Assembly: GCA_964583985.1 (NCBI GenBank)
Contig: CAZOYD010000020.1
Span: 1-50,628, forward strand
Direction: 5' to 3'
DNA from: an uncultured archaeon
Lineage (GTDB): Archaea > Asgardarchaeota > Lokiarchaeia > Sigyniarchaeales > SOKP01
Length of the DNA: 50,628 nt
The translations under genes and the position numbers were made by a program. Numbering within the stretch: the stretch's first letter is position 1; each line of letters starts with the position of its first letter. Below are positions 1-50,628 of the stretch, one piece after another. Under the pieces are notes generated by a model. That model searched no databases and was not told the origin of the DNA. It saw only the letters and a list, made by a program, of their open reading frames with translations.

Positions 1-717
1 CTTTATTATTACACGATGGGTGAAGAAAAATGGAAAAAAACTGAAACTTGGCCTCCAAACGGACAAACTATGCATCGATGGTATTTTAATGAAAATCATT
101 CATTAAAAAAGACCCCGCCAGAATTAAAATTAGGAGAAGATAAATATAAAGTCGATTTTGAAGTAACTTCTGGAAAAGGAAACCGTTGGCACACTCATTA
201 TGCTCAAAAAATGTATTATGCAAAACGCGAGAAAATTGATAAGAAACTATTAATCTACGATAGCGAACCCTTAGAAAAAGATATTGAAATCACTGGTCAT
301 CCAATCATTACTCTTTATTTAAGCTCAACGCATGAAGACGGAGCGATTATCGCATATCTTGAGGATATTGATGAGGAAGGGAAAGTGTATAATATTACAG
401 AAGGAGAATTACGATTTATTCATAGAAAGATATCAGAAGAAGATCCTCCTTATAAAATTATGGTTCCCTATCATAGTTTTAAACGAGAAGATTCGCAAGT
501 AATGGTTCCAGGAGAAGTTACTGAAATCAAATTTGGCTTTTTACCAACTTCAGTATTGATTAAAAAAGGTCATAAAATAAGAATCGCGATTTGTGGAGCA
601 GATAAACAAACATTTTCTAGATACCCATCTGAAGGGAATCCTACAATCAAAATACTGCGGAATAAAAATAATTCTTCCTATATTGATTTGCCAGTGATTT
701 TAAAAAACCAAAATTAG
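1..717 (+). CDS. CocE/NonD family hydrolase, C-terminal (PepX_C-like) domain; 5'-partial
   Basis: Frame is open from base 1 (LYYYTMGEEKW...). Typical CocE C-terminal motifs: YDSEPLEKDIEITGHP, ITEGELR, KGHKIRIAICGAD, SYIDLP. Confidence 0.85.
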   Translation, partial: LYYYTMGEEKWKKTETWPPNGQTMHRWYFNENHSLKKTPPELKLGEDKYKVDFEVTSGKGNRWHTHYAQKMYYAKREKIDKKLLIYDSEPLEKDIEITGHPIITLYLSSTHEDGAIIAYLEDIDEEGKVYNITEGELRFIHRKISEEDPPYKIMVPYHSFKREDSQVMVPGEVTEIKFGFLPTSVLIKKGHKIRIAICGADKQTFSRYPSEGNPTIKILRNKNNSSYIDLPVILKNQN

Positions 718-832
718 TTTATAGAGAATAAAACTGAAAGCATAGTGGATCTTAGTTTTCCTGAATTTTTTTTCAGCATGGTATTATATACATTCAAAGG
801 ATCAATCATAATTGAAATTAATCAACATCTTA

Positions 833-850
833 AAATACCTTAGGGTATTT
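833..850. promoter_or_regulatory. Near-perfect 18-bp palindrome (AAATACC-TTAG-GGTATTT), possible operator upstream of the sulfatase-like gene
   Basis: 7-bp perfect inverted arms about 15 bp upstream of a TATA-like TTATAAAA and about 60 bp before the ATG at 909. Confidence 0.3.
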
Positions 851-908
851 CAGATAACATTCAATTATAAAATGTAATTTCTCTAGGCTAAGGAAAGGAA
901 GATTTTAT

Positions 909-2369
909 ATGGTAAATGCAATACTAATTGTTCTTGATACTTTAAGGCAAGATCATGTTGGTGCTTATGGAAATACGTGGATAAAAACTCCAAATTTAGA
1001 TAAATTTGCACAAGAGTCAGTGAAATTTACGCGAATGTATCCAGAGTCATTACCAACACTCCCAGCAAGAAAAGCTATTTATACAGGGAAACGCGTGTTT
1101 CCTTTTACGGATGATAAACTTGGAAAGACTAAAACTGGTAAGGGAGATTTTATCGCTGATGCTCTTGGTGCGCCTGGTTGGAGTTCAATTTCAGATTCTA
1201 ACGATACTTTAGCAGAACGATTTAATCGGAAAAAATATATATCAGCTTTATTTTCTGATGTATATCATCAATTTAAACCAGGATATAATTTTACCCGTGG
1301 CTTCAATCAATGGAAATGGATTCGTGGACAAGAAGAAGATGCATATTTGTCCGGACCCCGAATTTCTGACGAAGTTCTCAACGATTATCTCACTTCTAAA
1401 GGTGATGGAATAATAGCAGGAACTATATTTGCCCAACACATGATGAGACGATTTCTTCAGAATGTGCGCTGGTGGCGTTCTGAAACGGATACTTTTCCTT
1501 CACAAGTATTTCGTGCTGCTGGGGAATGGTTAGATATGAATTATGATGTTTTAATAAATGGAAAAGGATTCTTGACTGTAGAATCATTTGATCCTCATGA
1601 ACCTTGGTATCCGCCTCTTCATTACATTCGATTATATGAAAAGGATCCTGATTGGGAGAAAGGGTGTCGAAAGATATCGCATTCTATCTATGGACCCGCA
1701 AGCATGCTTTCTGATAAAGAACTCAAAAATCTAAAAACAAGGTATGCTGCGGAAGTATCGCTTGTAGACACCTGGTTCGGTTATTTCTTGGATTATATCA
1801 AAAGAATTGGTATATGGGATAATTCAATCATTGTTGTGGTTTCCGATCACGGTCACATGCTGGGAGAACATGGTCTCGTGGCAAAAGCAGCCAATCCGCT
1901 TGGACGTGAAGTAGCAGATCTTGTTGCTATGATCCGATTTCCAGAGGGTGAAGGGAGCGGTACGATTTGCAATAAGTTTTGCTATCATCATGATATTGCC
2001 CCTACCATTAGTAAAGCTTGTGGTATTTCTACAAGTAACATGGATGGCAAGGATCTACTAAGATTAATTCGAGATGATACACTTACATATTATAATCATG
2101 TTTCAATAGCTTGGGGTGGTTCTGTGGTAGTTTATGATGGAGAATTTTGGTATAACGGATATGTATGGGATATAGAAGGAGGAAGCTTGTTTGATGTTAC
2201 CAAAGATCCCAAACTTACGGATAATATTATTTCAAAACATCCTGATAAGGCAAAAGAACTTTTAAAGCTTTGTTGGGAGGACGCTGGAGAGCCAATTGAT
2301 ATGGAATTTATGCGAAAATTCAAGGACTTACTAGGATGCACACCAGTCACCAAAACGCTCAACTGTTAA
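909..2369 (+). CDS. Sulfatase-like hydrolase/transferase (alkaline phosphatase superfamily) with Thr at the nucleophile position
   Basis: DTLRQDH, TPNLD, PTLPARKAIYTG (T-x-P-x-R), FDPHEPW and SDHG metal-binding motifs. Confidence 0.85.
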   Translation: MVNAILIVLDTLRQDHVGAYGNTWIKTPNLDKFAQESVKFTRMYPESLPTLPARKAIYTGKRVFPFTDDKLGKTKTGKGDFIADALGAPGWSSISDSNDTLAERFNRKKYISALFSDVYHQFKPGYNFTRGFNQWKWIRGQEEDAYLSGPRISDEVLNDYLTSKGDGIIAGTIFAQHMMRRFLQNVRWWRSETDTFPSQVFRAAGEWLDMNYDVLINGKGFLTVESFDPHEPWYPPLHYIRLYEKDPDWEKGCRKISHSIYGPASMLSDKELKNLKTRYAAEVSLVDTWFGYFLDYIKRIGIWDNSIIVVVSDHGHMLGEHGLVAKAANPLGREVADLVAMIRFPEGEGSGTICNKFCYHHDIAPTISKACGISTSNMDGKDLLRLIRDDTLTYYNHVSIAWGGSVVVYDGEFWYNGYVWDIEGGSLFDVTKDPKLTDNIISKHPDKAKELLKLCWEDAGEPIDMEFMRKFKDLLGCTPVTKTLNC

Positions 2370-2421
2370 AATTGAATCACTCTATAATTAGATTATACGA
2401 TTTCTATAAAATTGGATATAT

Positions 2422-2898
2422 TCATGATAATACTGTACCACATGAAGGGCAAGTTTTGATTTCATCTTCGATCTTGGATCCACAGAAAGGACATATCCTT
2501 TTAAGTATACTTTTTTGTGTAGATTGAGAATTTATGGTATAAAACAATGAAAATAACTGAGAAAATAATCCATCATACCAAGATTTCTTAAGCTTTTCAA
2601 CTCTCAAAACATTTCTTGAAAGTGGCGTAGCTTCCACCCTTAAAAGTGTATAATTTCCTCCTAAATCGTAAAAATTTATCCGAATTCTTTTCTTCCAATT
2701 CGGATCGTGTCCCGTATTAGCCATTAATGTTCCTTGCTTAGCTTCGATAAATGTGGGAGGATTTGATCTCTTTATCTTTGCTTTATGTGTCCCATTCAGC
2801 CATTGTAGGGTGATTTTAAATGTTTTTTCAATATTAAGAGGTATTTTTTCCTCATATATGACGTTAACATTCATCATGAATACTCTTTTATACAACAA
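2422..2898 (-). CDS. Hypothetical protein with C-terminal zinc ribbon (true start probably the ATG near 2877)
   Basis: C-terminal CPFCG-x8-CPSCG. N-terminal alpha/beta region is unassigned. Confidence 0.65.
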   Translation of the reverse strand: MLYKRVFMMNVNVIYEEKIPLNIEKTFKITLQWLNGTHKAKIKRSNPPTFIEAKQGTLMANTGHDPNWKKRIRINFYDLGGNYTLLRVEATPLSRNVLRVEKLKKSWYDGLFSQLFSLFYTINSQSTQKSILKRICPFCGSKIEDEIKTCPSCGTVLS

Positions 2899-3187
2899 TA
2901 AAAAAAAGATAAAGAAGGCTATTTAATTTTTCATTCTCTTGCAAATTCATATTACAATTATTTTTTTACAGTTTTATTTTATAGGATTTTGAAAATAGGT
3001 ACAAAATTAAAGATATTTCTAAAAATTACGATTTAAATAAGTTGAGTATTTCTACGTTTATGATACAAGATAAATAATTTAGAAGAATTAATTTTAAAAA
3101 CTTAAATTTTTTATGTTTAAAGTAGAGATAAAACACAAATAACGATTCACGGTTACTATAAATTAAACAAAAATAGGTTGATTTTCG

Positions 3188-3553
3188 ATTTACAAGGTAT
3201 TTATCGTTGAGGATAATAGAGACTTCCAAGATGTGATTAAATTATCACTTGAGGGATTTGGATATCAAGTCATTGGGACAGCTTCAGATGGAGAGATGGC
3301 GATTGCTGAATTTAAGAATTTCAATTTGAAACCCGATATTATAATAATGGATCATAGAATGCCCAAAAAAAATGGGATTGAAGCATCGATTGAAATTTTA
3401 AAAATCAACAAAGAAATGAACATTATTTTTACTACTGGTGATGATGAAATCAGAAACCAAGCTATCAATATAGGAGTGAAGTGTGTGATACTAAAGCCTT
3501 TTTCAATCAATAAATTATTAGATCAGATTGAATTGATATTGAATGAAAAATAG
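3188..3553 (+). CDS. Single-domain response regulator (CheY-like receiver); start extended upstream of the ORF-track call
   Basis: In-frame sequence upstream of GTG 3233 reads IYKVFIVEDNRDFQD, i.e. the receiver beta1 strand and acidic pocket. Also PDIIIMD (phospho-acceptor), TTGD and KPF. Confidence 0.85.
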   Translation: MYKVFIVEDNRDFQDVIKLSLEGFGYQVIGTASDGEMAIAEFKNFNLKPDIIIMDHRMPKKNGIEASIEILKINKEMNIIFTTGDDEIRNQAINIGVKCVILKPFSINKLLDQIELILNEK

Positions 3554-3619
3554 AGTTATAATAAGATTAATAGGTATATTACAAAAAAAATTTAATATCA
3601 TTAAAAAGAGGATTTTTAT

Positions 3620-6600
3620 ATGAACGATATGAAAAACATAGATAAAGAAGAAAAAGAATTTATCCAAATTGTAGGAATTGGAGCTTCTGCTGGAGGTCTA
3701 GATGCTTTTGAAAAATTTTTTTCAAATATGTCCCCTCAAAGTGATATGGCATTTGTATTAGTACCACATCTTGATCCAACTCATAAGAGCATTTTGGGAG
3801 AACTGATTAAAAAATGTACTGAGATGAATGTAAATGAAATAAGTGATGAAATGAACGTTGAAATAAATCAGACATATGTAATCCCTCCGAATTATGATTT
3901 AAGACTAGAAGGTAATAGATTTAAATTAATTGAACCCTCAGCACCTCGGGGATTAAGGTTACCAATAGATAATTTCTTTCGTTCTTTGGCAGAATCTCAA
4001 AAAGAAAATTCAATTGGAATTATACTTTCTGGAACAGGAACAGATGGTTCACTGGGGCTTAGAGCGATTAAGGGAGTAGGAGGAATGATAATGGTACAAT
4101 CTCCAGAAACTGCTAAATATAATGGTATGCCACAGAGCGCTATAAAGAGCAATTTAGTAGATTTCATCTTAGCTCCTGAGGAAATGCCTGAACGGTTGAT
4201 CTCTTATGTGAAACATTCATATAATGTCATTAAAACCAAACTAGAACTCCCTGGAACCGAAACGAGTATTCTACTAAATGAAATTTTCAAAAATTTGCGC
4301 TTAAAGAAGGGCTTAGACTTTTCAGCGTATAAGGAAGCAATGATTCTAAGAAGATTGGAAAAAAGGATGTCAATTAATAATATTGGCACTTTAAGTGAAT
4401 ATGTAAAATTTTTAATTAACAATAATAATGAATTAATTGTTCTCTATCAAGAATTGTTAATTGGAGTTACTAATTTCTTTCGGGATAAAGAGGCATTTGA
4501 TCAGCTAAAAAAATTTGTAATTCCTAAGTTATTTGAAGGGCGTTCGTTAAAAAATCCTATTAGAATTTGGGTTCCATCCTGTTCAACAGGAGAAGAAGCA
4601 TATAGCATTGCAATTTTAATAACAGAATATCTGAACCTAATTGGTGAAAAATTTGAAGTACAAATTTTCGCGACTGATGTTGATAGGCAAGCTATTGAAA
4701 AAGCAAGAATGGGGATTTATCCTGATAACATTGGTGTTGATGTCCCCGAAGAGTACTTGAAAAACTATTTTATATCTAAAAATAATACATATGAAATTAA
4801 GAAAGAGATACGCAATTCAATAGTTTTTGCTGTACAGAATGTTATTGCAGATCCTCCTTTCTCTAAATTAGATTTAATATCTTGTCGTAATTTGTCAATC
4901 TATTTAATTCCAGAAATTCAAAAAAAGCTATTACTCCTGTTTCATTTTGCTCTCAATTTAAATGGTTTTCTTTTTTTAGGAAACTCAGAATCAATCAGCA
5001 ATGTTTCTTCTTATTTTCTGGCAATTAATTCACGCTGGAAAATCTTTCAAAAAAAGGAGACGTTTATACCATATTTAGAAAATGAAAGAACATTTCCACC
5101 CTTAATTACTAATCTTAAGGAGCATATTGTTGAAAATATGAAATTTGATGAAAAGAGGGTAAAATATGATGAATTAGTCAAAGATTTTATTCTTGATCAT
5201 TTTTCTCCTTCAGCAGTTTTGATAAACCAAGATAATAAAATCCTATATTTTCACGGCAATACAGGCAAGTTCTTGGAACCCTCTGAAGGTGATGCTAATT
5301 TAGATATTCTTGAAATGGCGCGGGAAGATTTGCATCTAGAATTATCCACTGCTTTGAGAAAAGCAAAATTACAGAAAAAAGAAGTGACATATCAAAATAT
5401 AAAATTGAATTTGTATGGAAATATAATATCTATTAATCTAACTGCAAGACCAATCAGTACATCAGGAAAGTTAAATGAACTGATCCTTGTAATATTTGAG
5501 GAAAATCCAAATGAACCTGGAAAAAAAGGAGTTGAAATTGAAATAGATGCGACTGAGAGTGAGAAAATAAAGCTCCTTGAAGATGAGTTAAAATCAAACA
5601 AACAAACCCTACAAACTGCCTTTGAAGAACTTGAAATCACGAATGAAGAATTAAAATCTACTAATGAGGAATTACAATCATCAAATGAAGAGTTCCAGAG
5701 TACAAATGAAGAACTACAGACTTCGAGAGAAGAACTTCAATCAATTAATGAAGAATTAATTACCGTAAATACAGAATTAGACGCGAAGATAAATGAAATA
5801 TCGCTTATAAACGCAGATCTCCTTAATTTAATAGAAAGTACAGATGTGGGATTAATTTTTTTGGATCTTAATCTTAATATTAAACGATTTACACCCCCTA
5901 TTACAAAAGTTCTAAACATAATTGATTCGGATATTGGACGTCCTTTTATCCATATCACCTCAAACTTAAATTATAATTACATAATTAATGATGCATTAGA
6001 TGTCATTAAAAATCAACAACCCAAAAACATAGATCTTGAAACTAAAGACGGAATTTGGTATAACGTGCGAATTTTACCATATAAAACTTTGAATAATATC
6101 ATTGATGGGGTTACAATATCATTTCTTGATATTACACAAATGATTAAAGCAAATCAAATGATACAAGAGGCTCGAGACTTTTCAGAAAATATTATCAAGA
6201 CAATTCGTGAACCCCTCTTAATCCTTGACTCAAATTTCAGAATAATTTCCGCGAATCGTAGTTTTTTTGAGACTTTTTTAGTTTCAAAAGAAGAGGTTGA
6301 GGGTAAAATCATATTTGATTTAAAAGGTGGTCAATGGGATATTCCAATGCTACGGACGATTTTAGAAGAAATCCTTCCTAAAAGCTTAGAATTTGAAAAC
6401 TATGAAGTACGTCATGAGTTTCAAATTATTGGTAAAAAAATCATGCTACTTAACGCTAGAAAATTAAATTCCACAAATAATACTTCTGAGTTGATATTAC
6501 TTGCGTTTGAAGACATCACGTCATTTAGAGAGACTGAAGAAAAGTTAAAAAATTCTGAAATAAGATATAAAAACGCATTTGATCTTACAAATTTCTATAA

Positions 6601-7270
6601 AGACTTGTTTGCTCATGACATGAGTAATATTTTGCAAAGTATAATCTCTACAATAGAATACTATGATAGATTTCAAAAAAAGGATGAAGATCAAGATTAC
6701 CTTGTAGAAAACCTCCAAAATTTAATTTATAAAGCTTCATCTTTGATAGCTAATGTCAGAAAATTATCAAAAATTGAGGACCCTAATCTCACATTTAGTT
6801 CAATAAAAATTTCTGATGTCTTAAAGAAAGTTACTAAAAGTATCAAGGATAGTTTTAAATTAAGAGATATAGATATAGAAATAACTGGATTGACTGATGA
6901 CATTTGTATTCAAGGTGATGAATTGCTAATTGATATTTTTGATAATATATTGCATAATTCGGTTTATTATAGTGATGAGAATAAAAAATTAGAAATCAAA
7001 ATCAAAATTTCTGAAGTAGAAGAGGAGGGTAAAGGGTTTATCCAAATGGAATTTATTGATAATGGAATAGGAATACCTGATGAGAACAAAAGCAAATTAT
7101 TTACTCAACATAATAATAAAGATATTCACTCCAGAGGTATGGGTATGGGTTTATCGCTAGTAAAAAGAATTATTGATAAATACCAAGGAAAAATAATAGT
7201 TGAGAACAGGATAAAGGATAAGTATAAATTAGGCACAAATTTCAAGATATTACTTCGAAAGAGCGTTTAG
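3620..7270 (+). CDS. CheB methylesterase - CheR methyltransferase - coiled coil - PAS - histidine kinase fusion
   Basis: CheB motifs GIGASAGG, PHL, SGTGTDG. CheR motifs VTNFFRD, CSTGEEAYS, DLISCRN. NEELQS heptads, PAS folds, H-box FAHDMSNILQ, N-box NILHNS, G1 DNGIGIP, G2 GMGMGL. Confidence 0.92.
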   Translation: MNDMKNIDKEEKEFIQIVGIGASAGGLDAFEKFFSNMSPQSDMAFVLVPHLDPTHKSILGELIKKCTEMNVNEISDEMNVEINQTYVIPPNYDLRLEGNRFKLIEPSAPRGLRLPIDNFFRSLAESQKENSIGIILSGTGTDGSLGLRAIKGVGGMIMVQSPETAKYNGMPQSAIKSNLVDFILAPEEMPERLISYVKHSYNVIKTKLELPGTETSILLNEIFKNLRLKKGLDFSAYKEAMILRRLEKRMSINNIGTLSEYVKFLINNNNELIVLYQELLIGVTNFFRDKEAFDQLKKFVIPKLFEGRSLKNPIRIWVPSCSTGEEAYSIAILITEYLNLIGEKFEVQIFATDVDRQAIEKARMGIYPDNIGVDVPEEYLKNYFISKNNTYEIKKEIRNSIVFAVQNVIADPPFSKLDLISCRNLSIYLIPEIQKKLLLLFHFALNLNGFLFLGNSESISNVSSYFLAINSRWKIFQKKETFIPYLENERTFPPLITNLKEHIVENMKFDEKRVKYDELVKDFILDHFSPSAVLINQDNKILYFHGNTGKFLEPSEGDANLDILEMAREDLHLELSTALRKAKLQKKEVTYQNIKLNLYGNIISINLTARPISTSGKLNELILVIFEENPNEPGKKGVEIEIDATESEKIKLLEDELKSNKQTLQTAFEELEITNEELKSTNEELQSSNEEFQSTNEELQTSREELQSINEELITVNTELDAKINEISLINADLLNLIESTDVGLIFLDLNLNIKRFTPPITKVLNIIDSDIGRPFIHITSNLNYNYIINDALDVIKNQQPKNIDLETKDGIWYNVRILPYKTLNNIIDGVTISFLDITQMIKANQMIQEARDFSENIIKTIREPLLILDSNFRIISANRSFFETFLVSKEEVEGKIIFDLKGGQWDIPMLRTILEEILPKSLEFENYEVRHEFQIIGKKIMLLNARKLNSTNNTSELILLAFEDITSFRETEEKLKNSEIRYKNAFDLTNFYKDLFAHDMSNILQSIISTIEYYDRFQKKDEDQDYLVENLQNLIYKASSLIANVRKLSKIEDPNLTFSSIKISDVLKKVTKSIKDSFKLRDIDIEITGLTDDICIQGDELLIDIFDNILHNSVYYSDENKKLEIKIKISEVEEEGKGFIQMEFIDNGIGIPDENKSKLFTQHNNKDIHSRGMGMGLSLVKRIIDKYQGKIIVENRIKDKYKLGTNFKILLRKSV
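5642..5767 (+). repeat. Six degenerate 21-nt tandem repeats encoding NEEL(Q/K)S(T/S)-type heptads
   Basis: aatgaagaattaaaatctact / aatgaggaattacaatcatca / aatgaagagttccagagtaca / aatgaagaactacagacttcg ... inside the kinase CDS. Confidence 0.8.
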
Positions 7271-7336
7271 ATGAGTTACATAACAACTATAAATTAAATT
7301 GAGGATTGAGTTCCAGTAGATTTCTCATTAGAGTGT

Positions 7337-7371
7337 GAATTTGATTTAATATATAAAGAAATATCAAATTC
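7337..7371. other. 9-bp inverted repeat (GAATTTGAT-N17-ATCAAATTC) between convergent genes
   Basis: Perfect inverted arms in the 7271-7489 intergenic region. Could be a terminator hairpin or a protein-binding site. Confidence 0.3.
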
Positions 7372-7489
7372 GATTGAAAAAGAATGCATGTAATCTCTTG
7401 AGTTGATAAATTATGATAAAATCACGGAATCTATTATTTCATAAAAGTTTTTTATTCGATAAAACTATTATGAGATATGTATTAACTCT

Positions 7490-8029
7490 CTACAATAAAC
7501 CACCATTACTAAGCAGTTTCCTTGATAGGATTTCGAAAATTACCTCAACATTCTCACCAGTTTTCGAAGAGCATTCGAGAAAATCAAATAAATTTCGGGT
7601 TCTGCCATAATCTTTAGCAAATTCAGGATCGACTACTCTTTTACCTTGTGATGCTAAATCCGATTTTCCACCAACTAAAATCATTGGAAGATAGTTTTCT
7701 TGTTCAATGGATGTTTTTTGTATCACTTCCATCCATCCTTCTATATTTTTTAAGCTAGAAAAACGAGAAATATCGTACATATATATCCCACCAGAGGCAC
7801 CAATTAAATAATTAGGTAATAGATTTTTAAATCGATGCTCTCCAGCAAAATCCCATATTTGTAAGGTGACATTTATTCCATCAATATCCAGTGTTTTAAT
7901 ATAAAAATCTACACCAATAGTCATCTTAAAATCTTCCTTATATTTCCCAGAAATGTACCTATTAACTAAAGTAGTCTTTCCTACTCCACCATCACCAATT
8001 AAGCATATTTTATATCTAGCATGTGACAT
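7490..8029 (-). CDS. Rab-like small GTPase (Ras superfamily; eukaryotic signature protein)
   Basis: G1 GDGGVGKT, G2/RabF1 TIGVDF, G3 LQIWDFAG, G4 variant GKSD, G5 CSSK. No C-terminal prenylation Cys. Confidence 0.92.
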   Translation of the reverse strand: MSHARYKICLIGDGGVGKTTLVNRYISGKYKEDFKMTIGVDFYIKTLDIDGINVTLQIWDFAGEHRFKNLLPNYLIGASGGIYMYDISRFSSLKNIEGWMEVIQKTSIEQENYLPMILVGGKSDLASQGKRVVDPEFAKDYGRTRNLFDFLECSSKTGENVEVIFEILSRKLLSNGGLL

Positions 8030-8049
8030 GATTTTTTCCTCGTAAGATA

Positions 8050-8397
8050 TTATTTTATAAAACTCTTCTTAATAGTCATTAACTCATCACGTAATGAATT
8101 ATTTTCTTCCCTTAATTGTTCTATCTCTTTCATAAGGGTATTGGTTATAGTTAAAACTTGATCTTTTGAGAATAGGTCGCTATCTTTCAATTCTCTTACC
8201 TCAACACCTCTAATTTCTAAATTCCTATCTATGTAAAGAGTAGTTAGAAGATTTTTTAATTCTCCATGTAAAAAAGTGTATGGGAATGGATATTCATCAT
8301 GATCAATTAATAGTTGGTTATTGAGATCAATCTTATGACTTTGTTTACATAATCTACAATCGTATTCTCGGATAATAGGAGTAATTTTCCTATTCAT
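8050..8397 (-). CDS. Hypothetical protein with N-terminal CxxC-x3-H motif and C-terminal coiled coil
   Basis: CRLCKQSH; YPFPYTFLHG...LYIDRNLEIRGVE; EIEQLREENNSLRDEL heptads. Lies 20 bp upstream of the GTPase on the same strand. Confidence 0.7.
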   Translation of the reverse strand: MNRKITPIIREYDCRLCKQSHKIDLNNQLLIDHDEYPFPYTFLHGELKNLLTTLYIDRNLEIRGVEVRELKDSDLFSKDQVLTITNTLMKEIEQLREENNSLRDELMTIKKSFIK

Positions 8398-8404
8398 ACA
8401 AACA

Positions 8405-8422
8405 TAATAAGATATCTTATTA
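8405..8422. promoter_or_regulatory. Perfect 18-bp palindrome TAATAAGATATCTTATTA, candidate operator
   Basis: Exact reverse-complement symmetry, 7 bp from the start codon at 8397, in the divergent region shared with sucCD. Confidence 0.4.
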
Positions 8423-8615
8423 ATATATGATTTGATATTTCATCAATTCTTAAAATTTTATATGATTATTCTTATCTTTATAGAATCTAACTTAAAAACC
8501 CATGATCCAAAACAGTTCATTAATGTACAAGATCTTAAAAAGTGGAAATTATTAATTTTAGAGAAAATTCTAAATCCAATAAGATTTAAAATTCAAACCT
8601 TAGAAGGGAATTATT

Positions 8616-9740
8616 ATGAGATTGTTTGAATATGAGAGTAAGGATATCTTTTCTAAATATGGTGTTCCTTTGGTTGATTTTATTGTTATCAGAAAGGTTG
8701 ATAATATTGAGGAACAAGTAGGAAAATTCTCATTTCCAGCAATAATTAAATCCCAAATAGCAATTGGGAGCAGAAAGAAAGCAGGTCTGATAAAAAAAGT
8801 AAATTCACAAGAGGAAGCAATTTTAACATGTAAAGATTTTTTTAAACGAACTGTTGATGGATATAATGTTGAGGCTATTTTAATTGAAAAATTTATTCGT
8901 ATTAAACATGAATATTATGTTTCTATTGCATTAGATGCGTCTGGTAGACAATTTTATATTATTGGTAGTAAAATGGGAGGAATTGATATTGAAGAAATTG
9001 CTAAAAAAAATCCTGAAAATATCTATAGAATAAACTTTTCTCTTTCAAATGGTGTAACAGATAATATTGCTAACGAGATGGCTATTAATCTTGATTTTAC
9101 TAAGGATTTACAAGAAGAAGCGGTAAGCATTTTTAAAAAACTGTGGAGTATTACTAAAAATTTGGAAGCTCAATTAGTTGAAATTAATCCACTTGTGCTT
9201 ACTAACTCTGGATTGATTGCAATTGATGGTAAAATGATTTTAGACGAAGATTCTTCTTTTAGGCAGCCAATTATTGAAGAAATTAGAAAAGAAAGGGTCA
9301 CTGAATTGGAAAAATATAGTAATGAAGCGGGATTTTCTTTTGTTAAATTAAACGGAGATATAGGGATACTTTCAAATGGAGCTGGTTTGACCATGGCTTT
9401 ATTAGATATTTTATCTGATTTGGGACTAAAACCAGCGAATTTCTTAGATGTTGGAGGAGGAGCGACAAAAGAGCGAATATATAAAGCTTTAAAATTACTT
9501 TTTAGTCTTAAACCCAAATGTATACTAATAAACATTTATGGTGGAATTACTCGATGTGATACAGTTGCAGAAGGAATAATTCATGCAATCCATGATTTCA
9601 CGAATTTGCCTCCAATCATTATTAGATTATCTGGAACGAATGAAAAAGAAGGCATAACATTATTAAAAAAGGAAGGGATAAACGCTTATCAAGATGTGAT
9701 GGATGCCGTGATAAGAGTAAAGGAGGTGCTAAGTGTATAG
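8616..9740 (+). CDS. sucC: Succinyl-CoA synthetase beta subunit
   Basis: MRLFEYESK, ATP-grasp EINPL...DGK, NGAGL, PANFLDVGGGA, NIYGGITRCD, RLSGTN. Confidence 0.9.
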   Translation: MRLFEYESKDIFSKYGVPLVDFIVIRKVDNIEEQVGKFSFPAIIKSQIAIGSRKKAGLIKKVNSQEEAILTCKDFFKRTVDGYNVEAILIEKFIRIKHEYYVSIALDASGRQFYIIGSKMGGIDIEEIAKKNPENIYRINFSLSNGVTDNIANEMAINLDFTKDLQEEAVSIFKKLWSITKNLEAQLVEINPLVLTNSGLIAIDGKMILDEDSSFRQPIIEEIRKERVTELEKYSNEAGFSFVKLNGDIGILSNGAGLTMALLDILSDLGLKPANFLDVGGGATKERIYKALKLLFSLKPKCILINIYGGITRCDTVAEGIIHAIHDFTNLPPIIIRLSGTNEKEGITLLKKEGINAYQDVMDAVIRVKEVLSV

Positions 9741-10601
9741 ATGTATATAGGTAAAAATTCACGGGTAGTAGTTCAAGGAATTACAGGTAACCAAGGAATG
9801 TTCCATACAAAACTCATGCTTGATTATGGTACAAAAATAGTTGCTGGAGTAACTCCTAAGAAAGGTGGTGAAAAAGTTCAAGGAATTCCAGTTTTCAATA
9901 GTATGAGAGAAGCAGTTGATGAGACGCGTTGCAATACGAGTATTGTGTTTGTTCCCGCTAAATTTGCATTTGATGCCGTTAAAGAAAGTTTATCTGCAGG
10001 AATAAAGGTAAACATTATTATTACTGAATCAGTACCAGTTTTTGACATGTTAAGATTAATAGAAATAGCCAAGGAGAAAAATATACATCTAATTGGACCA
10101 AATAGTCCAGGAATAATGATTCCTGATAAGATCAAATTAGGTATCATGCCGAGTAATTTGTGTCATCATGGAGAAGTGGCCGTCATATCCAAGAGTGGTA
10201 CCTTATCTTATGAAATTACAAAAGCAATTGGAAATGCGGGTATAGGAGTTTCAGCGTATATAGGGATAGGTGGTGATCCTGTTAGAGGAACTACAATGAA
10301 AGAAGCAATCGAATATTATCTAAATGATCATAATACTCAATTGATCGTATTAATAGGTGAGATTGGCGGTGATGAAGAAGAAAAAAGCGCTGACTTTTTG
10401 AATAGTTATATAAATAAACCAGTTGTTGCTTATATTGCTGGAAAGAGCGCTCCACAAGGTAAACGTATGGGTCATGCGGGAGCGATTATTTCGGGAGATA
10501 TAGGTACAGCTCAAGGAAAGATAAATGCATTAAAAAATGCGGGTGTTTCAATAGCTAATAATCCATGGAATATTCCAAAAATAATTAATGAAATCCTATA
10601 A
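9741..10601 (+). CDS. sucD: Succinyl-CoA synthetase alpha subunit
   Basis: VQGITG, GVTPKKGG, IGPNSPG, SKSGTL, GIGGDP, GEIGG and phospho-His motif MGHAGA. Abuts the sucC stop. Confidence 0.92.
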   Translation: MYIGKNSRVVVQGITGNQGMFHTKLMLDYGTKIVAGVTPKKGGEKVQGIPVFNSMREAVDETRCNTSIVFVPAKFAFDAVKESLSAGIKVNIIITESVPVFDMLRLIEIAKEKNIHLIGPNSPGIMIPDKIKLGIMPSNLCHHGEVAVISKSGTLSYEITKAIGNAGIGVSAYIGIGGDPVRGTTMKEAIEYYLNDHNTQLIVLIGEIGGDEEEKSADFLNSYINKPVVAYIAGKSAPQGKRMGHAGAIISGDIGTAQGKINALKNAGVSIANNPWNIPKIINEIL

Positions 10602-10604
10602 TTA

Positions 10605-12131
10605 TCAATAACCTTTAAGTTCTTCAAGGAAACTTTCCTTGTAACTGCTTAATTTAAATAAGTTTATAATAAACGTTTTATCTTGCTTGTTTAACTCTTT
10701 GAAAAGTATTAACTGCAGAAAAAAGACCCCTATTAATGCTAATGAACTTAACAATAAGTATAGCATGCTATTTAAAACTAATTTAGCTATTATAACGTTA
10801 AAAAGAATTTGAATTATAATAAAGCTGACTAATGCATAGAGTAAATGAGAAATAATTTTTTTATTTGACGGTATTCCGATTCGTTTAGAAAAATATCTAT
10901 AAAAGAAAGAATCAAAAAGAAATCCGAACACTATCATAAAAGAGAGCCCTACTCCCCCAAAACCTAAAGCTGGGATATTAAAGATATGAGAAGGTATAAC
11001 AAATATTATCATTATTACCCATATTGCTGATTTGATGATAAAATAATTTGAAAATGTTTTTTCATTCTTGCTTGGAATCAAATGAGAAGAATAGGGTTGG
11101 TTTATCCCTGCCAAGTAAGGTACAAAGATCATAATTCTCAAATAAATAGCCGCATTAGCGTAGTTAGGTAGAAATAGGTTAAAAAAATTTTCGGAATTCA
11201 TTTGAACGATAAGAATAACAGATAAGAAAAGAATAGAAGCATACTTCTCTGTTGTATGTGTTATGACCTTTATGGTCTCAAAATTATTGTTTTCAAACTC
11301 TTTCGGGAGATAAGAATAATATAAATTTGAAATTTGAGTCGAAATGAGAAGAAAAATTGCAATTATGTTAGTCTCAACGACATAGAATAACGCTAATTCG
11401 GCATGTCCATAATTTAAATCTAATAATATTTTCCCAAATTGATTGACAAATCCGCTCATTAGAAAATATAAGATATATGGTTTAATTGACTTTAAATAAG
11501 TTTTTAAAATTTTGTTATCGATCTTATAAAATTTGAATTCGTCTATTGAAAAAGTAAGAGACAGAATTAAATGGAATATTGCTGATACAAGATATACAAG
11601 ACCAATTGAATATAGTGGATTTGAGATGTTTTTTAAATTCAAGATGATGAAAATTATCATCGTATTTTTTACGAATTGATTGAGGAGTAAAATCAGAGAT
11701 GCCTTAATCATTTTTTGTCTACTTTCTAAGTTAATAACAAACACATCTGAAAAACTTGTTATTATATAAGCAACAATTGTTAGAAACATAAAACTGAGAG
11801 TTTCTGAATCATGATATCCAAAAAACATAAAAATAAGGAGTGGAGTGTACGCGATTAATATTTTAATAGTTTTTAACAAGAAGAAAATGCTAAAATATTG
11901 TTTAAAATTTTGATCTGCGTTATGTTGGAGATAAATTAGTTCTAAACCTACAGAAGTAATCATTAAAACAAATCCAATTAAACTATGTGTATACCCAATA
12001 ATACCAATCAAGACATTATCAAGCCTTAATGCTAAAAAATAAAAAACTAAGATGTTGTAGACTTGAATTAAAACATTTATACTGATTTTGATAAAAAATT
12101 TTTCTTTCATAAGAAAGATCTGATTATTCAC
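10605..12131 (-). CDS. Wzx/RfbX-like polysaccharide flippase (MOP superfamily)
   Basis: About 500 aa with roughly 13-14 hydrophobic segments and a MATE-like pattern; divergent from a glycosyltransferase. Confidence 0.7.
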   Translation of the reverse strand: MNNQIFLMKEKFFIKISINVLIQVYNILVFYFLALRLDNVLIGIIGYTHSLIGFVLMITSVGLELIYLQHNADQNFKQYFSIFFLLKTIKILIAYTPLLIFMFFGYHDSETLSFMFLTIVAYIITSFSDVFVINLESRQKMIKASLILLLNQFVKNTMIIFIILNLKNISNPLYSIGLVYLVSAIFHLILSLTFSIDEFKFYKIDNKILKTYLKSIKPYILYFLMSGFVNQFGKILLDLNYGHAELALFYVVETNIIAIFLLISTQISNLYYSYLPKEFENNNFETIKVITHTTEKYASILFLSVILIVQMNSENFFNLFLPNYANAAIYLRIMIFVPYLAGINQPYSSHLIPSKNEKTFSNYFIIKSAIWVIMIIFVIPSHIFNIPALGFGGVGLSFMIVFGFLFDSFFYRYFSKRIGIPSNKKIISHLLYALVSFIIIQILFNVIIAKLVLNSMLYLLLSSLALIGVFFLQLILFKELNKQDKTFIINLFKLSSYKESFLEELKGY

Positions 12132-12198
12132 TTTAAATAATCAAATTAATGTTTTATGATTTATTTCTTAATCTATAATAAGGTATCATGAATAAAAG

Positions 12199-13353
12199 AT
12201 GTTAATAGCCATTTACATTGAAAATACTCATGCAAACGAAGAATTAAATATCCCATTTGGAGGAATGGAAGCTCAATTATTAGAACTTTTATCCTCTTAC
12301 AATATGAAAAAAAATTTAAGAATTGCGCTAATTACAAGATATTCTGAATGTCATACCATGTCTAAAGACTTCAAAGTTCATCAAATCCACAAATTTAGAA
12401 ACTCAATTTTAGATAAACTTTATTTTTATTTAGTATCTTTATACAAATTGGTAAAAATTCATAAAGATGAACGTATTGACTTGATAAATGTTCACACTTT
12501 TTCTTATAATGTTATAATACCTCTATCCTTGAGGGTACTATTTAAAATTCCTATTTTAATGAAAATACCAATCGATTTTAGCAACCATATTAAGGAAGTT
12601 TCCTTAATGAATCGAAATAATTTTATAAAAAAGATAGTTTGCTATAGTTGGTTAAAATTGTTCCAAAAATTTCTCATAAAAAAGATAGACTTTATTCGAG
12701 TAATCAACAAAAGAATGTTCCGTGATATCACAGATCTGAATTTTCCTAAAAGAAGGATTTTAAGTATTCCAAATGGAATTGATTCGAAAAGTTATAATAA
12801 TTTGGATAAAAATGTTCACGAAAGTGTTAATTTTGGTTTTATTGGGAGATTAACTCAATTTAAAAACATAAAATTCTTGTTAATGGAATTTAGAGATTAT
12901 CTTGAACAATTTCCTTCAGATAAATTATATATATATGGGAATGGAACGGAATTAGATTATATTACTGATTTTGTTTTAATGAATGATTTATCTGATAAAA
13001 TTTGTATGATCGGATTTGAAAAAGATAGAAAAAAAATTTATCGTAATATCGATGTTTTAATCGATCCTTCTTATGGTCAAGGGATTTCTAATGCCAATCT
13101 TGAAGCAATGTGCACTAATACATTTTTAATTGCTTCAGAAGTAGATGGAAATATTGATTTAGTTTCAAATGGCGAAACAGGATTACTATTTAATCCTAAA
13201 AAAAAAGGAGCGTTGCTAGAAATGTTAATTTTCTATAAACAACATCCCGAAAAAGTAAAAAAAATGATTGAGAATGCTCGAAAAAAGATTACAGAAAAAT
13301 ATAATATTAATTGCATAACAAATCAGATACTCGAATTTGTTCTAAACAAATAA
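12199..13353 (+). CDS. Glycosyltransferase family 4 (GT-B)
   Basis: GGME, IPNGID, FIGRLTQFKNI, PSYGQGISNANLEAM, GETGLLF. Confidence 0.9.
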   Translation: MLIAIYIENTHANEELNIPFGGMEAQLLELLSSYNMKKNLRIALITRYSECHTMSKDFKVHQIHKFRNSILDKLYFYLVSLYKLVKIHKDERIDLINVHTFSYNVIIPLSLRVLFKIPILMKIPIDFSNHIKEVSLMNRNNFIKKIVCYSWLKLFQKFLIKKIDFIRVINKRMFRDITDLNFPKRRILSIPNGIDSKSYNNLDKNVHESVNFGFIGRLTQFKNIKFLLMEFRDYLEQFPSDKLYIYGNGTELDYITDFVLMNDLSDKICMIGFEKDRKKIYRNIDVLIDPSYGQGISNANLEAMCTNTFLIASEVDGNIDLVSNGETGLLFNPKKKGALLEMLIFYKQHPEKVKKMIENARKKITEKYNINCITNQILEFVLNK

Positions 13354-13377
13354 AATAAAAATGTGGGAGTCGTACTG

Positions 13378-14505
13378 ATGAAAATTTCGAATTCAGAATA
13401 TTATGATAAAGTTTTAGGCTCTTGGGAAGGTCGTATTGCAGGAGATTATGTTGGAGCACCTGTTGAATTTAAACCATATGAGCAAATATTAAATGAATAC
13501 GGAAATATCACGTATTTTCCAGAAAATATTGATTTAAATTACATAAATGATGATGAGATGTATGAAATTTGTGCTCTGATTGCTTTAGAAAAAAAAGGAA
13601 TTGATCTCACTGCTAAAGATATTGCTATAGAATGGAGGGACCGATTGTATGATTTAAACTTTACCGCTGAAAAGATTGCATTAGATAATCTTAGATCGAA
13701 TATTTGGCCGCCTCAATCTGGATTGCACAATAACATTTATTTTGACGCCATTGGAGCACAAATGCGAGCCGATATATGGGGTCTGATTGCTCCTGGAGCT
13801 CCATCTGTTGCAGAAAAATATGCTAAAATGGATGCTTCCATTTCTCATGCTGGAATAGGTATTGAAGGCGAGATTTACGTGGCTGTTCTTATTTCAAATG
13901 CCTTTATTGAACCAGATATCAGAAAAAATATTGAAATGTCCCTTAACCATATTCCCCCTCCCAACAAAAGTCTCTATTCTCAAATGGTTAGGAAAGCCAT
14001 CCAAATTCATGATAATAATCCAACAGATTTCAGAGTGGGAAGAGAAAAATTGATACTTTTTTGGGATGATATAAGAAAAAACAAGTTACAAGTTTCTGGA
14101 GTAAGTGGTTCAAAATCAGAATCACTATTAAGCAGAAAAAGAAAACGATATCTTTTTACATCCACATCTAATGTACACGTTTTGCCAAATATAGGAATTA
14201 TAATATTGTCACTACTGTATGGCTCAAAAGATCTCGAAGACCCTCTTGGAAGATCGATTTGCACCTCAGCGATGATGGGACTTGATGCTGATTGTAATTG
14301 TGGGAATATAGGCGCAATCTTGGGTGCTCAATTAGGTGCTGAGATGATACAAGGAAAATGGAAAGATCCGTTACAAAATACTTTTTCCACTTACGTGAAA
14401 GGATATGAAAAATGGAACATTAATGAATTAGCTGGCAGAATAGCAAAGATAGGTAAAAGAGTAATATCTGAAAAAGCTAATGCGCAAACTAAATTAATTG
14501 AATAA
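13378..14505 (+). CDS. ADP-ribosylglycohydrolase (DraG/ARH) family protein
   Basis: GDYVGAPVE, NDDEMYE, GAQMRAD, DASISH, GLDADCNCGNIGAILG. ATG at 13378 follows a GGGAG SD-like site. Confidence 0.85.
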   Translation: MKISNSEYYDKVLGSWEGRIAGDYVGAPVEFKPYEQILNEYGNITYFPENIDLNYINDDEMYEICALIALEKKGIDLTAKDIAIEWRDRLYDLNFTAEKIALDNLRSNIWPPQSGLHNNIYFDAIGAQMRADIWGLIAPGAPSVAEKYAKMDASISHAGIGIEGEIYVAVLISNAFIEPDIRKNIEMSLNHIPPPNKSLYSQMVRKAIQIHDNNPTDFRVGREKLILFWDDIRKNKLQVSGVSGSKSESLLSRKRKRYLFTSTSNVHVLPNIGIIILSLLYGSKDLEDPLGRSICTSAMMGLDADCNCGNIGAILGAQLGAEMIQGKWKDPLQNTFSTYVKGYEKWNINELAGRIAKIGKRVISEKANAQTKLIE

Positions 14506-14531
14506 TAAAATTAAAAAAAAAAAGAAATTAA

Positions 14532-15200
14532 TTATAATTTTTTATGGCAAAACCACCAATCTAAACATTCATAATCCTTTCCCGCATTTTCTAGCCTTTC
14601 TTTGGCAGATTTGACATCCTTAGGGGGAGGGAGGATAACATGATCTCCAAAGAGTTCATTTTCTGGCCAATTTGCAGGTATCGCAACTTTGTAAGCATCA
14701 GCAGTTTGTAAAGCCTTCAGAACTCTTAAAATCTCGTCCATATTTCTTCCGACTTCTTGTGGATAATACAATATTAGACGTATTATGCCATTTGCATCCA
14801 CGATAAATACAGCTCTTACCGTGTTCGATCCTTTACCAGGATGAATCATCCCTAATCTTTTTCCAACAGCGCCGTGATCTGCAATAATTGGGAAAGGAAT
14901 TTCGGTGTTTAGATGTTCTTCAATCCATTCTTCCCATTTGATGTGAGCAAATACTTGGTCAATGGATAGCCCAATAAGTCGAGTATTTAAATCAAGGAAT
15001 TTTTGATTTCGGATTGCAAACGCATGAAACTCTGTGGTACATACTGGTGTAAAGTCTCCAGGATGGCTAAAAAGCACGAACCACTTGCCTCCTTTATTCA
15101 AATCGTCTGGCAATGTCATCGTCCCATGAGTGGTTACTACTTCCATTTTCGGAAATTTGTCTCCAAGCAAGGGAATTCCAATATTCTGCACTTCATTCAT
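14532..15200 (-). CDS. Peroxiredoxin (Prx6/archaeal type)
   Basis: [27 protein letters not shown] and C-terminal CLDWWFC. Confidence 0.95.
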
Positions 15201-15610
15201 TAAATAAACACCTCAAATTTGTATTTTGTTAAATATGTTTTTTGAATATTAATCTGAATATTGATTCACGATTCTTAATAATTTTAATTATATTTTATAA
15301 AAATAGGATCTAAAACTCCCTACTTTGAAATTAAACACGATTTAAACATTAATATTATATTGAAAGTATTAATTGATTTCAAAAGCATTTGATTTAAGCT
15401 ATTAAAAGATATATTGCAAATATAAGTTAGAATTATTGAAAATAATGGGGTGTTATCTACAGAAGTTCGCGTATATTAGTCATATCGTCTAAAAAAAGGG
15501 AATTGTATCCCATATTAATCATGTTGGAAAAATTTAAATGAAAATAGAATCTAAAGTTATTATCTATTATTATGATTATTTTGTAAAAATAACAAAAGAG
15601 TTAGAGAAAT

Positions 15611-16903
15611 TTGGCGCAGAAAAATATATACGAAATAGATGCAAAAAAAATAATTGCTTCTGAATTGCCTAAATATTATCCACGATTCGAATATCACAAT
15701 AAAATCGCTATAATCAAACCTAACACGGATATAGATAAATTAATTTCAGAAAATCCATGGATGAAAACGGAAAAATTGGTGGTTAAACCCGATCAACTGT
15801 TTGGCAAGAGAGGCAAAGCCAATTTAATTCTACTTGATGCTGATAGCAATCAAATGAAAAAATTCTGTAAAGATAATTTAGGAAAAGTTCGTGTAATCTC
15901 TGGAATTGAAGGAGAAATCACCCGCTTGCTTGTAGAACCATTTATCCCTCATGAAAAAGAATATTACGTTTCTTTTACAACTGAAAGGGATCATAATCTC
16001 ATTCACTTTAGTTTTGAAGGGGGAATTTTCGTGGAAGAAAATTGGGATAAAGTTAAGCATATTCCTGTACCTATTGGGCAAGAGATTGAGAATTTTGATT
16101 TAAAAAGCAAAATGCCAGATTTAGGAGATTTAAAGGATATTTTAATTCCCTTCATCAAAGGAATGTATCAAGTTTTTGTGGATCAAGATTTTACATTTCT
16201 TGAGATTAATCCATTTGCCATTACAAGTGAAAATGAAATAGTTCCATTGGATGTAAAAGCCCGTTTAGATGACACAGCTGCTTTTCTTCATGCAGATACA
16301 TGGGGAAATCCTCAGAACCCTATAGAATTTCCCGCCGGGTTTGGTCAGAAAATGAGTCCAGAAGAGGAGAAAATACAAAGTCTTGATGAAAAAACGGGAG
16401 CTTCACTAAAATTGACAATCCTCAACCAAAAGGGTAGAATATGGACAATGGTTGCTGGAGGTGGAGCGAGTGTCATATATACAGATACAATTGCAGACCT
16501 TGGACTTGCAAAAGAACTTGGTAACTATGGTGAATATTCTGGTAACCCTAGTCAAGATCACACGCAAATTTACGCTCAAACCATTATTGATCTCATTACA
16601 GAATTTCCAGATCCTGAAGGAAAAGAAAAATATCTGATTATAGGTGGAGGAATTGCCAACTTTACTGATGTTAAAGCAACTTTTGGGGGAATTGTGAAAG
16701 CAATCAAAAATTCTGTAGAAAAGTTAAAGAAAGCAAATGTAAAAATCCTTGTACGGAGAGGCGGTCCTAATGAAAAACAAGGATTAGAATTAATGAGAAT
16801 GGTCGGCGAAGAGACTGGCATTCCAATAGATATTTATGATCGATATGATAGCATGACACGACCAGTGGCTAGAATGAAAGAAAAAATGGAGAGTGAATCT
16901 TAA
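15611..16903 (+). CDS. aclB: ATP-citrate lyase beta subunit (ATP-grasp plus citrate-binding; bacterial nomenclature)
   Basis: LVVKPDQLFGKRGK, FLEINP, GASLKLTILN, WTMVAGGGAS, NYGEYSG, GGGIANFTDV, RRGGPN. Confidence 0.93.
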   Translation: MAQKNIYEIDAKKIIASELPKYYPRFEYHNKIAIIKPNTDIDKLISENPWMKTEKLVVKPDQLFGKRGKANLILLDADSNQMKKFCKDNLGKVRVISGIEGEITRLLVEPFIPHEKEYYVSFTTERDHNLIHFSFEGGIFVEENWDKVKHIPVPIGQEIENFDLKSKMPDLGDLKDILIPFIKGMYQVFVDQDFTFLEINPFAITSENEIVPLDVKARLDDTAAFLHADTWGNPQNPIEFPAGFGQKMSPEEEKIQSLDEKTGASLKLTILNQKGRIWTMVAGGGASVIYTDTIADLGLAKELGNYGEYSGNPSQDHTQIYAQTIIDLITEFPDPEGKEKYLIIGGGIANFTDVKATFGGIVKAIKNSVEKLKKANVKILVRRGGPNEKQGLELMRMVGEETGIPIDIYDRYDSMTRPVARMKEKMESES

Positions 16904-18739
16904 ATGGAAGATTATGAACTATTTGATGAAAGTTCGCAAGCTATTATATATGGATTGCAAGCAGCTCCCGTTCAACGAATGTTAGATTTTGACTACGTGT
17001 GTCATCGAAAAACACCATCGGTTGCAGCCATGATTCAATCTACTCAAGAAGCTGCAATTGCATATCATAAAGTATTCTGGGGGAGTAGTGAAATTGTCAT
17101 TCCCGTTTACAAAACATTAAATATGGCAATTAAGAAACATCCTAAAGCAGATGTAATGATAAATTTCGCATCTTTTCGCTCTGCATACGATACTAGCAAG
17201 GAAGCACTTGATTCAGAGAAGATTCGAGTTGTTGTAATTATTGCCGAAGGAGTACCAGAAAGGCAAAGTCAATTATTAAACAAGATTGCAAAAGAGCGTA
17301 AAAAAATCATAATTGGTCCAGCAACAGTTGGAGGAATACGTGCTGGAGCATTTAAAATCGCAAATACTGCCGGTACGCTTGAAAATATTTTATTATCCAA
17401 ATTATATCGTCCAGGCTCAGTAGGTTTTGTATCCAAGTCTGGTGGTTTGAGTAATGAAATGAATTTTATGATTGCCCAAAATACAGACGGAGTTTATGAA
17501 AGCATTGCAATAGGAGGAGATCGCTATCCAGGGTCACGCCTAATCGATCACCTTTTAAGATATGAAGCAAATCCTAAAATCAAAATGCTAGTTTGCTTGG
17601 GTGAAATTGGAGGAACTGAAGAATACGAAATTGTTAATGCCTTAAAGAATGGATTAATCAAAAAACCTCTTGCTGTATGGGTTACTGGAACTGCTGCGAG
17701 AATACTTCCCAGTGGACTCCAATTTGGTCACGCCGGTGCAATGGCTGGAAGTGATAGAGAAACAGCTGAAGCTAAAAATGAAGCGCTTAAAAAAGCTGGT
17801 GCCATTGTCCCAACGTCCTATGAAGATTTCGATAAAGTGATTAAAGAAACATTTGATAAACTAAAAGCTGAAGGTAAGATTGAACCAATAAAAGAAATAG
17901 AACCCCCAAAAATTCCGCTTGATTTTAACGAAGCCGTCCGCCTTGGAATAGTTCGACGTCAAAGCGATGTTGTTGTCACCATTTCAGATGATCGTGGAGA
18001 TGTACCAAAATTTGCTGGGGTCGGTCTCGATACTATAATCCGTGAACATAAATCAATTGGGTATGTAATTGGACTCCTATGGTTTAAAAAAGAATTACCT
18101 GATTTTGCTCAAGAATTCATAGAAATGGTAATAAAGCTTACTGCAGATCATGGACCAGCGGTAAGTGGAGCTCACAATGCAATAATTACTGCTCGTGCTG
18201 GTAAAGATTTAATGTCCTCTCTTGCTTCAGGAATATTGACTATTGGACCTCGATTTGGTGGAGCAATTTCAGATGCAGCAAAATATTTCAGGGAGGCCTT
18301 GCAAAAACAAATGACTCCATTAGATTTTGTAAGCTACATGAAAAATGTAGTACAGATGAATATCCCGGGAATCGGTCATAGAATAAAATCAGTACAAAAT
18401 CCAGACGTCCGAGTAATTCTACTCAAAGAATTCGTCCTCAAGAATTTTCCAAAGCATCCCCACTTAGATTATGCATTGGAAGTAGAGAAACTCACAACCT
18501 CTAAGCGCAATAATTTGATACTAAATGTCGATGGTACAATAGGTATAACCTTTTTGGATCTACTGGAAAATTTAGATTTCTCCAAGGAAGAAATCGAAGA
18601 TGTTATAGAAAGTGAAGCATTAAATGGATTATTCGTTCTAGGACGATCAATTGGAATGATGGGACATGTATTTGATCAAAAAAGACAACGAGCAAGTTTA
18701 TACCGTCAACCTTGGGATGAAATTTTATTTGGAAGTTAA
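16904..18739 (+). CDS. aclA: ATP-citrate lyase alpha subunit (CoA-binding, phospho-His and citryl-CoA lyase domains)
   Basis: MLDFDY, NFASFRSA, IGPATVGG, QFGHAGA, DHGPAVSGAHN, PGIGHRIKS, LILNVDG. Confidence 0.95.
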   Translation: MEDYELFDESSQAIIYGLQAAPVQRMLDFDYVCHRKTPSVAAMIQSTQEAAIAYHKVFWGSSEIVIPVYKTLNMAIKKHPKADVMINFASFRSAYDTSKEALDSEKIRVVVIIAEGVPERQSQLLNKIAKERKKIIIGPATVGGIRAGAFKIANTAGTLENILLSKLYRPGSVGFVSKSGGLSNEMNFMIAQNTDGVYESIAIGGDRYPGSRLIDHLLRYEANPKIKMLVCLGEIGGTEEYEIVNALKNGLIKKPLAVWVTGTAARILPSGLQFGHAGAMAGSDRETAEAKNEALKKAGAIVPTSYEDFDKVIKETFDKLKAEGKIEPIKEIEPPKIPLDFNEAVRLGIVRRQSDVVVTISDDRGDVPKFAGVGLDTIIREHKSIGYVIGLLWFKKELPDFAQEFIEMVIKLTADHGPAVSGAHNAIITARAGKDLMSSLASGILTIGPRFGGAISDAAKYFREALQKQMTPLDFVSYMKNVVQMNIPGIGHRIKSVQNPDVRVILLKEFVLKNFPKHPHLDYALEVEKLTTSKRNNLILNVDGTIGITFLDLLENLDFSKEEIEDVIESEALNGLFVLGRSIGMMGHVFDQKRQRASLYRQPWDEILFGS

Positions 18740-18779
18740 GCAGAATATTCAAATTATAATTATACAAATTTAAATTAAC

Positions 18780-18790
18780 TTTTTTTGTTT
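18780..18790 (+). terminator. Oligo-T tract, possible archaeal terminator after aclA
   Basis: TTTTTTTGTTT about 40 bp downstream of the stop codon. Confidence 0.3.
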
Positions 18791-18883
18791 AATTTATAGA
18801 AATAATAAATTTTAAGAAATCTAAACAATTAAAAACAAAAGCAAATTAAAGAAAAAATAAAAATGAAAGAGAGGAAATAAAAC

Positions 18884-20095
18884 ATGGAAGATGTAGTACA
18901 AAAAGCAAAAGACCACTTTGGAGGTTTAGTAAGGGCTCAATTAAAAAGAATTGAAGATTTAAAGAAAGGAGCAGATTGGATAGATTATTCTAAATTGAAC
19001 CCACTCATCATAGGAGTAGCTGGCGGAGACTATATCGGTCCAGAAATTACAAAACATGCCGAAAATATTTTGAAATTTCTTTTAAAAGAAGAAGTAGAAA
19101 ACGGTAAAATTCAATTCAAAGACATCGTAGGATTAACCATAGCAAACCGAGCTAAATTATTAAAAGCAATACCAGATGATGTCGTGAATGAGTTAAAGAA
19201 ATGTCACGTGATTCTCAAGGGGCCTACCCATACTCCATCCTCGGCCGATCTGACTTCAGGTAAATGGCCAAATTTAGAAAGCGCAAATGTGGCGATGCGA
19301 AGAGAGCTTGACTTATTTGCTAATGTTCGTCCTGTGAAAGTTCCCGAATTAGGCATTGATTGGATATTTTTTAGGGAGAACACAGAGGGTGCTTATGTAT
19401 TGGGTTCAAAGGGAATCAATGTAACAGAAGATTTAGCATTTGATTTTTGTGTCCATACCAAACAAGGTACTGATAGAATATTGAGATTAGCTTTTGAATA
19501 TGCTAAAAAAACTGGCCTGAACAGAGTATCTTTGATTACAAAAGCAAATGTTGTGAAAGCTACTGATGGAATGTACTTAAACATGGCGAAAAAGCTTGCA
19601 AAAGAAGAATATCCCGAAATTAAGTTCGATGATTGGTATATCGATATTATGGCAGCCAAATTAATCGATCCAGAACGTCAGAAAGAATTTAAGGTATTTG
19701 TGGCCCCTAACTTATATGGAGATATCATAACTGATGAAGCTGCACAAATTCAGGGATCAGTAGGAACTGCAGGAAGCGCAAATATTGGAAAACGCTATGC
19801 AATGTTTGAAGCTATCCACGGCACTGCTCCTAGAATGGTAGAAACGGGAAGAACTAAATACGCAGATCCGACTAGTATAATTAAGGCTTCCGCCATGCTC
19901 TTAAATCATATTGGATACATAAATAAAGCCAAAAAATTAGAAATGGCATTAGATGTCTGTGCATTATACGAGAAAAAGCTAAAAGTAACTGGGAGAGACA
20001 CGGGTGCTACGGGAGAAGAATTCGGTAAATATATAATGGAGACTCTGCAAAATCCAAACCTTGAAAAGAAATGGAAGAGTTATCAAAATGTATGA
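18884..20095 (+). CDS. icd: Isocitrate dehydrogenase (isocitrate/isopropylmalate dehydrogenase family)
   Basis: GDYIGPEI, LKGPTHTP, IDH-type SANVAMRRELDLFANVRP, RENTEGAY, PNLYGDI, FEAIHGTAP; adjacent to aclBA. Confidence 0.75.
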   Translation: MEDVVQKAKDHFGGLVRAQLKRIEDLKKGADWIDYSKLNPLIIGVAGGDYIGPEITKHAENILKFLLKEEVENGKIQFKDIVGLTIANRAKLLKAIPDDVVNELKKCHVILKGPTHTPSSADLTSGKWPNLESANVAMRRELDLFANVRPVKVPELGIDWIFFRENTEGAYVLGSKGINVTEDLAFDFCVHTKQGTDRILRLAFEYAKKTGLNRVSLITKANVVKATDGMYLNMAKKLAKEEYPEIKFDDWYIDIMAAKLIDPERQKEFKVFVAPNLYGDIITDEAAQIQGSVGTAGSANIGKRYAMFEAIHGTAPRMVETGRTKYADPTSIIKASAMLLNHIGYINKAKKLEMALDVCALYEKKLKVTGRDTGATGEEFGKYIMETLQNPNLEKKWKSYQNV

Positions 20096-20292
20096 GTAGA
20101 TATTTGTTAATGTAAATGATTTAAAGATATTTTTTTTCTTTATTTTTATTATACTTTATTATGTAATTTAATGCACATAGTCTAATGCAGAGGAAGTAAT
20201 TAATTGGGATCAGATCAAAATAAGAAAAGCTAAAAAGGAAATCTATAAAATTTAAAAGAAAAAAGAAAAGATAAGGTGATTTTATCGATTAA

Positions 20293-20988
20293 TTATTTTC
20301 TGGAGTAAGGAGTCTTTTCTATAATATTTACGACATAAAATAAATACCCGAAAGGATATCTACCTTGCATTACATGAAAGGAATCAAAAGCGAATAATTC
20401 CCTTGCAGATAATAAAAATTGATAATATGGGTTGTTATTTTGAATAATATTCATAATTCCATTAAACTGAAAACTTAAATATTTGGGTGCTGATCCTGCA
20501 TACAGTAATGAGGTAAAAGGATTTCTTGTTAAATTTTTGAATGTAGTCCCTTCAAATATTTCTAAACCTCCTAAAAAGTAGGGATCAAAGTAGTCAAGGT
20601 TTTTATAAAATTGTGTAAGGGTTTCCATTCGTTTTATGATTGTGCTTTCCCATAATTGAGATTTACACGAATTTTTAGTTTCAGTGAACAAGTTAATAAA
20701 TTCTTGGACTTTATTCTTCTTTGGTAATAACCCTAAACCTTTTGTGGCTAAATTTACGAAAGACATTTCTTCTGATTGTGTTGCTAATACAGGAAGGTGA
20801 GCTGGAAGAGTTTTAACTGAACTTAATCCTCCTGTTTGTATTTGCTCAAACATTTTTAATCTTGCTTCTGATTGCCATTGTAGAAATGTATTTGGTAAAG
20901 GTCGAAGTTCATATTTGATTGTTTTTCCGTCGTGATATTTAATTATTATTTGTTCATCCTCAAGAAAAATGCTGTATTTTAATTCCAT
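20293..20988 (-). CDS. Hypothetical protein, probable pyridoxamine-5'-phosphate-oxidase-like split-barrel (flavin-binding) fold
   Basis: LEIFEGTTFKNLTRNPFTSLLY...SFQFNG resembles the PNPOx-like T-x-x-N-L-x-x-N-P motif. Confidence 0.5.
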   Translation of the reverse strand: MELKYSIFLEDEQIIIKYHDGKTIKYELRPLPNTFLQWQSEARLKMFEQIQTGGLSSVKTLPAHLPVLATQSEEMSFVNLATKGLGLLPKKNKVQEFINLFTETKNSCKSQLWESTIIKRMETLTQFYKNLDYFDPYFLGGLEIFEGTTFKNLTRNPFTSLLYAGSAPKYLSFQFNGIMNIIQNNNPYYQFLLSARELFAFDSFHVMQGRYPFGYLFYVVNIIEKTPYSRK

Positions 20989-21128
20989 AATTTTTTGTCA
21001 TTTTGTCGTTGAATTTTAATTGATTTATAAAATCATATTTTATATTATAATATGAATTTATATTTGAAAGTATTTTCATTCAAAGGATATCACTATTATT
21101 ATAATTTAGTCCAAAATCAAGTTAATTT

Positions 21129-21827
21129 TTAGTTAAAACGAAATAACTGTGAAGATATTAAAAAGACTATAAAAGTAATAGTAATTATTATTATTATAGG
21201 AAATAGCGAAAAACCTAAAATCCCCTTCCAGAAAGACAAAAGGGAATTATAAAAATAATGAAAAGGCAGTAATAAGGATATAGTATTAAGAAAATATGGC
21301 AAGGGAATAAAAAGTACACCAGAAATAGCCGAAACTCCTAGTACTGTTATTATAGAATATAGATGACCTTCTCCTGATGAGCCTGCTATAATGGCTACAA
21401 TAATTCCAAGACAATTTGCAAAAATAATTGACATAATAAAATTAATAATAACCCCGAATAAAGTAAATATTTGAAAATCATTTAAGTTAAAAACTAACAA
21501 CATTATAATAGGTATGCTTAACTTAATACAATCTATAAATACATTTGCGAAAAGATAATCAAAAATTAATCTATAACCTTTAATAGGGAGTACCGCGATC
21601 CTTTCTATTATCTTATTTTCTTTTAATTGAATTAATCTTACAGCGGAACCAAAAGTTGAGATGAAGATTATGATCAGAGTGAAAAAACTTGCTTTTATGT
21701 TTAAAGACATTCCTGGAATTAATAAAGGAAGCGTAAGTATTAATGGTAAGATTAATTTAATAATCAAATTTTTCTTGTTATTTAATGTTTCTATTAATTC
21801 TATTTTCCAAAAACTATTCGGATGCAT
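21129..21827 (-). CDS. ABC-2 type transporter permease
   Basis: Six TM segments, IERIAVLPI, ISGVLFIP, LLPFHY; overlaps the ATPase gene end. Confidence 0.85.
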   Translation of the reverse strand: MHPNSFWKIELIETLNNKKNLIIKLILPLILTLPLLIPGMSLNIKASFFTLIIIFISTFGSAVRLIQLKENKIIERIAVLPIKGYRLIFDYLFANVFIDCIKLSIPIIMLLVFNLNDFQIFTLFGVIINFIMSIIFANCLGIIVAIIAGSSGEGHLYSIITVLGVSAISGVLFIPLPYFLNTISLLLPFHYFYNSLLSFWKGILGFSLFPIIIIITITFIVFLISSQLFRFN

Positions 21828-22788
21828 TATCTTTACCTTTTAATTTTAAAAAAAGATCTCCAAGATTAGGATTTTTAATATCAATATATTTTATTTGTCC
21901 ATTTTTTCTTACGATTTCGTTGACAATATCCATTATTATTTTTGAATAATTGGAATTTTTCTTAGGTTTTGCTAAAATAATGATGATAAAATCATTATTT
22001 TGAGTATCATTCTCAACTTTAATCTCTTCTAAATCTTCAATTTTTTTTAAATCTTCCAATGGAATGGGTAATGTAAGTCTAAGTTCAATTGTAATATATG
22101 GTTTTAATGATTCCATTAACTTTCCAGGCTTGTCTGAAGCAATGAGTTTTCCATTACTTAACAGGCTAACTCTATTTGCTAAAAAAGCAGCCTCGTTCAC
22201 ATCATTAGAAGCTATGATAATTATTGTTCCCTCTGAAGCTAATCTTTTTAATGTAGCATATAAAGTTATTCGGGAATGATAATCTAAGCCCATAGATGGT
22301 TCATCTAAAAGTAAAATTTTAGGATGATGAACTAAAGCCTCTATTAAAGCTAATTTCCTACGCATGCCATAAGAATAAGTTTTCACTGGATCATCCTTTT
22401 TGTCCCATAAATTTATCCATTTAAAATAATATTCAAGCTGAGAATTAATTTCACTATGAGGCACTCCATAAGAACTTGCAAAAAACCAAGCATTTTCATA
22501 TCCAGTAAGCTGATCCCAATGAGCAGTGTGATCAAATAAGACTCCTATTTCTCTTTTATATTCATCATTTGATTTTTTTAACTGAACATTGTGATATTTA
22601 AGCATTCCTTTTGAAGATGATAATAAACATGCAAGAATTTTTAATAAGGTTGACTTTCCAGAACCATTTGGCCCTAAAAGTACGTGAATTTCTCCTATAT
22701 AAAACATAAGAGATATATCTTCAAGAGCATAATTTATACTCTTACGATATTTCTTCCATATATTAAGTAAGTGAAAGTTTTCAGCCAT
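21814..22788 (-). CDS. ABC exporter ATP-binding protein
   Basis: Walker A GPNGSGKS, signature YSYGMRRK, Walker B LLLDEP. The H-loop His appears replaced (ASND). Confidence 0.92.
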   Translation of the reverse strand: MAENFHLLNIWKKYRKSINYALEDISLMFYIGEIHVLLGPNGSGKSTLLKILACLLSSSKGMLKYHNVQLKKSNDEYKREIGVLFDHTAHWDQLTGYENAWFFASSYGVPHSEINSQLEYYFKWINLWDKKDDPVKTYSYGMRRKLALIEALVHHPKILLLDEPSMGLDYHSRITLYATLKRLASEGTIIIIASNDVNEAAFLANRVSLLSNGKLIASDKPGKLMESLKPYITIELRLTLPIPLEDLKKIEDLEEIKVENDTQNNDFIIIILAKPKKNSNYSKIIMDIVNEIVRKNGQIKYIDIKNPNLGDLFLKLKGKDNASE

Positions 22789-22789
22789 A

Positions 22790-24250
22790 TTAACTAAACT
22801 CTAATCTTGTATCTTCTGTTACTAAAGCAGGTGATTGTGGTAATATCTTTTTTACTTTATAAACTAAAATATTTTGGTCTTCTTCTAAAATCTCTCCAAT
22901 AATTTTACTTTTTAATATATTTTTATGAAAATTGGGTGCAAACTTTTTAGTTTTAAAAAAAGTAACTTCTTCTGCTTTTGGGATTTGATCTGTATCGCGA
23001 GAGACTTTAATAATATTATTTTGAATATCTCCAATTGAATCTTGGTTACCTTCCATTCCAAACTTATTTGCTATATCTTCTACAAGTTCTGGTATCACTT
23101 CTGAAAAACCCTTTTCTCTAGCATAATCTTCTATCATATTTTTAGCCATATTTCTAACAAAAGAGGGAATTTTTTCAGCCATTTTTTCTGCTTCTGGTTT
23201 CCATTTAATAGGTATATTATCTGAAGTTCTTAAATCTGGGATATTTACCTTCAACTCAGAAGGATTAACAATAAGAATATTACTTTTGCATAACATCGCA
23301 CAATTAAATACGTGAGATCCTATTAAAGAAATGTCTTCTCTATGCAATCCCCACCTTCCAAGAACTATCAAATCAGAATTCTTGAGATTAGAATATTCAA
23401 TAATTTTGGTATATACCTTACCTGCTAGCACATTTATATTTAACGGAATATTTTCAGAGGTCGCAATTACTTGTGCTTTCTTTAAACCTTCCAAATATAA
23501 TTTTTCTAATCCTTTATCTATTATTTCATCATGAATTTTCTCCTGTGCCGTGAAATTAAATTTTTTCTGAGCTTCTATTGGTAATACATCTGCAATCGTT
23601 TTAAAAACACCCGTATGAAAATAAGGGTCGTATACAGCGATAGCATCAATACTAGTATTATAGATTTTCGAGAAATCAAAAGCCCTTGTTAAAGCAACAT
23701 AAGAAGTTTTACTTCCATCGATTCCTATTACAATAGGATTGTATTTAAAAACCATTGGTTTTTTTACAATGAGTAAGTCTGATTTTATATTATGTAGTAG
23801 TATCCGTTGAGTTAAGCTTCCAAGAATTTGTATTTCTTCTTTACCATGACCCCAACCTCCTAAAATTGTTAAGTCAGGTTTTATTTGTTTGATTATCTCA
23901 ATAAGTTTAGAATAATTCCTTCCTTCGGGGGTTATACCGTCAACTTTTAGATTTTTCTCTATAGCTTTTTTTACAAAGGAAGATAAATAAGCATCTGAAA
24001 TTAGTTCCATACCATCTGTAATCAAATCTTCATGTGTATCTCTTAAATAATCAAGCTTTTCTTCTGTCTGGTACGTTTCTGGTAATCCAGACTCCATTTC
24101 AGCAAATCGAGATTTATGCATTTTTGAAGTATATACATGGCACCCATATAATTGACTTGATTGCGAATTTTCAGCTATTTTTAAAGCAATATCTCCTGCT
24201 ATTTCTGAATAAATTGATCCATCTAAAGCAATTAGAATTTTATTGTACAT
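22790..24250 (-). CDS. Tandem universal stress protein with C-terminal PCP_red (BchB C-terminal-like) domain and a small beta domain
   Basis: Two Usp domains (KILIALDGS...GGWGHG...LGSLT; IVIGIDGS...GRWG...IGSHV), then WKPEAEKMAEKIPSFVRNMAKNMIEDYAREKG and terminal VKKILPQSPALVTEDTRLEF. Confidence 0.8.
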   Translation of the reverse strand: MYNKILIALDGSIYSEIAGDIALKIAENSQSSQLYGCHVYTSKMHKSRFAEMESGLPETYQTEEKLDYLRDTHEDLITDGMELISDAYLSSFVKKAIEKNLKVDGITPEGRNYSKLIEIIKQIKPDLTILGGWGHGKEEIQILGSLTQRILLHNIKSDLLIVKKPMVFKYNPIVIGIDGSKTSYVALTRAFDFSKIYNTSIDAIAVYDPYFHTGVFKTIADVLPIEAQKKFNFTAQEKIHDEIIDKGLEKLYLEGLKKAQVIATSENIPLNINVLAGKVYTKIIEYSNLKNSDLIVLGRWGLHREDISLIGSHVFNCAMLCKSNILIVNPSELKVNIPDLRTSDNIPIKWKPEAEKMAEKIPSFVRNMAKNMIEDYAREKGFSEVIPELVEDIANKFGMEGNQDSIGDIQNNIIKVSRDTDQIPKAEEVTFFKTKKFAPNFHKNILKSKIIGEILEEDQNILVYKVKKILPQSPALVTEDTRLEFS

Positions 24251-24268
24251 GATTATTATAGCAACGAG

Positions 24269-25255
24269 TTATTTTAATGTCTTTCTTTCTTTTTTTATCT
24301 TTCTCCGTCTTTTTATGGCAATAATTAATCCAATAAAGGATAACGAGAATACTATTCCAAAAGCAATAAGAAAGAAATAAAATTCAAATCCGATAGAGCC
24401 ACAGTCATTATCTTTAAGAACATTTCCTTCCGAATCTGTATCAACAATAAAGCAATAGGTATTCTCCTTTAAGTTATTCTCAATTATGTTATTAAAGTTT
24501 GAGCTTTGAGTTAAACGAACTCCTAAATAATTATAATTAACTGTATTTAAAGTAATGTTATTATAGCTACTATTACCTAAAAGAATTCCAATAGCGGTAT
24601 TATATGAAGCGGTGTTTCTTGATACACTATTATTATGACTTTTAAATAGAATTATACCAAATCCACTTGCTATACTTCTTCCATTGTAAGTTGCTATATT
24701 ATTGTAAACATAATTATTTTGACTCTCATTTAATCCAATCCCGATGTAAGAATTATTAAAAAGAGTATTTTCAGTAATCGAAATATTATTACTTTTAATC
24801 AAAGATATTCCAGTACCCACATTGGAAGATATTGTGTTATTTATTATAATTCCTTTAGTAGAATTAATTATATTAATTTCAGCATTGTATATTGAAGCCC
24901 CAGAACCAGTTATTTTACAATTTCTAATAATGAAATAATCAAGAGAATTTTCTATAGTAATTACATTATTACCATTCTTAAGATTTTTAATAGTTATGTT
25001 TTCAATTATAAATGGGTCATTAAACGTACCGGATCCAGAAATAAAATCGTAATATGCTTCACTTGCTGACCAATTATTGTCAATATGAATTTCATTAGTA
25101 ATTATCCAATAATTAGACAATTTAGGAGTTAAGGTAAAAAAGTTTGATTTAAATATTGTCGGAATTGGAGAAACTACCAAAAAATTGAATGTGATTAACC
25201 AAAAAAAAAGAATGAAGGAGGTGAAGTAAAGTGTATGTTCATCAAAAAATTTCAT
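24269..25255 (-). CDS. Membrane-anchored NosD/right-handed parallel beta-helix protein
   Basis: N-terminal hydrophobic segment, GSGTFNDPFIIENITI, repeated GIxLxxSxNNxIxxN, C-terminal TM plus basic tail KRRRKIKK. Confidence 0.85.
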   Translation of the reverse strand: MKFFDEHTLYFTSFILFFWLITFNFLVVSPIPTIFKSNFFTLTPKLSNYWIITNEIHIDNNWSASEAYYDFISGSGTFNDPFIIENITIKNLKNGNNVITIENSLDYFIIRNCKITGSGASIYNAEINIINSTKGIIINNTISSNVGTGISLIKSNNISITENTLFNNSYIGIGLNESQNNYVYNNIATYNGRSIASGFGIILFKSHNNSVSRNTASYNTAIGILLGNSSYNNITLNTVNYNYLGVRLTQSSNFNNIIENNLKENTYCFIVDTDSEGNVLKDNDCGSIGFEFYFFLIAFGIVFSLSFIGLIIAIKRRRKIKKERKTLK

Positions 25256-25331
25256 ATTTAACTAATCTATATTTTTTTTTTACTTGAACTCAAATTTAAA
25301 TGATTATTGACTACAACAAATTTAAAAATTT

Positions 25332-25586
25332 CTAAATTCGCTCCGATACTAAGGGATCTCTTATAGTCATATAAACCAAGAAACCAATAAAACCTGTAAG
25401 AAGTATTGCGATTAACCATGCTTTATATTTCATATTCCTTTTCCTTGCATTCTTATAAGACCAGATTGACAAAACAGCGCCAATCAAAAAATATACTAAT
25501 ACAATCATCCCAAGAATTGGAGGATTTCCAAAAATAAAAGCACCTAAACCCTCATCAAATCCGGGTTTATCATAAAAAAATAACAA
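25332..25586 (-). CDS. Small membrane protein (PLDc_N-like two-helix)
   Basis: IWSYKNARKRNM...AWLIAILLTGFIGFLVYM pattern; GAGGTTGA SD-like site upstream of TTG. Confidence 0.6.
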   Translation of the reverse strand: MLFFYDKPGFDEGLGAFIFGNPPILGMIVLVYFLIGAVLSIWSYKNARKRNMKYKAWLIAILLTGFIGFLVYMTIRDPLVSERI

Positions 25587-25675
25587 TCACATCAACCTCT
25601 CTTTATATTTGTTCTATTTTTATTATCAATAATAATTATTTGTAAATTATTTATTATTATATTTTGAGTTTAATT

Positions 25676-26281
25676 TTAAAAGCTTTTTTTTTGACACAGA
25701 AAAAGTCCAAATCCAATAGGAAAAATATTTTTATCAATGATTATCATATTTGCATTTTCAATAGCCTTATATAATTCATTCCACTTAAATCTTGATTTTT
25801 CTGGATGCTTTACTCCTAAAAACTTATCAAAAAAGTCTATTAACCGTTTATTAAGTTCATCAATTAAAAGATAACCTCCCGGTTTTAGAACTCTGCTAAT
25901 TTCTTTCAGTGCTTTGGGATACTCGGGGATATGATGGAGAACGGTAAAAATAAATACCATATCAAATTTCATTGCAGGATAATTTATACTTGTTACATCA
26001 CCAATCGAGATTTGAGCAGATAAATTCCTTTTTTTTGCCTTTAAGACTTGTTCGGGCAATATATCAAAACCATATAGACTTAAGGGATTGAATTCTTTTT
26101 GAATTAGATGCAAACCAAAACCAGATCCGCATCCAGCTTCTAAAATTGTTTTATTGGTAATCTGAATTTTATAAGATTTTAAAAATTTTTTAAAAATTTC
26201 CATTTCGAAATACTTTTGCATGAATCTCTTTAATGGGCTATTTACAAAAATCTTATCTAAAGTGTCAATGGCTACTTCCAT
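25676..26281 (-). CDS. Class I SAM-dependent methyltransferase (UbiE/Methyltransf_11-like)
   Basis: ILEAGCGSG, GDVTSINY, FDMV, VLHHI, RVLKPGG. Confidence 0.9.
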   Translation of the reverse strand: MEVAIDTLDKIFVNSPLKRFMQKYFEMEIFKKFLKSYKIQITNKTILEAGCGSGFGLHLIQKEFNPLSLYGFDILPEQVLKAKKRNLSAQISIGDVTSINYPAMKFDMVFIFTVLHHIPEYPKALKEISRVLKPGGYLLIDELNKRLIDFFDKFLGVKHPEKSRFKWNELYKAIENANMIIIDKNIFPIGFGLFLCQKKSF

Positions 26282-26518
26282 AGTACGATTTATCTCATTT
26301 TAACTTCAACTTTTTAAAGTAATATGCATTCGATATATAAAGAATCTATAAGTAATAAAAGATTTAGGTTATAAATTTAAAAATCTACTATAATAAAAGA
26401 TTTTTTTATTAAGAGATAGAACCTTCAAGAATAAAAATAATTATTGTGTCATATATTTTATGAGGAAAAATTTAAATATCACTAAAATGAATATTTTTAT
26501 TATTTCGAGGTAAATGCA

Positions 26519-28186
26519 ATGCAAGAAAATGTGGAAAAACCATCAACAACAAAGAATATGTTTAGAAAAATAAATCAAAAAAAATTGTTTATTATTATCT
26601 TAAGCTTCGCAGTATATCTCATTATATTAACATTTATATTTGTTCCACTTCAGGGAGGGTTAATTTCTTCAACCCAAATAATGCCTCCTGTTGATAATCT
26701 TCCGAGTCAAAATGAATCAAACTTACCAATACAGGAATTTTTTGGAATTTATGGTCGTTCTATAGCAATTGCATTTGTCATGCTTTCACATGTTTTATAT
26801 GCTAACTTGCATCTGGGAGGATCTTGGGTTGCTGTAACTTCTGAATCGATGTTTATTAAAAATGGAACAAGTAGATTTAATCGATTATCCAGATCTCTAA
26901 CTTTATTTAATGTAATGCTATTTAGTTTAGGAACTACATTTGCTACGGCAGGAGTACTTTTTTTTATCATATTTATGCCTAATCTTACAACCAATCTTTT
27001 TCATATCTATTGGTGGCCATTATTCTTAGAAGTTATTACCTTTTTCTTAGAAGTATTTTTTCTATATACATATTGGTTTTCATGGGACAAAATTAAAACT
27101 AAATATCATCAAATTCTTGGTTATGGTTATGCTATAACAGTATTTTTTCAAACCTTTTTTATTAATATGGTAGCATCGGGGATGCTAACTCCTGGAACTC
27201 CAACAGTGACCTTCGGAAGTGATGGAATTATAACAATGTCAATAAATGATTTATATTCTTGGTGGTTTAATCCTACAACATGGATCTTGACAATACATCG
27301 CTTTGCAGCAGCAATTTCTATATTTGGTTTTATATTAATTCTTTTAGCCATGTTTCACTACAAAGATCGCAAAGATATTAGTTCAAAAAAATATTGGGAT
27401 TGGGTTGGATCTTGGGGTATGATGTGGGGTTTATTCGGTCTTGTATTTCAACCAATAATTGGGTTAGTATATGTAAACCAATTATTTTACTCTGTAAATC
27501 CCGCTTTTCAGATGATGATGCATGGACCCAGAGCCTGGGAGATGTTACTTGTTGTTGCGCTTATATCCGCATTGTTTCTGATCATTCTTGTGTATTATAT
27601 CGATAGGAAAGAAAATATCCTCAATCGAGAAGAAAATCTAAAGTATAAAAAACTCTTTAATTGGTTTCTAATCATCAGCGCTATTTGTGCTTTTTTCTTA
27701 GTACAACCATCATGGTTAGGTGATACTTTTGAATTTGAAACTAATTCTGTGTTCAATCCCCTTGGGATTATGGGTATAAAATATATTGCGTTATTAGGAT
27801 TGATGATAATAGGGATTTTAGTTGTTGCTATAGATATAAAGATGCTAAAGAAAATGAAAGAGGGAGAATGGGGAAAACTTTCAAATGTATCCAGGTATGC
27901 GGGAATTCTCGCAGGAGTAGTAGGTATGTTTATTGTTATTGTTATGGGGTATGTTAGAGAATCTGCTCGAGCACCATATACAATATTTGGAATATTACCT
28001 GTAGAAGGATCAAGTACTCATCCTACTCCAATTGCAATCGATCGCCTTTTTATCGTTTTTGGATTGATTCTGATAACAGTTATTGCGGTTTTTTGGTTTA
28101 CTTCTAAAGTTACTGCTCATCATCCTGAAGAAGCGGAAAAAATATATTCAGTGGGATATGAGGACCTAAAAGAAGATGCATCCTAA
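26519..28186 (+). CDS. Cytochrome bd oxidase subunit I (CydA)-like membrane protein, divergent, with no recognisable Q-loop
   Basis: SHVLYANLHLGG (His19-like), LEVITFFLEVFFLY..FSWD (Glu99/Glu107-like), IHRF (His186-like), GIMGIK (possible Met393), MGYVRESARAPY (Glu445/Arg448-like). Confidence 0.8.
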   Translation: MQENVEKPSTTKNMFRKINQKKLFIIILSFAVYLIILTFIFVPLQGGLISSTQIMPPVDNLPSQNESNLPIQEFFGIYGRSIAIAFVMLSHVLYANLHLGGSWVAVTSESMFIKNGTSRFNRLSRSLTLFNVMLFSLGTTFATAGVLFFIIFMPNLTTNLFHIYWWPLFLEVITFFLEVFFLYTYWFSWDKIKTKYHQILGYGYAITVFFQTFFINMVASGMLTPGTPTVTFGSDGIITMSINDLYSWWFNPTTWILTIHRFAAAISIFGFILILLAMFHYKDRKDISSKKYWDWVGSWGMMWGLFGLVFQPIIGLVYVNQLFYSVNPAFQMMMHGPRAWEMLLVVALISALFLIILVYYIDRKENILNREENLKYKKLFNWFLIISAICAFFLVQPSWLGDTFEFETNSVFNPLGIMGIKYIALLGLMIIGILVVAIDIKMLKKMKEGEWGKLSNVSRYAGILAGVVGMFIVIVMGYVRESARAPYTIFGILPVEGSSTHPTPIAIDRLFIVFGLILITVIAVFWFTSKVTAHHPEEAEKIYSVGYEDLKEDAS

Positions 28187-28300
28187 AATTAAGTTGTGAT
28201 TAATAACTAAGGTTTTTTTTTAAATCAATTATGAGTTACAGAATAAGATCTAAATTTTTAAAGCAATAATTTATAAAAAGATACTACATGATAAGTAATT

Positions 28301-28855
28301 ATGACACGATTATTAAGATGTAAAGTTTGCGGATATATTATCAAGGAAAGTAAATTGGGAGAAAAATGCCCCGCATGCGGAGTTCCAAAAACTGCTTTTG
28401 AACCATATAAAGAAAAGGTTTCAGAGAAACGTAAAAAAATCTTAGATTTGGAGATTCATCCTATATTAACCCATTTTACTGTAGGGTTTAGTATCTTTTC
28501 TTTTGTTCTTACATTGTTAACATTGATATTTCCAACATTCTATAGAAATGAAATTTTGAGTACTGTAGTTATTCTAAACGTGTCATTACCGATCTTTGTG
28601 GATTTAACTCTTATGAGTGGGATCCTTGATGGAAAAATACGATTTAAACGAATAATTACTATTCAACACATAAAAAAAATGATTATAGGATCAGTGTTAC
28701 TAGCCCTTGCAATTTCGATAGGAGTAATTAGTTTCTTTTTACCAACTGAAACTATTTTAATTCCTCTCGTATTCATTAGTCTATTCTGTGTTGTTTGCGC
28801 TGGATTACTCGGGCTCATTGGAAGATCATTGAAATGCATTGCATTTCCAAACTAA
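28301..28855 (+). CDS. Rubredoxin-like metal-binding domain fused to a DUF2231-like membrane domain
   Basis: RCKVCGYI...CPACGVPKTAF, then HPILTHF, four TM helices and a further His (IQHIKK). Confidence 0.8.
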   Translation: MTRLLRCKVCGYIIKESKLGEKCPACGVPKTAFEPYKEKVSEKRKKILDLEIHPILTHFTVGFSIFSFVLTLLTLIFPTFYRNEILSTVVILNVSLPIFVDLTLMSGILDGKIRFKRIITIQHIKKMIIGSVLLALAISIGVISFFLPTETILIPLVFISLFCVVCAGLLGLIGRSLKCIAFPN

Positions 28856-28877
28856 ATCATTTTGATCTTTTTTTTGT

Positions 28878-30101
28878 TTAATCTTTTTTCTCCACTAATG
28901 CAGAATTAACTATATTATCTTTTTGAAGCACTTTATAAAGTTGATTATAAGGAATATTTAACATTGTAAAATATGGAACTATTAAGCGAGATATTGGTAA
29001 ATGAAGAAATATAATTAAAATTGTTGATCTTATCAGTGAAATTAGAGAATTTCGAGCGGTTCCAACTTGCATACCAAAATTTGCTCTTAATGTAGCAGAT
29101 TTTGCTGCAATTTTTCGATAATAATCATATTTATTTGCAAGAAATTTAAGATCCAGTTTAGGATTATGGAGATAAGTTGAGATAATATACGCTAAAAATT
29201 CAGCGTCAGCAAACCCGGTATTCATCCCTTGACCTCCAATCGGGGGCATGGTATGGGCAGCATCTCCACATAGAAATACTTTTTCTTTCCAATATAAATC
29301 AGCTAAAAATTTTTGTACACCAAATGAATTTTGAGAGATTTTATCTTTTTCATTTAAGCAGATCCCTGTACGTTTGAGTATTATTTTTTCCAAAAATCCT
29401 TCTTTTGGTGTTTTAATAAATTTAGAAGTTTGAATGATCCACCTTCTTTTCTTATTGGGTAATGGAAAAGATTCTATACTCCCTTTATTAGTAAACCATA
29501 AAACAGCATCTCGTTTAAAAAAAGATTTATCAAAATAATCTCCCATAATAAAAGTAGGCTTAAAATAATATCCTATAAATGGGATATTAACTTTCTTTCG
29601 GATGATAGATTTCTCACCATCACAAGCACAAATAAACTCTGATGAGTAAGTAATTTCTTTTAACTCTTGAATGTTATAACATTCTATTACATAACCCTTT
29701 GAGCTTAACTTTATATCTGAGACCTTATATCCTCGCAATAAGGTTATACAAGAATATTTTTTTAAATTACTTTCTAGTATTTTTTCTGTTATCGCTTGTG
29801 ATACAGAAAGAACAAATGGAAATTTTGAGGGAATCTTCTTTATCTTTAATGTACCTAACCGTACTGTAGATCCAAAAAAAATGGCAGCTCTCCCTATAAT
29901 ACCATTATTAATAAAGAGATGGGCAAGATTTAAGCTCCTTAATATTTCTAAAGAGGGAGGTGTAATCCCAATAGCCCTTGACCAAGGGTTCCTGATCAAT
30001 TCTTTTTCTAAAATTAAGGTTTCAATATTTTTTGAACCAAGGAGATTTGCTAATAACAGTCCGACTGGTCCAGCACCTACAATTATTACTTTATGATGCA
30101 T
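28878..30101 (-). CDS. FAD-dependent monooxygenase (group A aromatic hydroxylase; UbiH/MhpA-like)
   Basis: VGAGPVG, ACDGEKSIIRK (DG motif), LCGDAAHTMPPIGGQGMNTGFADA. Confidence 0.9.
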   Translation of the reverse strand: MHHKVIIVGAGPVGLLLANLLGSKNIETLILEKELIRNPWSRAIGITPPSLEILRSLNLAHLFINNGIIGRAAIFFGSTVRLGTLKIKKIPSKFPFVLSVSQAITEKILESNLKKYSCITLLRGYKVSDIKLSSKGYVIECYNIQELKEITYSSEFICACDGEKSIIRKKVNIPFIGYYFKPTFIMGDYFDKSFFKRDAVLWFTNKGSIESFPLPNKKRRWIIQTSKFIKTPKEGFLEKIILKRTGICLNEKDKISQNSFGVQKFLADLYWKEKVFLCGDAAHTMPPIGGQGMNTGFADAEFLAYIISTYLHNPKLDLKFLANKYDYYRKIAAKSATLRANFGMQVGTARNSLISLIRSTILIIFLHLPISRLIVPYFTMLNIPYNQLYKVLQKDNIVNSALVEKKD

Positions 30102-30309
30102 GAAAATATCTTTTTTAATTGTATTTATAGTGGTGAATATGAAGGAAATGTGTAATTATAACTTGATTATGATACCATAATAAAAGAGTCTTTTTGTATG
30201 GTAGAATATTTATAATTTATTAGAAAAAATCTAAAAAATGAATTAAGATTTATGCAATTCATTAGTAATTACATCCTTATAATAATTTAATTTATTACTT
30301 GAACTCATT

Positions 30310-31026
30310 ATGGTGACAAAAAAGCAACAAGCAATAGGATGGATCAAAGCGATTAGACTTAAATTTTTAATCTCATATCTTGTTTTGGGGATTGGAGGAG
30401 TTATAATCGGGATTAATCATTCTGGAAACAAAATTGATATTCTTTTACTCATCCTATCATTTATTACAATAATAACAGCAGGTATTGGTGTTCATTATCG
30501 AGATGAAGCATCAGATTGGCTTGCTGGCTATGATTTAGAATCTGGCGGAGTAGGAGTAATCCGAGATGGTATTTTAAATGTCAGACCTCTTCAGATTGTA
30601 GGGAGAATATTAACTATCATCGCTTTAGGATTTGCAATTTTACAGATTTTTATCGTTTGGCAATTAATTTATATTCTTATTCCATTGGTGCCAGTAATTA
30701 TATTATCAAATTATGTTTCAGAAAAAATCTCTTTAGGGCATGAAGTCGCACCTGCATTTGCATATTCTATGGCGCTTTTATGGGTTTTTTTAGGACAAGG
30801 GTGGAGCTTTACAATTTCAACTCTTTTTTTTGTAATATTCGCATTCCTATTCGTATTAGCCTTAGTACCATATCAAGATGTTGGTGATTATGAGGTTGAT
30901 TTAAAATCGGGTAAGAAAACACTTACAGTTAAATTGGGAATTGATGCGGTTGGGCAGTTATCTATCGTTATCGGTGTTATATCGATTATTTTTCTCTATC
31001 TAAGTATTTTAACATTAGTTAATTAA
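30310..31026 (+). CDS. UbiA-family prenyltransferase (MenA-like, short)
   Basis: Asp-rich motifs HYRDEASDWLAGYD and QDVGDYEVDLKSGKKTLTVKLG; multiple TM helices. Confidence 0.75.
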   Translation: MVTKKQQAIGWIKAIRLKFLISYLVLGIGGVIIGINHSGNKIDILLLILSFITIITAGIGVHYRDEASDWLAGYDLESGGVGVIRDGILNVRPLQIVGRILTIIALGFAILQIFIVWQLIYILIPLVPVIILSNYVSEKISLGHEVAPAFAYSMALLWVFLGQGWSFTISTLFFVIFAFLFVLALVPYQDVGDYEVDLKSGKKTLTVKLGIDAVGQLSIVIGVISIIFLYLSILTLVN

Positions 31027-31310
31027 GACCCAAATAAAATTAAAAAATCTAAATAAGTAGAAATTAGATATTTATTTACTTATTCATAGACCTTTTTTAC
31101 TTCTTTATTATACTTTATATTAATTCGTTCTCTAATTTGATAATAATAGTTTTAGTGGAGTATCAAATCATACCGATCTAATAAGTTATCACAGCATCCT
31201 TGAAAGTATTTAAATATAAAAAAATCATAATTTAAATTTATAAATTATTAAATGAAAATTTAGATTAGAAAAAAAAATATTTTTAAATTAAACCTAAAAG
31301 ATGTTACTCA

Positions 31311-32231
31311 ATGATTAAAATTGACAATTTAACCAAGAAATATGGAAATCTGATTGCTGTTGATAACCTTTCATTGCAAATTGAAGAAGGTGAAGTATTT
31401 GGTTTGCTCGGTCCTAATGGAGCGGGTAAAACAACTACAATTAGGGTATTATGTTCCCTCATAACAAAAACGAGTGGTACCGCGATATTAAATGACTTAT
31501 CCATTGATAATAAAAAGGACTGTATTGAGATTCGTAAAATGATCGGATTATTACCAGAAAATGTGGGTCTTTATGAAGACATATCTGCTTATAAGAATTT
31601 GAATTTTTATGCAAAATTATACCAGGTTCCTGAAAATAAGCGAAAAGAACGAATTGAATATTATTTGAAAATGTTGGATTTATGGGGGAAAAAAGATGTA
31701 ACCGTTGGCACATTTTCCAAAGGAATGAAACAAAAATTAGCCATCGCTCGAACATTAGTCCATGAACCAAAAATCTTGTTTATGGATGAACCTACGGCAA
31801 ATTTGGATCCAGAAGCGACTAAAATGGTTAGAGATTTTATCCTTGAATTGAAAAAAGAAAAGCGCACAATTTTTTTGAATACACACATGCTCGATGAGGC
31901 AGAACGAATTTGTGATCGTGTGGGAATTATGAATACTCATCTAATAGCTACTGGATCTCCCGATGAATTACGCCATTCTTTATGGGGAAAGAAATCTATT
32001 GTCGTAGTGGACGCAGTTACAGATACCATCCTTAATAGCATAAAATCCCTTGGATTCGAAAAGATTGCAGTAGATAATAACAAAATAACAATTGAGGTCA
32101 ATGATCCTCACAAAGAAAATACTCTCATTACCCGCGCAATATTAGATGCAGGTGGACAAATTCAAACCATCTCAGAGTTAATTCCAAGTTTAGAAGATGT
32201 TTATTTGAAAGAGATTAGGAGGAATGAGTAA
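31311..32231 (+). CDS. ABC exporter ATP-binding protein
   Basis: GPNGAGKT, FSKGMKQK, LFMDEP, NTH. Confidence 0.93.
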   Translation: MIKIDNLTKKYGNLIAVDNLSLQIEEGEVFGLLGPNGAGKTTTIRVLCSLITKTSGTAILNDLSIDNKKDCIEIRKMIGLLPENVGLYEDISAYKNLNFYAKLYQVPENKRKERIEYYLKMLDLWGKKDVTVGTFSKGMKQKLAIARTLVHEPKILFMDEPTANLDPEATKMVRDFILELKKEKRTIFLNTHMLDEAERICDRVGIMNTHLIATGSPDELRHSLWGKKSIVVVDAVTDTILNSIKSLGFEKIAVDNNKITIEVNDPHKENTLITRAILDAGGQIQTISELIPSLEDVYLKEIRRNE

Positions 32232-32970
32232 ATTGAATAGAAAAAATGTTTGGGCGATAACTACAAAAGATTTTAGTCTTTTTATCAAAAAAAAATTGAT
32301 TCTTTATTCGGCATTAATTTTACCCTTAGCTCTTTCAATTGGGTTACCTATGATAATTTGGTATGTTGTTACTAACAAAACAAGTGTGCCAATCCAGGCC
32401 ATATTCCCGATATTTAATGCGTTTTCCTTCTTTTTCATCATCCTCTCTGCGATAATTCCAACTATTATCGCATCTTACAGTTTCGTAGGGGAAAAAGTTG
32501 AAAAAACTCTTGAACCCTTATTAGCAACCCCAGCCACCGATGATGAAATCTTACTTGGCAAGAGTTTGGCTGCATTCTTACCCGTAATAAGCATGATATT
32601 GATCAGTTCTGTAATATTCATGGTTCTAATAGATATCGTTTCTTTCCCTAAACTCGGTTATTTGTATTTCCCAAATTTGGACTTTGGGATTACAATTCTT
32701 TTGAACTCTCCACTAGCATGCCTTATGAGTATAGAATTTAGCGTCATCGTTTCTTCTCGGGTGAATGATATCCGCTCAGCCCAACAATTAGCTTCACTCA
32801 TTATAATTCCATTCTTTGCACTATACCTTCTTACCGAAATTAATGTAATTACGATGAATACTGACTCGTTGTTTTTAATCGCTGGACTTCTTGCTTTAAT
32901 TGATATAGTTCTGTTTTTTGCCAGTCGAGCTTTATTTAAACGGGAAGAAATTTTAACGAAATGGAAATAG
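32224..32970 (+). CDS. ABC-2 type permease
   Basis: SFVGEKVEKTLEPLLATP and six TM segments; overlaps the ATPase stop. Confidence 0.9.
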   Translation: MSKLNRKNVWAITTKDFSLFIKKKLILYSALILPLALSIGLPMIIWYVVTNKTSVPIQAIFPIFNAFSFFFIILSAIIPTIIASYSFVGEKVEKTLEPLLATPATDDEILLGKSLAAFLPVISMILISSVIFMVLIDIVSFPKLGYLYFPNLDFGITILLNSPLACLMSIEFSVIVSSRVNDIRSAQQLASLIIIPFFALYLLTEINVITMNTDSLFLIAGLLALIDIVLFFASRALFKREEILTKWK

Positions 32971-32987
32971 ATATAATAGTATTCCAA

Positions 32988-32997
32988 TTTTTTTTTT
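32988..32997 (+). terminator. Oligo-T (T10) terminator-like tract
   Basis: Ten consecutive T starting 18 bp after the permease stop. Confidence 0.4.
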
Positions 32998-33337
32998 GAT
33001 CATTTTAGTTATACTGTTAATCATGGTCTCATTTGCTGCTATATTACCCATCATTACCCAAGTTAAATATCATCATTTCAGCAACATTTGGAATTACTTT
33101 ATGTTTTTTTTTCCTACCACAGCACATTCACGTTTTAAAGAGATAAGCTACTCACTAAAAACTAATAAGAGGTTTTCTTACTTTTATGTGAGATAAAATA
33201 GTATTATGATTTATTAAAGTTAATTTAATATAAAAAGAAACAATAATATTTCTGAATCTCAGTATCACTACGATATTGGTATTCCACCCTAAATTAAATA
33301 TAATAAAACTTACATCAACAAAAAAAAGTGTTCATAT

Positions 33338-34033
33338 ATGAGTGATCAGACTAAACTCCCTTCAGAAAGCGAGATTAAAAAAGAACGTGTGCAAGAAGAA
33401 AAAGTAATATTGAGGAGTTATTCAAAAGTAATTTTATTTTACCCACTTCTGATTATATCTTTCGTATTATTTTTAATACAAATCATTATGGGAGCAGATG
33501 AGCAATGGCTTGGAGCAATTTGGATTACCGTCTTTTTCATTAATTTATTTATAATTTCTTTTGACACCTCATCAACAAAATTCTTTATATTGCTATTAGT
33601 TATTATTGTATTAATATTGGTGTTTACTTTCATCTTCAATCCAATTGTAATAATTGGGAAAATATTTTCATTTGAAGTCTTGATTGTAATGAGTTATCAA
33701 TTTTATTTGTCATGCACCGTAATATTAATTATAGTACTACTAATAGCCTGGATTGCCACTAGATTTAATTATTGGAAAATAGAAAGAAACGAAGTGATCC
33801 ATAAACAAGGTATTATCGTTTCGGTTAAGAGGTATCCCACAAAAAGCCTGCGTATTGAAAAAGATATTCCCGATCTTTTCGAATTCATGCTATTAGGAGC
33901 TGGCTCAATTCAGTTGTTTTTTGCAAATCAGGAAGTAATTCACCTTAGTACTATTATAAAGGTCAATAAAAAATCAAAAAATATTGATTATTTACTTAGT
34001 GACATTCAAGTTGAAATGGAAAAAACAGAATAA
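33338..34033 (+). CDS. Hypothetical membrane protein with a possible C-terminal PH-like beta domain
   Basis: Four TM helices followed by NYWKIERNEVIHKQGI...GAGSIQL. Confidence 0.6.
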   Translation: MSDQTKLPSESEIKKERVQEEKVILRSYSKVILFYPLLIISFVLFLIQIIMGADEQWLGAIWITVFFINLFIISFDTSSTKFFILLLVIIVLILVFTFIFNPIVIIGKIFSFEVLIVMSYQFYLSCTVILIIVLLIAWIATRFNYWKIERNEVIHKQGIIVSVKRYPTKSLRIEKDIPDLFEFMLLGAGSIQLFFANQEVIHLSTIIKVNKKSKNIDYLLSDIQVEMEKTE

Positions 34034-34182
34034 TTTAGATCTATTGATCAACTAACAATATTAGATAAGGAACATCAAAACCTAAATGTTAAATTGATGT
34101 TGACTTATTTTTTTTCTTTTTCTTTTTTTCTATTGTAGAACATATTTTTATAAAGTAATAGAAATGCAAAACTATAGTACAG

Positions 34183-35127
34183 TCAAGAAAAGGCCAAAGT
34201 TTCGTTTAAAATAACGATTGTTAGAATTAAAAATAAAACATTAATTGCTATTGGTAATAACATTATGCTATATCCATACTTTGTTTGATCCAAATGAGTC
34301 CTTCTATGGATATAGTAATAGAGTAATGCACTAAATCCAATTCCAAATATGATGAAAATTGATATTATTCCAAGTAAATCAGTTTTGTCTCCATATCTAT
34401 CGGGAACGAAATTAATATTGAAATGAAGTGGAATTGTTTGGGGTAATTGAAAATAGATAATTAGGAAATAAACTAATCCCGAGATTGAAAGAATAATTGT
34501 GAAGATAAATAATGATAGTGCAAGTTTAATATCTTTGGAAGAACTCATAGTATCTTTAAGAGCTCCGGTTTTATTTACAACTTGCGATCCAATATTTTTA
34601 TCAATACTCTGTAGCATATTAATAAAATCACCTTCATTAGCAGGGGTTATTCCATATAATTTCTTTTTTTTTCCGTTTGTTTCAATGAACAATAGATTGT
34701 TGAGTTTAGTAGCATATAAAGAAACCGTCTCAAATTTTCCGTCAATTAAAAATTTGAATCTTCCAAATAAATATCCTGGAAGCCCAACACCCCCCAACCT
34801 TATACCTTCATAATCTTTTGATTCAGACCTAATTATCCTTTTAACCATTGCAACTGGAATTCTTTTAGTTTTTAATCCCCATTTAATTAAAAGAAATTCG
34901 TTTGAAAGGATATATTCCAATTCATAGTATGCATAAATTAATAGTGTAAATACTGCGATAATCGCTAAAAAAAAGCATAGCAGTAGTATGAATAGAGACA
35001 TAATTTGAATGCTCGGATATATTGATATAAAGAGAATTGAGAACAATAATGTAAGTGCAATGGTGATGATGATTATATATTTTCCACCATTTGATTTTGC
35101 CGGTTTAAAAATTACATTTTCTGGCAT
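34183..35127 (-). CDS. Membrane protein: bacterial PH domain plus DUF1648-like domain
   Basis: Two TM, LLIKWG...GIRLGGVGLPGYLFGRF...YGITP (bPH), then QLPQTIPLHFNINFVPDRYG (DUF1648/SdpI N-terminal). Confidence 0.75.
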   Translation of the reverse strand: MPENVIFKPAKSNGGKYIIIITIALTLLFSILFISIYPSIQIMSLFILLLCFFLAIIAVFTLLIYAYYELEYILSNEFLLIKWGLKTKRIPVAMVKRIIRSESKDYEGIRLGGVGLPGYLFGRFKFLIDGKFETVSLYATKLNNLLFIETNGKKKKLYGITPANEGDFINMLQSIDKNIGSQVVNKTGALKDTMSSSKDIKLALSLFIFTIILSISGLVYFLIIYFQLPQTIPLHFNINFVPDRYGDKTDLLGIISIFIIFGIGFSALLYYYIHRRTHLDQTKYGYSIMLLPIAINVLFLILTIVILNETLAFS

Positions 35128-35504
35128 ATTTCCTCATGATTTTTACTAATAGACAATTTTGCTACTTAATCACCAAATGATAGATCCTATTAAAGGAGGA
35201 ATATTATAATTTATTAAGTAATTTCTGATTCTTAAACTAAAATCACCCGTTCAATATTCGATATAATAAACATTTTATTAATTGACTGCAATGCAAAAAA
35301 TTAGGGATTACTAATTTTGGATTTTTAAAAAATAATTAAAGTGGGCAATTAATTAAGTAATATTATATTTCTTGGATTAAAAAAATTAAAATAAATTCAA
35401 AGATCGACGATTAGAGATTAAATTATTTAAATTAAATGAGTATAATTTTAATGATATTCTTAAGTTTTATATATTAATTTAATTAATTATTTTCAAATAT
35501 TTCT

Positions 35505-37877
35505 ATGATATCTTTAGAAGATGCTGGAAAAGGATTAGATCCGAATCAAGTTTTAGAAAGATTAAAAAAGTATGGTTATAACGAGATTTCTTCTGAAAAA
35601 CCAAACCCAATGATATTAATTTTAAAAAAATTCTGGGGATTTACTCCTCTCATGCTTCTTATTACAATAATATTAGAGATAATTATAGGTAAAATCTTTG
35701 AAGCATATGTCATTACTGCTCTACTTCTATTCAATTCATTAATGTCTTATTTTCAAGAAAGAAAAGCAAATTTGGTATTAGAATTATTAAAAAGCAAATT
35801 GCAAGTAAAAGCTAGGGTTAAACGCCAAGGAGAGTGGACTCTGATTCCAGCAAGAGAGCTTGTTCCCGATGATCTTGTGAGGTTAAGATCTGGTGATTTT
35901 GTACCTGCAGACATAATTATTCTTGAAGGTTATATTGAAGTTGATCAATCATCTATTACTGGAGAATCAATTATAATTGAAAAAGAGTACAACCAATTGA
36001 TATATGCGGGATCAATCGTAAAAAGGGGTGAAGCTACTGGAAGAATAAAGGCAACAGCTAGTCATTCTTTTCTTGGACATACTATTCAATTAGTTGAACT
36101 TGCGAAACCTAAATTTAATATTCAGATAATGATATCAAAAATTGTTAAATGGCTAATTTTAATGGTTGTTTTTTCAATAAGTACAGCAATTATTTTCTCA
36201 ATTATCAAGAAGTTAAACCTTCTCGACTTAATACCTTTATTTGTTATTCTATTAATTGCTTCAATACCAATTGCTTTACCTACTATGTTTACTATTAGTA
36301 TGGCTTTAGGATCTTTTGAATTATCCAAAAAAAACGTATTAATAACCAGATTAGATGCTGTGGAAGATGTTGCTATGATGGACGTAATATGTGCAGATAA
36401 AACTGGAACCCTCACTATGAATGTACTCCAAATCTCAAAACTTATTAATAATTCGAAATATGAGGAAGATGATATTATTCTTTATGGCGCATTAGCATCT
36501 CAAGAAGCAGATCAAGATCCAATCGATCTTGCATTTATTAGAGTAATGAAAGAAAAGAATTTGCATTATGATGATTATATTCAAAAAAAATTTCTACCTT
36601 TCGATCCGATGAATCGAAGAACAGAAGCATTAATCGAGAGAGATGCAGAAACATTTTTGATTGTTAAAGGGGCTATTAATATAATCTTCAATATGTGCAA
36701 CTTATCTCAAATCGTGAACTTTAAAGATATTCAGAACAAAATGAGTGTCCTTTCTGCCTCTGGTTATAGATTGATCGCAGTAGCATTTGGAAAAGATAAA
36801 AATAATTTAGATTTAGTAGGTGTCGCGGCTCTGTATGACCAAATTCGACCCGAAATTTATGAATTAATTCAAAAAGTTAATGATTTGGGAATATCTTTAA
36901 AAATGTTAACTGGGGATGCTTTACCGATTGCAAAAGAAGTTGCAAAGAATGTGGGCATAGGAAATAACGTTATTAGTTATTCAGATTTTAAGGATCTTGT
37001 TAAGGAAAATGATGATTTTAAAATTTTAGAGAATATTGATGGGTTTGCTGAAATTTACCCTGAAGATAAATATTTAATTGTGAAAGATCTTCAGAAATTA
37101 GGACACGTTGTAGGAATGACAGGTGATGGAGTGAATGATGCTCCAGCTCTAAGGCAATCAGAAGTGGGTATAGCTGTAAAAAGTTCTACGGATGTAGCTA
37201 AAAAGGCATCTAGTGTTGTCTTAACTGAGGAGACTCTTGAAGGAATTATTGATTTGATAAAAATAGGAAGGAGAATCTATCAAAGAATAAACATTTGGAT
37301 TTTAAACAAGATAATAAGAACATTTAAAAGAGTTTTATTTATAATTCTTGCTTTTATGATTTTTAGTGTCTATATTGTATCCGCTTTAAATATGATAATT
37401 CTATTATTTTTGAGTGATTATGTAACTTTATCTTTATCTACTGATCAAGTTTCTTATTCTCAGAAACCTGAAAGTGGAAAAATAAATAAGCTAATTAAAG
37501 TTGGAATTATTTTAGGATTTTTTATAGTTCTTGAAGGACTTATAATTCTAATCATAGGAGACGCTTTTTTTAGAATATTTAATGATTTAAATCACGTTTA
37601 TACCTATACATTTGTTTTTTTAGTTTATTCGGGATATTTTACAATATTAGCAGTAAGAGAAAAAGAGCATTTTTGGCATTCAAAACCAAGTAAATTTTTA
37701 GCGATTGCAATTATTATTAATTCATTTTTCGTATTTTTAATAAGTACTTACGGATTAATTGGTTTTACTCCAATTCCTATTATTGAATTTATGGTTATTT
37801 TATTTTTTTGTTTTTTTTCGTGTTTAATTTTTAATGATTTTATAAAATGGATGTTAATAAAAAAATTTAAAGAATAA
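35505..37877 (+). CDS. P-type ATPase, P3A (plasma-membrane H+-ATPase-like)
   Basis: YGYNEI, TGES, TM4 IPIALP, DKTGT, DPID, FDP, KGA, MLTGD, MTGDGVNDAPAL, TM6 Asp in LFLSDYVT. Confidence 0.88.
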   Translation: MISLEDAGKGLDPNQVLERLKKYGYNEISSEKPNPMILILKKFWGFTPLMLLITIILEIIIGKIFEAYVITALLLFNSLMSYFQERKANLVLELLKSKLQVKARVKRQGEWTLIPARELVPDDLVRLRSGDFVPADIIILEGYIEVDQSSITGESIIIEKEYNQLIYAGSIVKRGEATGRIKATASHSFLGHTIQLVELAKPKFNIQIMISKIVKWLILMVVFSISTAIIFSIIKKLNLLDLIPLFVILLIASIPIALPTMFTISMALGSFELSKKNVLITRLDAVEDVAMMDVICADKTGTLTMNVLQISKLINNSKYEEDDIILYGALASQEADQDPIDLAFIRVMKEKNLHYDDYIQKKFLPFDPMNRRTEALIERDAETFLIVKGAINIIFNMCNLSQIVNFKDIQNKMSVLSASGYRLIAVAFGKDKNNLDLVGVAALYDQIRPEIYELIQKVNDLGISLKMLTGDALPIAKEVAKNVGIGNNVISYSDFKDLVKENDDFKILENIDGFAEIYPEDKYLIVKDLQKLGHVVGMTGDGVNDAPALRQSEVGIAVKSSTDVAKKASSVVLTEETLEGIIDLIKIGRRIYQRINIWILNKIIRTFKRVLFIILAFMIFSVYIVSALNMIILLFLSDYVTLSLSTDQVSYSQKPESGKINKLIKVGIILGFFIVLEGLIILIIGDAFFRIFNDLNHVYTYTFVFLVYSGYFTILAVREKEHFWHSKPSKFLAIAIIINSFFVFLISTYGLIGFTPIPIIEFMVILFFCFFSCLIFNDFIKWMLIKKFKE

Positions 37878-38216
37878 TTGGATTCGCAGATTAAAGAAAA
37901 TTAGTTAAAGATAGTCATTACATTACTGAATTGGATGAATTTTATGAAATAATATAAGCTCCTGTAAATTTCCTCATATTTAGTAATAATTCCATAAAAT
38001 TTCCTTTTTTTACCGATTCTAATTAAAAAGACCTATTTAAGCAAGAGTATTAACGTTTAAAGTTCTAATTTTGCTACAGATTGAATCAATAAAACAAAAA
38101 TACTTTAAATTATGGGCACTAGAGCCCACAAAGTGTCGTTACAATTTTAAATTACCAAATTTTATAGATATTATAAAATATTGATACTTTAACTAGATTT
38201 AAGAAAATACGGTGAT

Positions 38217-39557
38217 ATGATGTCAAGAAAGAAAGTGGTAATTATAGGGGCTCTTGGTATGGACTTTCATGTTTTTAACACGGTGTTTAAAGACAACGAG
38301 GAATATGAAGTCATTGCATTTACTATTGCTGGAGAACAAAATGTTGGAACAACTGAAGAAACCCAACGTAAATATCCGGCAGAATTAGCTGGCAAGCTTT
38401 ATCCAAAAGGTATTCCAATGCTTCCTGAAGAAAATCTGGCAGAAATAATAAAACTCCATCAAATAGATGAGGTTGTATTTGCGTATTCTGATGTATCACA
38501 TGAGGAAGTAATGCATAAAGCATCTCGAGCTCTTGCTGCGGGAGCAAATTATCGATTAATTTCAGGAAAGTTTACGCAAATAAAATCCAAAAAACCTGTA
38601 GTGGCTATTTGTGCTGTTAGAACAGGATGCGGTAAAAGTCAAGTTTCTAGGGCAACTTATCGGTATTTAATGAAAAAAGGTTTTAAAGTCGTAGCAATAA
38701 GAGAACCCATGCCATATGGAGACTTAGTTAAACAAAATGTGATGCGTTTTGAAGAATATGGAGATTTAGATAAGTATGATTGCACGATTGAAGAACGAGA
38801 GGAATACGAACCGTATCTCGAGCAAGGTCTCGTTATTTATTCAGGAGTGGACTATGAGAAAATAGTTAGACAAGCAGAAAAGGAAGCAGATGTTATAATT
38901 TTCGATGGGGGAAACAATGAAATATCATTTTATGTCCCAGATTTATTATTTATCGTCGTTGATCCATTAAGACCCGGACATGAAATGAAATACCATCCCG
39001 GAGAAGTGAATGCTCGATCGGCTGATGCATTTGTCATTAATAAGATGAATAGCGCCAATGCAGAAGATGTGAAGATAGTTGAAGCAAATTTAAATGAACT
39101 AAATCCTCTTGCAACTAAAATATATACCAATTCTGTCGTAACTATCGAAGGAAATCCCGATTTAAAGGATAAAAAGGTGATTGTTGTTGAGGACGGGCCA
39201 ACATTAACACACGGCTCAATGTCTTATGGAGCTGGATTTGTTGCAGCAACTAATAGTGGCGCTATTGTCATAGATCCTAAACCCTATATAACTGGCACAA
39301 TGAAAAAAGTATTCGAGGAATTTCCACAAATTACACAAATAGTCCCAGCAATGGGATATAACGACCAACAAATTAAAGACATGGAAGATACTCTAAATAA
39401 AGCAGATTGTGAAATAATAATTGATGGTAGTCCTATAGATCTTGGAAAATTAATCAAAAGCAATAAACCTATTATTAGAGTCACATATGATATTGAACCT
39501 GTAAAAAGTCCTACGATTGAGGAAACCTTAGACACATTTATTGAAAAATTTTTATAA
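38217..39557 (+). CDS. arcE: Arginine synthetase-like P-loop protein (COG2403 / cyclic-2,3-DPG-synthetase-like family)
   Basis: YPAELAGKLYPKGIP, FAYSDVSH, P-loop AVRTGCGKS, PMPYGDL, CTIEEREEYEP, DGGNN, VEDGPTLTHG, PAMGY; clustered with OTC, carbamate kinase and ornithine aminotransferase. Confidence 0.72.
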   Translation: MMSRKKVVIIGALGMDFHVFNTVFKDNEEYEVIAFTIAGEQNVGTTEETQRKYPAELAGKLYPKGIPMLPEENLAEIIKLHQIDEVVFAYSDVSHEEVMHKASRALAAGANYRLISGKFTQIKSKKPVVAICAVRTGCGKSQVSRATYRYLMKKGFKVVAIREPMPYGDLVKQNVMRFEEYGDLDKYDCTIEEREEYEPYLEQGLVIYSGVDYEKIVRQAEKEADVIIFDGGNNEISFYVPDLLFIVVDPLRPGHEMKYHPGEVNARSADAFVINKMNSANAEDVKIVEANLNELNPLATKIYTNSVVTIEGNPDLKDKKVIVVEDGPTLTHGSMSYGAGFVAATNSGAIVIDPKPYITGTMKKVFEEFPQITQIVPAMGYNDQQIKDMEDTLNKADCEIIIDGSPIDLGKLIKSNKPIIRVTYDIEPVKSPTIEETLDTFIEKFL

Positions 39558-39651
39558 AAATTATATATTAAATTTTAATACGTAAAAAGGACATACATCG
39601 AAAACTCCTTTTTCCATTCATTATTTATTTTTTCAGAAGGTGAAAAATAAA

Positions 39652-41835
39652 TTGATATTAGCAGAAAAAAAGTTTGAAATTCGTGAGGTCCAAAAAGGAT
39701 ATGCTAATAGAACTCTTTACATTGATCTTACTAATAACATCATCCAGATCAAGTTAGTCACAAATGAAATGAAAGAAAAGTTTATTGGAGGCAAAGGATT
39801 TAATCTTTGGCTAATGTGGAATGGACTTCCTCAAGAGAGAATTGTGAAATGGGACGATCCCGAAAATGAAATTTGCATTTCTTCTGGACCTTTAGGAGGG
39901 AGTATATTTTACCCGGGTTCAGGAAAATCAATAGTTACCACAATATCTCCCTTAACGGATATTATCATTGATTCAAATGTTGGCGGCTATTTCGGACCAT
40001 ATTTAAAATTCTCCGGTTTTGATGCAATTGAAATTCAAGGTAAAGCAAAAGAAGAGGTTCTAATATACATCGATGGTATTGAGGGGATTGTTCAAATAAA
40101 AAAAGTCGAAAAATCTGATAAGTTATCTAAATATTCTCATGAATTAACTCAGCAACTTACTGAACAATATGCCCAAGACGATCGCGAAAAGCAAAGAATT
40201 TCTGTAGTGAGCACTGGTCCTGCAGCAAAACATTCGAATTGGGGAATGCTAAACTTTTCATGGTACGTTCCAGGGCGTAAATGGGCTTCAAGTAAACAAG
40301 CCGGGAGAGGTGGGATTGGAACCGTTTTTGCTGATAAAAAAATCAAGGCATTAGTCTGTCGTTCTCCAAAAGTTTCCATTAATTCAAATAATCCTGCTAA
40401 TTTAGAAGAAGCTAGAAAAATTGGAATCGCGCATACCCAAGAAATCATTAAACTTGACCCCATACAGAATGAAATGCGGCGAGTGGGAACAGGGCATCTT
40501 CCCGATATCATGAATGTGACTGATCTGCTACCTACCGAAAATTACCGATTTGGTGCTCATCGGGAAATTCGTGGAAAAGAGATCCCTTATAATAGAGAGA
40601 TTATGAGAGGAATTTATTCTGGAAAAGAAGGTGGTGATGGATGTTGGATAGGATGTGCTGTTTCATGTTCTCATTATTCAGAAGGACACGAAGTCTTAAC
40701 TGGACCTTTCAAGGGAAAAAAAGTAATCGTTGATGGACCAGAATATGAAACCATAGCGGGTTGTGGTTCAAATTGGGGCGTGTGGGACCCAAAATGGGTC
40801 TTAGAAGTAAATTTTTACTGCGATACGTATGGTTTAGATACAATATCGGTAGGGACGGGAATAGCATTTGTAATGGAATGCTTCGAAGCGGGAATCTTGA
40901 ATAAAAAAAGGACTGGAGATTTAGAATTAGAGTTTGGAAATGTAGAATCAGCGGTTGAGTTAATTCATCAAATGGCTAAAGGTGAAAGCTTTGGAGTTAT
41001 AGTTGGAAAAGGAATTAAATATATGAAAAAATATTTTGCTGAAAATTTTGGAGCAGATCCACAGTTTCTGCAAGATATAGGCATGGAACATAAAGGCTTA
41101 GAATTCTCTGAGTATGTAACCAAAGAATCCTTGGCGCAACAAGGTGGATATGGGTTAACTAATAAAGGACCGCAGCACGACGAAGCATGGTTAATTTTTG
41201 ACGACATTATTAGAAATTCCATTCCAACATTCGAGGATAAAGCTAAAGCTTTGAGATATTTCCCATTATGGCGAACATGGTTTAGCTTATGTGGTTTATG
41301 CAAGTTACCATGGAATGATATCCAACCAACGAGTCAAGCAGATTACCCTATTAAAGATCCCAAGACCGGAGAACTAGTTCGAGCGAAAATTCCTGATCAT
41401 GTTGAGAATTATGTTAAATACTACTCAGCAGTCTCGGGAAATCAATCGACATCAGACGATCTCATAAGAATGTCTGAAAGAGTGTATACATTTCAAAGGA
41501 TATTCAATATTAGATTAGGTAAAGGACTACGAGAGCACGATTCAAATCTACCTTATAGAGCAATAGGACCAGTTACATCCCTTGAATTCGAAAGTCGCGC
41601 AGAGAGGTATGATACACAGCTTAAAGAATTAGGAGTCAATATTAATAATAAAACTACGCAAGAAAAAATGAAAATCCTTAGGGAACATCGAGAGCAACAA
41701 TATGGAAAACTTCAAGATGCGGTATATTTAGAACGCAATTGGAGTAAAAAGGGTTGTCCTACCATGGATTTGGTAAGAAAATTGGGAATTGATTTTGATG
41801 ATATAGTGGAAATTATTTCTCCTTTTCAAGAATAA
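39652..41835 (+). CDS. Tungsten-dependent aldehyde:ferredoxin oxidoreductase family protein
   Basis: FIGGKG, ISPLT...DSNVGG, QAGRGGIG, CWIGCAVSC, DGPEYET, DTYGLDTIS, GLCKL. Start probably TTG 39652, since the GTG at 39640 lies within an AAGGTGA SD-like site. Confidence 0.9.
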   Translation: MILAEKKFEIREVQKGYANRTLYIDLTNNIIQIKLVTNEMKEKFIGGKGFNLWLMWNGLPQERIVKWDDPENEICISSGPLGGSIFYPGSGKSIVTTISPLTDIIIDSNVGGYFGPYLKFSGFDAIEIQGKAKEEVLIYIDGIEGIVQIKKVEKSDKLSKYSHELTQQLTEQYAQDDREKQRISVVSTGPAAKHSNWGMLNFSWYVPGRKWASSKQAGRGGIGTVFADKKIKALVCRSPKVSINSNNPANLEEARKIGIAHTQEIIKLDPIQNEMRRVGTGHLPDIMNVTDLLPTENYRFGAHREIRGKEIPYNREIMRGIYSGKEGGDGCWIGCAVSCSHYSEGHEVLTGPFKGKKVIVDGPEYETIAGCGSNWGVWDPKWVLEVNFYCDTYGLDTISVGTGIAFVMECFEAGILNKKRTGDLELEFGNVESAVELIHQMAKGESFGVIVGKGIKYMKKYFAENFGADPQFLQDIGMEHKGLEFSEYVTKESLAQQGGYGLTNKGPQHDEAWLIFDDIIRNSIPTFEDKAKALRYFPLWRTWFSLCGLCKLPWNDIQPTSQADYPIKDPKTGELVRAKIPDHVENYVKYYSAVSGNQSTSDDLIRMSERVYTFQRIFNIRLGKGLREHDSNLPYRAIGPVTSLEFESRAERYDTQLKELGVNINNKTTQEKMKILREHREQQYGKLQDAVYLERNWSKKGCPTMDLVRKLGIDFDDIVEIISPFQE

Positions 41836-41859
41836 TAATGAATCAGAAAGTGATCCTAA

Positions 41860-43941
41860 ATGGAAAACATTACTAAACATCCCATTCTTGAAATTCCTGA
41901 AAGAAAAAAAATAAAATTCAAATTCGATGAGAAAGAATTAATCGGATTTGAAGGATTGGTAATATCCTCTGCCTTATTTCTTAATAGTATTAAAATTTTT
42001 GGTCATCACGTAAAAGATTCAAGCCCTCAAGGTATTTTTTGTGCTAATGGTCAATGTTCTCAATGTAATGTTATCGCCGATGGCATTCCCGTGAAAGCTT
42101 GCATGACCCCTTTAAAGGATGGAATGGAAATTAGAAGTTGTAACGGCTTACCCGAATTACCGATTGATGACGAACCAGTTGATGTTAGCGATGCTGATAT
42201 TATTACGACAAGTGTTCTTATTATAGGTGCCGGTCCAGCAGGATTGTCTGCTGCCACAATCTTTGGAGAGCATGAAATAGATGTCATTTTAATTGATGAT
42301 AAGGATAGACTTGGTGGTAAATTAGTACTTCAAACGCACAAATTTTTTGGTTCTCAAAAAGATGTATATGCTGGTAAGCGAGGCATTGATATAGCACGGA
42401 TCCTAGGTGACCAAATAAAATCATTGGATATCGTAAAAACTTGGATTAATAGCACCTGTTTAGCCGTATTTAGTGATAAGCTGGTGGGTGTTTTGAAGAA
42501 TAATGAAGAATACGTATTAATCTCACCAAAATATTTATTAATTGCAACGGGAGCAAGAGAAAAGATGCTTGCATTTCCAGGAAACACTCTCCCAGGTGTG
42601 TATGGCGCAGGTGCATTTCAAACATTAGTCAATCGTGATTTAATAAAAGCTGCAGAACGAATTTTCATTGTTGGAGGAGGCAACGTTGGTTTAATTACGG
42701 GTTATCATGCCATTCAAGCAGGAATCCAAGTGATCGGATTAATTGAAGCAATGCCGTCGTGTGGAGGATATAAAGTACATGAAGACAAACTTCGCCGATT
42801 GGGTGTCCCAATATATACAAGTCATACAATTTTAAGTGCCAACGGGACTAATAATGTTGAATCAATAACTATTGGACAAATTAATGAAAACGGGGAAAGT
42901 CTCCCAAATACCACAAAAACCTTTAGATGTGATACCATTTTAATAGCTGTAGGGTTAAATCCAGTAGATGAGTTTTATCATAAGGCAAAAGAATTTGGAA
43001 TGAGAGTGTGGGTTGCTGGAGACGCTCAAGAAATTGCTGAAGCCTCAGCTGCTATTTTTACTGGAAGAATTGAAGCTCTAAAGATCTTGGAAAAAATGGG
43101 GATCGAATTTGAAGAAGATATTGATGATTTGGAAAACTTAGCTGCTATCATGAAAGCAAAACCTCCAGAACCCATTACTCTAAATATAACAGAAAAAACA
43201 GAAGGTATTTTTCCTCTCTTTCATTGTAATCAAGAAATACCGTGTAATCCCTGTACGTCTGTATGTCCTCAAGATCAAATTAAAACTTATGATAATATTA
43301 TTACAAATCTTCCATACTTCAAAGATGAAAAAGATTGTATCGGATGTGGTAAATGTATTGCAGTTTGTCCCGGATTGGCGGTCATTTTAATAGATTTTAG
43401 AAAAAGTAAAGAATTTCCTTCTGTTACATTCCCTCTTGAACTCTCAGCTAATAAAGTTGAGAAAGGAATAAAAGTTTCGGTTGTTGGTAATGATATGGAA
43501 TTTGGAAAATTCGAAGTTAAACGAGCACGTATTTTACCAGAATTTCCTAAAACACAACTCATTACTGTTGAATTACCATTAAAAATTGCGAAAGAAGCTA
43601 CAGGCATTAGATTAAATGAAAGTTCTTATAATGAAGCTCTTGATATATATCAGAAGGGATTTACAGACAATGAAACAATTGTCTGTCGTTGTGAGCGAAT
43701 TTCCGTAGGAGAAATTCGTCATTGGATACGGAATGGTATAAGAGATTTTAATGAATTGAAAGCATTAACGAAAGTTGGGATGGGGTCTTGCGGAGGAAAA
43801 ACCTGTACTCCATTAATTAATAGAATTTTCCGTGAGGAAGGTGTTGCTATTGAAGATATCATTCCCGGAACAAAGCGTCCCTTGTATATTGAAATACCAA
43901 TGAAAATATTTGCGGGTATAAAGGATAAAAAAGAGGATTAA
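41860..43941 (+). CDS. Proline dehydrogenase/sarcosine oxidase alpha-like flavoprotein with 2Fe-2S, 2x4Fe-4S and BFD-like 2Fe-2S domains
   Basis: CANGQCSQC...C; IGAGPAG; ATGARE; VGGGNVG; CNQEIPCNPCTSVCP; CIGCGKCIAVCP; CRCE...GMGSCGGKTC...RP. Confidence 0.85.
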   Translation: MENITKHPILEIPERKKIKFKFDEKELIGFEGLVISSALFLNSIKIFGHHVKDSSPQGIFCANGQCSQCNVIADGIPVKACMTPLKDGMEIRSCNGLPELPIDDEPVDVSDADIITTSVLIIGAGPAGLSAATIFGEHEIDVILIDDKDRLGGKLVLQTHKFFGSQKDVYAGKRGIDIARILGDQIKSLDIVKTWINSTCLAVFSDKLVGVLKNNEEYVLISPKYLLIATGAREKMLAFPGNTLPGVYGAGAFQTLVNRDLIKAAERIFIVGGGNVGLITGYHAIQAGIQVIGLIEAMPSCGGYKVHEDKLRRLGVPIYTSHTILSANGTNNVESITIGQINENGESLPNTTKTFRCDTILIAVGLNPVDEFYHKAKEFGMRVWVAGDAQEIAEASAAIFTGRIEALKILEKMGIEFEEDIDDLENLAAIMKAKPPEPITLNITEKTEGIFPLFHCNQEIPCNPCTSVCPQDQIKTYDNIITNLPYFKDEKDCIGCGKCIAVCPGLAVILIDFRKSKEFPSVTFPLELSANKVEKGIKVSVVGNDMEFGKFEVKRARILPEFPKTQLITVELPLKIAKEATGIRLNESSYNEALDIYQKGFTDNETIVCRCERISVGEIRHWIRNGIRDFNELKALTKVGMGSCGGKTCTPLINRIFREEGVAIEDIIPGTKRPLYIEIPMKIFAGIKDKKED

Positions 43942-43945
43942 TTTA

Positions 43946-45112
43946 ATGGTGGACTATGATGTGATAATCATTGGTGCTGGAAGCGTTGGAGTTCCAACAG
44001 CATTAGCGTGTGCTAGTGATGGATTGAACACATTAGTGATTGATTCTCTACCCTCAGTATCCCAAGCAGATAATAAACATGCTATTGGAGGCATAAGAGC
44101 AACTCATACTCAAAAAGGAAAAATATGGTTATGCCAGAGATCGATCGAAATTTTTAAGAATTGGGAACAAAATTTCGGAGATGATATTTGGTGGAGCCAA
44201 GGAGGGTATTGTTTTGTAGCTTATTCAAAAGAACATCAGAAGATGTTAAAATCCAACATTGAATTACAAAAATCGTATGGTTTGGACATAAATTATATTA
44301 ACAAAGAGGATATCAGAAGTTTAATTCCTGGAATTAATGAAGATAACTTATTGGGGGGAACATACAGCCCTGAAGATGGTAATGCATCTCCTCTACTTTC
44401 TCTTCATGCTTTTTATCGCCAATCTAAAAATTTTCAAGCAGAATATAGATTTAATGAAACTGTTACCGGCATAATCACTAAAAATGGAATTATAACGGGA
44501 TTAAAAACCAATAAAAATAAATATAATACGACGCATATAGTTAATGCAGCGGGTGGATATGCTAATATAATAGGAAAAATGATGAACATTGACCTACCAG
44601 TAATTCCAGAATCTCATGAAGCAGGTATTACCGAGCCCGTAAAAAAATTTTTCAATCCCATGGTCGTTGATATTCGACCTGCTAAAGATGAAGTTTTTGG
44701 AAATTCTTCAAATTATTATTTTTACCAAAATAAAGAGGGTAAAATCATTTTCTGCCTTACTCCTCAACCAAGTATTATTGGGACAGATAGAAGAGAAACA
44801 AGTTCCTTCCTCCCTCAAATTACTAAAAGAATGATTTCATTAATGCCCAGATTGAAAAATATAAAAATCCGTAGAACGTGGAGAGGTCTTTATCCCATGA
44901 CTCCTGATGGAAATCCTATCCTGGGGAGAGTAGAAGGTGCTAATGGCTATATAAATGCGGTAGGGATGTCCGGGCAAGGATTCATGCTGGGTCCCGGCAT
45001 CGGTGAACTTATGAGTAGACTTATACGAACCAAATTAACACTAAAAGATAAAGAAATTCTTAAAGATTTCTCCTTCACAAGGGATTATAATAAGGAAGAG
45101 GATTTAAAGTAA
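43946..45112 (+). CDS. DAO-family FAD oxidoreductase (proline dehydrogenase/sarcosine oxidase beta-like)
   Basis: IGAGSVG, VNAAGG, WRGLYPMTPDGNPILG, GMSGQGFMLGP. Confidence 0.85.
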   Translation: MVDYDVIIIGAGSVGVPTALACASDGLNTLVIDSLPSVSQADNKHAIGGIRATHTQKGKIWLCQRSIEIFKNWEQNFGDDIWWSQGGYCFVAYSKEHQKMLKSNIELQKSYGLDINYINKEDIRSLIPGINEDNLLGGTYSPEDGNASPLLSLHAFYRQSKNFQAEYRFNETVTGIITKNGIITGLKTNKNKYNTTHIVNAAGGYANIIGKMMNIDLPVIPESHEAGITEPVKKFFNPMVVDIRPAKDEVFGNSSNYYFYQNKEGKIIFCLTPQPSIIGTDRRETSSFLPQITKRMISLMPRLKNIKIRRTWRGLYPMTPDGNPILGRVEGANGYINAVGMSGQGFMLGPGIGELMSRLIRTKLTLKDKEILKDFSFTRDYNKEEDLK

Positions 45113-45188
45113 AAATTTAAAGAAAGCTTCATATAATTATCAAAATATGGAGAAAAAAAGTCAATTATAACACTTTAAGTGAATAAAA

Positions 45189-46121
45189 ATGGTTAGACAT
45201 TTATTAAAAATATCAGATTTTTCAAAAGAGGAATGTGAAAAGATCATTTCTAAAGCTGTAGAGATTAAAAATAATCCTGCAAAATTCAAAGCCGCATTAA
45301 AAGGAGAGACACTTTTGATGTTATTCGAAAAACCTTCCTTAAGAACAAGAATTTCTTTCGAGACGGGGATGCAACAATTAGGTGGACATGCTATATTTTA
45401 TTCTATAGTAGATTCTCCTTTAGGGAAAAAGGAAAACATTCACGATACTGCTAAGGTGGTATCATTATACGTGAATTTAATTGCAGCAAGGGTATACAAG
45501 CGAGAAGATATGCGGAACTTTGCTAAAGATTCTACCGTTCCATTAATCAATATGCTTGATGATTTCGCTCATCCGTGTCAGATTCTTTGTGACTTCCTTA
45601 CGATCAAAGAAAAAAAGGGACAGCTTAATAATTTAAAAGTATCCTTTTTCGGAGATGGATACAATAATGTAACTTATGATCTTATGCGAATGTGTGCAAT
45701 GTTTGGATTGAGGATGGATGTTGCATGCCCAAGCGGAACTGATTATTCCCCAGAACAAGAAGTACTAAATGAAGTAAAAGAGTTGTCAAAAATTTCAGGT
45801 GCTGATGTTAGAGTAATCCACAATGCTAAAGAAGCAGCTAAAGATGCGGACATAGTCTATACAGACTCGTGGATGTCATATGGGATTCCTAAGGAGCTAG
45901 AAGAAGAACGTAAAAAAATATTTATGCCATACCAAGTGACCGAAGAAATAATGAAACTTGCTAAATCGGATGCTCTTTTCATGAACTGTCTCCCCGCGAT
46001 GAGAGGTCATGAACAAACGGCAGCAGTTATAGATGGTCCTCAATCAATTGTTTTCGATCAAGCGAGAAATCGACTTCATGGCCAAAAAGCTATAATGTTA
46101 TTTCTAAGGGATAAATTCTAA
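45189..46121 (+). CDS. arcB: Ornithine carbamoyltransferase (probably catabolic)
   Basis: KPSLRTR, HPCQ, GDGYNNV, YTDSWMSYG, FMNCLP, DQARNRLH. Confidence 0.9.
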   Translation: MVRHLLKISDFSKEECEKIISKAVEIKNNPAKFKAALKGETLLMLFEKPSLRTRISFETGMQQLGGHAIFYSIVDSPLGKKENIHDTAKVVSLYVNLIAARVYKREDMRNFAKDSTVPLINMLDDFAHPCQILCDFLTIKEKKGQLNNLKVSFFGDGYNNVTYDLMRMCAMFGLRMDVACPSGTDYSPEQEVLNEVKELSKISGADVRVIHNAKEAAKDADIVYTDSWMSYGIPKELEEERKKIFMPYQVTEEIMKLAKSDALFMNCLPAMRGHEQTAAVIDGPQSIVFDQARNRLHGQKAIMLFLRDKF

Positions 46122-46282
46122 CTCCTTTATCTTAATTTTATAATCTAAAAATCCTGGAAATCAAAAGAAAGAGCGCAAATTCTTTAAAGAAAGATTCTAA
46201 ATTTTGATAGCTCTTATAATAAAATTTATAATTTTCCTTACAATACTATTATTTTTCACTTTGAGATTGGAGTTGACAATAC

Positions 46283-47221
46283 TTGAAAACATTAATCATC
46301 GCACTTGGTGGGAATGCTCTTATAAAGCCCGGAGAAAGGGGTACCACTGAAGAAATGATTAATAATTTACGTGCTCCTATTAAACAAATTGCAAAATTAT
46401 CAAAAGATTATAACATCGTTATCACTCATGGAAATGGTCCACAAGTAGGAAATCTTTTATTACAACAAGAAGCTACTGAAACTGTTTCAAAAAGACCTCT
46501 ACAAATATTGGTAGCGGAGACTCAAGGTCAAATTGGATATTTAATTGAATCTACTTTAGATGAAGAATTAATGAAATTAAACATAGATCAAGAGAAATTT
46601 TTCTTGACGGTGCTAACCTACGTTAAAGTTGATCCAAATGATCCTGCCTTCAAACACCCAACAAAACCAATTGGACCAGCATATAAGAGAAAAAAAGCAG
46701 GTTATGTGAAAACTTCTAAGGGTTGGCGCCGTGTAGTTGCTTCTCCTAAACCAATTAAAATTTATCAATGGCGTGAAATAAAAAAATTGATGGCACTAGG
46801 AGATTTTATTCTCATTGCTTGTGGGGGTGGGGGTGTTCCAGTTATTAAGGATGAAAAAAGATTATACGGCGTTGAGGCGGTAATTGATAAGGATCTTGCA
46901 AGTGCGAAATTAGGAGAACAAATTGGAGCTCAAATTCTTTTAATTGCATCTGATGTTGAAAAAGTTGCACTAAATTATGGTCGAATAGACTATAAATACT
47001 TGGATCTTATTTCCACTGATGAAGCTCAAAAATACATGAGAGAAGGTCACTTTCCTGCAGGTTCTATGGGTCCAAAAGTGCAAGCGGCGATAAATTTTTT
47101 AGATTCCGGAGGAGAACGCGCCATCATCACGTCTATAGAAAAAATAAAAGATGCAATAGAAGGAAATGCTGGTACTCAATTTTTTTTAGAAAAAAATGAT
47201 AGTAATTCAACCGAAAATTAA
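46283..47221 (+). CDS. arcC: Carbamate kinase
   Basis: ALGGNAL, THGNGPQVG, PTKPIG, WRRVVASP, GGGGVPV, EAVIDKD, GSMGPK. Confidence 0.95.
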   Translation: MKTLIIALGGNALIKPGERGTTEEMINNLRAPIKQIAKLSKDYNIVITHGNGPQVGNLLLQQEATETVSKRPLQILVAETQGQIGYLIESTLDEELMKLNIDQEKFFLTVLTYVKVDPNDPAFKHPTKPIGPAYKRKKAGYVKTSKGWRRVVASPKPIKIYQWREIKKLMALGDFILIACGGGGVPVIKDEKRLYGVEAVIDKDLASAKLGEQIGAQILLIASDVEKVALNYGRIDYKYLDLISTDEAQKYMREGHFPAGSMGPKVQAAINFLDSGGERAIITSIEKIKDAIEGNAGTQFFLEKNDSNSTEN

Positions 47222-47317
47222 TTAATCATTTTTACGTTAAAATGTCGAGAAAATCTAAGGGCAAACTTGAAGAAAAAAAAGTAAAAATGATATTCTGATG
47301 ATATGAGAAGAATTCTT

Positions 47318-47632
47318 TTATTGTGAAGTATCCTCATGGCTAATTCTAGTGCCCTTGAGAGGTGCTTTACCAAGAGGACTCTTCACCGTGCCCGATATGG
47401 TGTCACCATCAATTTTAGCATTGAATTCAAAAGTCAAGAATCGTGGAAAATTTCTTGAAGCCTTCCATATCAATGTAGTACCGTCAAATTTTACGTCCTT
47501 GATCTCGTTGGTATTCTTACCATGATCCATTCTACCAGTGACCGTATTACCTGCAAAGGAGAGGTACAATGTGGCTTTTTGAGTATTGAAAGGGTTCTTC
47601 ATCTCTAAATTCCATATTTCATTAAAAGACAT
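47318..47632 (-). CDS. Small hypothetical beta-rich protein
   Basis: 104 aa with alternating beta-strand pattern (W..EMKNP..., IDGDTISGTVKSPLG); visibly more GC-rich than its flanks. Confidence 0.65.
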   Translation of the reverse strand: MSFNEIWNLEMKNPFNTQKATLYLSFAGNTVTGRMDHGKNTNEIKDVKFDGTTLIWKASRNFPRFLTFEFNAKIDGDTISGTVKSPLGKAPLKGTRISHEDTSQ

Positions 47633-47763
47633 AATTAATCGCTTTAATAAGGGACTTCTACTTTATAATAATTTGCCTTAATTTTAATTAATGTAAAAAA
47701 GCGCCCTCAATAACCTAAAATCCTTTTTAAAAAATTATTTTGAAATAAAAAGTTATTATAAAT

Positions 47764-49023
47764 TTATTTGATTAGGACTTTTTCTATTATATTTAAAGCC
47801 CAATCGATTTCCTCTTTCGTAATTATTAAAGGAGGGGCAAATCTAATAGTCTTAGAATGAGTATGTTTAGCGAGTACTCCATTGTCCTTTAATAATTCGA
47901 CGATATGTCTTGCATCTGACTCAAATTCGACTGCCATTAAGAGTCCTTTGCCTCTAACTTCTTTTACTGGAAGGATAGTTTCCTTTTTTGCAATATTTTT
48001 AAGCCCTTCTAAGAAATACGCCCCCAATTCTTTGGCTCTTTGAGCTAAATGATCTTCAATGTGAAGTTCTATCGATTTCATAGCAACCGCACTAGCTAGA
48101 GGGTTCCCACCAAATGTTGATCCATGTGTGCCAGGCTTAATAACGTCAGGACCAATTATATCTCTAGTTGTGACCACCGCGGAAACAGGATATACGCCTC
48201 CTCCAAGTGCTTTTCCAAGTAACATCGCATCTGGCTTCACATTATCGTGGTCACATCCAAAAAATTCCCCAGTTCTTCCAAAACCAGTTTGGATCTCGTC
48301 AGCGATCATCAGAACATTGTATTTTGTACATATCTCTCTAACCTTTTTAACGTAGCCTTCAGGAGGTATTTTTATACCCGCTTCTCCCTGAATTGGTTCA
48401 AATAAAAACGCGGCTACTTTGTCAGCATCGATTTCTAAAATTGTATTTTCTAATTTTTCAGCATCTCCATATGGAATTATCACAAAACCGGGTGTATAAG
48501 GTCCGAAGTTCCCATAGTATCTTACAGCTGCAATATCCGTACTAAATCCTACTATTGCTATTGATCTTCCATGAAAATTATCTCGGCATACAATAATTTT
48601 GGCTTCGTTTTTAGGAATCTTCTTCTTGATATAACCCCACGCTCTGGCAACTTTTAATCCAGTAGAAACTGCTTCAGTTCCCGTGTTCATAGGCAACGCC
48701 ATTATTCCGGAATTATTTGGATCATTGATATGTTGCCCAACAACTTCACACAATTTTTTTACAAATGGTCCCATCTTATCGTTGTAGAATGCACGAGAAG
48801 TTAAAGCAACCGTATCTACTTGTTCTTTTAAAACTTTTATAATTTCTGGGTGACTATGCCCCAAATTTATGGCAGAATAAGCTGATAGACAATCAATATA
48901 CTTCTTCCCTTCGGGATCATAAACCCAGACACCTTTAGCTCTGCTAATAACAACGGGTATCGGGTGATAATTATGAGCACAGTATTTATCATCCATTTCC
49001 ATATAATCTTTTGAATTCAGCAT
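47764..49023 (-). CDS. rocD: Ornithine--oxo-acid aminotransferase (class III PLP enzyme)
   Basis: AHNYHPIPVV, DCLSAYSA, LTSRAF, PMNTGTEA, EPIQGEAG, DEIQTG, PLP Lys in LGKALGGG, HGSTFGGNPL. Confidence 0.92.
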   Translation of the reverse strand: MLNSKDYMEMDDKYCAHNYHPIPVVISRAKGVWVYDPEGKKYIDCLSAYSAINLGHSHPEIIKVLKEQVDTVALTSRAFYNDKMGPFVKKLCEVVGQHINDPNNSGIMALPMNTGTEAVSTGLKVARAWGYIKKKIPKNEAKIIVCRDNFHGRSIAIVGFSTDIAAVRYYGNFGPYTPGFVIIPYGDAEKLENTILEIDADKVAAFLFEPIQGEAGIKIPPEGYVKKVREICTKYNVLMIADEIQTGFGRTGEFFGCDHDNVKPDAMLLGKALGGGVYPVSAVVTTRDIIGPDVIKPGTHGSTFGGNPLASAVAMKSIELHIEDHLAQRAKELGAYFLEGLKNIAKKETILPVKEVRGKGLLMAVEFESDARHIVELLKDNGVLAKHTHSKTIRFAPPLIITKEEIDWALNIIEKVLIK

Positions 49024-49223
49024 GTGATTTCATATGTTTTTATTTATAAGGTTTTTAATAAGTATCTAAATTTATCTATACATCAAAATATATTAATGTT
49101 GGTTCAGAAAATCAATTGGGAATGCTGTGGGATTACTGAATTTAATATTATAATAAATTTTAAGATAAACTATTCAAATAATTAATAATTCAATATAATT
49201 TAATTAAGAAGATTGACGTGTAA

Positions 49224-50543
49224 ATGAAGTTAACCAATAAGTACATCTTCAATTTAATCATTGCAAATTTACTTTGGAGTCTTATTCCCATTGTTGTAAC
49301 GGGATTATTTGATGGAATTTCAATAATCACAATTATAATTCTTAGGTTTCTTACTTCGGGAATCATTTTATTTGTCATCGCTATTCTCATAGCATTTGTG
49401 AACAATCATTTTAATAAAGACGAAAAAATTCCCTTAAAAGACTATTTCTTGAATTTAAGGCACAAAAATAGGAGATTTTATGATATACGTACTTATAATT
49501 ACTATTTTCTCATTGGATTCTTCGGTATTATCTTACATATCATCTTTTTCTTTCTTGCTCTGAAAACAACCTCTATTCCTTTTACAATGATTGGTGCCTT
49601 ATTAACAATAATTTTTATAGTTTTTTATGAAAAAGGAGTAAATTACGAGAAGTTTGACATCTTTCGAATCCTTTTCATCTTAATGTTATCATTTGCCGTA
49701 ATAATTATTATTTCAGTATCTTTTAGGGGAGCACAATTAAATGGAAAACCAATTGAACCGATGGGAATGATTTATTTGATTTTATATTCAATTACAGGGT
49801 CATTTTTATATATAAGCATCGAAAGAGATTCTTACTCAAAAAATGAGTTAAGAAATATTAATAAAACTAAATATTATAAAATTCCACGCGCACTTATAAA
49901 ATTATCAATATCTTTCATATCAGGAGTGATAATTATGATTCCCGTTTTATTTTTATTTTTATTCATACCATTTGAAACTGACTTCACTCAAGAAACGGTT
50001 CACTTCTTTAAGGATCTTCTCTCGCTAAATTCCATTCTTTTCCGATGGGAAATTTTATATTTGATAATATTTGCTACGATTATACCTTATTTATTAATTT
50101 TTTTGGCTAATGTTAACTGGAAAACTACGAGCTTGACGTACAGCCAATGGAATAGCATATTAGGTTTAATCGAACCGACCAGTACCATAATTTTCGCAGT
50201 TCTATTATCAAATGCATATTTTCCACATGAATATCTAATAATTGTCATAATTTTTCTTGTCATAGCCGTTGTTTTAAGATATGCACATGAAGTTAGGAAT
50301 GTTATAAATGCTTATATCTTACTTAAGATCCAAAAAAGATCTTTATCCATACTACCAATCAAAATATTGAAATTTTATGGGATCAAGGAAATTTATTCAT
50401 TAATAGGTGAGTTTGATTTAATGGTGAAAGTTCAAGTAAATTCATTTAAAGACTTTCATTATTTAATAAATAGAAAATTAAAACCTTTAGATGAGATTTT
50501 GGAAGTGGAAGTACAATTTGTCAGTAAAAAAGAAAAGTTTTAG
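49224..50543 (+). CDS. EamA/DMT-family transporter fused to a C-terminal Lrp/AsnC ligand-binding (RAM) domain
   Basis: ANLLWSLIP, ILRFL, ALKTTS, ATIIPYLL, LIEP (EamA, about 10 TM). From residue ~360: AYILLKI...GIKEIYSLIGEFDLMVKV...LDEI (RAM). Confidence 0.78.
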   Translation: MKLTNKYIFNLIIANLLWSLIPIVVTGLFDGISIITIIILRFLTSGIILFVIAILIAFVNNHFNKDEKIPLKDYFLNLRHKNRRFYDIRTYNYYFLIGFFGIILHIIFFFLALKTTSIPFTMIGALLTIIFIVFYEKGVNYEKFDIFRILFILMLSFAVIIIISVSFRGAQLNGKPIEPMGMIYLILYSITGSFLYISIERDSYSKNELRNINKTKYYKIPRALIKLSISFISGVIIMIPVLFLFLFIPFETDFTQETVHFFKDLLSLNSILFRWEILYLIIFATIIPYLLIFLANVNWKTTSLTYSQWNSILGLIEPTSTIIFAVLLSNAYFPHEYLIIVIIFLVIAVVLRYAHEVRNVINAYILLKIQKRSLSILPIKILKFYGIKEIYSLIGEFDLMVKVQVNSFKDFHYLINRKLKPLDEILEVEVQFVSKKEKF

Positions 50544-50569
50544 ACCAACAAAAAAAAAGGAGCAATATC

Positions 50570-50628
50570 ATGAGAGCCATCATTTTATGCAAATTAGGAA
50601 TAAGTGTAATTAATAAAGTTATTAATGA
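50570..50628 (+). CDS. 5' fragment of the next gene, possibly a stand-alone Lrp/AsnC RAM-domain protein
   Basis: AAGGAG SD then ATG; MRAIILCKLGISVINKVIN is open to the window end and resembles a RAM beta1-alpha1 start. Confidence 0.35.
   Translation, partial: MRAIILCKLGISVINKVIN

Follow-up and report, generated by a model that had tools for sequence, protein, structure and literature searches.

Arginine, ornithine and proline genes around a predicted tungsten-type aldehyde oxidoreductase in a Lokiarchaeia archaeon: a possible catabolic route to glutamate

Why should a predicted tungsten-type aldehyde oxidoreductase (AOR) lie among arginine- and proline-related genes in a Lokiarchaeia archaeon, and which aldehyde might it meet there? 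The window (the whole stretch of DNA analysed, 50,628 nucleotides) carries six co-oriented genes for an ArcE-like protein, the AOR, PdhA-like and PdhB-like flavoproteins, ornithine carbamoyltransferase (OTC) and carbamate kinase, separated by successive gaps of 82, 24, 4, 76 and 161 bp. Beyond the carbamate kinase end of this run come a convergent gene for ornithine--oxo-acid aminotransferase (RocD/OAT; 47764..49023, reverse strand; TIGR01885, 524 bits against a cut-off of 378.4) and, divergent from rocD, a forward-strand gene (49224..50543) for an EamA-like membrane protein with a C-terminal AsnC/RAM ligand-binding domain (AsnC_trans_reg, 32.6 bits; EamA, 28.1 bits, just missing the cut-off of 28.2). 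Every one of these genes was found where an earlier, sequence-only reading of the DNA had placed it. The gene order is kept in eight related loci, and arcE adjoins the rest of the cluster in seven; the position of rocD is identical in three loci (L006, L010 and L021), and an EamA/RAM orthologue, 67% identical, occupies the matching position in L006.

The first gene of the run (38217..39557, forward strand) encodes a 446-aa P-loop protein with a Walker A-like RTGCGKS motif and no sequence match in Pfam, NCBIfam or the PDB. Its homologues carry the names ‘predicted GTPase’ or ‘cyclic 2,3-diphosphoglycerate synthase’ (cDPGS), under which arcE genes have been misannotated according to Michimori et al. 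(PMC11032458). No other member of its family is encoded in the genome, and genomes of Thermoflexus, Thermoflexia and Bipolaricaulota each hold one full-length homologue at 49-53% identity; the arcE carriers named by the same authors include Thermoflexus, Bipolaricaulis and Lokiarchaeota, with arcE occasionally clustered with arcB/arcC (PMC11032458). On these indirect grounds of homologue names, copy number and carrier genomes, we take the protein to be a putative arginine synthetase of the ArcE family. The OTC gene (ArcB/ArgF; 45189..46121, forward strand; TIGR00658, 364.4 bits, cut-off 280.85) is the sole copy in the genome, its next match being 27% identical, and that for carbamate kinase (ArcC; 46283..47221, forward strand; TIGR00746, 360.6 bits, a narrow margin over the cut-off of 358.25) is likewise single. 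A search of the genome, which scores as 100% complete with 5.25% contamination, recovered no arginine deiminase (arcA), so that arcE co-occurs here with arcC, lies in one cluster with arcB and arcC, and has no arcA beside it in the genome. These features, together with a gene order shared by related loci, agree well with the arginine synthetase pathway that had been proposed for this region.

The AOR gene (39640..41835, forward strand, GTG start) encodes a long-form large subunit of the tungsten-type AOR/WOR family, 731 aa in length, with AFOR_N (PF02730, 7.6e-47) and AFOR_C (PF01314, 4.5e-86) domains and, as best PDB matches, PfAOR (3.8e-48, 167 bits) and PfFOR (1B25; 5.2e-42, 147 bits). Its catalytic apparatus is intact: T284, E370, Y492 and H513, which correspond to the second-shell catalytic residues Thr243, Glu313, Tyr427 and His448 of PfAOR (PMC12096430), and C335, C339, C343 and C554, which align with the PfAOR [4Fe-4S] ligands C288, C291, C295 and C494, are invariant in 87 clade members, and the position of PfAOR Tyr452 is taken by Trp517, as in PfFOR. 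Domains, iron-sulfur cysteines and second-shell residues together mark the protein as a predicted tungsten-type aldehyde oxidoreductase. Its clade is tight, long (~730 aa) and single-copy, with short internal branches and a 4.6-substitution branch that separates it from paralogues, and insertions at 208-216, 558-581, 647-668 and 679-687 set the protein apart from those paralogues. Membership in the PfFOR clade itself can be rejected given this long separate branch and a PfFOR match weaker than that to PfAOR, while a FOR-like proposed role is possible. It is also important to note that the genome holds 14 AOR-family genes, the other 13 at most 27% identical to that of the cluster, and an AOR beside any one cluster is therefore less improbable than it first appears.

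The two flavoprotein genes follow directly. PdhA (41860..43941, forward strand, 693 aa) combines Fer2_4, Pyr_redox_2, 4Fe-4S dicluster and BFD/SO_alpha_A3-like Pfam modules, matches sarcosine oxidase alpha and 1Y56_A in its N-terminal part, and has its bacterial counterparts spread over three to four separate genes. PdhB (43946..45112, forward strand, 388 aa; DAO, 6.6e-58) is encoded once in the genome and finds its best PDB match in 1Y56_B, the beta subunit of Pyrococcus horikoshii L-proline dehydrogenase (3.9e-56), with sarcosine oxidase beta and DMGDH far behind at 1e-21 or weaker; the comparison covers solved structures, of which HCN synthase, D-HypDH and the opine dehydrogenases, all relatives within the family, have none (PMC4575208). 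All three AOR-linked DAO enzymes lie nearest to 1Y56_B, and the likeness of the pair to the archaeal L-proline dehydrogenase complex, noted earlier from the sequence, is thus borne out. We regard PdhAB as a candidate heteromeric dye-linked L-proline dehydrogenase; the genes next to its relatives include prolidase-like, ProRS and Pro_dh genes. In several Asgard families, a PutA-type Pro_dh gene adjoins PdhAB itself, an arrangement that casts doubt on PdhAB as a plain L-proline dehydrogenase.

Read together, these genes could form a module, conserved in Loki-type Asgard archaea, that breaks down arginine, ornithine and proline to glutamate, a reading to which we give close to an even chance, though slightly below it. 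By its family membership, the ArcE-like protein would convert arginine, ADP and Pi to citrulline, NH3 and ATP in a reversible reaction, OTC would cleave citrulline phosphorolytically to ornithine and carbamoyl phosphate, and carbamate kinase would yield a second ATP. OAT would then turn ornithine into glutamate-5-semialdehyde (GSA), in equilibrium with P5C, and PdhAB would feed proline into the same pool. The AOR would oxidize GSA to glutamate and pass low-potential electrons to ferredoxin or flavodoxin, in place of the NAD-dependent P5C dehydrogenase that is missing from the genome, and the glutamate would be deaminated by multiple GDH copies. That GSA is the physiological substrate of the cluster AOR we hold tentatively, as a proposition just short of evenly balanced; we infer it, along with the substrate of PdhAB, the electron acceptor of the AOR and a catabolic rather than arginine- or proline-synthesizing direction of flux.

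The genome contains no arcA and no canonical P5C dehydrogenase, both of which the sequence-only reading had noted as missing from the window, no PutA-type proline dehydrogenase (Pro_dh, PF01619), and GDH in at least four copies, all of which speaks for the proposed route. Elsewhere in the genome lie CPS, an OCD-family gene (C70) and proC (C19), the last of which the same reading had also missed in the window. The presence of proC means that OAT can be explained without the AOR, through arginine-to-ornithine-to-proline biosynthesis as in Thermococcus kodakarensis. There is no Aldedh gene in the window and no P5CDH-grade ALDH in the genome, whose two generic ALDHs (C65 and C80), at 303 and 175 bits, fall far below the NF002852 cut-off of 648; either could oxidize GSA instead. 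RocA-type P5CDH was found in 0 of 300 genomes of the phylum, including those of family f16, which has OAT and Pro_dh and lacks the AOR. The missing P5CDH therefore says little about this one genome, its distribution is not complementary to that of the AOR, P5C may serve proline-ornithine interconversion alone, and the argument that the AOR must do the work because RocA is absent proves weak.

In the window’s genus all 16 sampled AOR-bearing genomes also have PdhB, and in at least 31 sampled genomes the two genes lie no more than 7 kb apart. Among Asgard archaea, family f1 and genus g11 of family f2 have a clade member next to PdhAB-type genes, and so, independently, do Clostridia/Calditrichota, where ten full operons run in the order sigma54 activator, split PdhA, PdhB, WorS polyferredoxin and AOR, and an eleventh, incomplete locus (L072) retains PdhB-WorS-AOR; among the 27 bacterial loci with complete flanks, nine have the PdhAB-type operon. 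One locus (L054) runs on as Pdh-AOR-GDH-KorABG, and a Desulfosporosinus locus brings together an amino-acid ABC transporter, DAO, an OCD-family gene, GDH, the AOR, KorABG and an ArgD-type aminotransferase. Other neighbours are prolidase-like M24 genes that score best as Xaa-Pro dipeptidase (seven loci), ProRS (two) and an SNF transporter (three), and a polyferredoxin gene (~138 aa, 4x[4Fe-4S]-type) stands directly upstream of the AOR in 23 bacterial loci. The expected conservation of neighbourhood thus holds for PdhAB in these groups and for GDH, KOR (2-oxoacid:ferredoxin oxidoreductase), ArgD-type and prolidase-like genes in further bacteria, but it fails in families f7, f24 and f29 and in genus g10 of f2, where the AOR and PdhAB lie on separate contigs or 0.09-1.2 Mb apart; linkage to arcE/arcB/arcC is limited to part of one Asgard lineage.

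The same survey also speaks for a different account, in which the conserved function of the AOR has nothing to do with GSA, be it on another aldehyde of anaerobic peptide fermenters or in redox balancing, and the gene has come into the cluster of one Asgard lineage by co-regulation with the fermentation of amino acids or by genomic accident; the remainder would be the known arginine synthetase pathway with OAT and proline dehydrogenase, P5C serving proline and ornithine interconversion only. In family f9, an AOR orthologue is present in 60 of 76 genomes, but no PdhB, OAT or Pro_dh was found in any of the 76, nor proA or proC in any of 41; the neighbours of the AOR there are PEPCK and modules for Hdr-like electron transfer. 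Genera g3 and g6 also keep the orthologue with PdhB, OAT and Pro_dh not found. The f9 orthologue therefore has a GSA-independent role, and since many genomes retain the AOR without a GSA-forming enzyme, the clade as a whole is probably not confined to GSA, a warning that the arginine cluster alone cannot reveal its function. The unlinked Pdh genes noted above and the many AOR paralogues of the genome point the same way, as do the majority of bacterial loci, including those of Bacteroidales and Cloacimonadota, in which cofactor-synthesis genes (ThiF, ThiS, MoeA, MoaA, TOBE-domain ABC transporter) are the sole neighbours. We nevertheless consider this account unlikely: ProDH-like linkage arose more than once, in different gene orders and within sigma54-regulated operons, the AOR, PdhB and OAT are jointly present or jointly absent in genera g1 and g2, and a generic aldehyde poorly explains the GDH, KOR and ArgD-type aminotransferase contexts.

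The module might also run in the anabolic direction or both ways. The AOR would then use reduced ferredoxin to turn glutamate into GSA and take the place of ProB/ProA and ArgBCD; OAT would form ornithine, OTC citrulline (with carbamoyl phosphate from CPS or carbamate kinase) and ArcE arginine, and P5C would go to proline by ProC or PdhAB, or else proline would be converted to arginine via PdhAB, OAT, OTC and ArcE, as in the interconversion of Staphylococcus aureus. Searches of the whole genome found no argG, no argC and no ProA-type match among its Aldedh genes, with CPS, the only OTC, ArcE, OAT and proC all present; Michimori et al. raise such a use for organisms with ArcE, ArcB and CPS that lack ArgGH (PMC11032458), and no enzymes other than AORs are known to reduce acids that are not activated (PMC9295118). 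The operon nonetheless includes two catabolic markers, carbamate kinase and a dye-linked dehydrogenase, the bacterial contexts are catabolic (transporters, prolidase, GDH, KOR, sigma54 activators), and ferredoxin-driven acid reduction would, on established redox potentials, be thermodynamically uphill. Family f9 moreover has the AOR with neither proC nor OAT found, so that GSA would be of no use there in either direction, and we judge an anabolic module to be distinctly improbable.

Least probable in our view is that PdhAB acts on a secondary amine other than proline (sarcosine or N-methyl amino acids, an arginine-yielding opine or D-hydroxyproline) and the AOR clears the released aldehyde, formaldehyde in a FOR-like manner or alpha-ketoglutarate semialdehyde. 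Sarcosine oxidase alpha has a folate-binding domain that PdhA lacks, so that demethylation would free formaldehyde, HCN synthase and dehydrogenases of opines and D-Hyp do belong to the family (PMC4575208), the HDEAW motif of the AOR resembles HKEAW of PfFOR, the Pro_dh beside PdhAB elsewhere in Asgard hints at a different substrate and formaldehyde detoxification could account for f9, but PdhB and its bacterial counterparts match 1Y56_B far better than sarcosine oxidase beta, no hydroxyproline epimerase is found among the annotated recurrent neighbours, the best-scoring assignment of the M24 genes is Xaa-Pro dipeptidase, and the ProRS, GDH, KOR, OAT and ArgD contexts indicate proline, ornithine and glutamate.

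Returning to GSA oxidation as the preferred reading, its widest form would make the long AOR clade a ferredoxin-linked oxidoreductase of GSA (an acidic omega-semialdehyde) which, with PdhAB-type flavoenzymes, forms an anaerobic, tungsten-dependent replacement of PutA in Bacteria and Archaea, and would in Asgard archaea carry the two-ATP arginine synthetase pathway on as far as glutamate and supply reduced ferredoxin for H2- or formate-based syntrophy; this generalization we find possible and somewhat doubtful. A further possibility within it is that the low-potential electrons from GSA and the high-potential ones from proline are confurcated on the NAD(P)-binding Fe-S flavoprotein PdhA. A role in GSA oxidation would, if true, let Asgard archaea, whose life as amino acid fermenters and H2 donors is central to models of eukaryote origin, gain reduced ferredoxin and two substrate-level ATP from each arginine, and would explain how strict anaerobes oxidize P5C without PutA or RocA. 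Wukongibacter baidiensis and Clostridium thermobutyricum are examples of cultured bacteria with the sigma54-pdh-worS-aor operon.

How does the cluster compare with known systems? A 2026 classification of WORs, in which proline, arginine (as substrate) and semialdehydes go unmentioned, defines a physiological role for only five of 92 clades (PMC13328260); an AOR clade whose task is to finish the breakdown of arginine, ornithine and proline would raise that number by one. Bacterial members of the clade, with a WorS-type gene upstream, resemble the Class II WORs described there (WorL plus WorS polyferredoxin), whereas the main Asgard group has no WorS and is thus Class I-like. With PfFOR of Pyrococcus furiosus (1B25/1B4N; W-bis-pyranopterin, single [4Fe-4S]), the AOR shares the four second-shell residues and a His-x-Glu-Ala-Trp motif; PfFOR was crystallized with bound glutarate, and long-standing proposals give it C4-C6 semialdehydes formed in the breakdown of basic amino acids as substrates (PMC12096430, PMC2432063), a partial precedent for the idea. 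The AOR is nonetheless distant (147 bits), some 110 residues longer and marked by clade-specific insertions, and the physiological substrate of PfFOR is itself unproven. PfFOR is not known to cluster with proline dehydrogenase or arginine genes.

The flavoprotein pair shares with the dye-linked L-proline dehydrogenases of Thermococcales (P. horikoshii PDH1, 1Y56; the alpha-beta-gamma-delta PDH of T. profundus; Tsuge 2005 and Kawakami 2004, both cited in PMC4575208) a DAO-family beta subunit, a Pyr_redox_2 alpha subunit and Fe-S modules. Where the Thermococcales enzymes use small separate Fe-S subunits, the Asgard protein fuses its 2Fe-2S, flavoprotein, 4Fe-4S and BFD modules into one 693-aa chain, and an AOR adjoins it. 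The proposed chemistry is that of the PutA/RocA route as in rocABC-rocDEF of Bacillus subtilis, arginine passing through ornithine and GSA/P5C to glutamate and proline through P5C to glutamate, but with neither Pro_dh nor a P5CDH-grade ALDH, with ferredoxin-linked, tungsten-dependent oxidation of GSA proposed instead, and with ArcE rather than arginase cleaving arginine. The arginine arm resembles the arginine synthetase pathway of T. kodakarensis (ArcE TK2200, ArcB and ArcC; PMC11032458), which likewise combines an ArcE-family P-loop protein, OTC and carbamate kinase, dispenses with ADI and has OAT linking ornithine to GSA/P5C. In the Asgard genome, unlike in T. kodakarensis, these genes form one cluster with the AOR and PdhAB inserted between arcE and arcB, and whereas ornithine in T. 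kodakarensis reportedly proceeds to proline, with no assigned glutamate route, the pathway proposed here would end at glutamate.

The cluster at 38217-50543 holds every gene named in the sequence-only reading, each confirmed in its place by ORF calling and family scans: a 446-residue ArcE-like P-loop protein without family annotation (P0001; 38217-39557), a 731-residue tungsten-type aldehyde:ferredoxin oxidoreductase (AOR; 39640-41835) with AFOR_N and AFOR_C domains, a 693-residue PdhA-like Fe-S flavoprotein with Fer2_4, Pyr_redox_2, 4Fe-4S dicluster and BFD domains (41860-43941), a 388-residue PdhB-like dehydrogenase of the DAO family (43946-45112), OTC, carbamate kinase (CK), ornithine aminotransferase (OAT) on the strand opposite to the operon, and an EamA-like membrane protein whose C terminus carries an AsnC/RAM domain. 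OTC, CK and OAT all score above their NCBIfam equivalog cut-offs, CK only just (360.6 vs 358.25), and successive members of the co-oriented set of six stand 82, 24, 4, 76 and 161 bp apart. The best reading of this assembly, which we advance tentatively and at slightly short of even confidence, is the one first proposed: arginine, ornithine and proline degraded to glutamate, with AOR as the glutamate-5-semialdehyde (GSA) oxidoreductase. ArcE would convert arginine to citrulline with the gain of one ATP, OTC would yield ornithine and carbamoyl phosphate, and CK would draw a second ATP from the latter; OAT would then convert ornithine to GSA and PdhAB proline to pyrroline-5-carboxylate (P5C), AOR would oxidize GSA to glutamate with ferredoxin or flavodoxin as acceptor, and glutamate dehydrogenases (GDHs) would carry glutamate on to 2-oxoglutarate.

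Several further features lie within or near the cluster. A 104-residue ORF between arcC and rocD (47318-47632, minus strand) has no family match, is absent from the same position in relatives L006 and L021, and is probably not a gene; locus L021 itself carries an 81-residue OTC fragment and a 184-residue PdhB fragment between pdhB and arcB (16276-17029 of that locus), which look like leftovers of an event that duplicated or rearranged the cluster locally. Directly 5' of arcE stands a proton-efflux P-type ATPase of the plasma-membrane type (IIIA; 35505-37877; TIGR01647, 659 bits, above cut-off), with three paralogues elsewhere in the genome at 37-38% identity. Some 18 kb upstream, ATP-citrate lyase beta and alpha (430 and 611 residues) and an isocitrate/isopropylmalate dehydrogenase (403 residues) occupy 15611-20095, and a trio of the same sizes is found 5' of the arc cluster in L021; these enzymes may provide a route from glutamate-derived 2-oxoglutarate, by reductive carboxylation, to acetyl-CoA. 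At 3620-7270 a 1216-residue fusion joins CheB methylesterase, CheR methyltransferase, PAS and histidine-kinase ATPase modules. A sigma-70 promoter and terminator scan of the window gave no more matches than shuffled sequence, and such a scan is in any case unsuited to an archaeon.

P0001 was matched by no family or structure library searched, and homologous proteins carry the names "predicted GTPase" or "cyclic 2,3-diphosphoglycerate synthase". The same labels are reported for arcE homologues by Michimori et al. (PMC11032458), who also place such homologues in Lokiarchaeota, at times adjoining arcB/arcC, and name Thermoflexus and Bipolaricaulis as carriers; a comparison of P0001 with Thermoflexus, Thermoflexia and Bipolaricaulota genomes found one full-length homologue, at 49-53% identity. 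More distant homologues (39-42% identity; Thermoproteota and metagenomes) have no OTC or CK among their neighbours and are uninformative on role. We regard the assignment of P0001 as a putative ArcE as well supported, indirectly, by family membership and context, and we infer that it would catalyze the arginine synthetase reaction.

The window is an entire contig of a 3.8 Mb assembly (completeness score 100%, contamination 5.25%), in which whole-genome searches found neither arginine deiminase nor a PutA-type proline dehydrogenase (Pro_dh). The two ALDH-superfamily genes that the genome does contain are generic, score 303 and 175 bits on the P5C dehydrogenase (P5CDH) model against a cut-off of 648, and sit in unrelated neighbourhoods. 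The absences claimed for the window thus hold genome-wide for arginine deiminase, PutA-type Pro_dh and a P5CDH-grade ALDH, but not for proC, which is present elsewhere, as are an OCD-family gene, carbamoyl-phosphate synthetase and four full-length GDH genes with additional weaker matches. ArcE, PdhB, CK and true OTC each occur once. By contrast, AOR-family genes number 14, the cluster AOR being at most 27% identical to the other members, and such a complement in 3.8 Mb points to a heavy dependence on tungsten or molybdopterin aldehyde chemistry.

The main support for GSA oxidation comes from recurrent linkage of AOR, in varied arrangements, with GSA/P5C-making and glutamate-consuming enzymes. 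A scan of species-representative genomes, followed by gene calling, clustering and annotation, yielded 80 loci of the AOR clade; the Asgard members show 68-84% identity, and those from Chloroflexota, Bacteroidota, Bacillota, Cloacimonadota, Calditrichota and other groups 53-58%. Ten loci from Clostridia and Calditrichota combine a sigma54 activator, a split PdhA (Fer2_4; Pyr_redox_2; 4Fe-4S+BFD), PdhB, the polyferredoxin WorS and AOR, and an eleventh, truncated one (L072) retains PdhB-WorS-AOR; some of these operons are adjoined by an SNF-family transporter, prolyl-tRNA synthetase or a prolidase-like M24 gene. A Thermoanaerobacteraceae locus runs from Pdh-AOR into GDH and a 2-oxoacid:ferredoxin oxidoreductase, and two Desulfosporosinus loci hold GDH, AOR, KorABG and an ArgD-type aminotransferase, one of them (L074) also an amino-acid ABC transporter, a DAO enzyme and an OCD-family gene. 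Carriers available in culture include Wukongibacter baidiensis, with WorS in its operon, Clostridium thermobutyricum and Desulfosporosinus. The order in Anaerolineae is WorS-AOR-prolidase-like-cyclophilin-like, three related loci place a flavodoxin gene 5' of AOR, and in many others (Bacteroidales, Cloacimonadota, other Asgard) the neighbours are cofactor-related only. Restricted to loci flanked by four or more genes on both sides, the count of those with a PdhB-type neighbour is 9 of 27 in bacteria and 5 of 9 in Asgard archaea. Conservation of the neighbourhood, proposed as a check on the idea, extends in part to both domains for the PdhB-type genes, whereas the full ArcE-AOR-PdhA-PdhB-OTC(-CK)(-OAT) arrangement is confined to the eight closest Asgard loci. 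As to individual neighbours, a creatinase identity of the M24 genes was set aside, their best NCBIfam match being the Xaa-Pro dipeptidase PepQ, albeit below cut-off, as was a hydroxyproline pathway, no epimerase having been identified among the recurrent annotated neighbours. Arf-like/Ras-like small GTPase genes, a ThiS-like gene and an Ldh_2-family dehydrogenase recur near AOR in three loci of Asgard family f7 (L092-L094).

In the maximum-likelihood tree the AOR clade is set off from the paralogues of its own genome by a very long branch (4.6) but has short branches inside it, and its main Asgard group is monophyletic, nested among bacteria beside Anaerolineae. One more small Asgard lineage (L023 and L098, the latter at G209:C1:2707132-2709264; genus g10 of family f2) falls inside the Clostridia subclade and keeps ThiS and a WorS of bacterial type; its nesting, together with the WorS gene, suggests a separate bacterium-to-archaeon transfer.

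The strongest challenge to GSA oxidation is that AOR serves a role unconnected with it, which we consider unlikely but which draws on distribution across a sample of 300 genomes from the phylum. Of these, 165 carry one copy of a clade AOR, all within six families; PdhB occurs in 80, OAT in 101 and PutA-type Pro_dh in 25. PdhB accompanies AOR in all 16 carriers of the window's genus and 14 of 15 of its sister genus, and at least 31 genomes, each belonging to family f1 or to genus g11 of f2, have the two within 7 kb; f7, f24, f29 and f2 genus g10 have both but unlinked, with 0.09-1.2 Mb between them where the chromosome is complete, which weakens the case for GSA oxidation. Family f9, however, has AOR in 60 of 76 genomes and PdhB, OAT and Pro_dh in none of the 76, with proA and proC in none of 41; within the family of the window itself, PdhB and OAT are missing from genera g3 and g6. 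The orthologue must therefore have a role there that does not require GSA, and the clade is probably not GSA-specific. Its f9 members lie near Hdr-like modules and PEPCK, which give no clue to substrate, and no proline, ornithine or arginine genes were seen at these loci; in four (L085, L086, L090, L091) AOR is a few genes from a 929-residue Pyr_redox_2/Fer4_20 flavoprotein, an HdrC-like Fer4 protein and an HdrB-like CCG-domain protein, and in three others PEPCK adjoins it. Nor does the missing P5CDH, invoked earlier in favour of AOR, discriminate: none of the 300 genomes yielded the RocA type, not even those of f16, where OAT and Pro_dh are present and AOR absent, so that its absence does not set AOR carriers apart and distribution offers no complementary pattern in favour of non-orthologous replacement.

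An anabolic or bidirectional module making arginine and proline from glutamate or proline is less probable still. The genome is without argG, argC and proA (whole-genome searches found no argininosuccinate synthase above cut-off and no argC), Michimori et al. (PMC11032458) raise the possibility, and S. aureus offers a precedent for proline-to-arginine conversion; the GDH and KorABG neighbours of AOR in bacteria count against it. That PdhAB acts on another substrate, releasing formaldehyde or another aldehyde, is the most doubtful proposal, the solved structure closest to the DAO enzymes of Asgard, Wukongibacter and Desulfosporosinus being, with a wide lead in each case, 1Y56_B, the beta chain of P. 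horikoshii L-ProDH. In f7, f20 and f24 (L099 in genome G258, L100 in G026, L101 in G074; G025:C47) PdhAB is found a few kb or less from a PutA-type Pro_dh (PF01619), which in G258 is followed by a class-II aaRS-like gene, an arginase-family gene and a class-V aminotransferase. These neighbours tie PdhAB to proline and arginine metabolism but make the need for a second proline dehydrogenase puzzling.

Parts of the proposed degradation to glutamate are established: the arginine synthetase pathway, including its presence in Lokiarchaeota (PMC11032458), and the archaeal heteromeric L-ProDH (cited in PMC4575208). Our literature search found no paper in which P5C/GSA or an operon for proline dehydrogenase is connected with a tungsten oxidoreductase, and nothing relevant on a P5C/GSA-oxidizing tungsten enzyme or on the cluster in Asgard papers; a 2026 classification of tungsten oxidoreductases assigns a defined role to only 5 of 92 clades and mentions neither proline nor semialdehydes. 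The claim that no AOR has been characterized in this role thus stands as far as the search reached, but the notion is less new than it implied, Pyrococcus furiosus formaldehyde oxidoreductase (PfFOR) having long been proposed, without proof, to act on semialdehydes from basic amino acids (PMC12096430, PMC2432063). If correct, our reading would give a known enzyme family a new physiological role coupled to a known pathway. A complex prediction for AOR with the Fe-S/BFD part of PdhA (residues 440-693) scored 0.00, a result that makes no call for or against binding. In an alignment of 87 clade members referenced to P. furiosus AOR (PfAOR) and PfFOR, the [4Fe-4S] cysteines C335, C339, C343 and C554 are invariant, as are T284, E370, Y492 and H513, which correspond to the conserved PfAOR second-shell residues T243, E313, Y427 and H448 (PMC12096430), and the GPQHDEAW motif, similar to HHKEAW of PfFOR, holds the catalytic histidine. 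Charged residues close to H513 and Y492 (D514, E515, K495, E496 and K509) are likewise invariant in the clade. The cluster AOR differs from classical AORs in being about 110 residues longer, and clade-specific insertions lie at 208-216, 558-581, 647-668 and 679-687.
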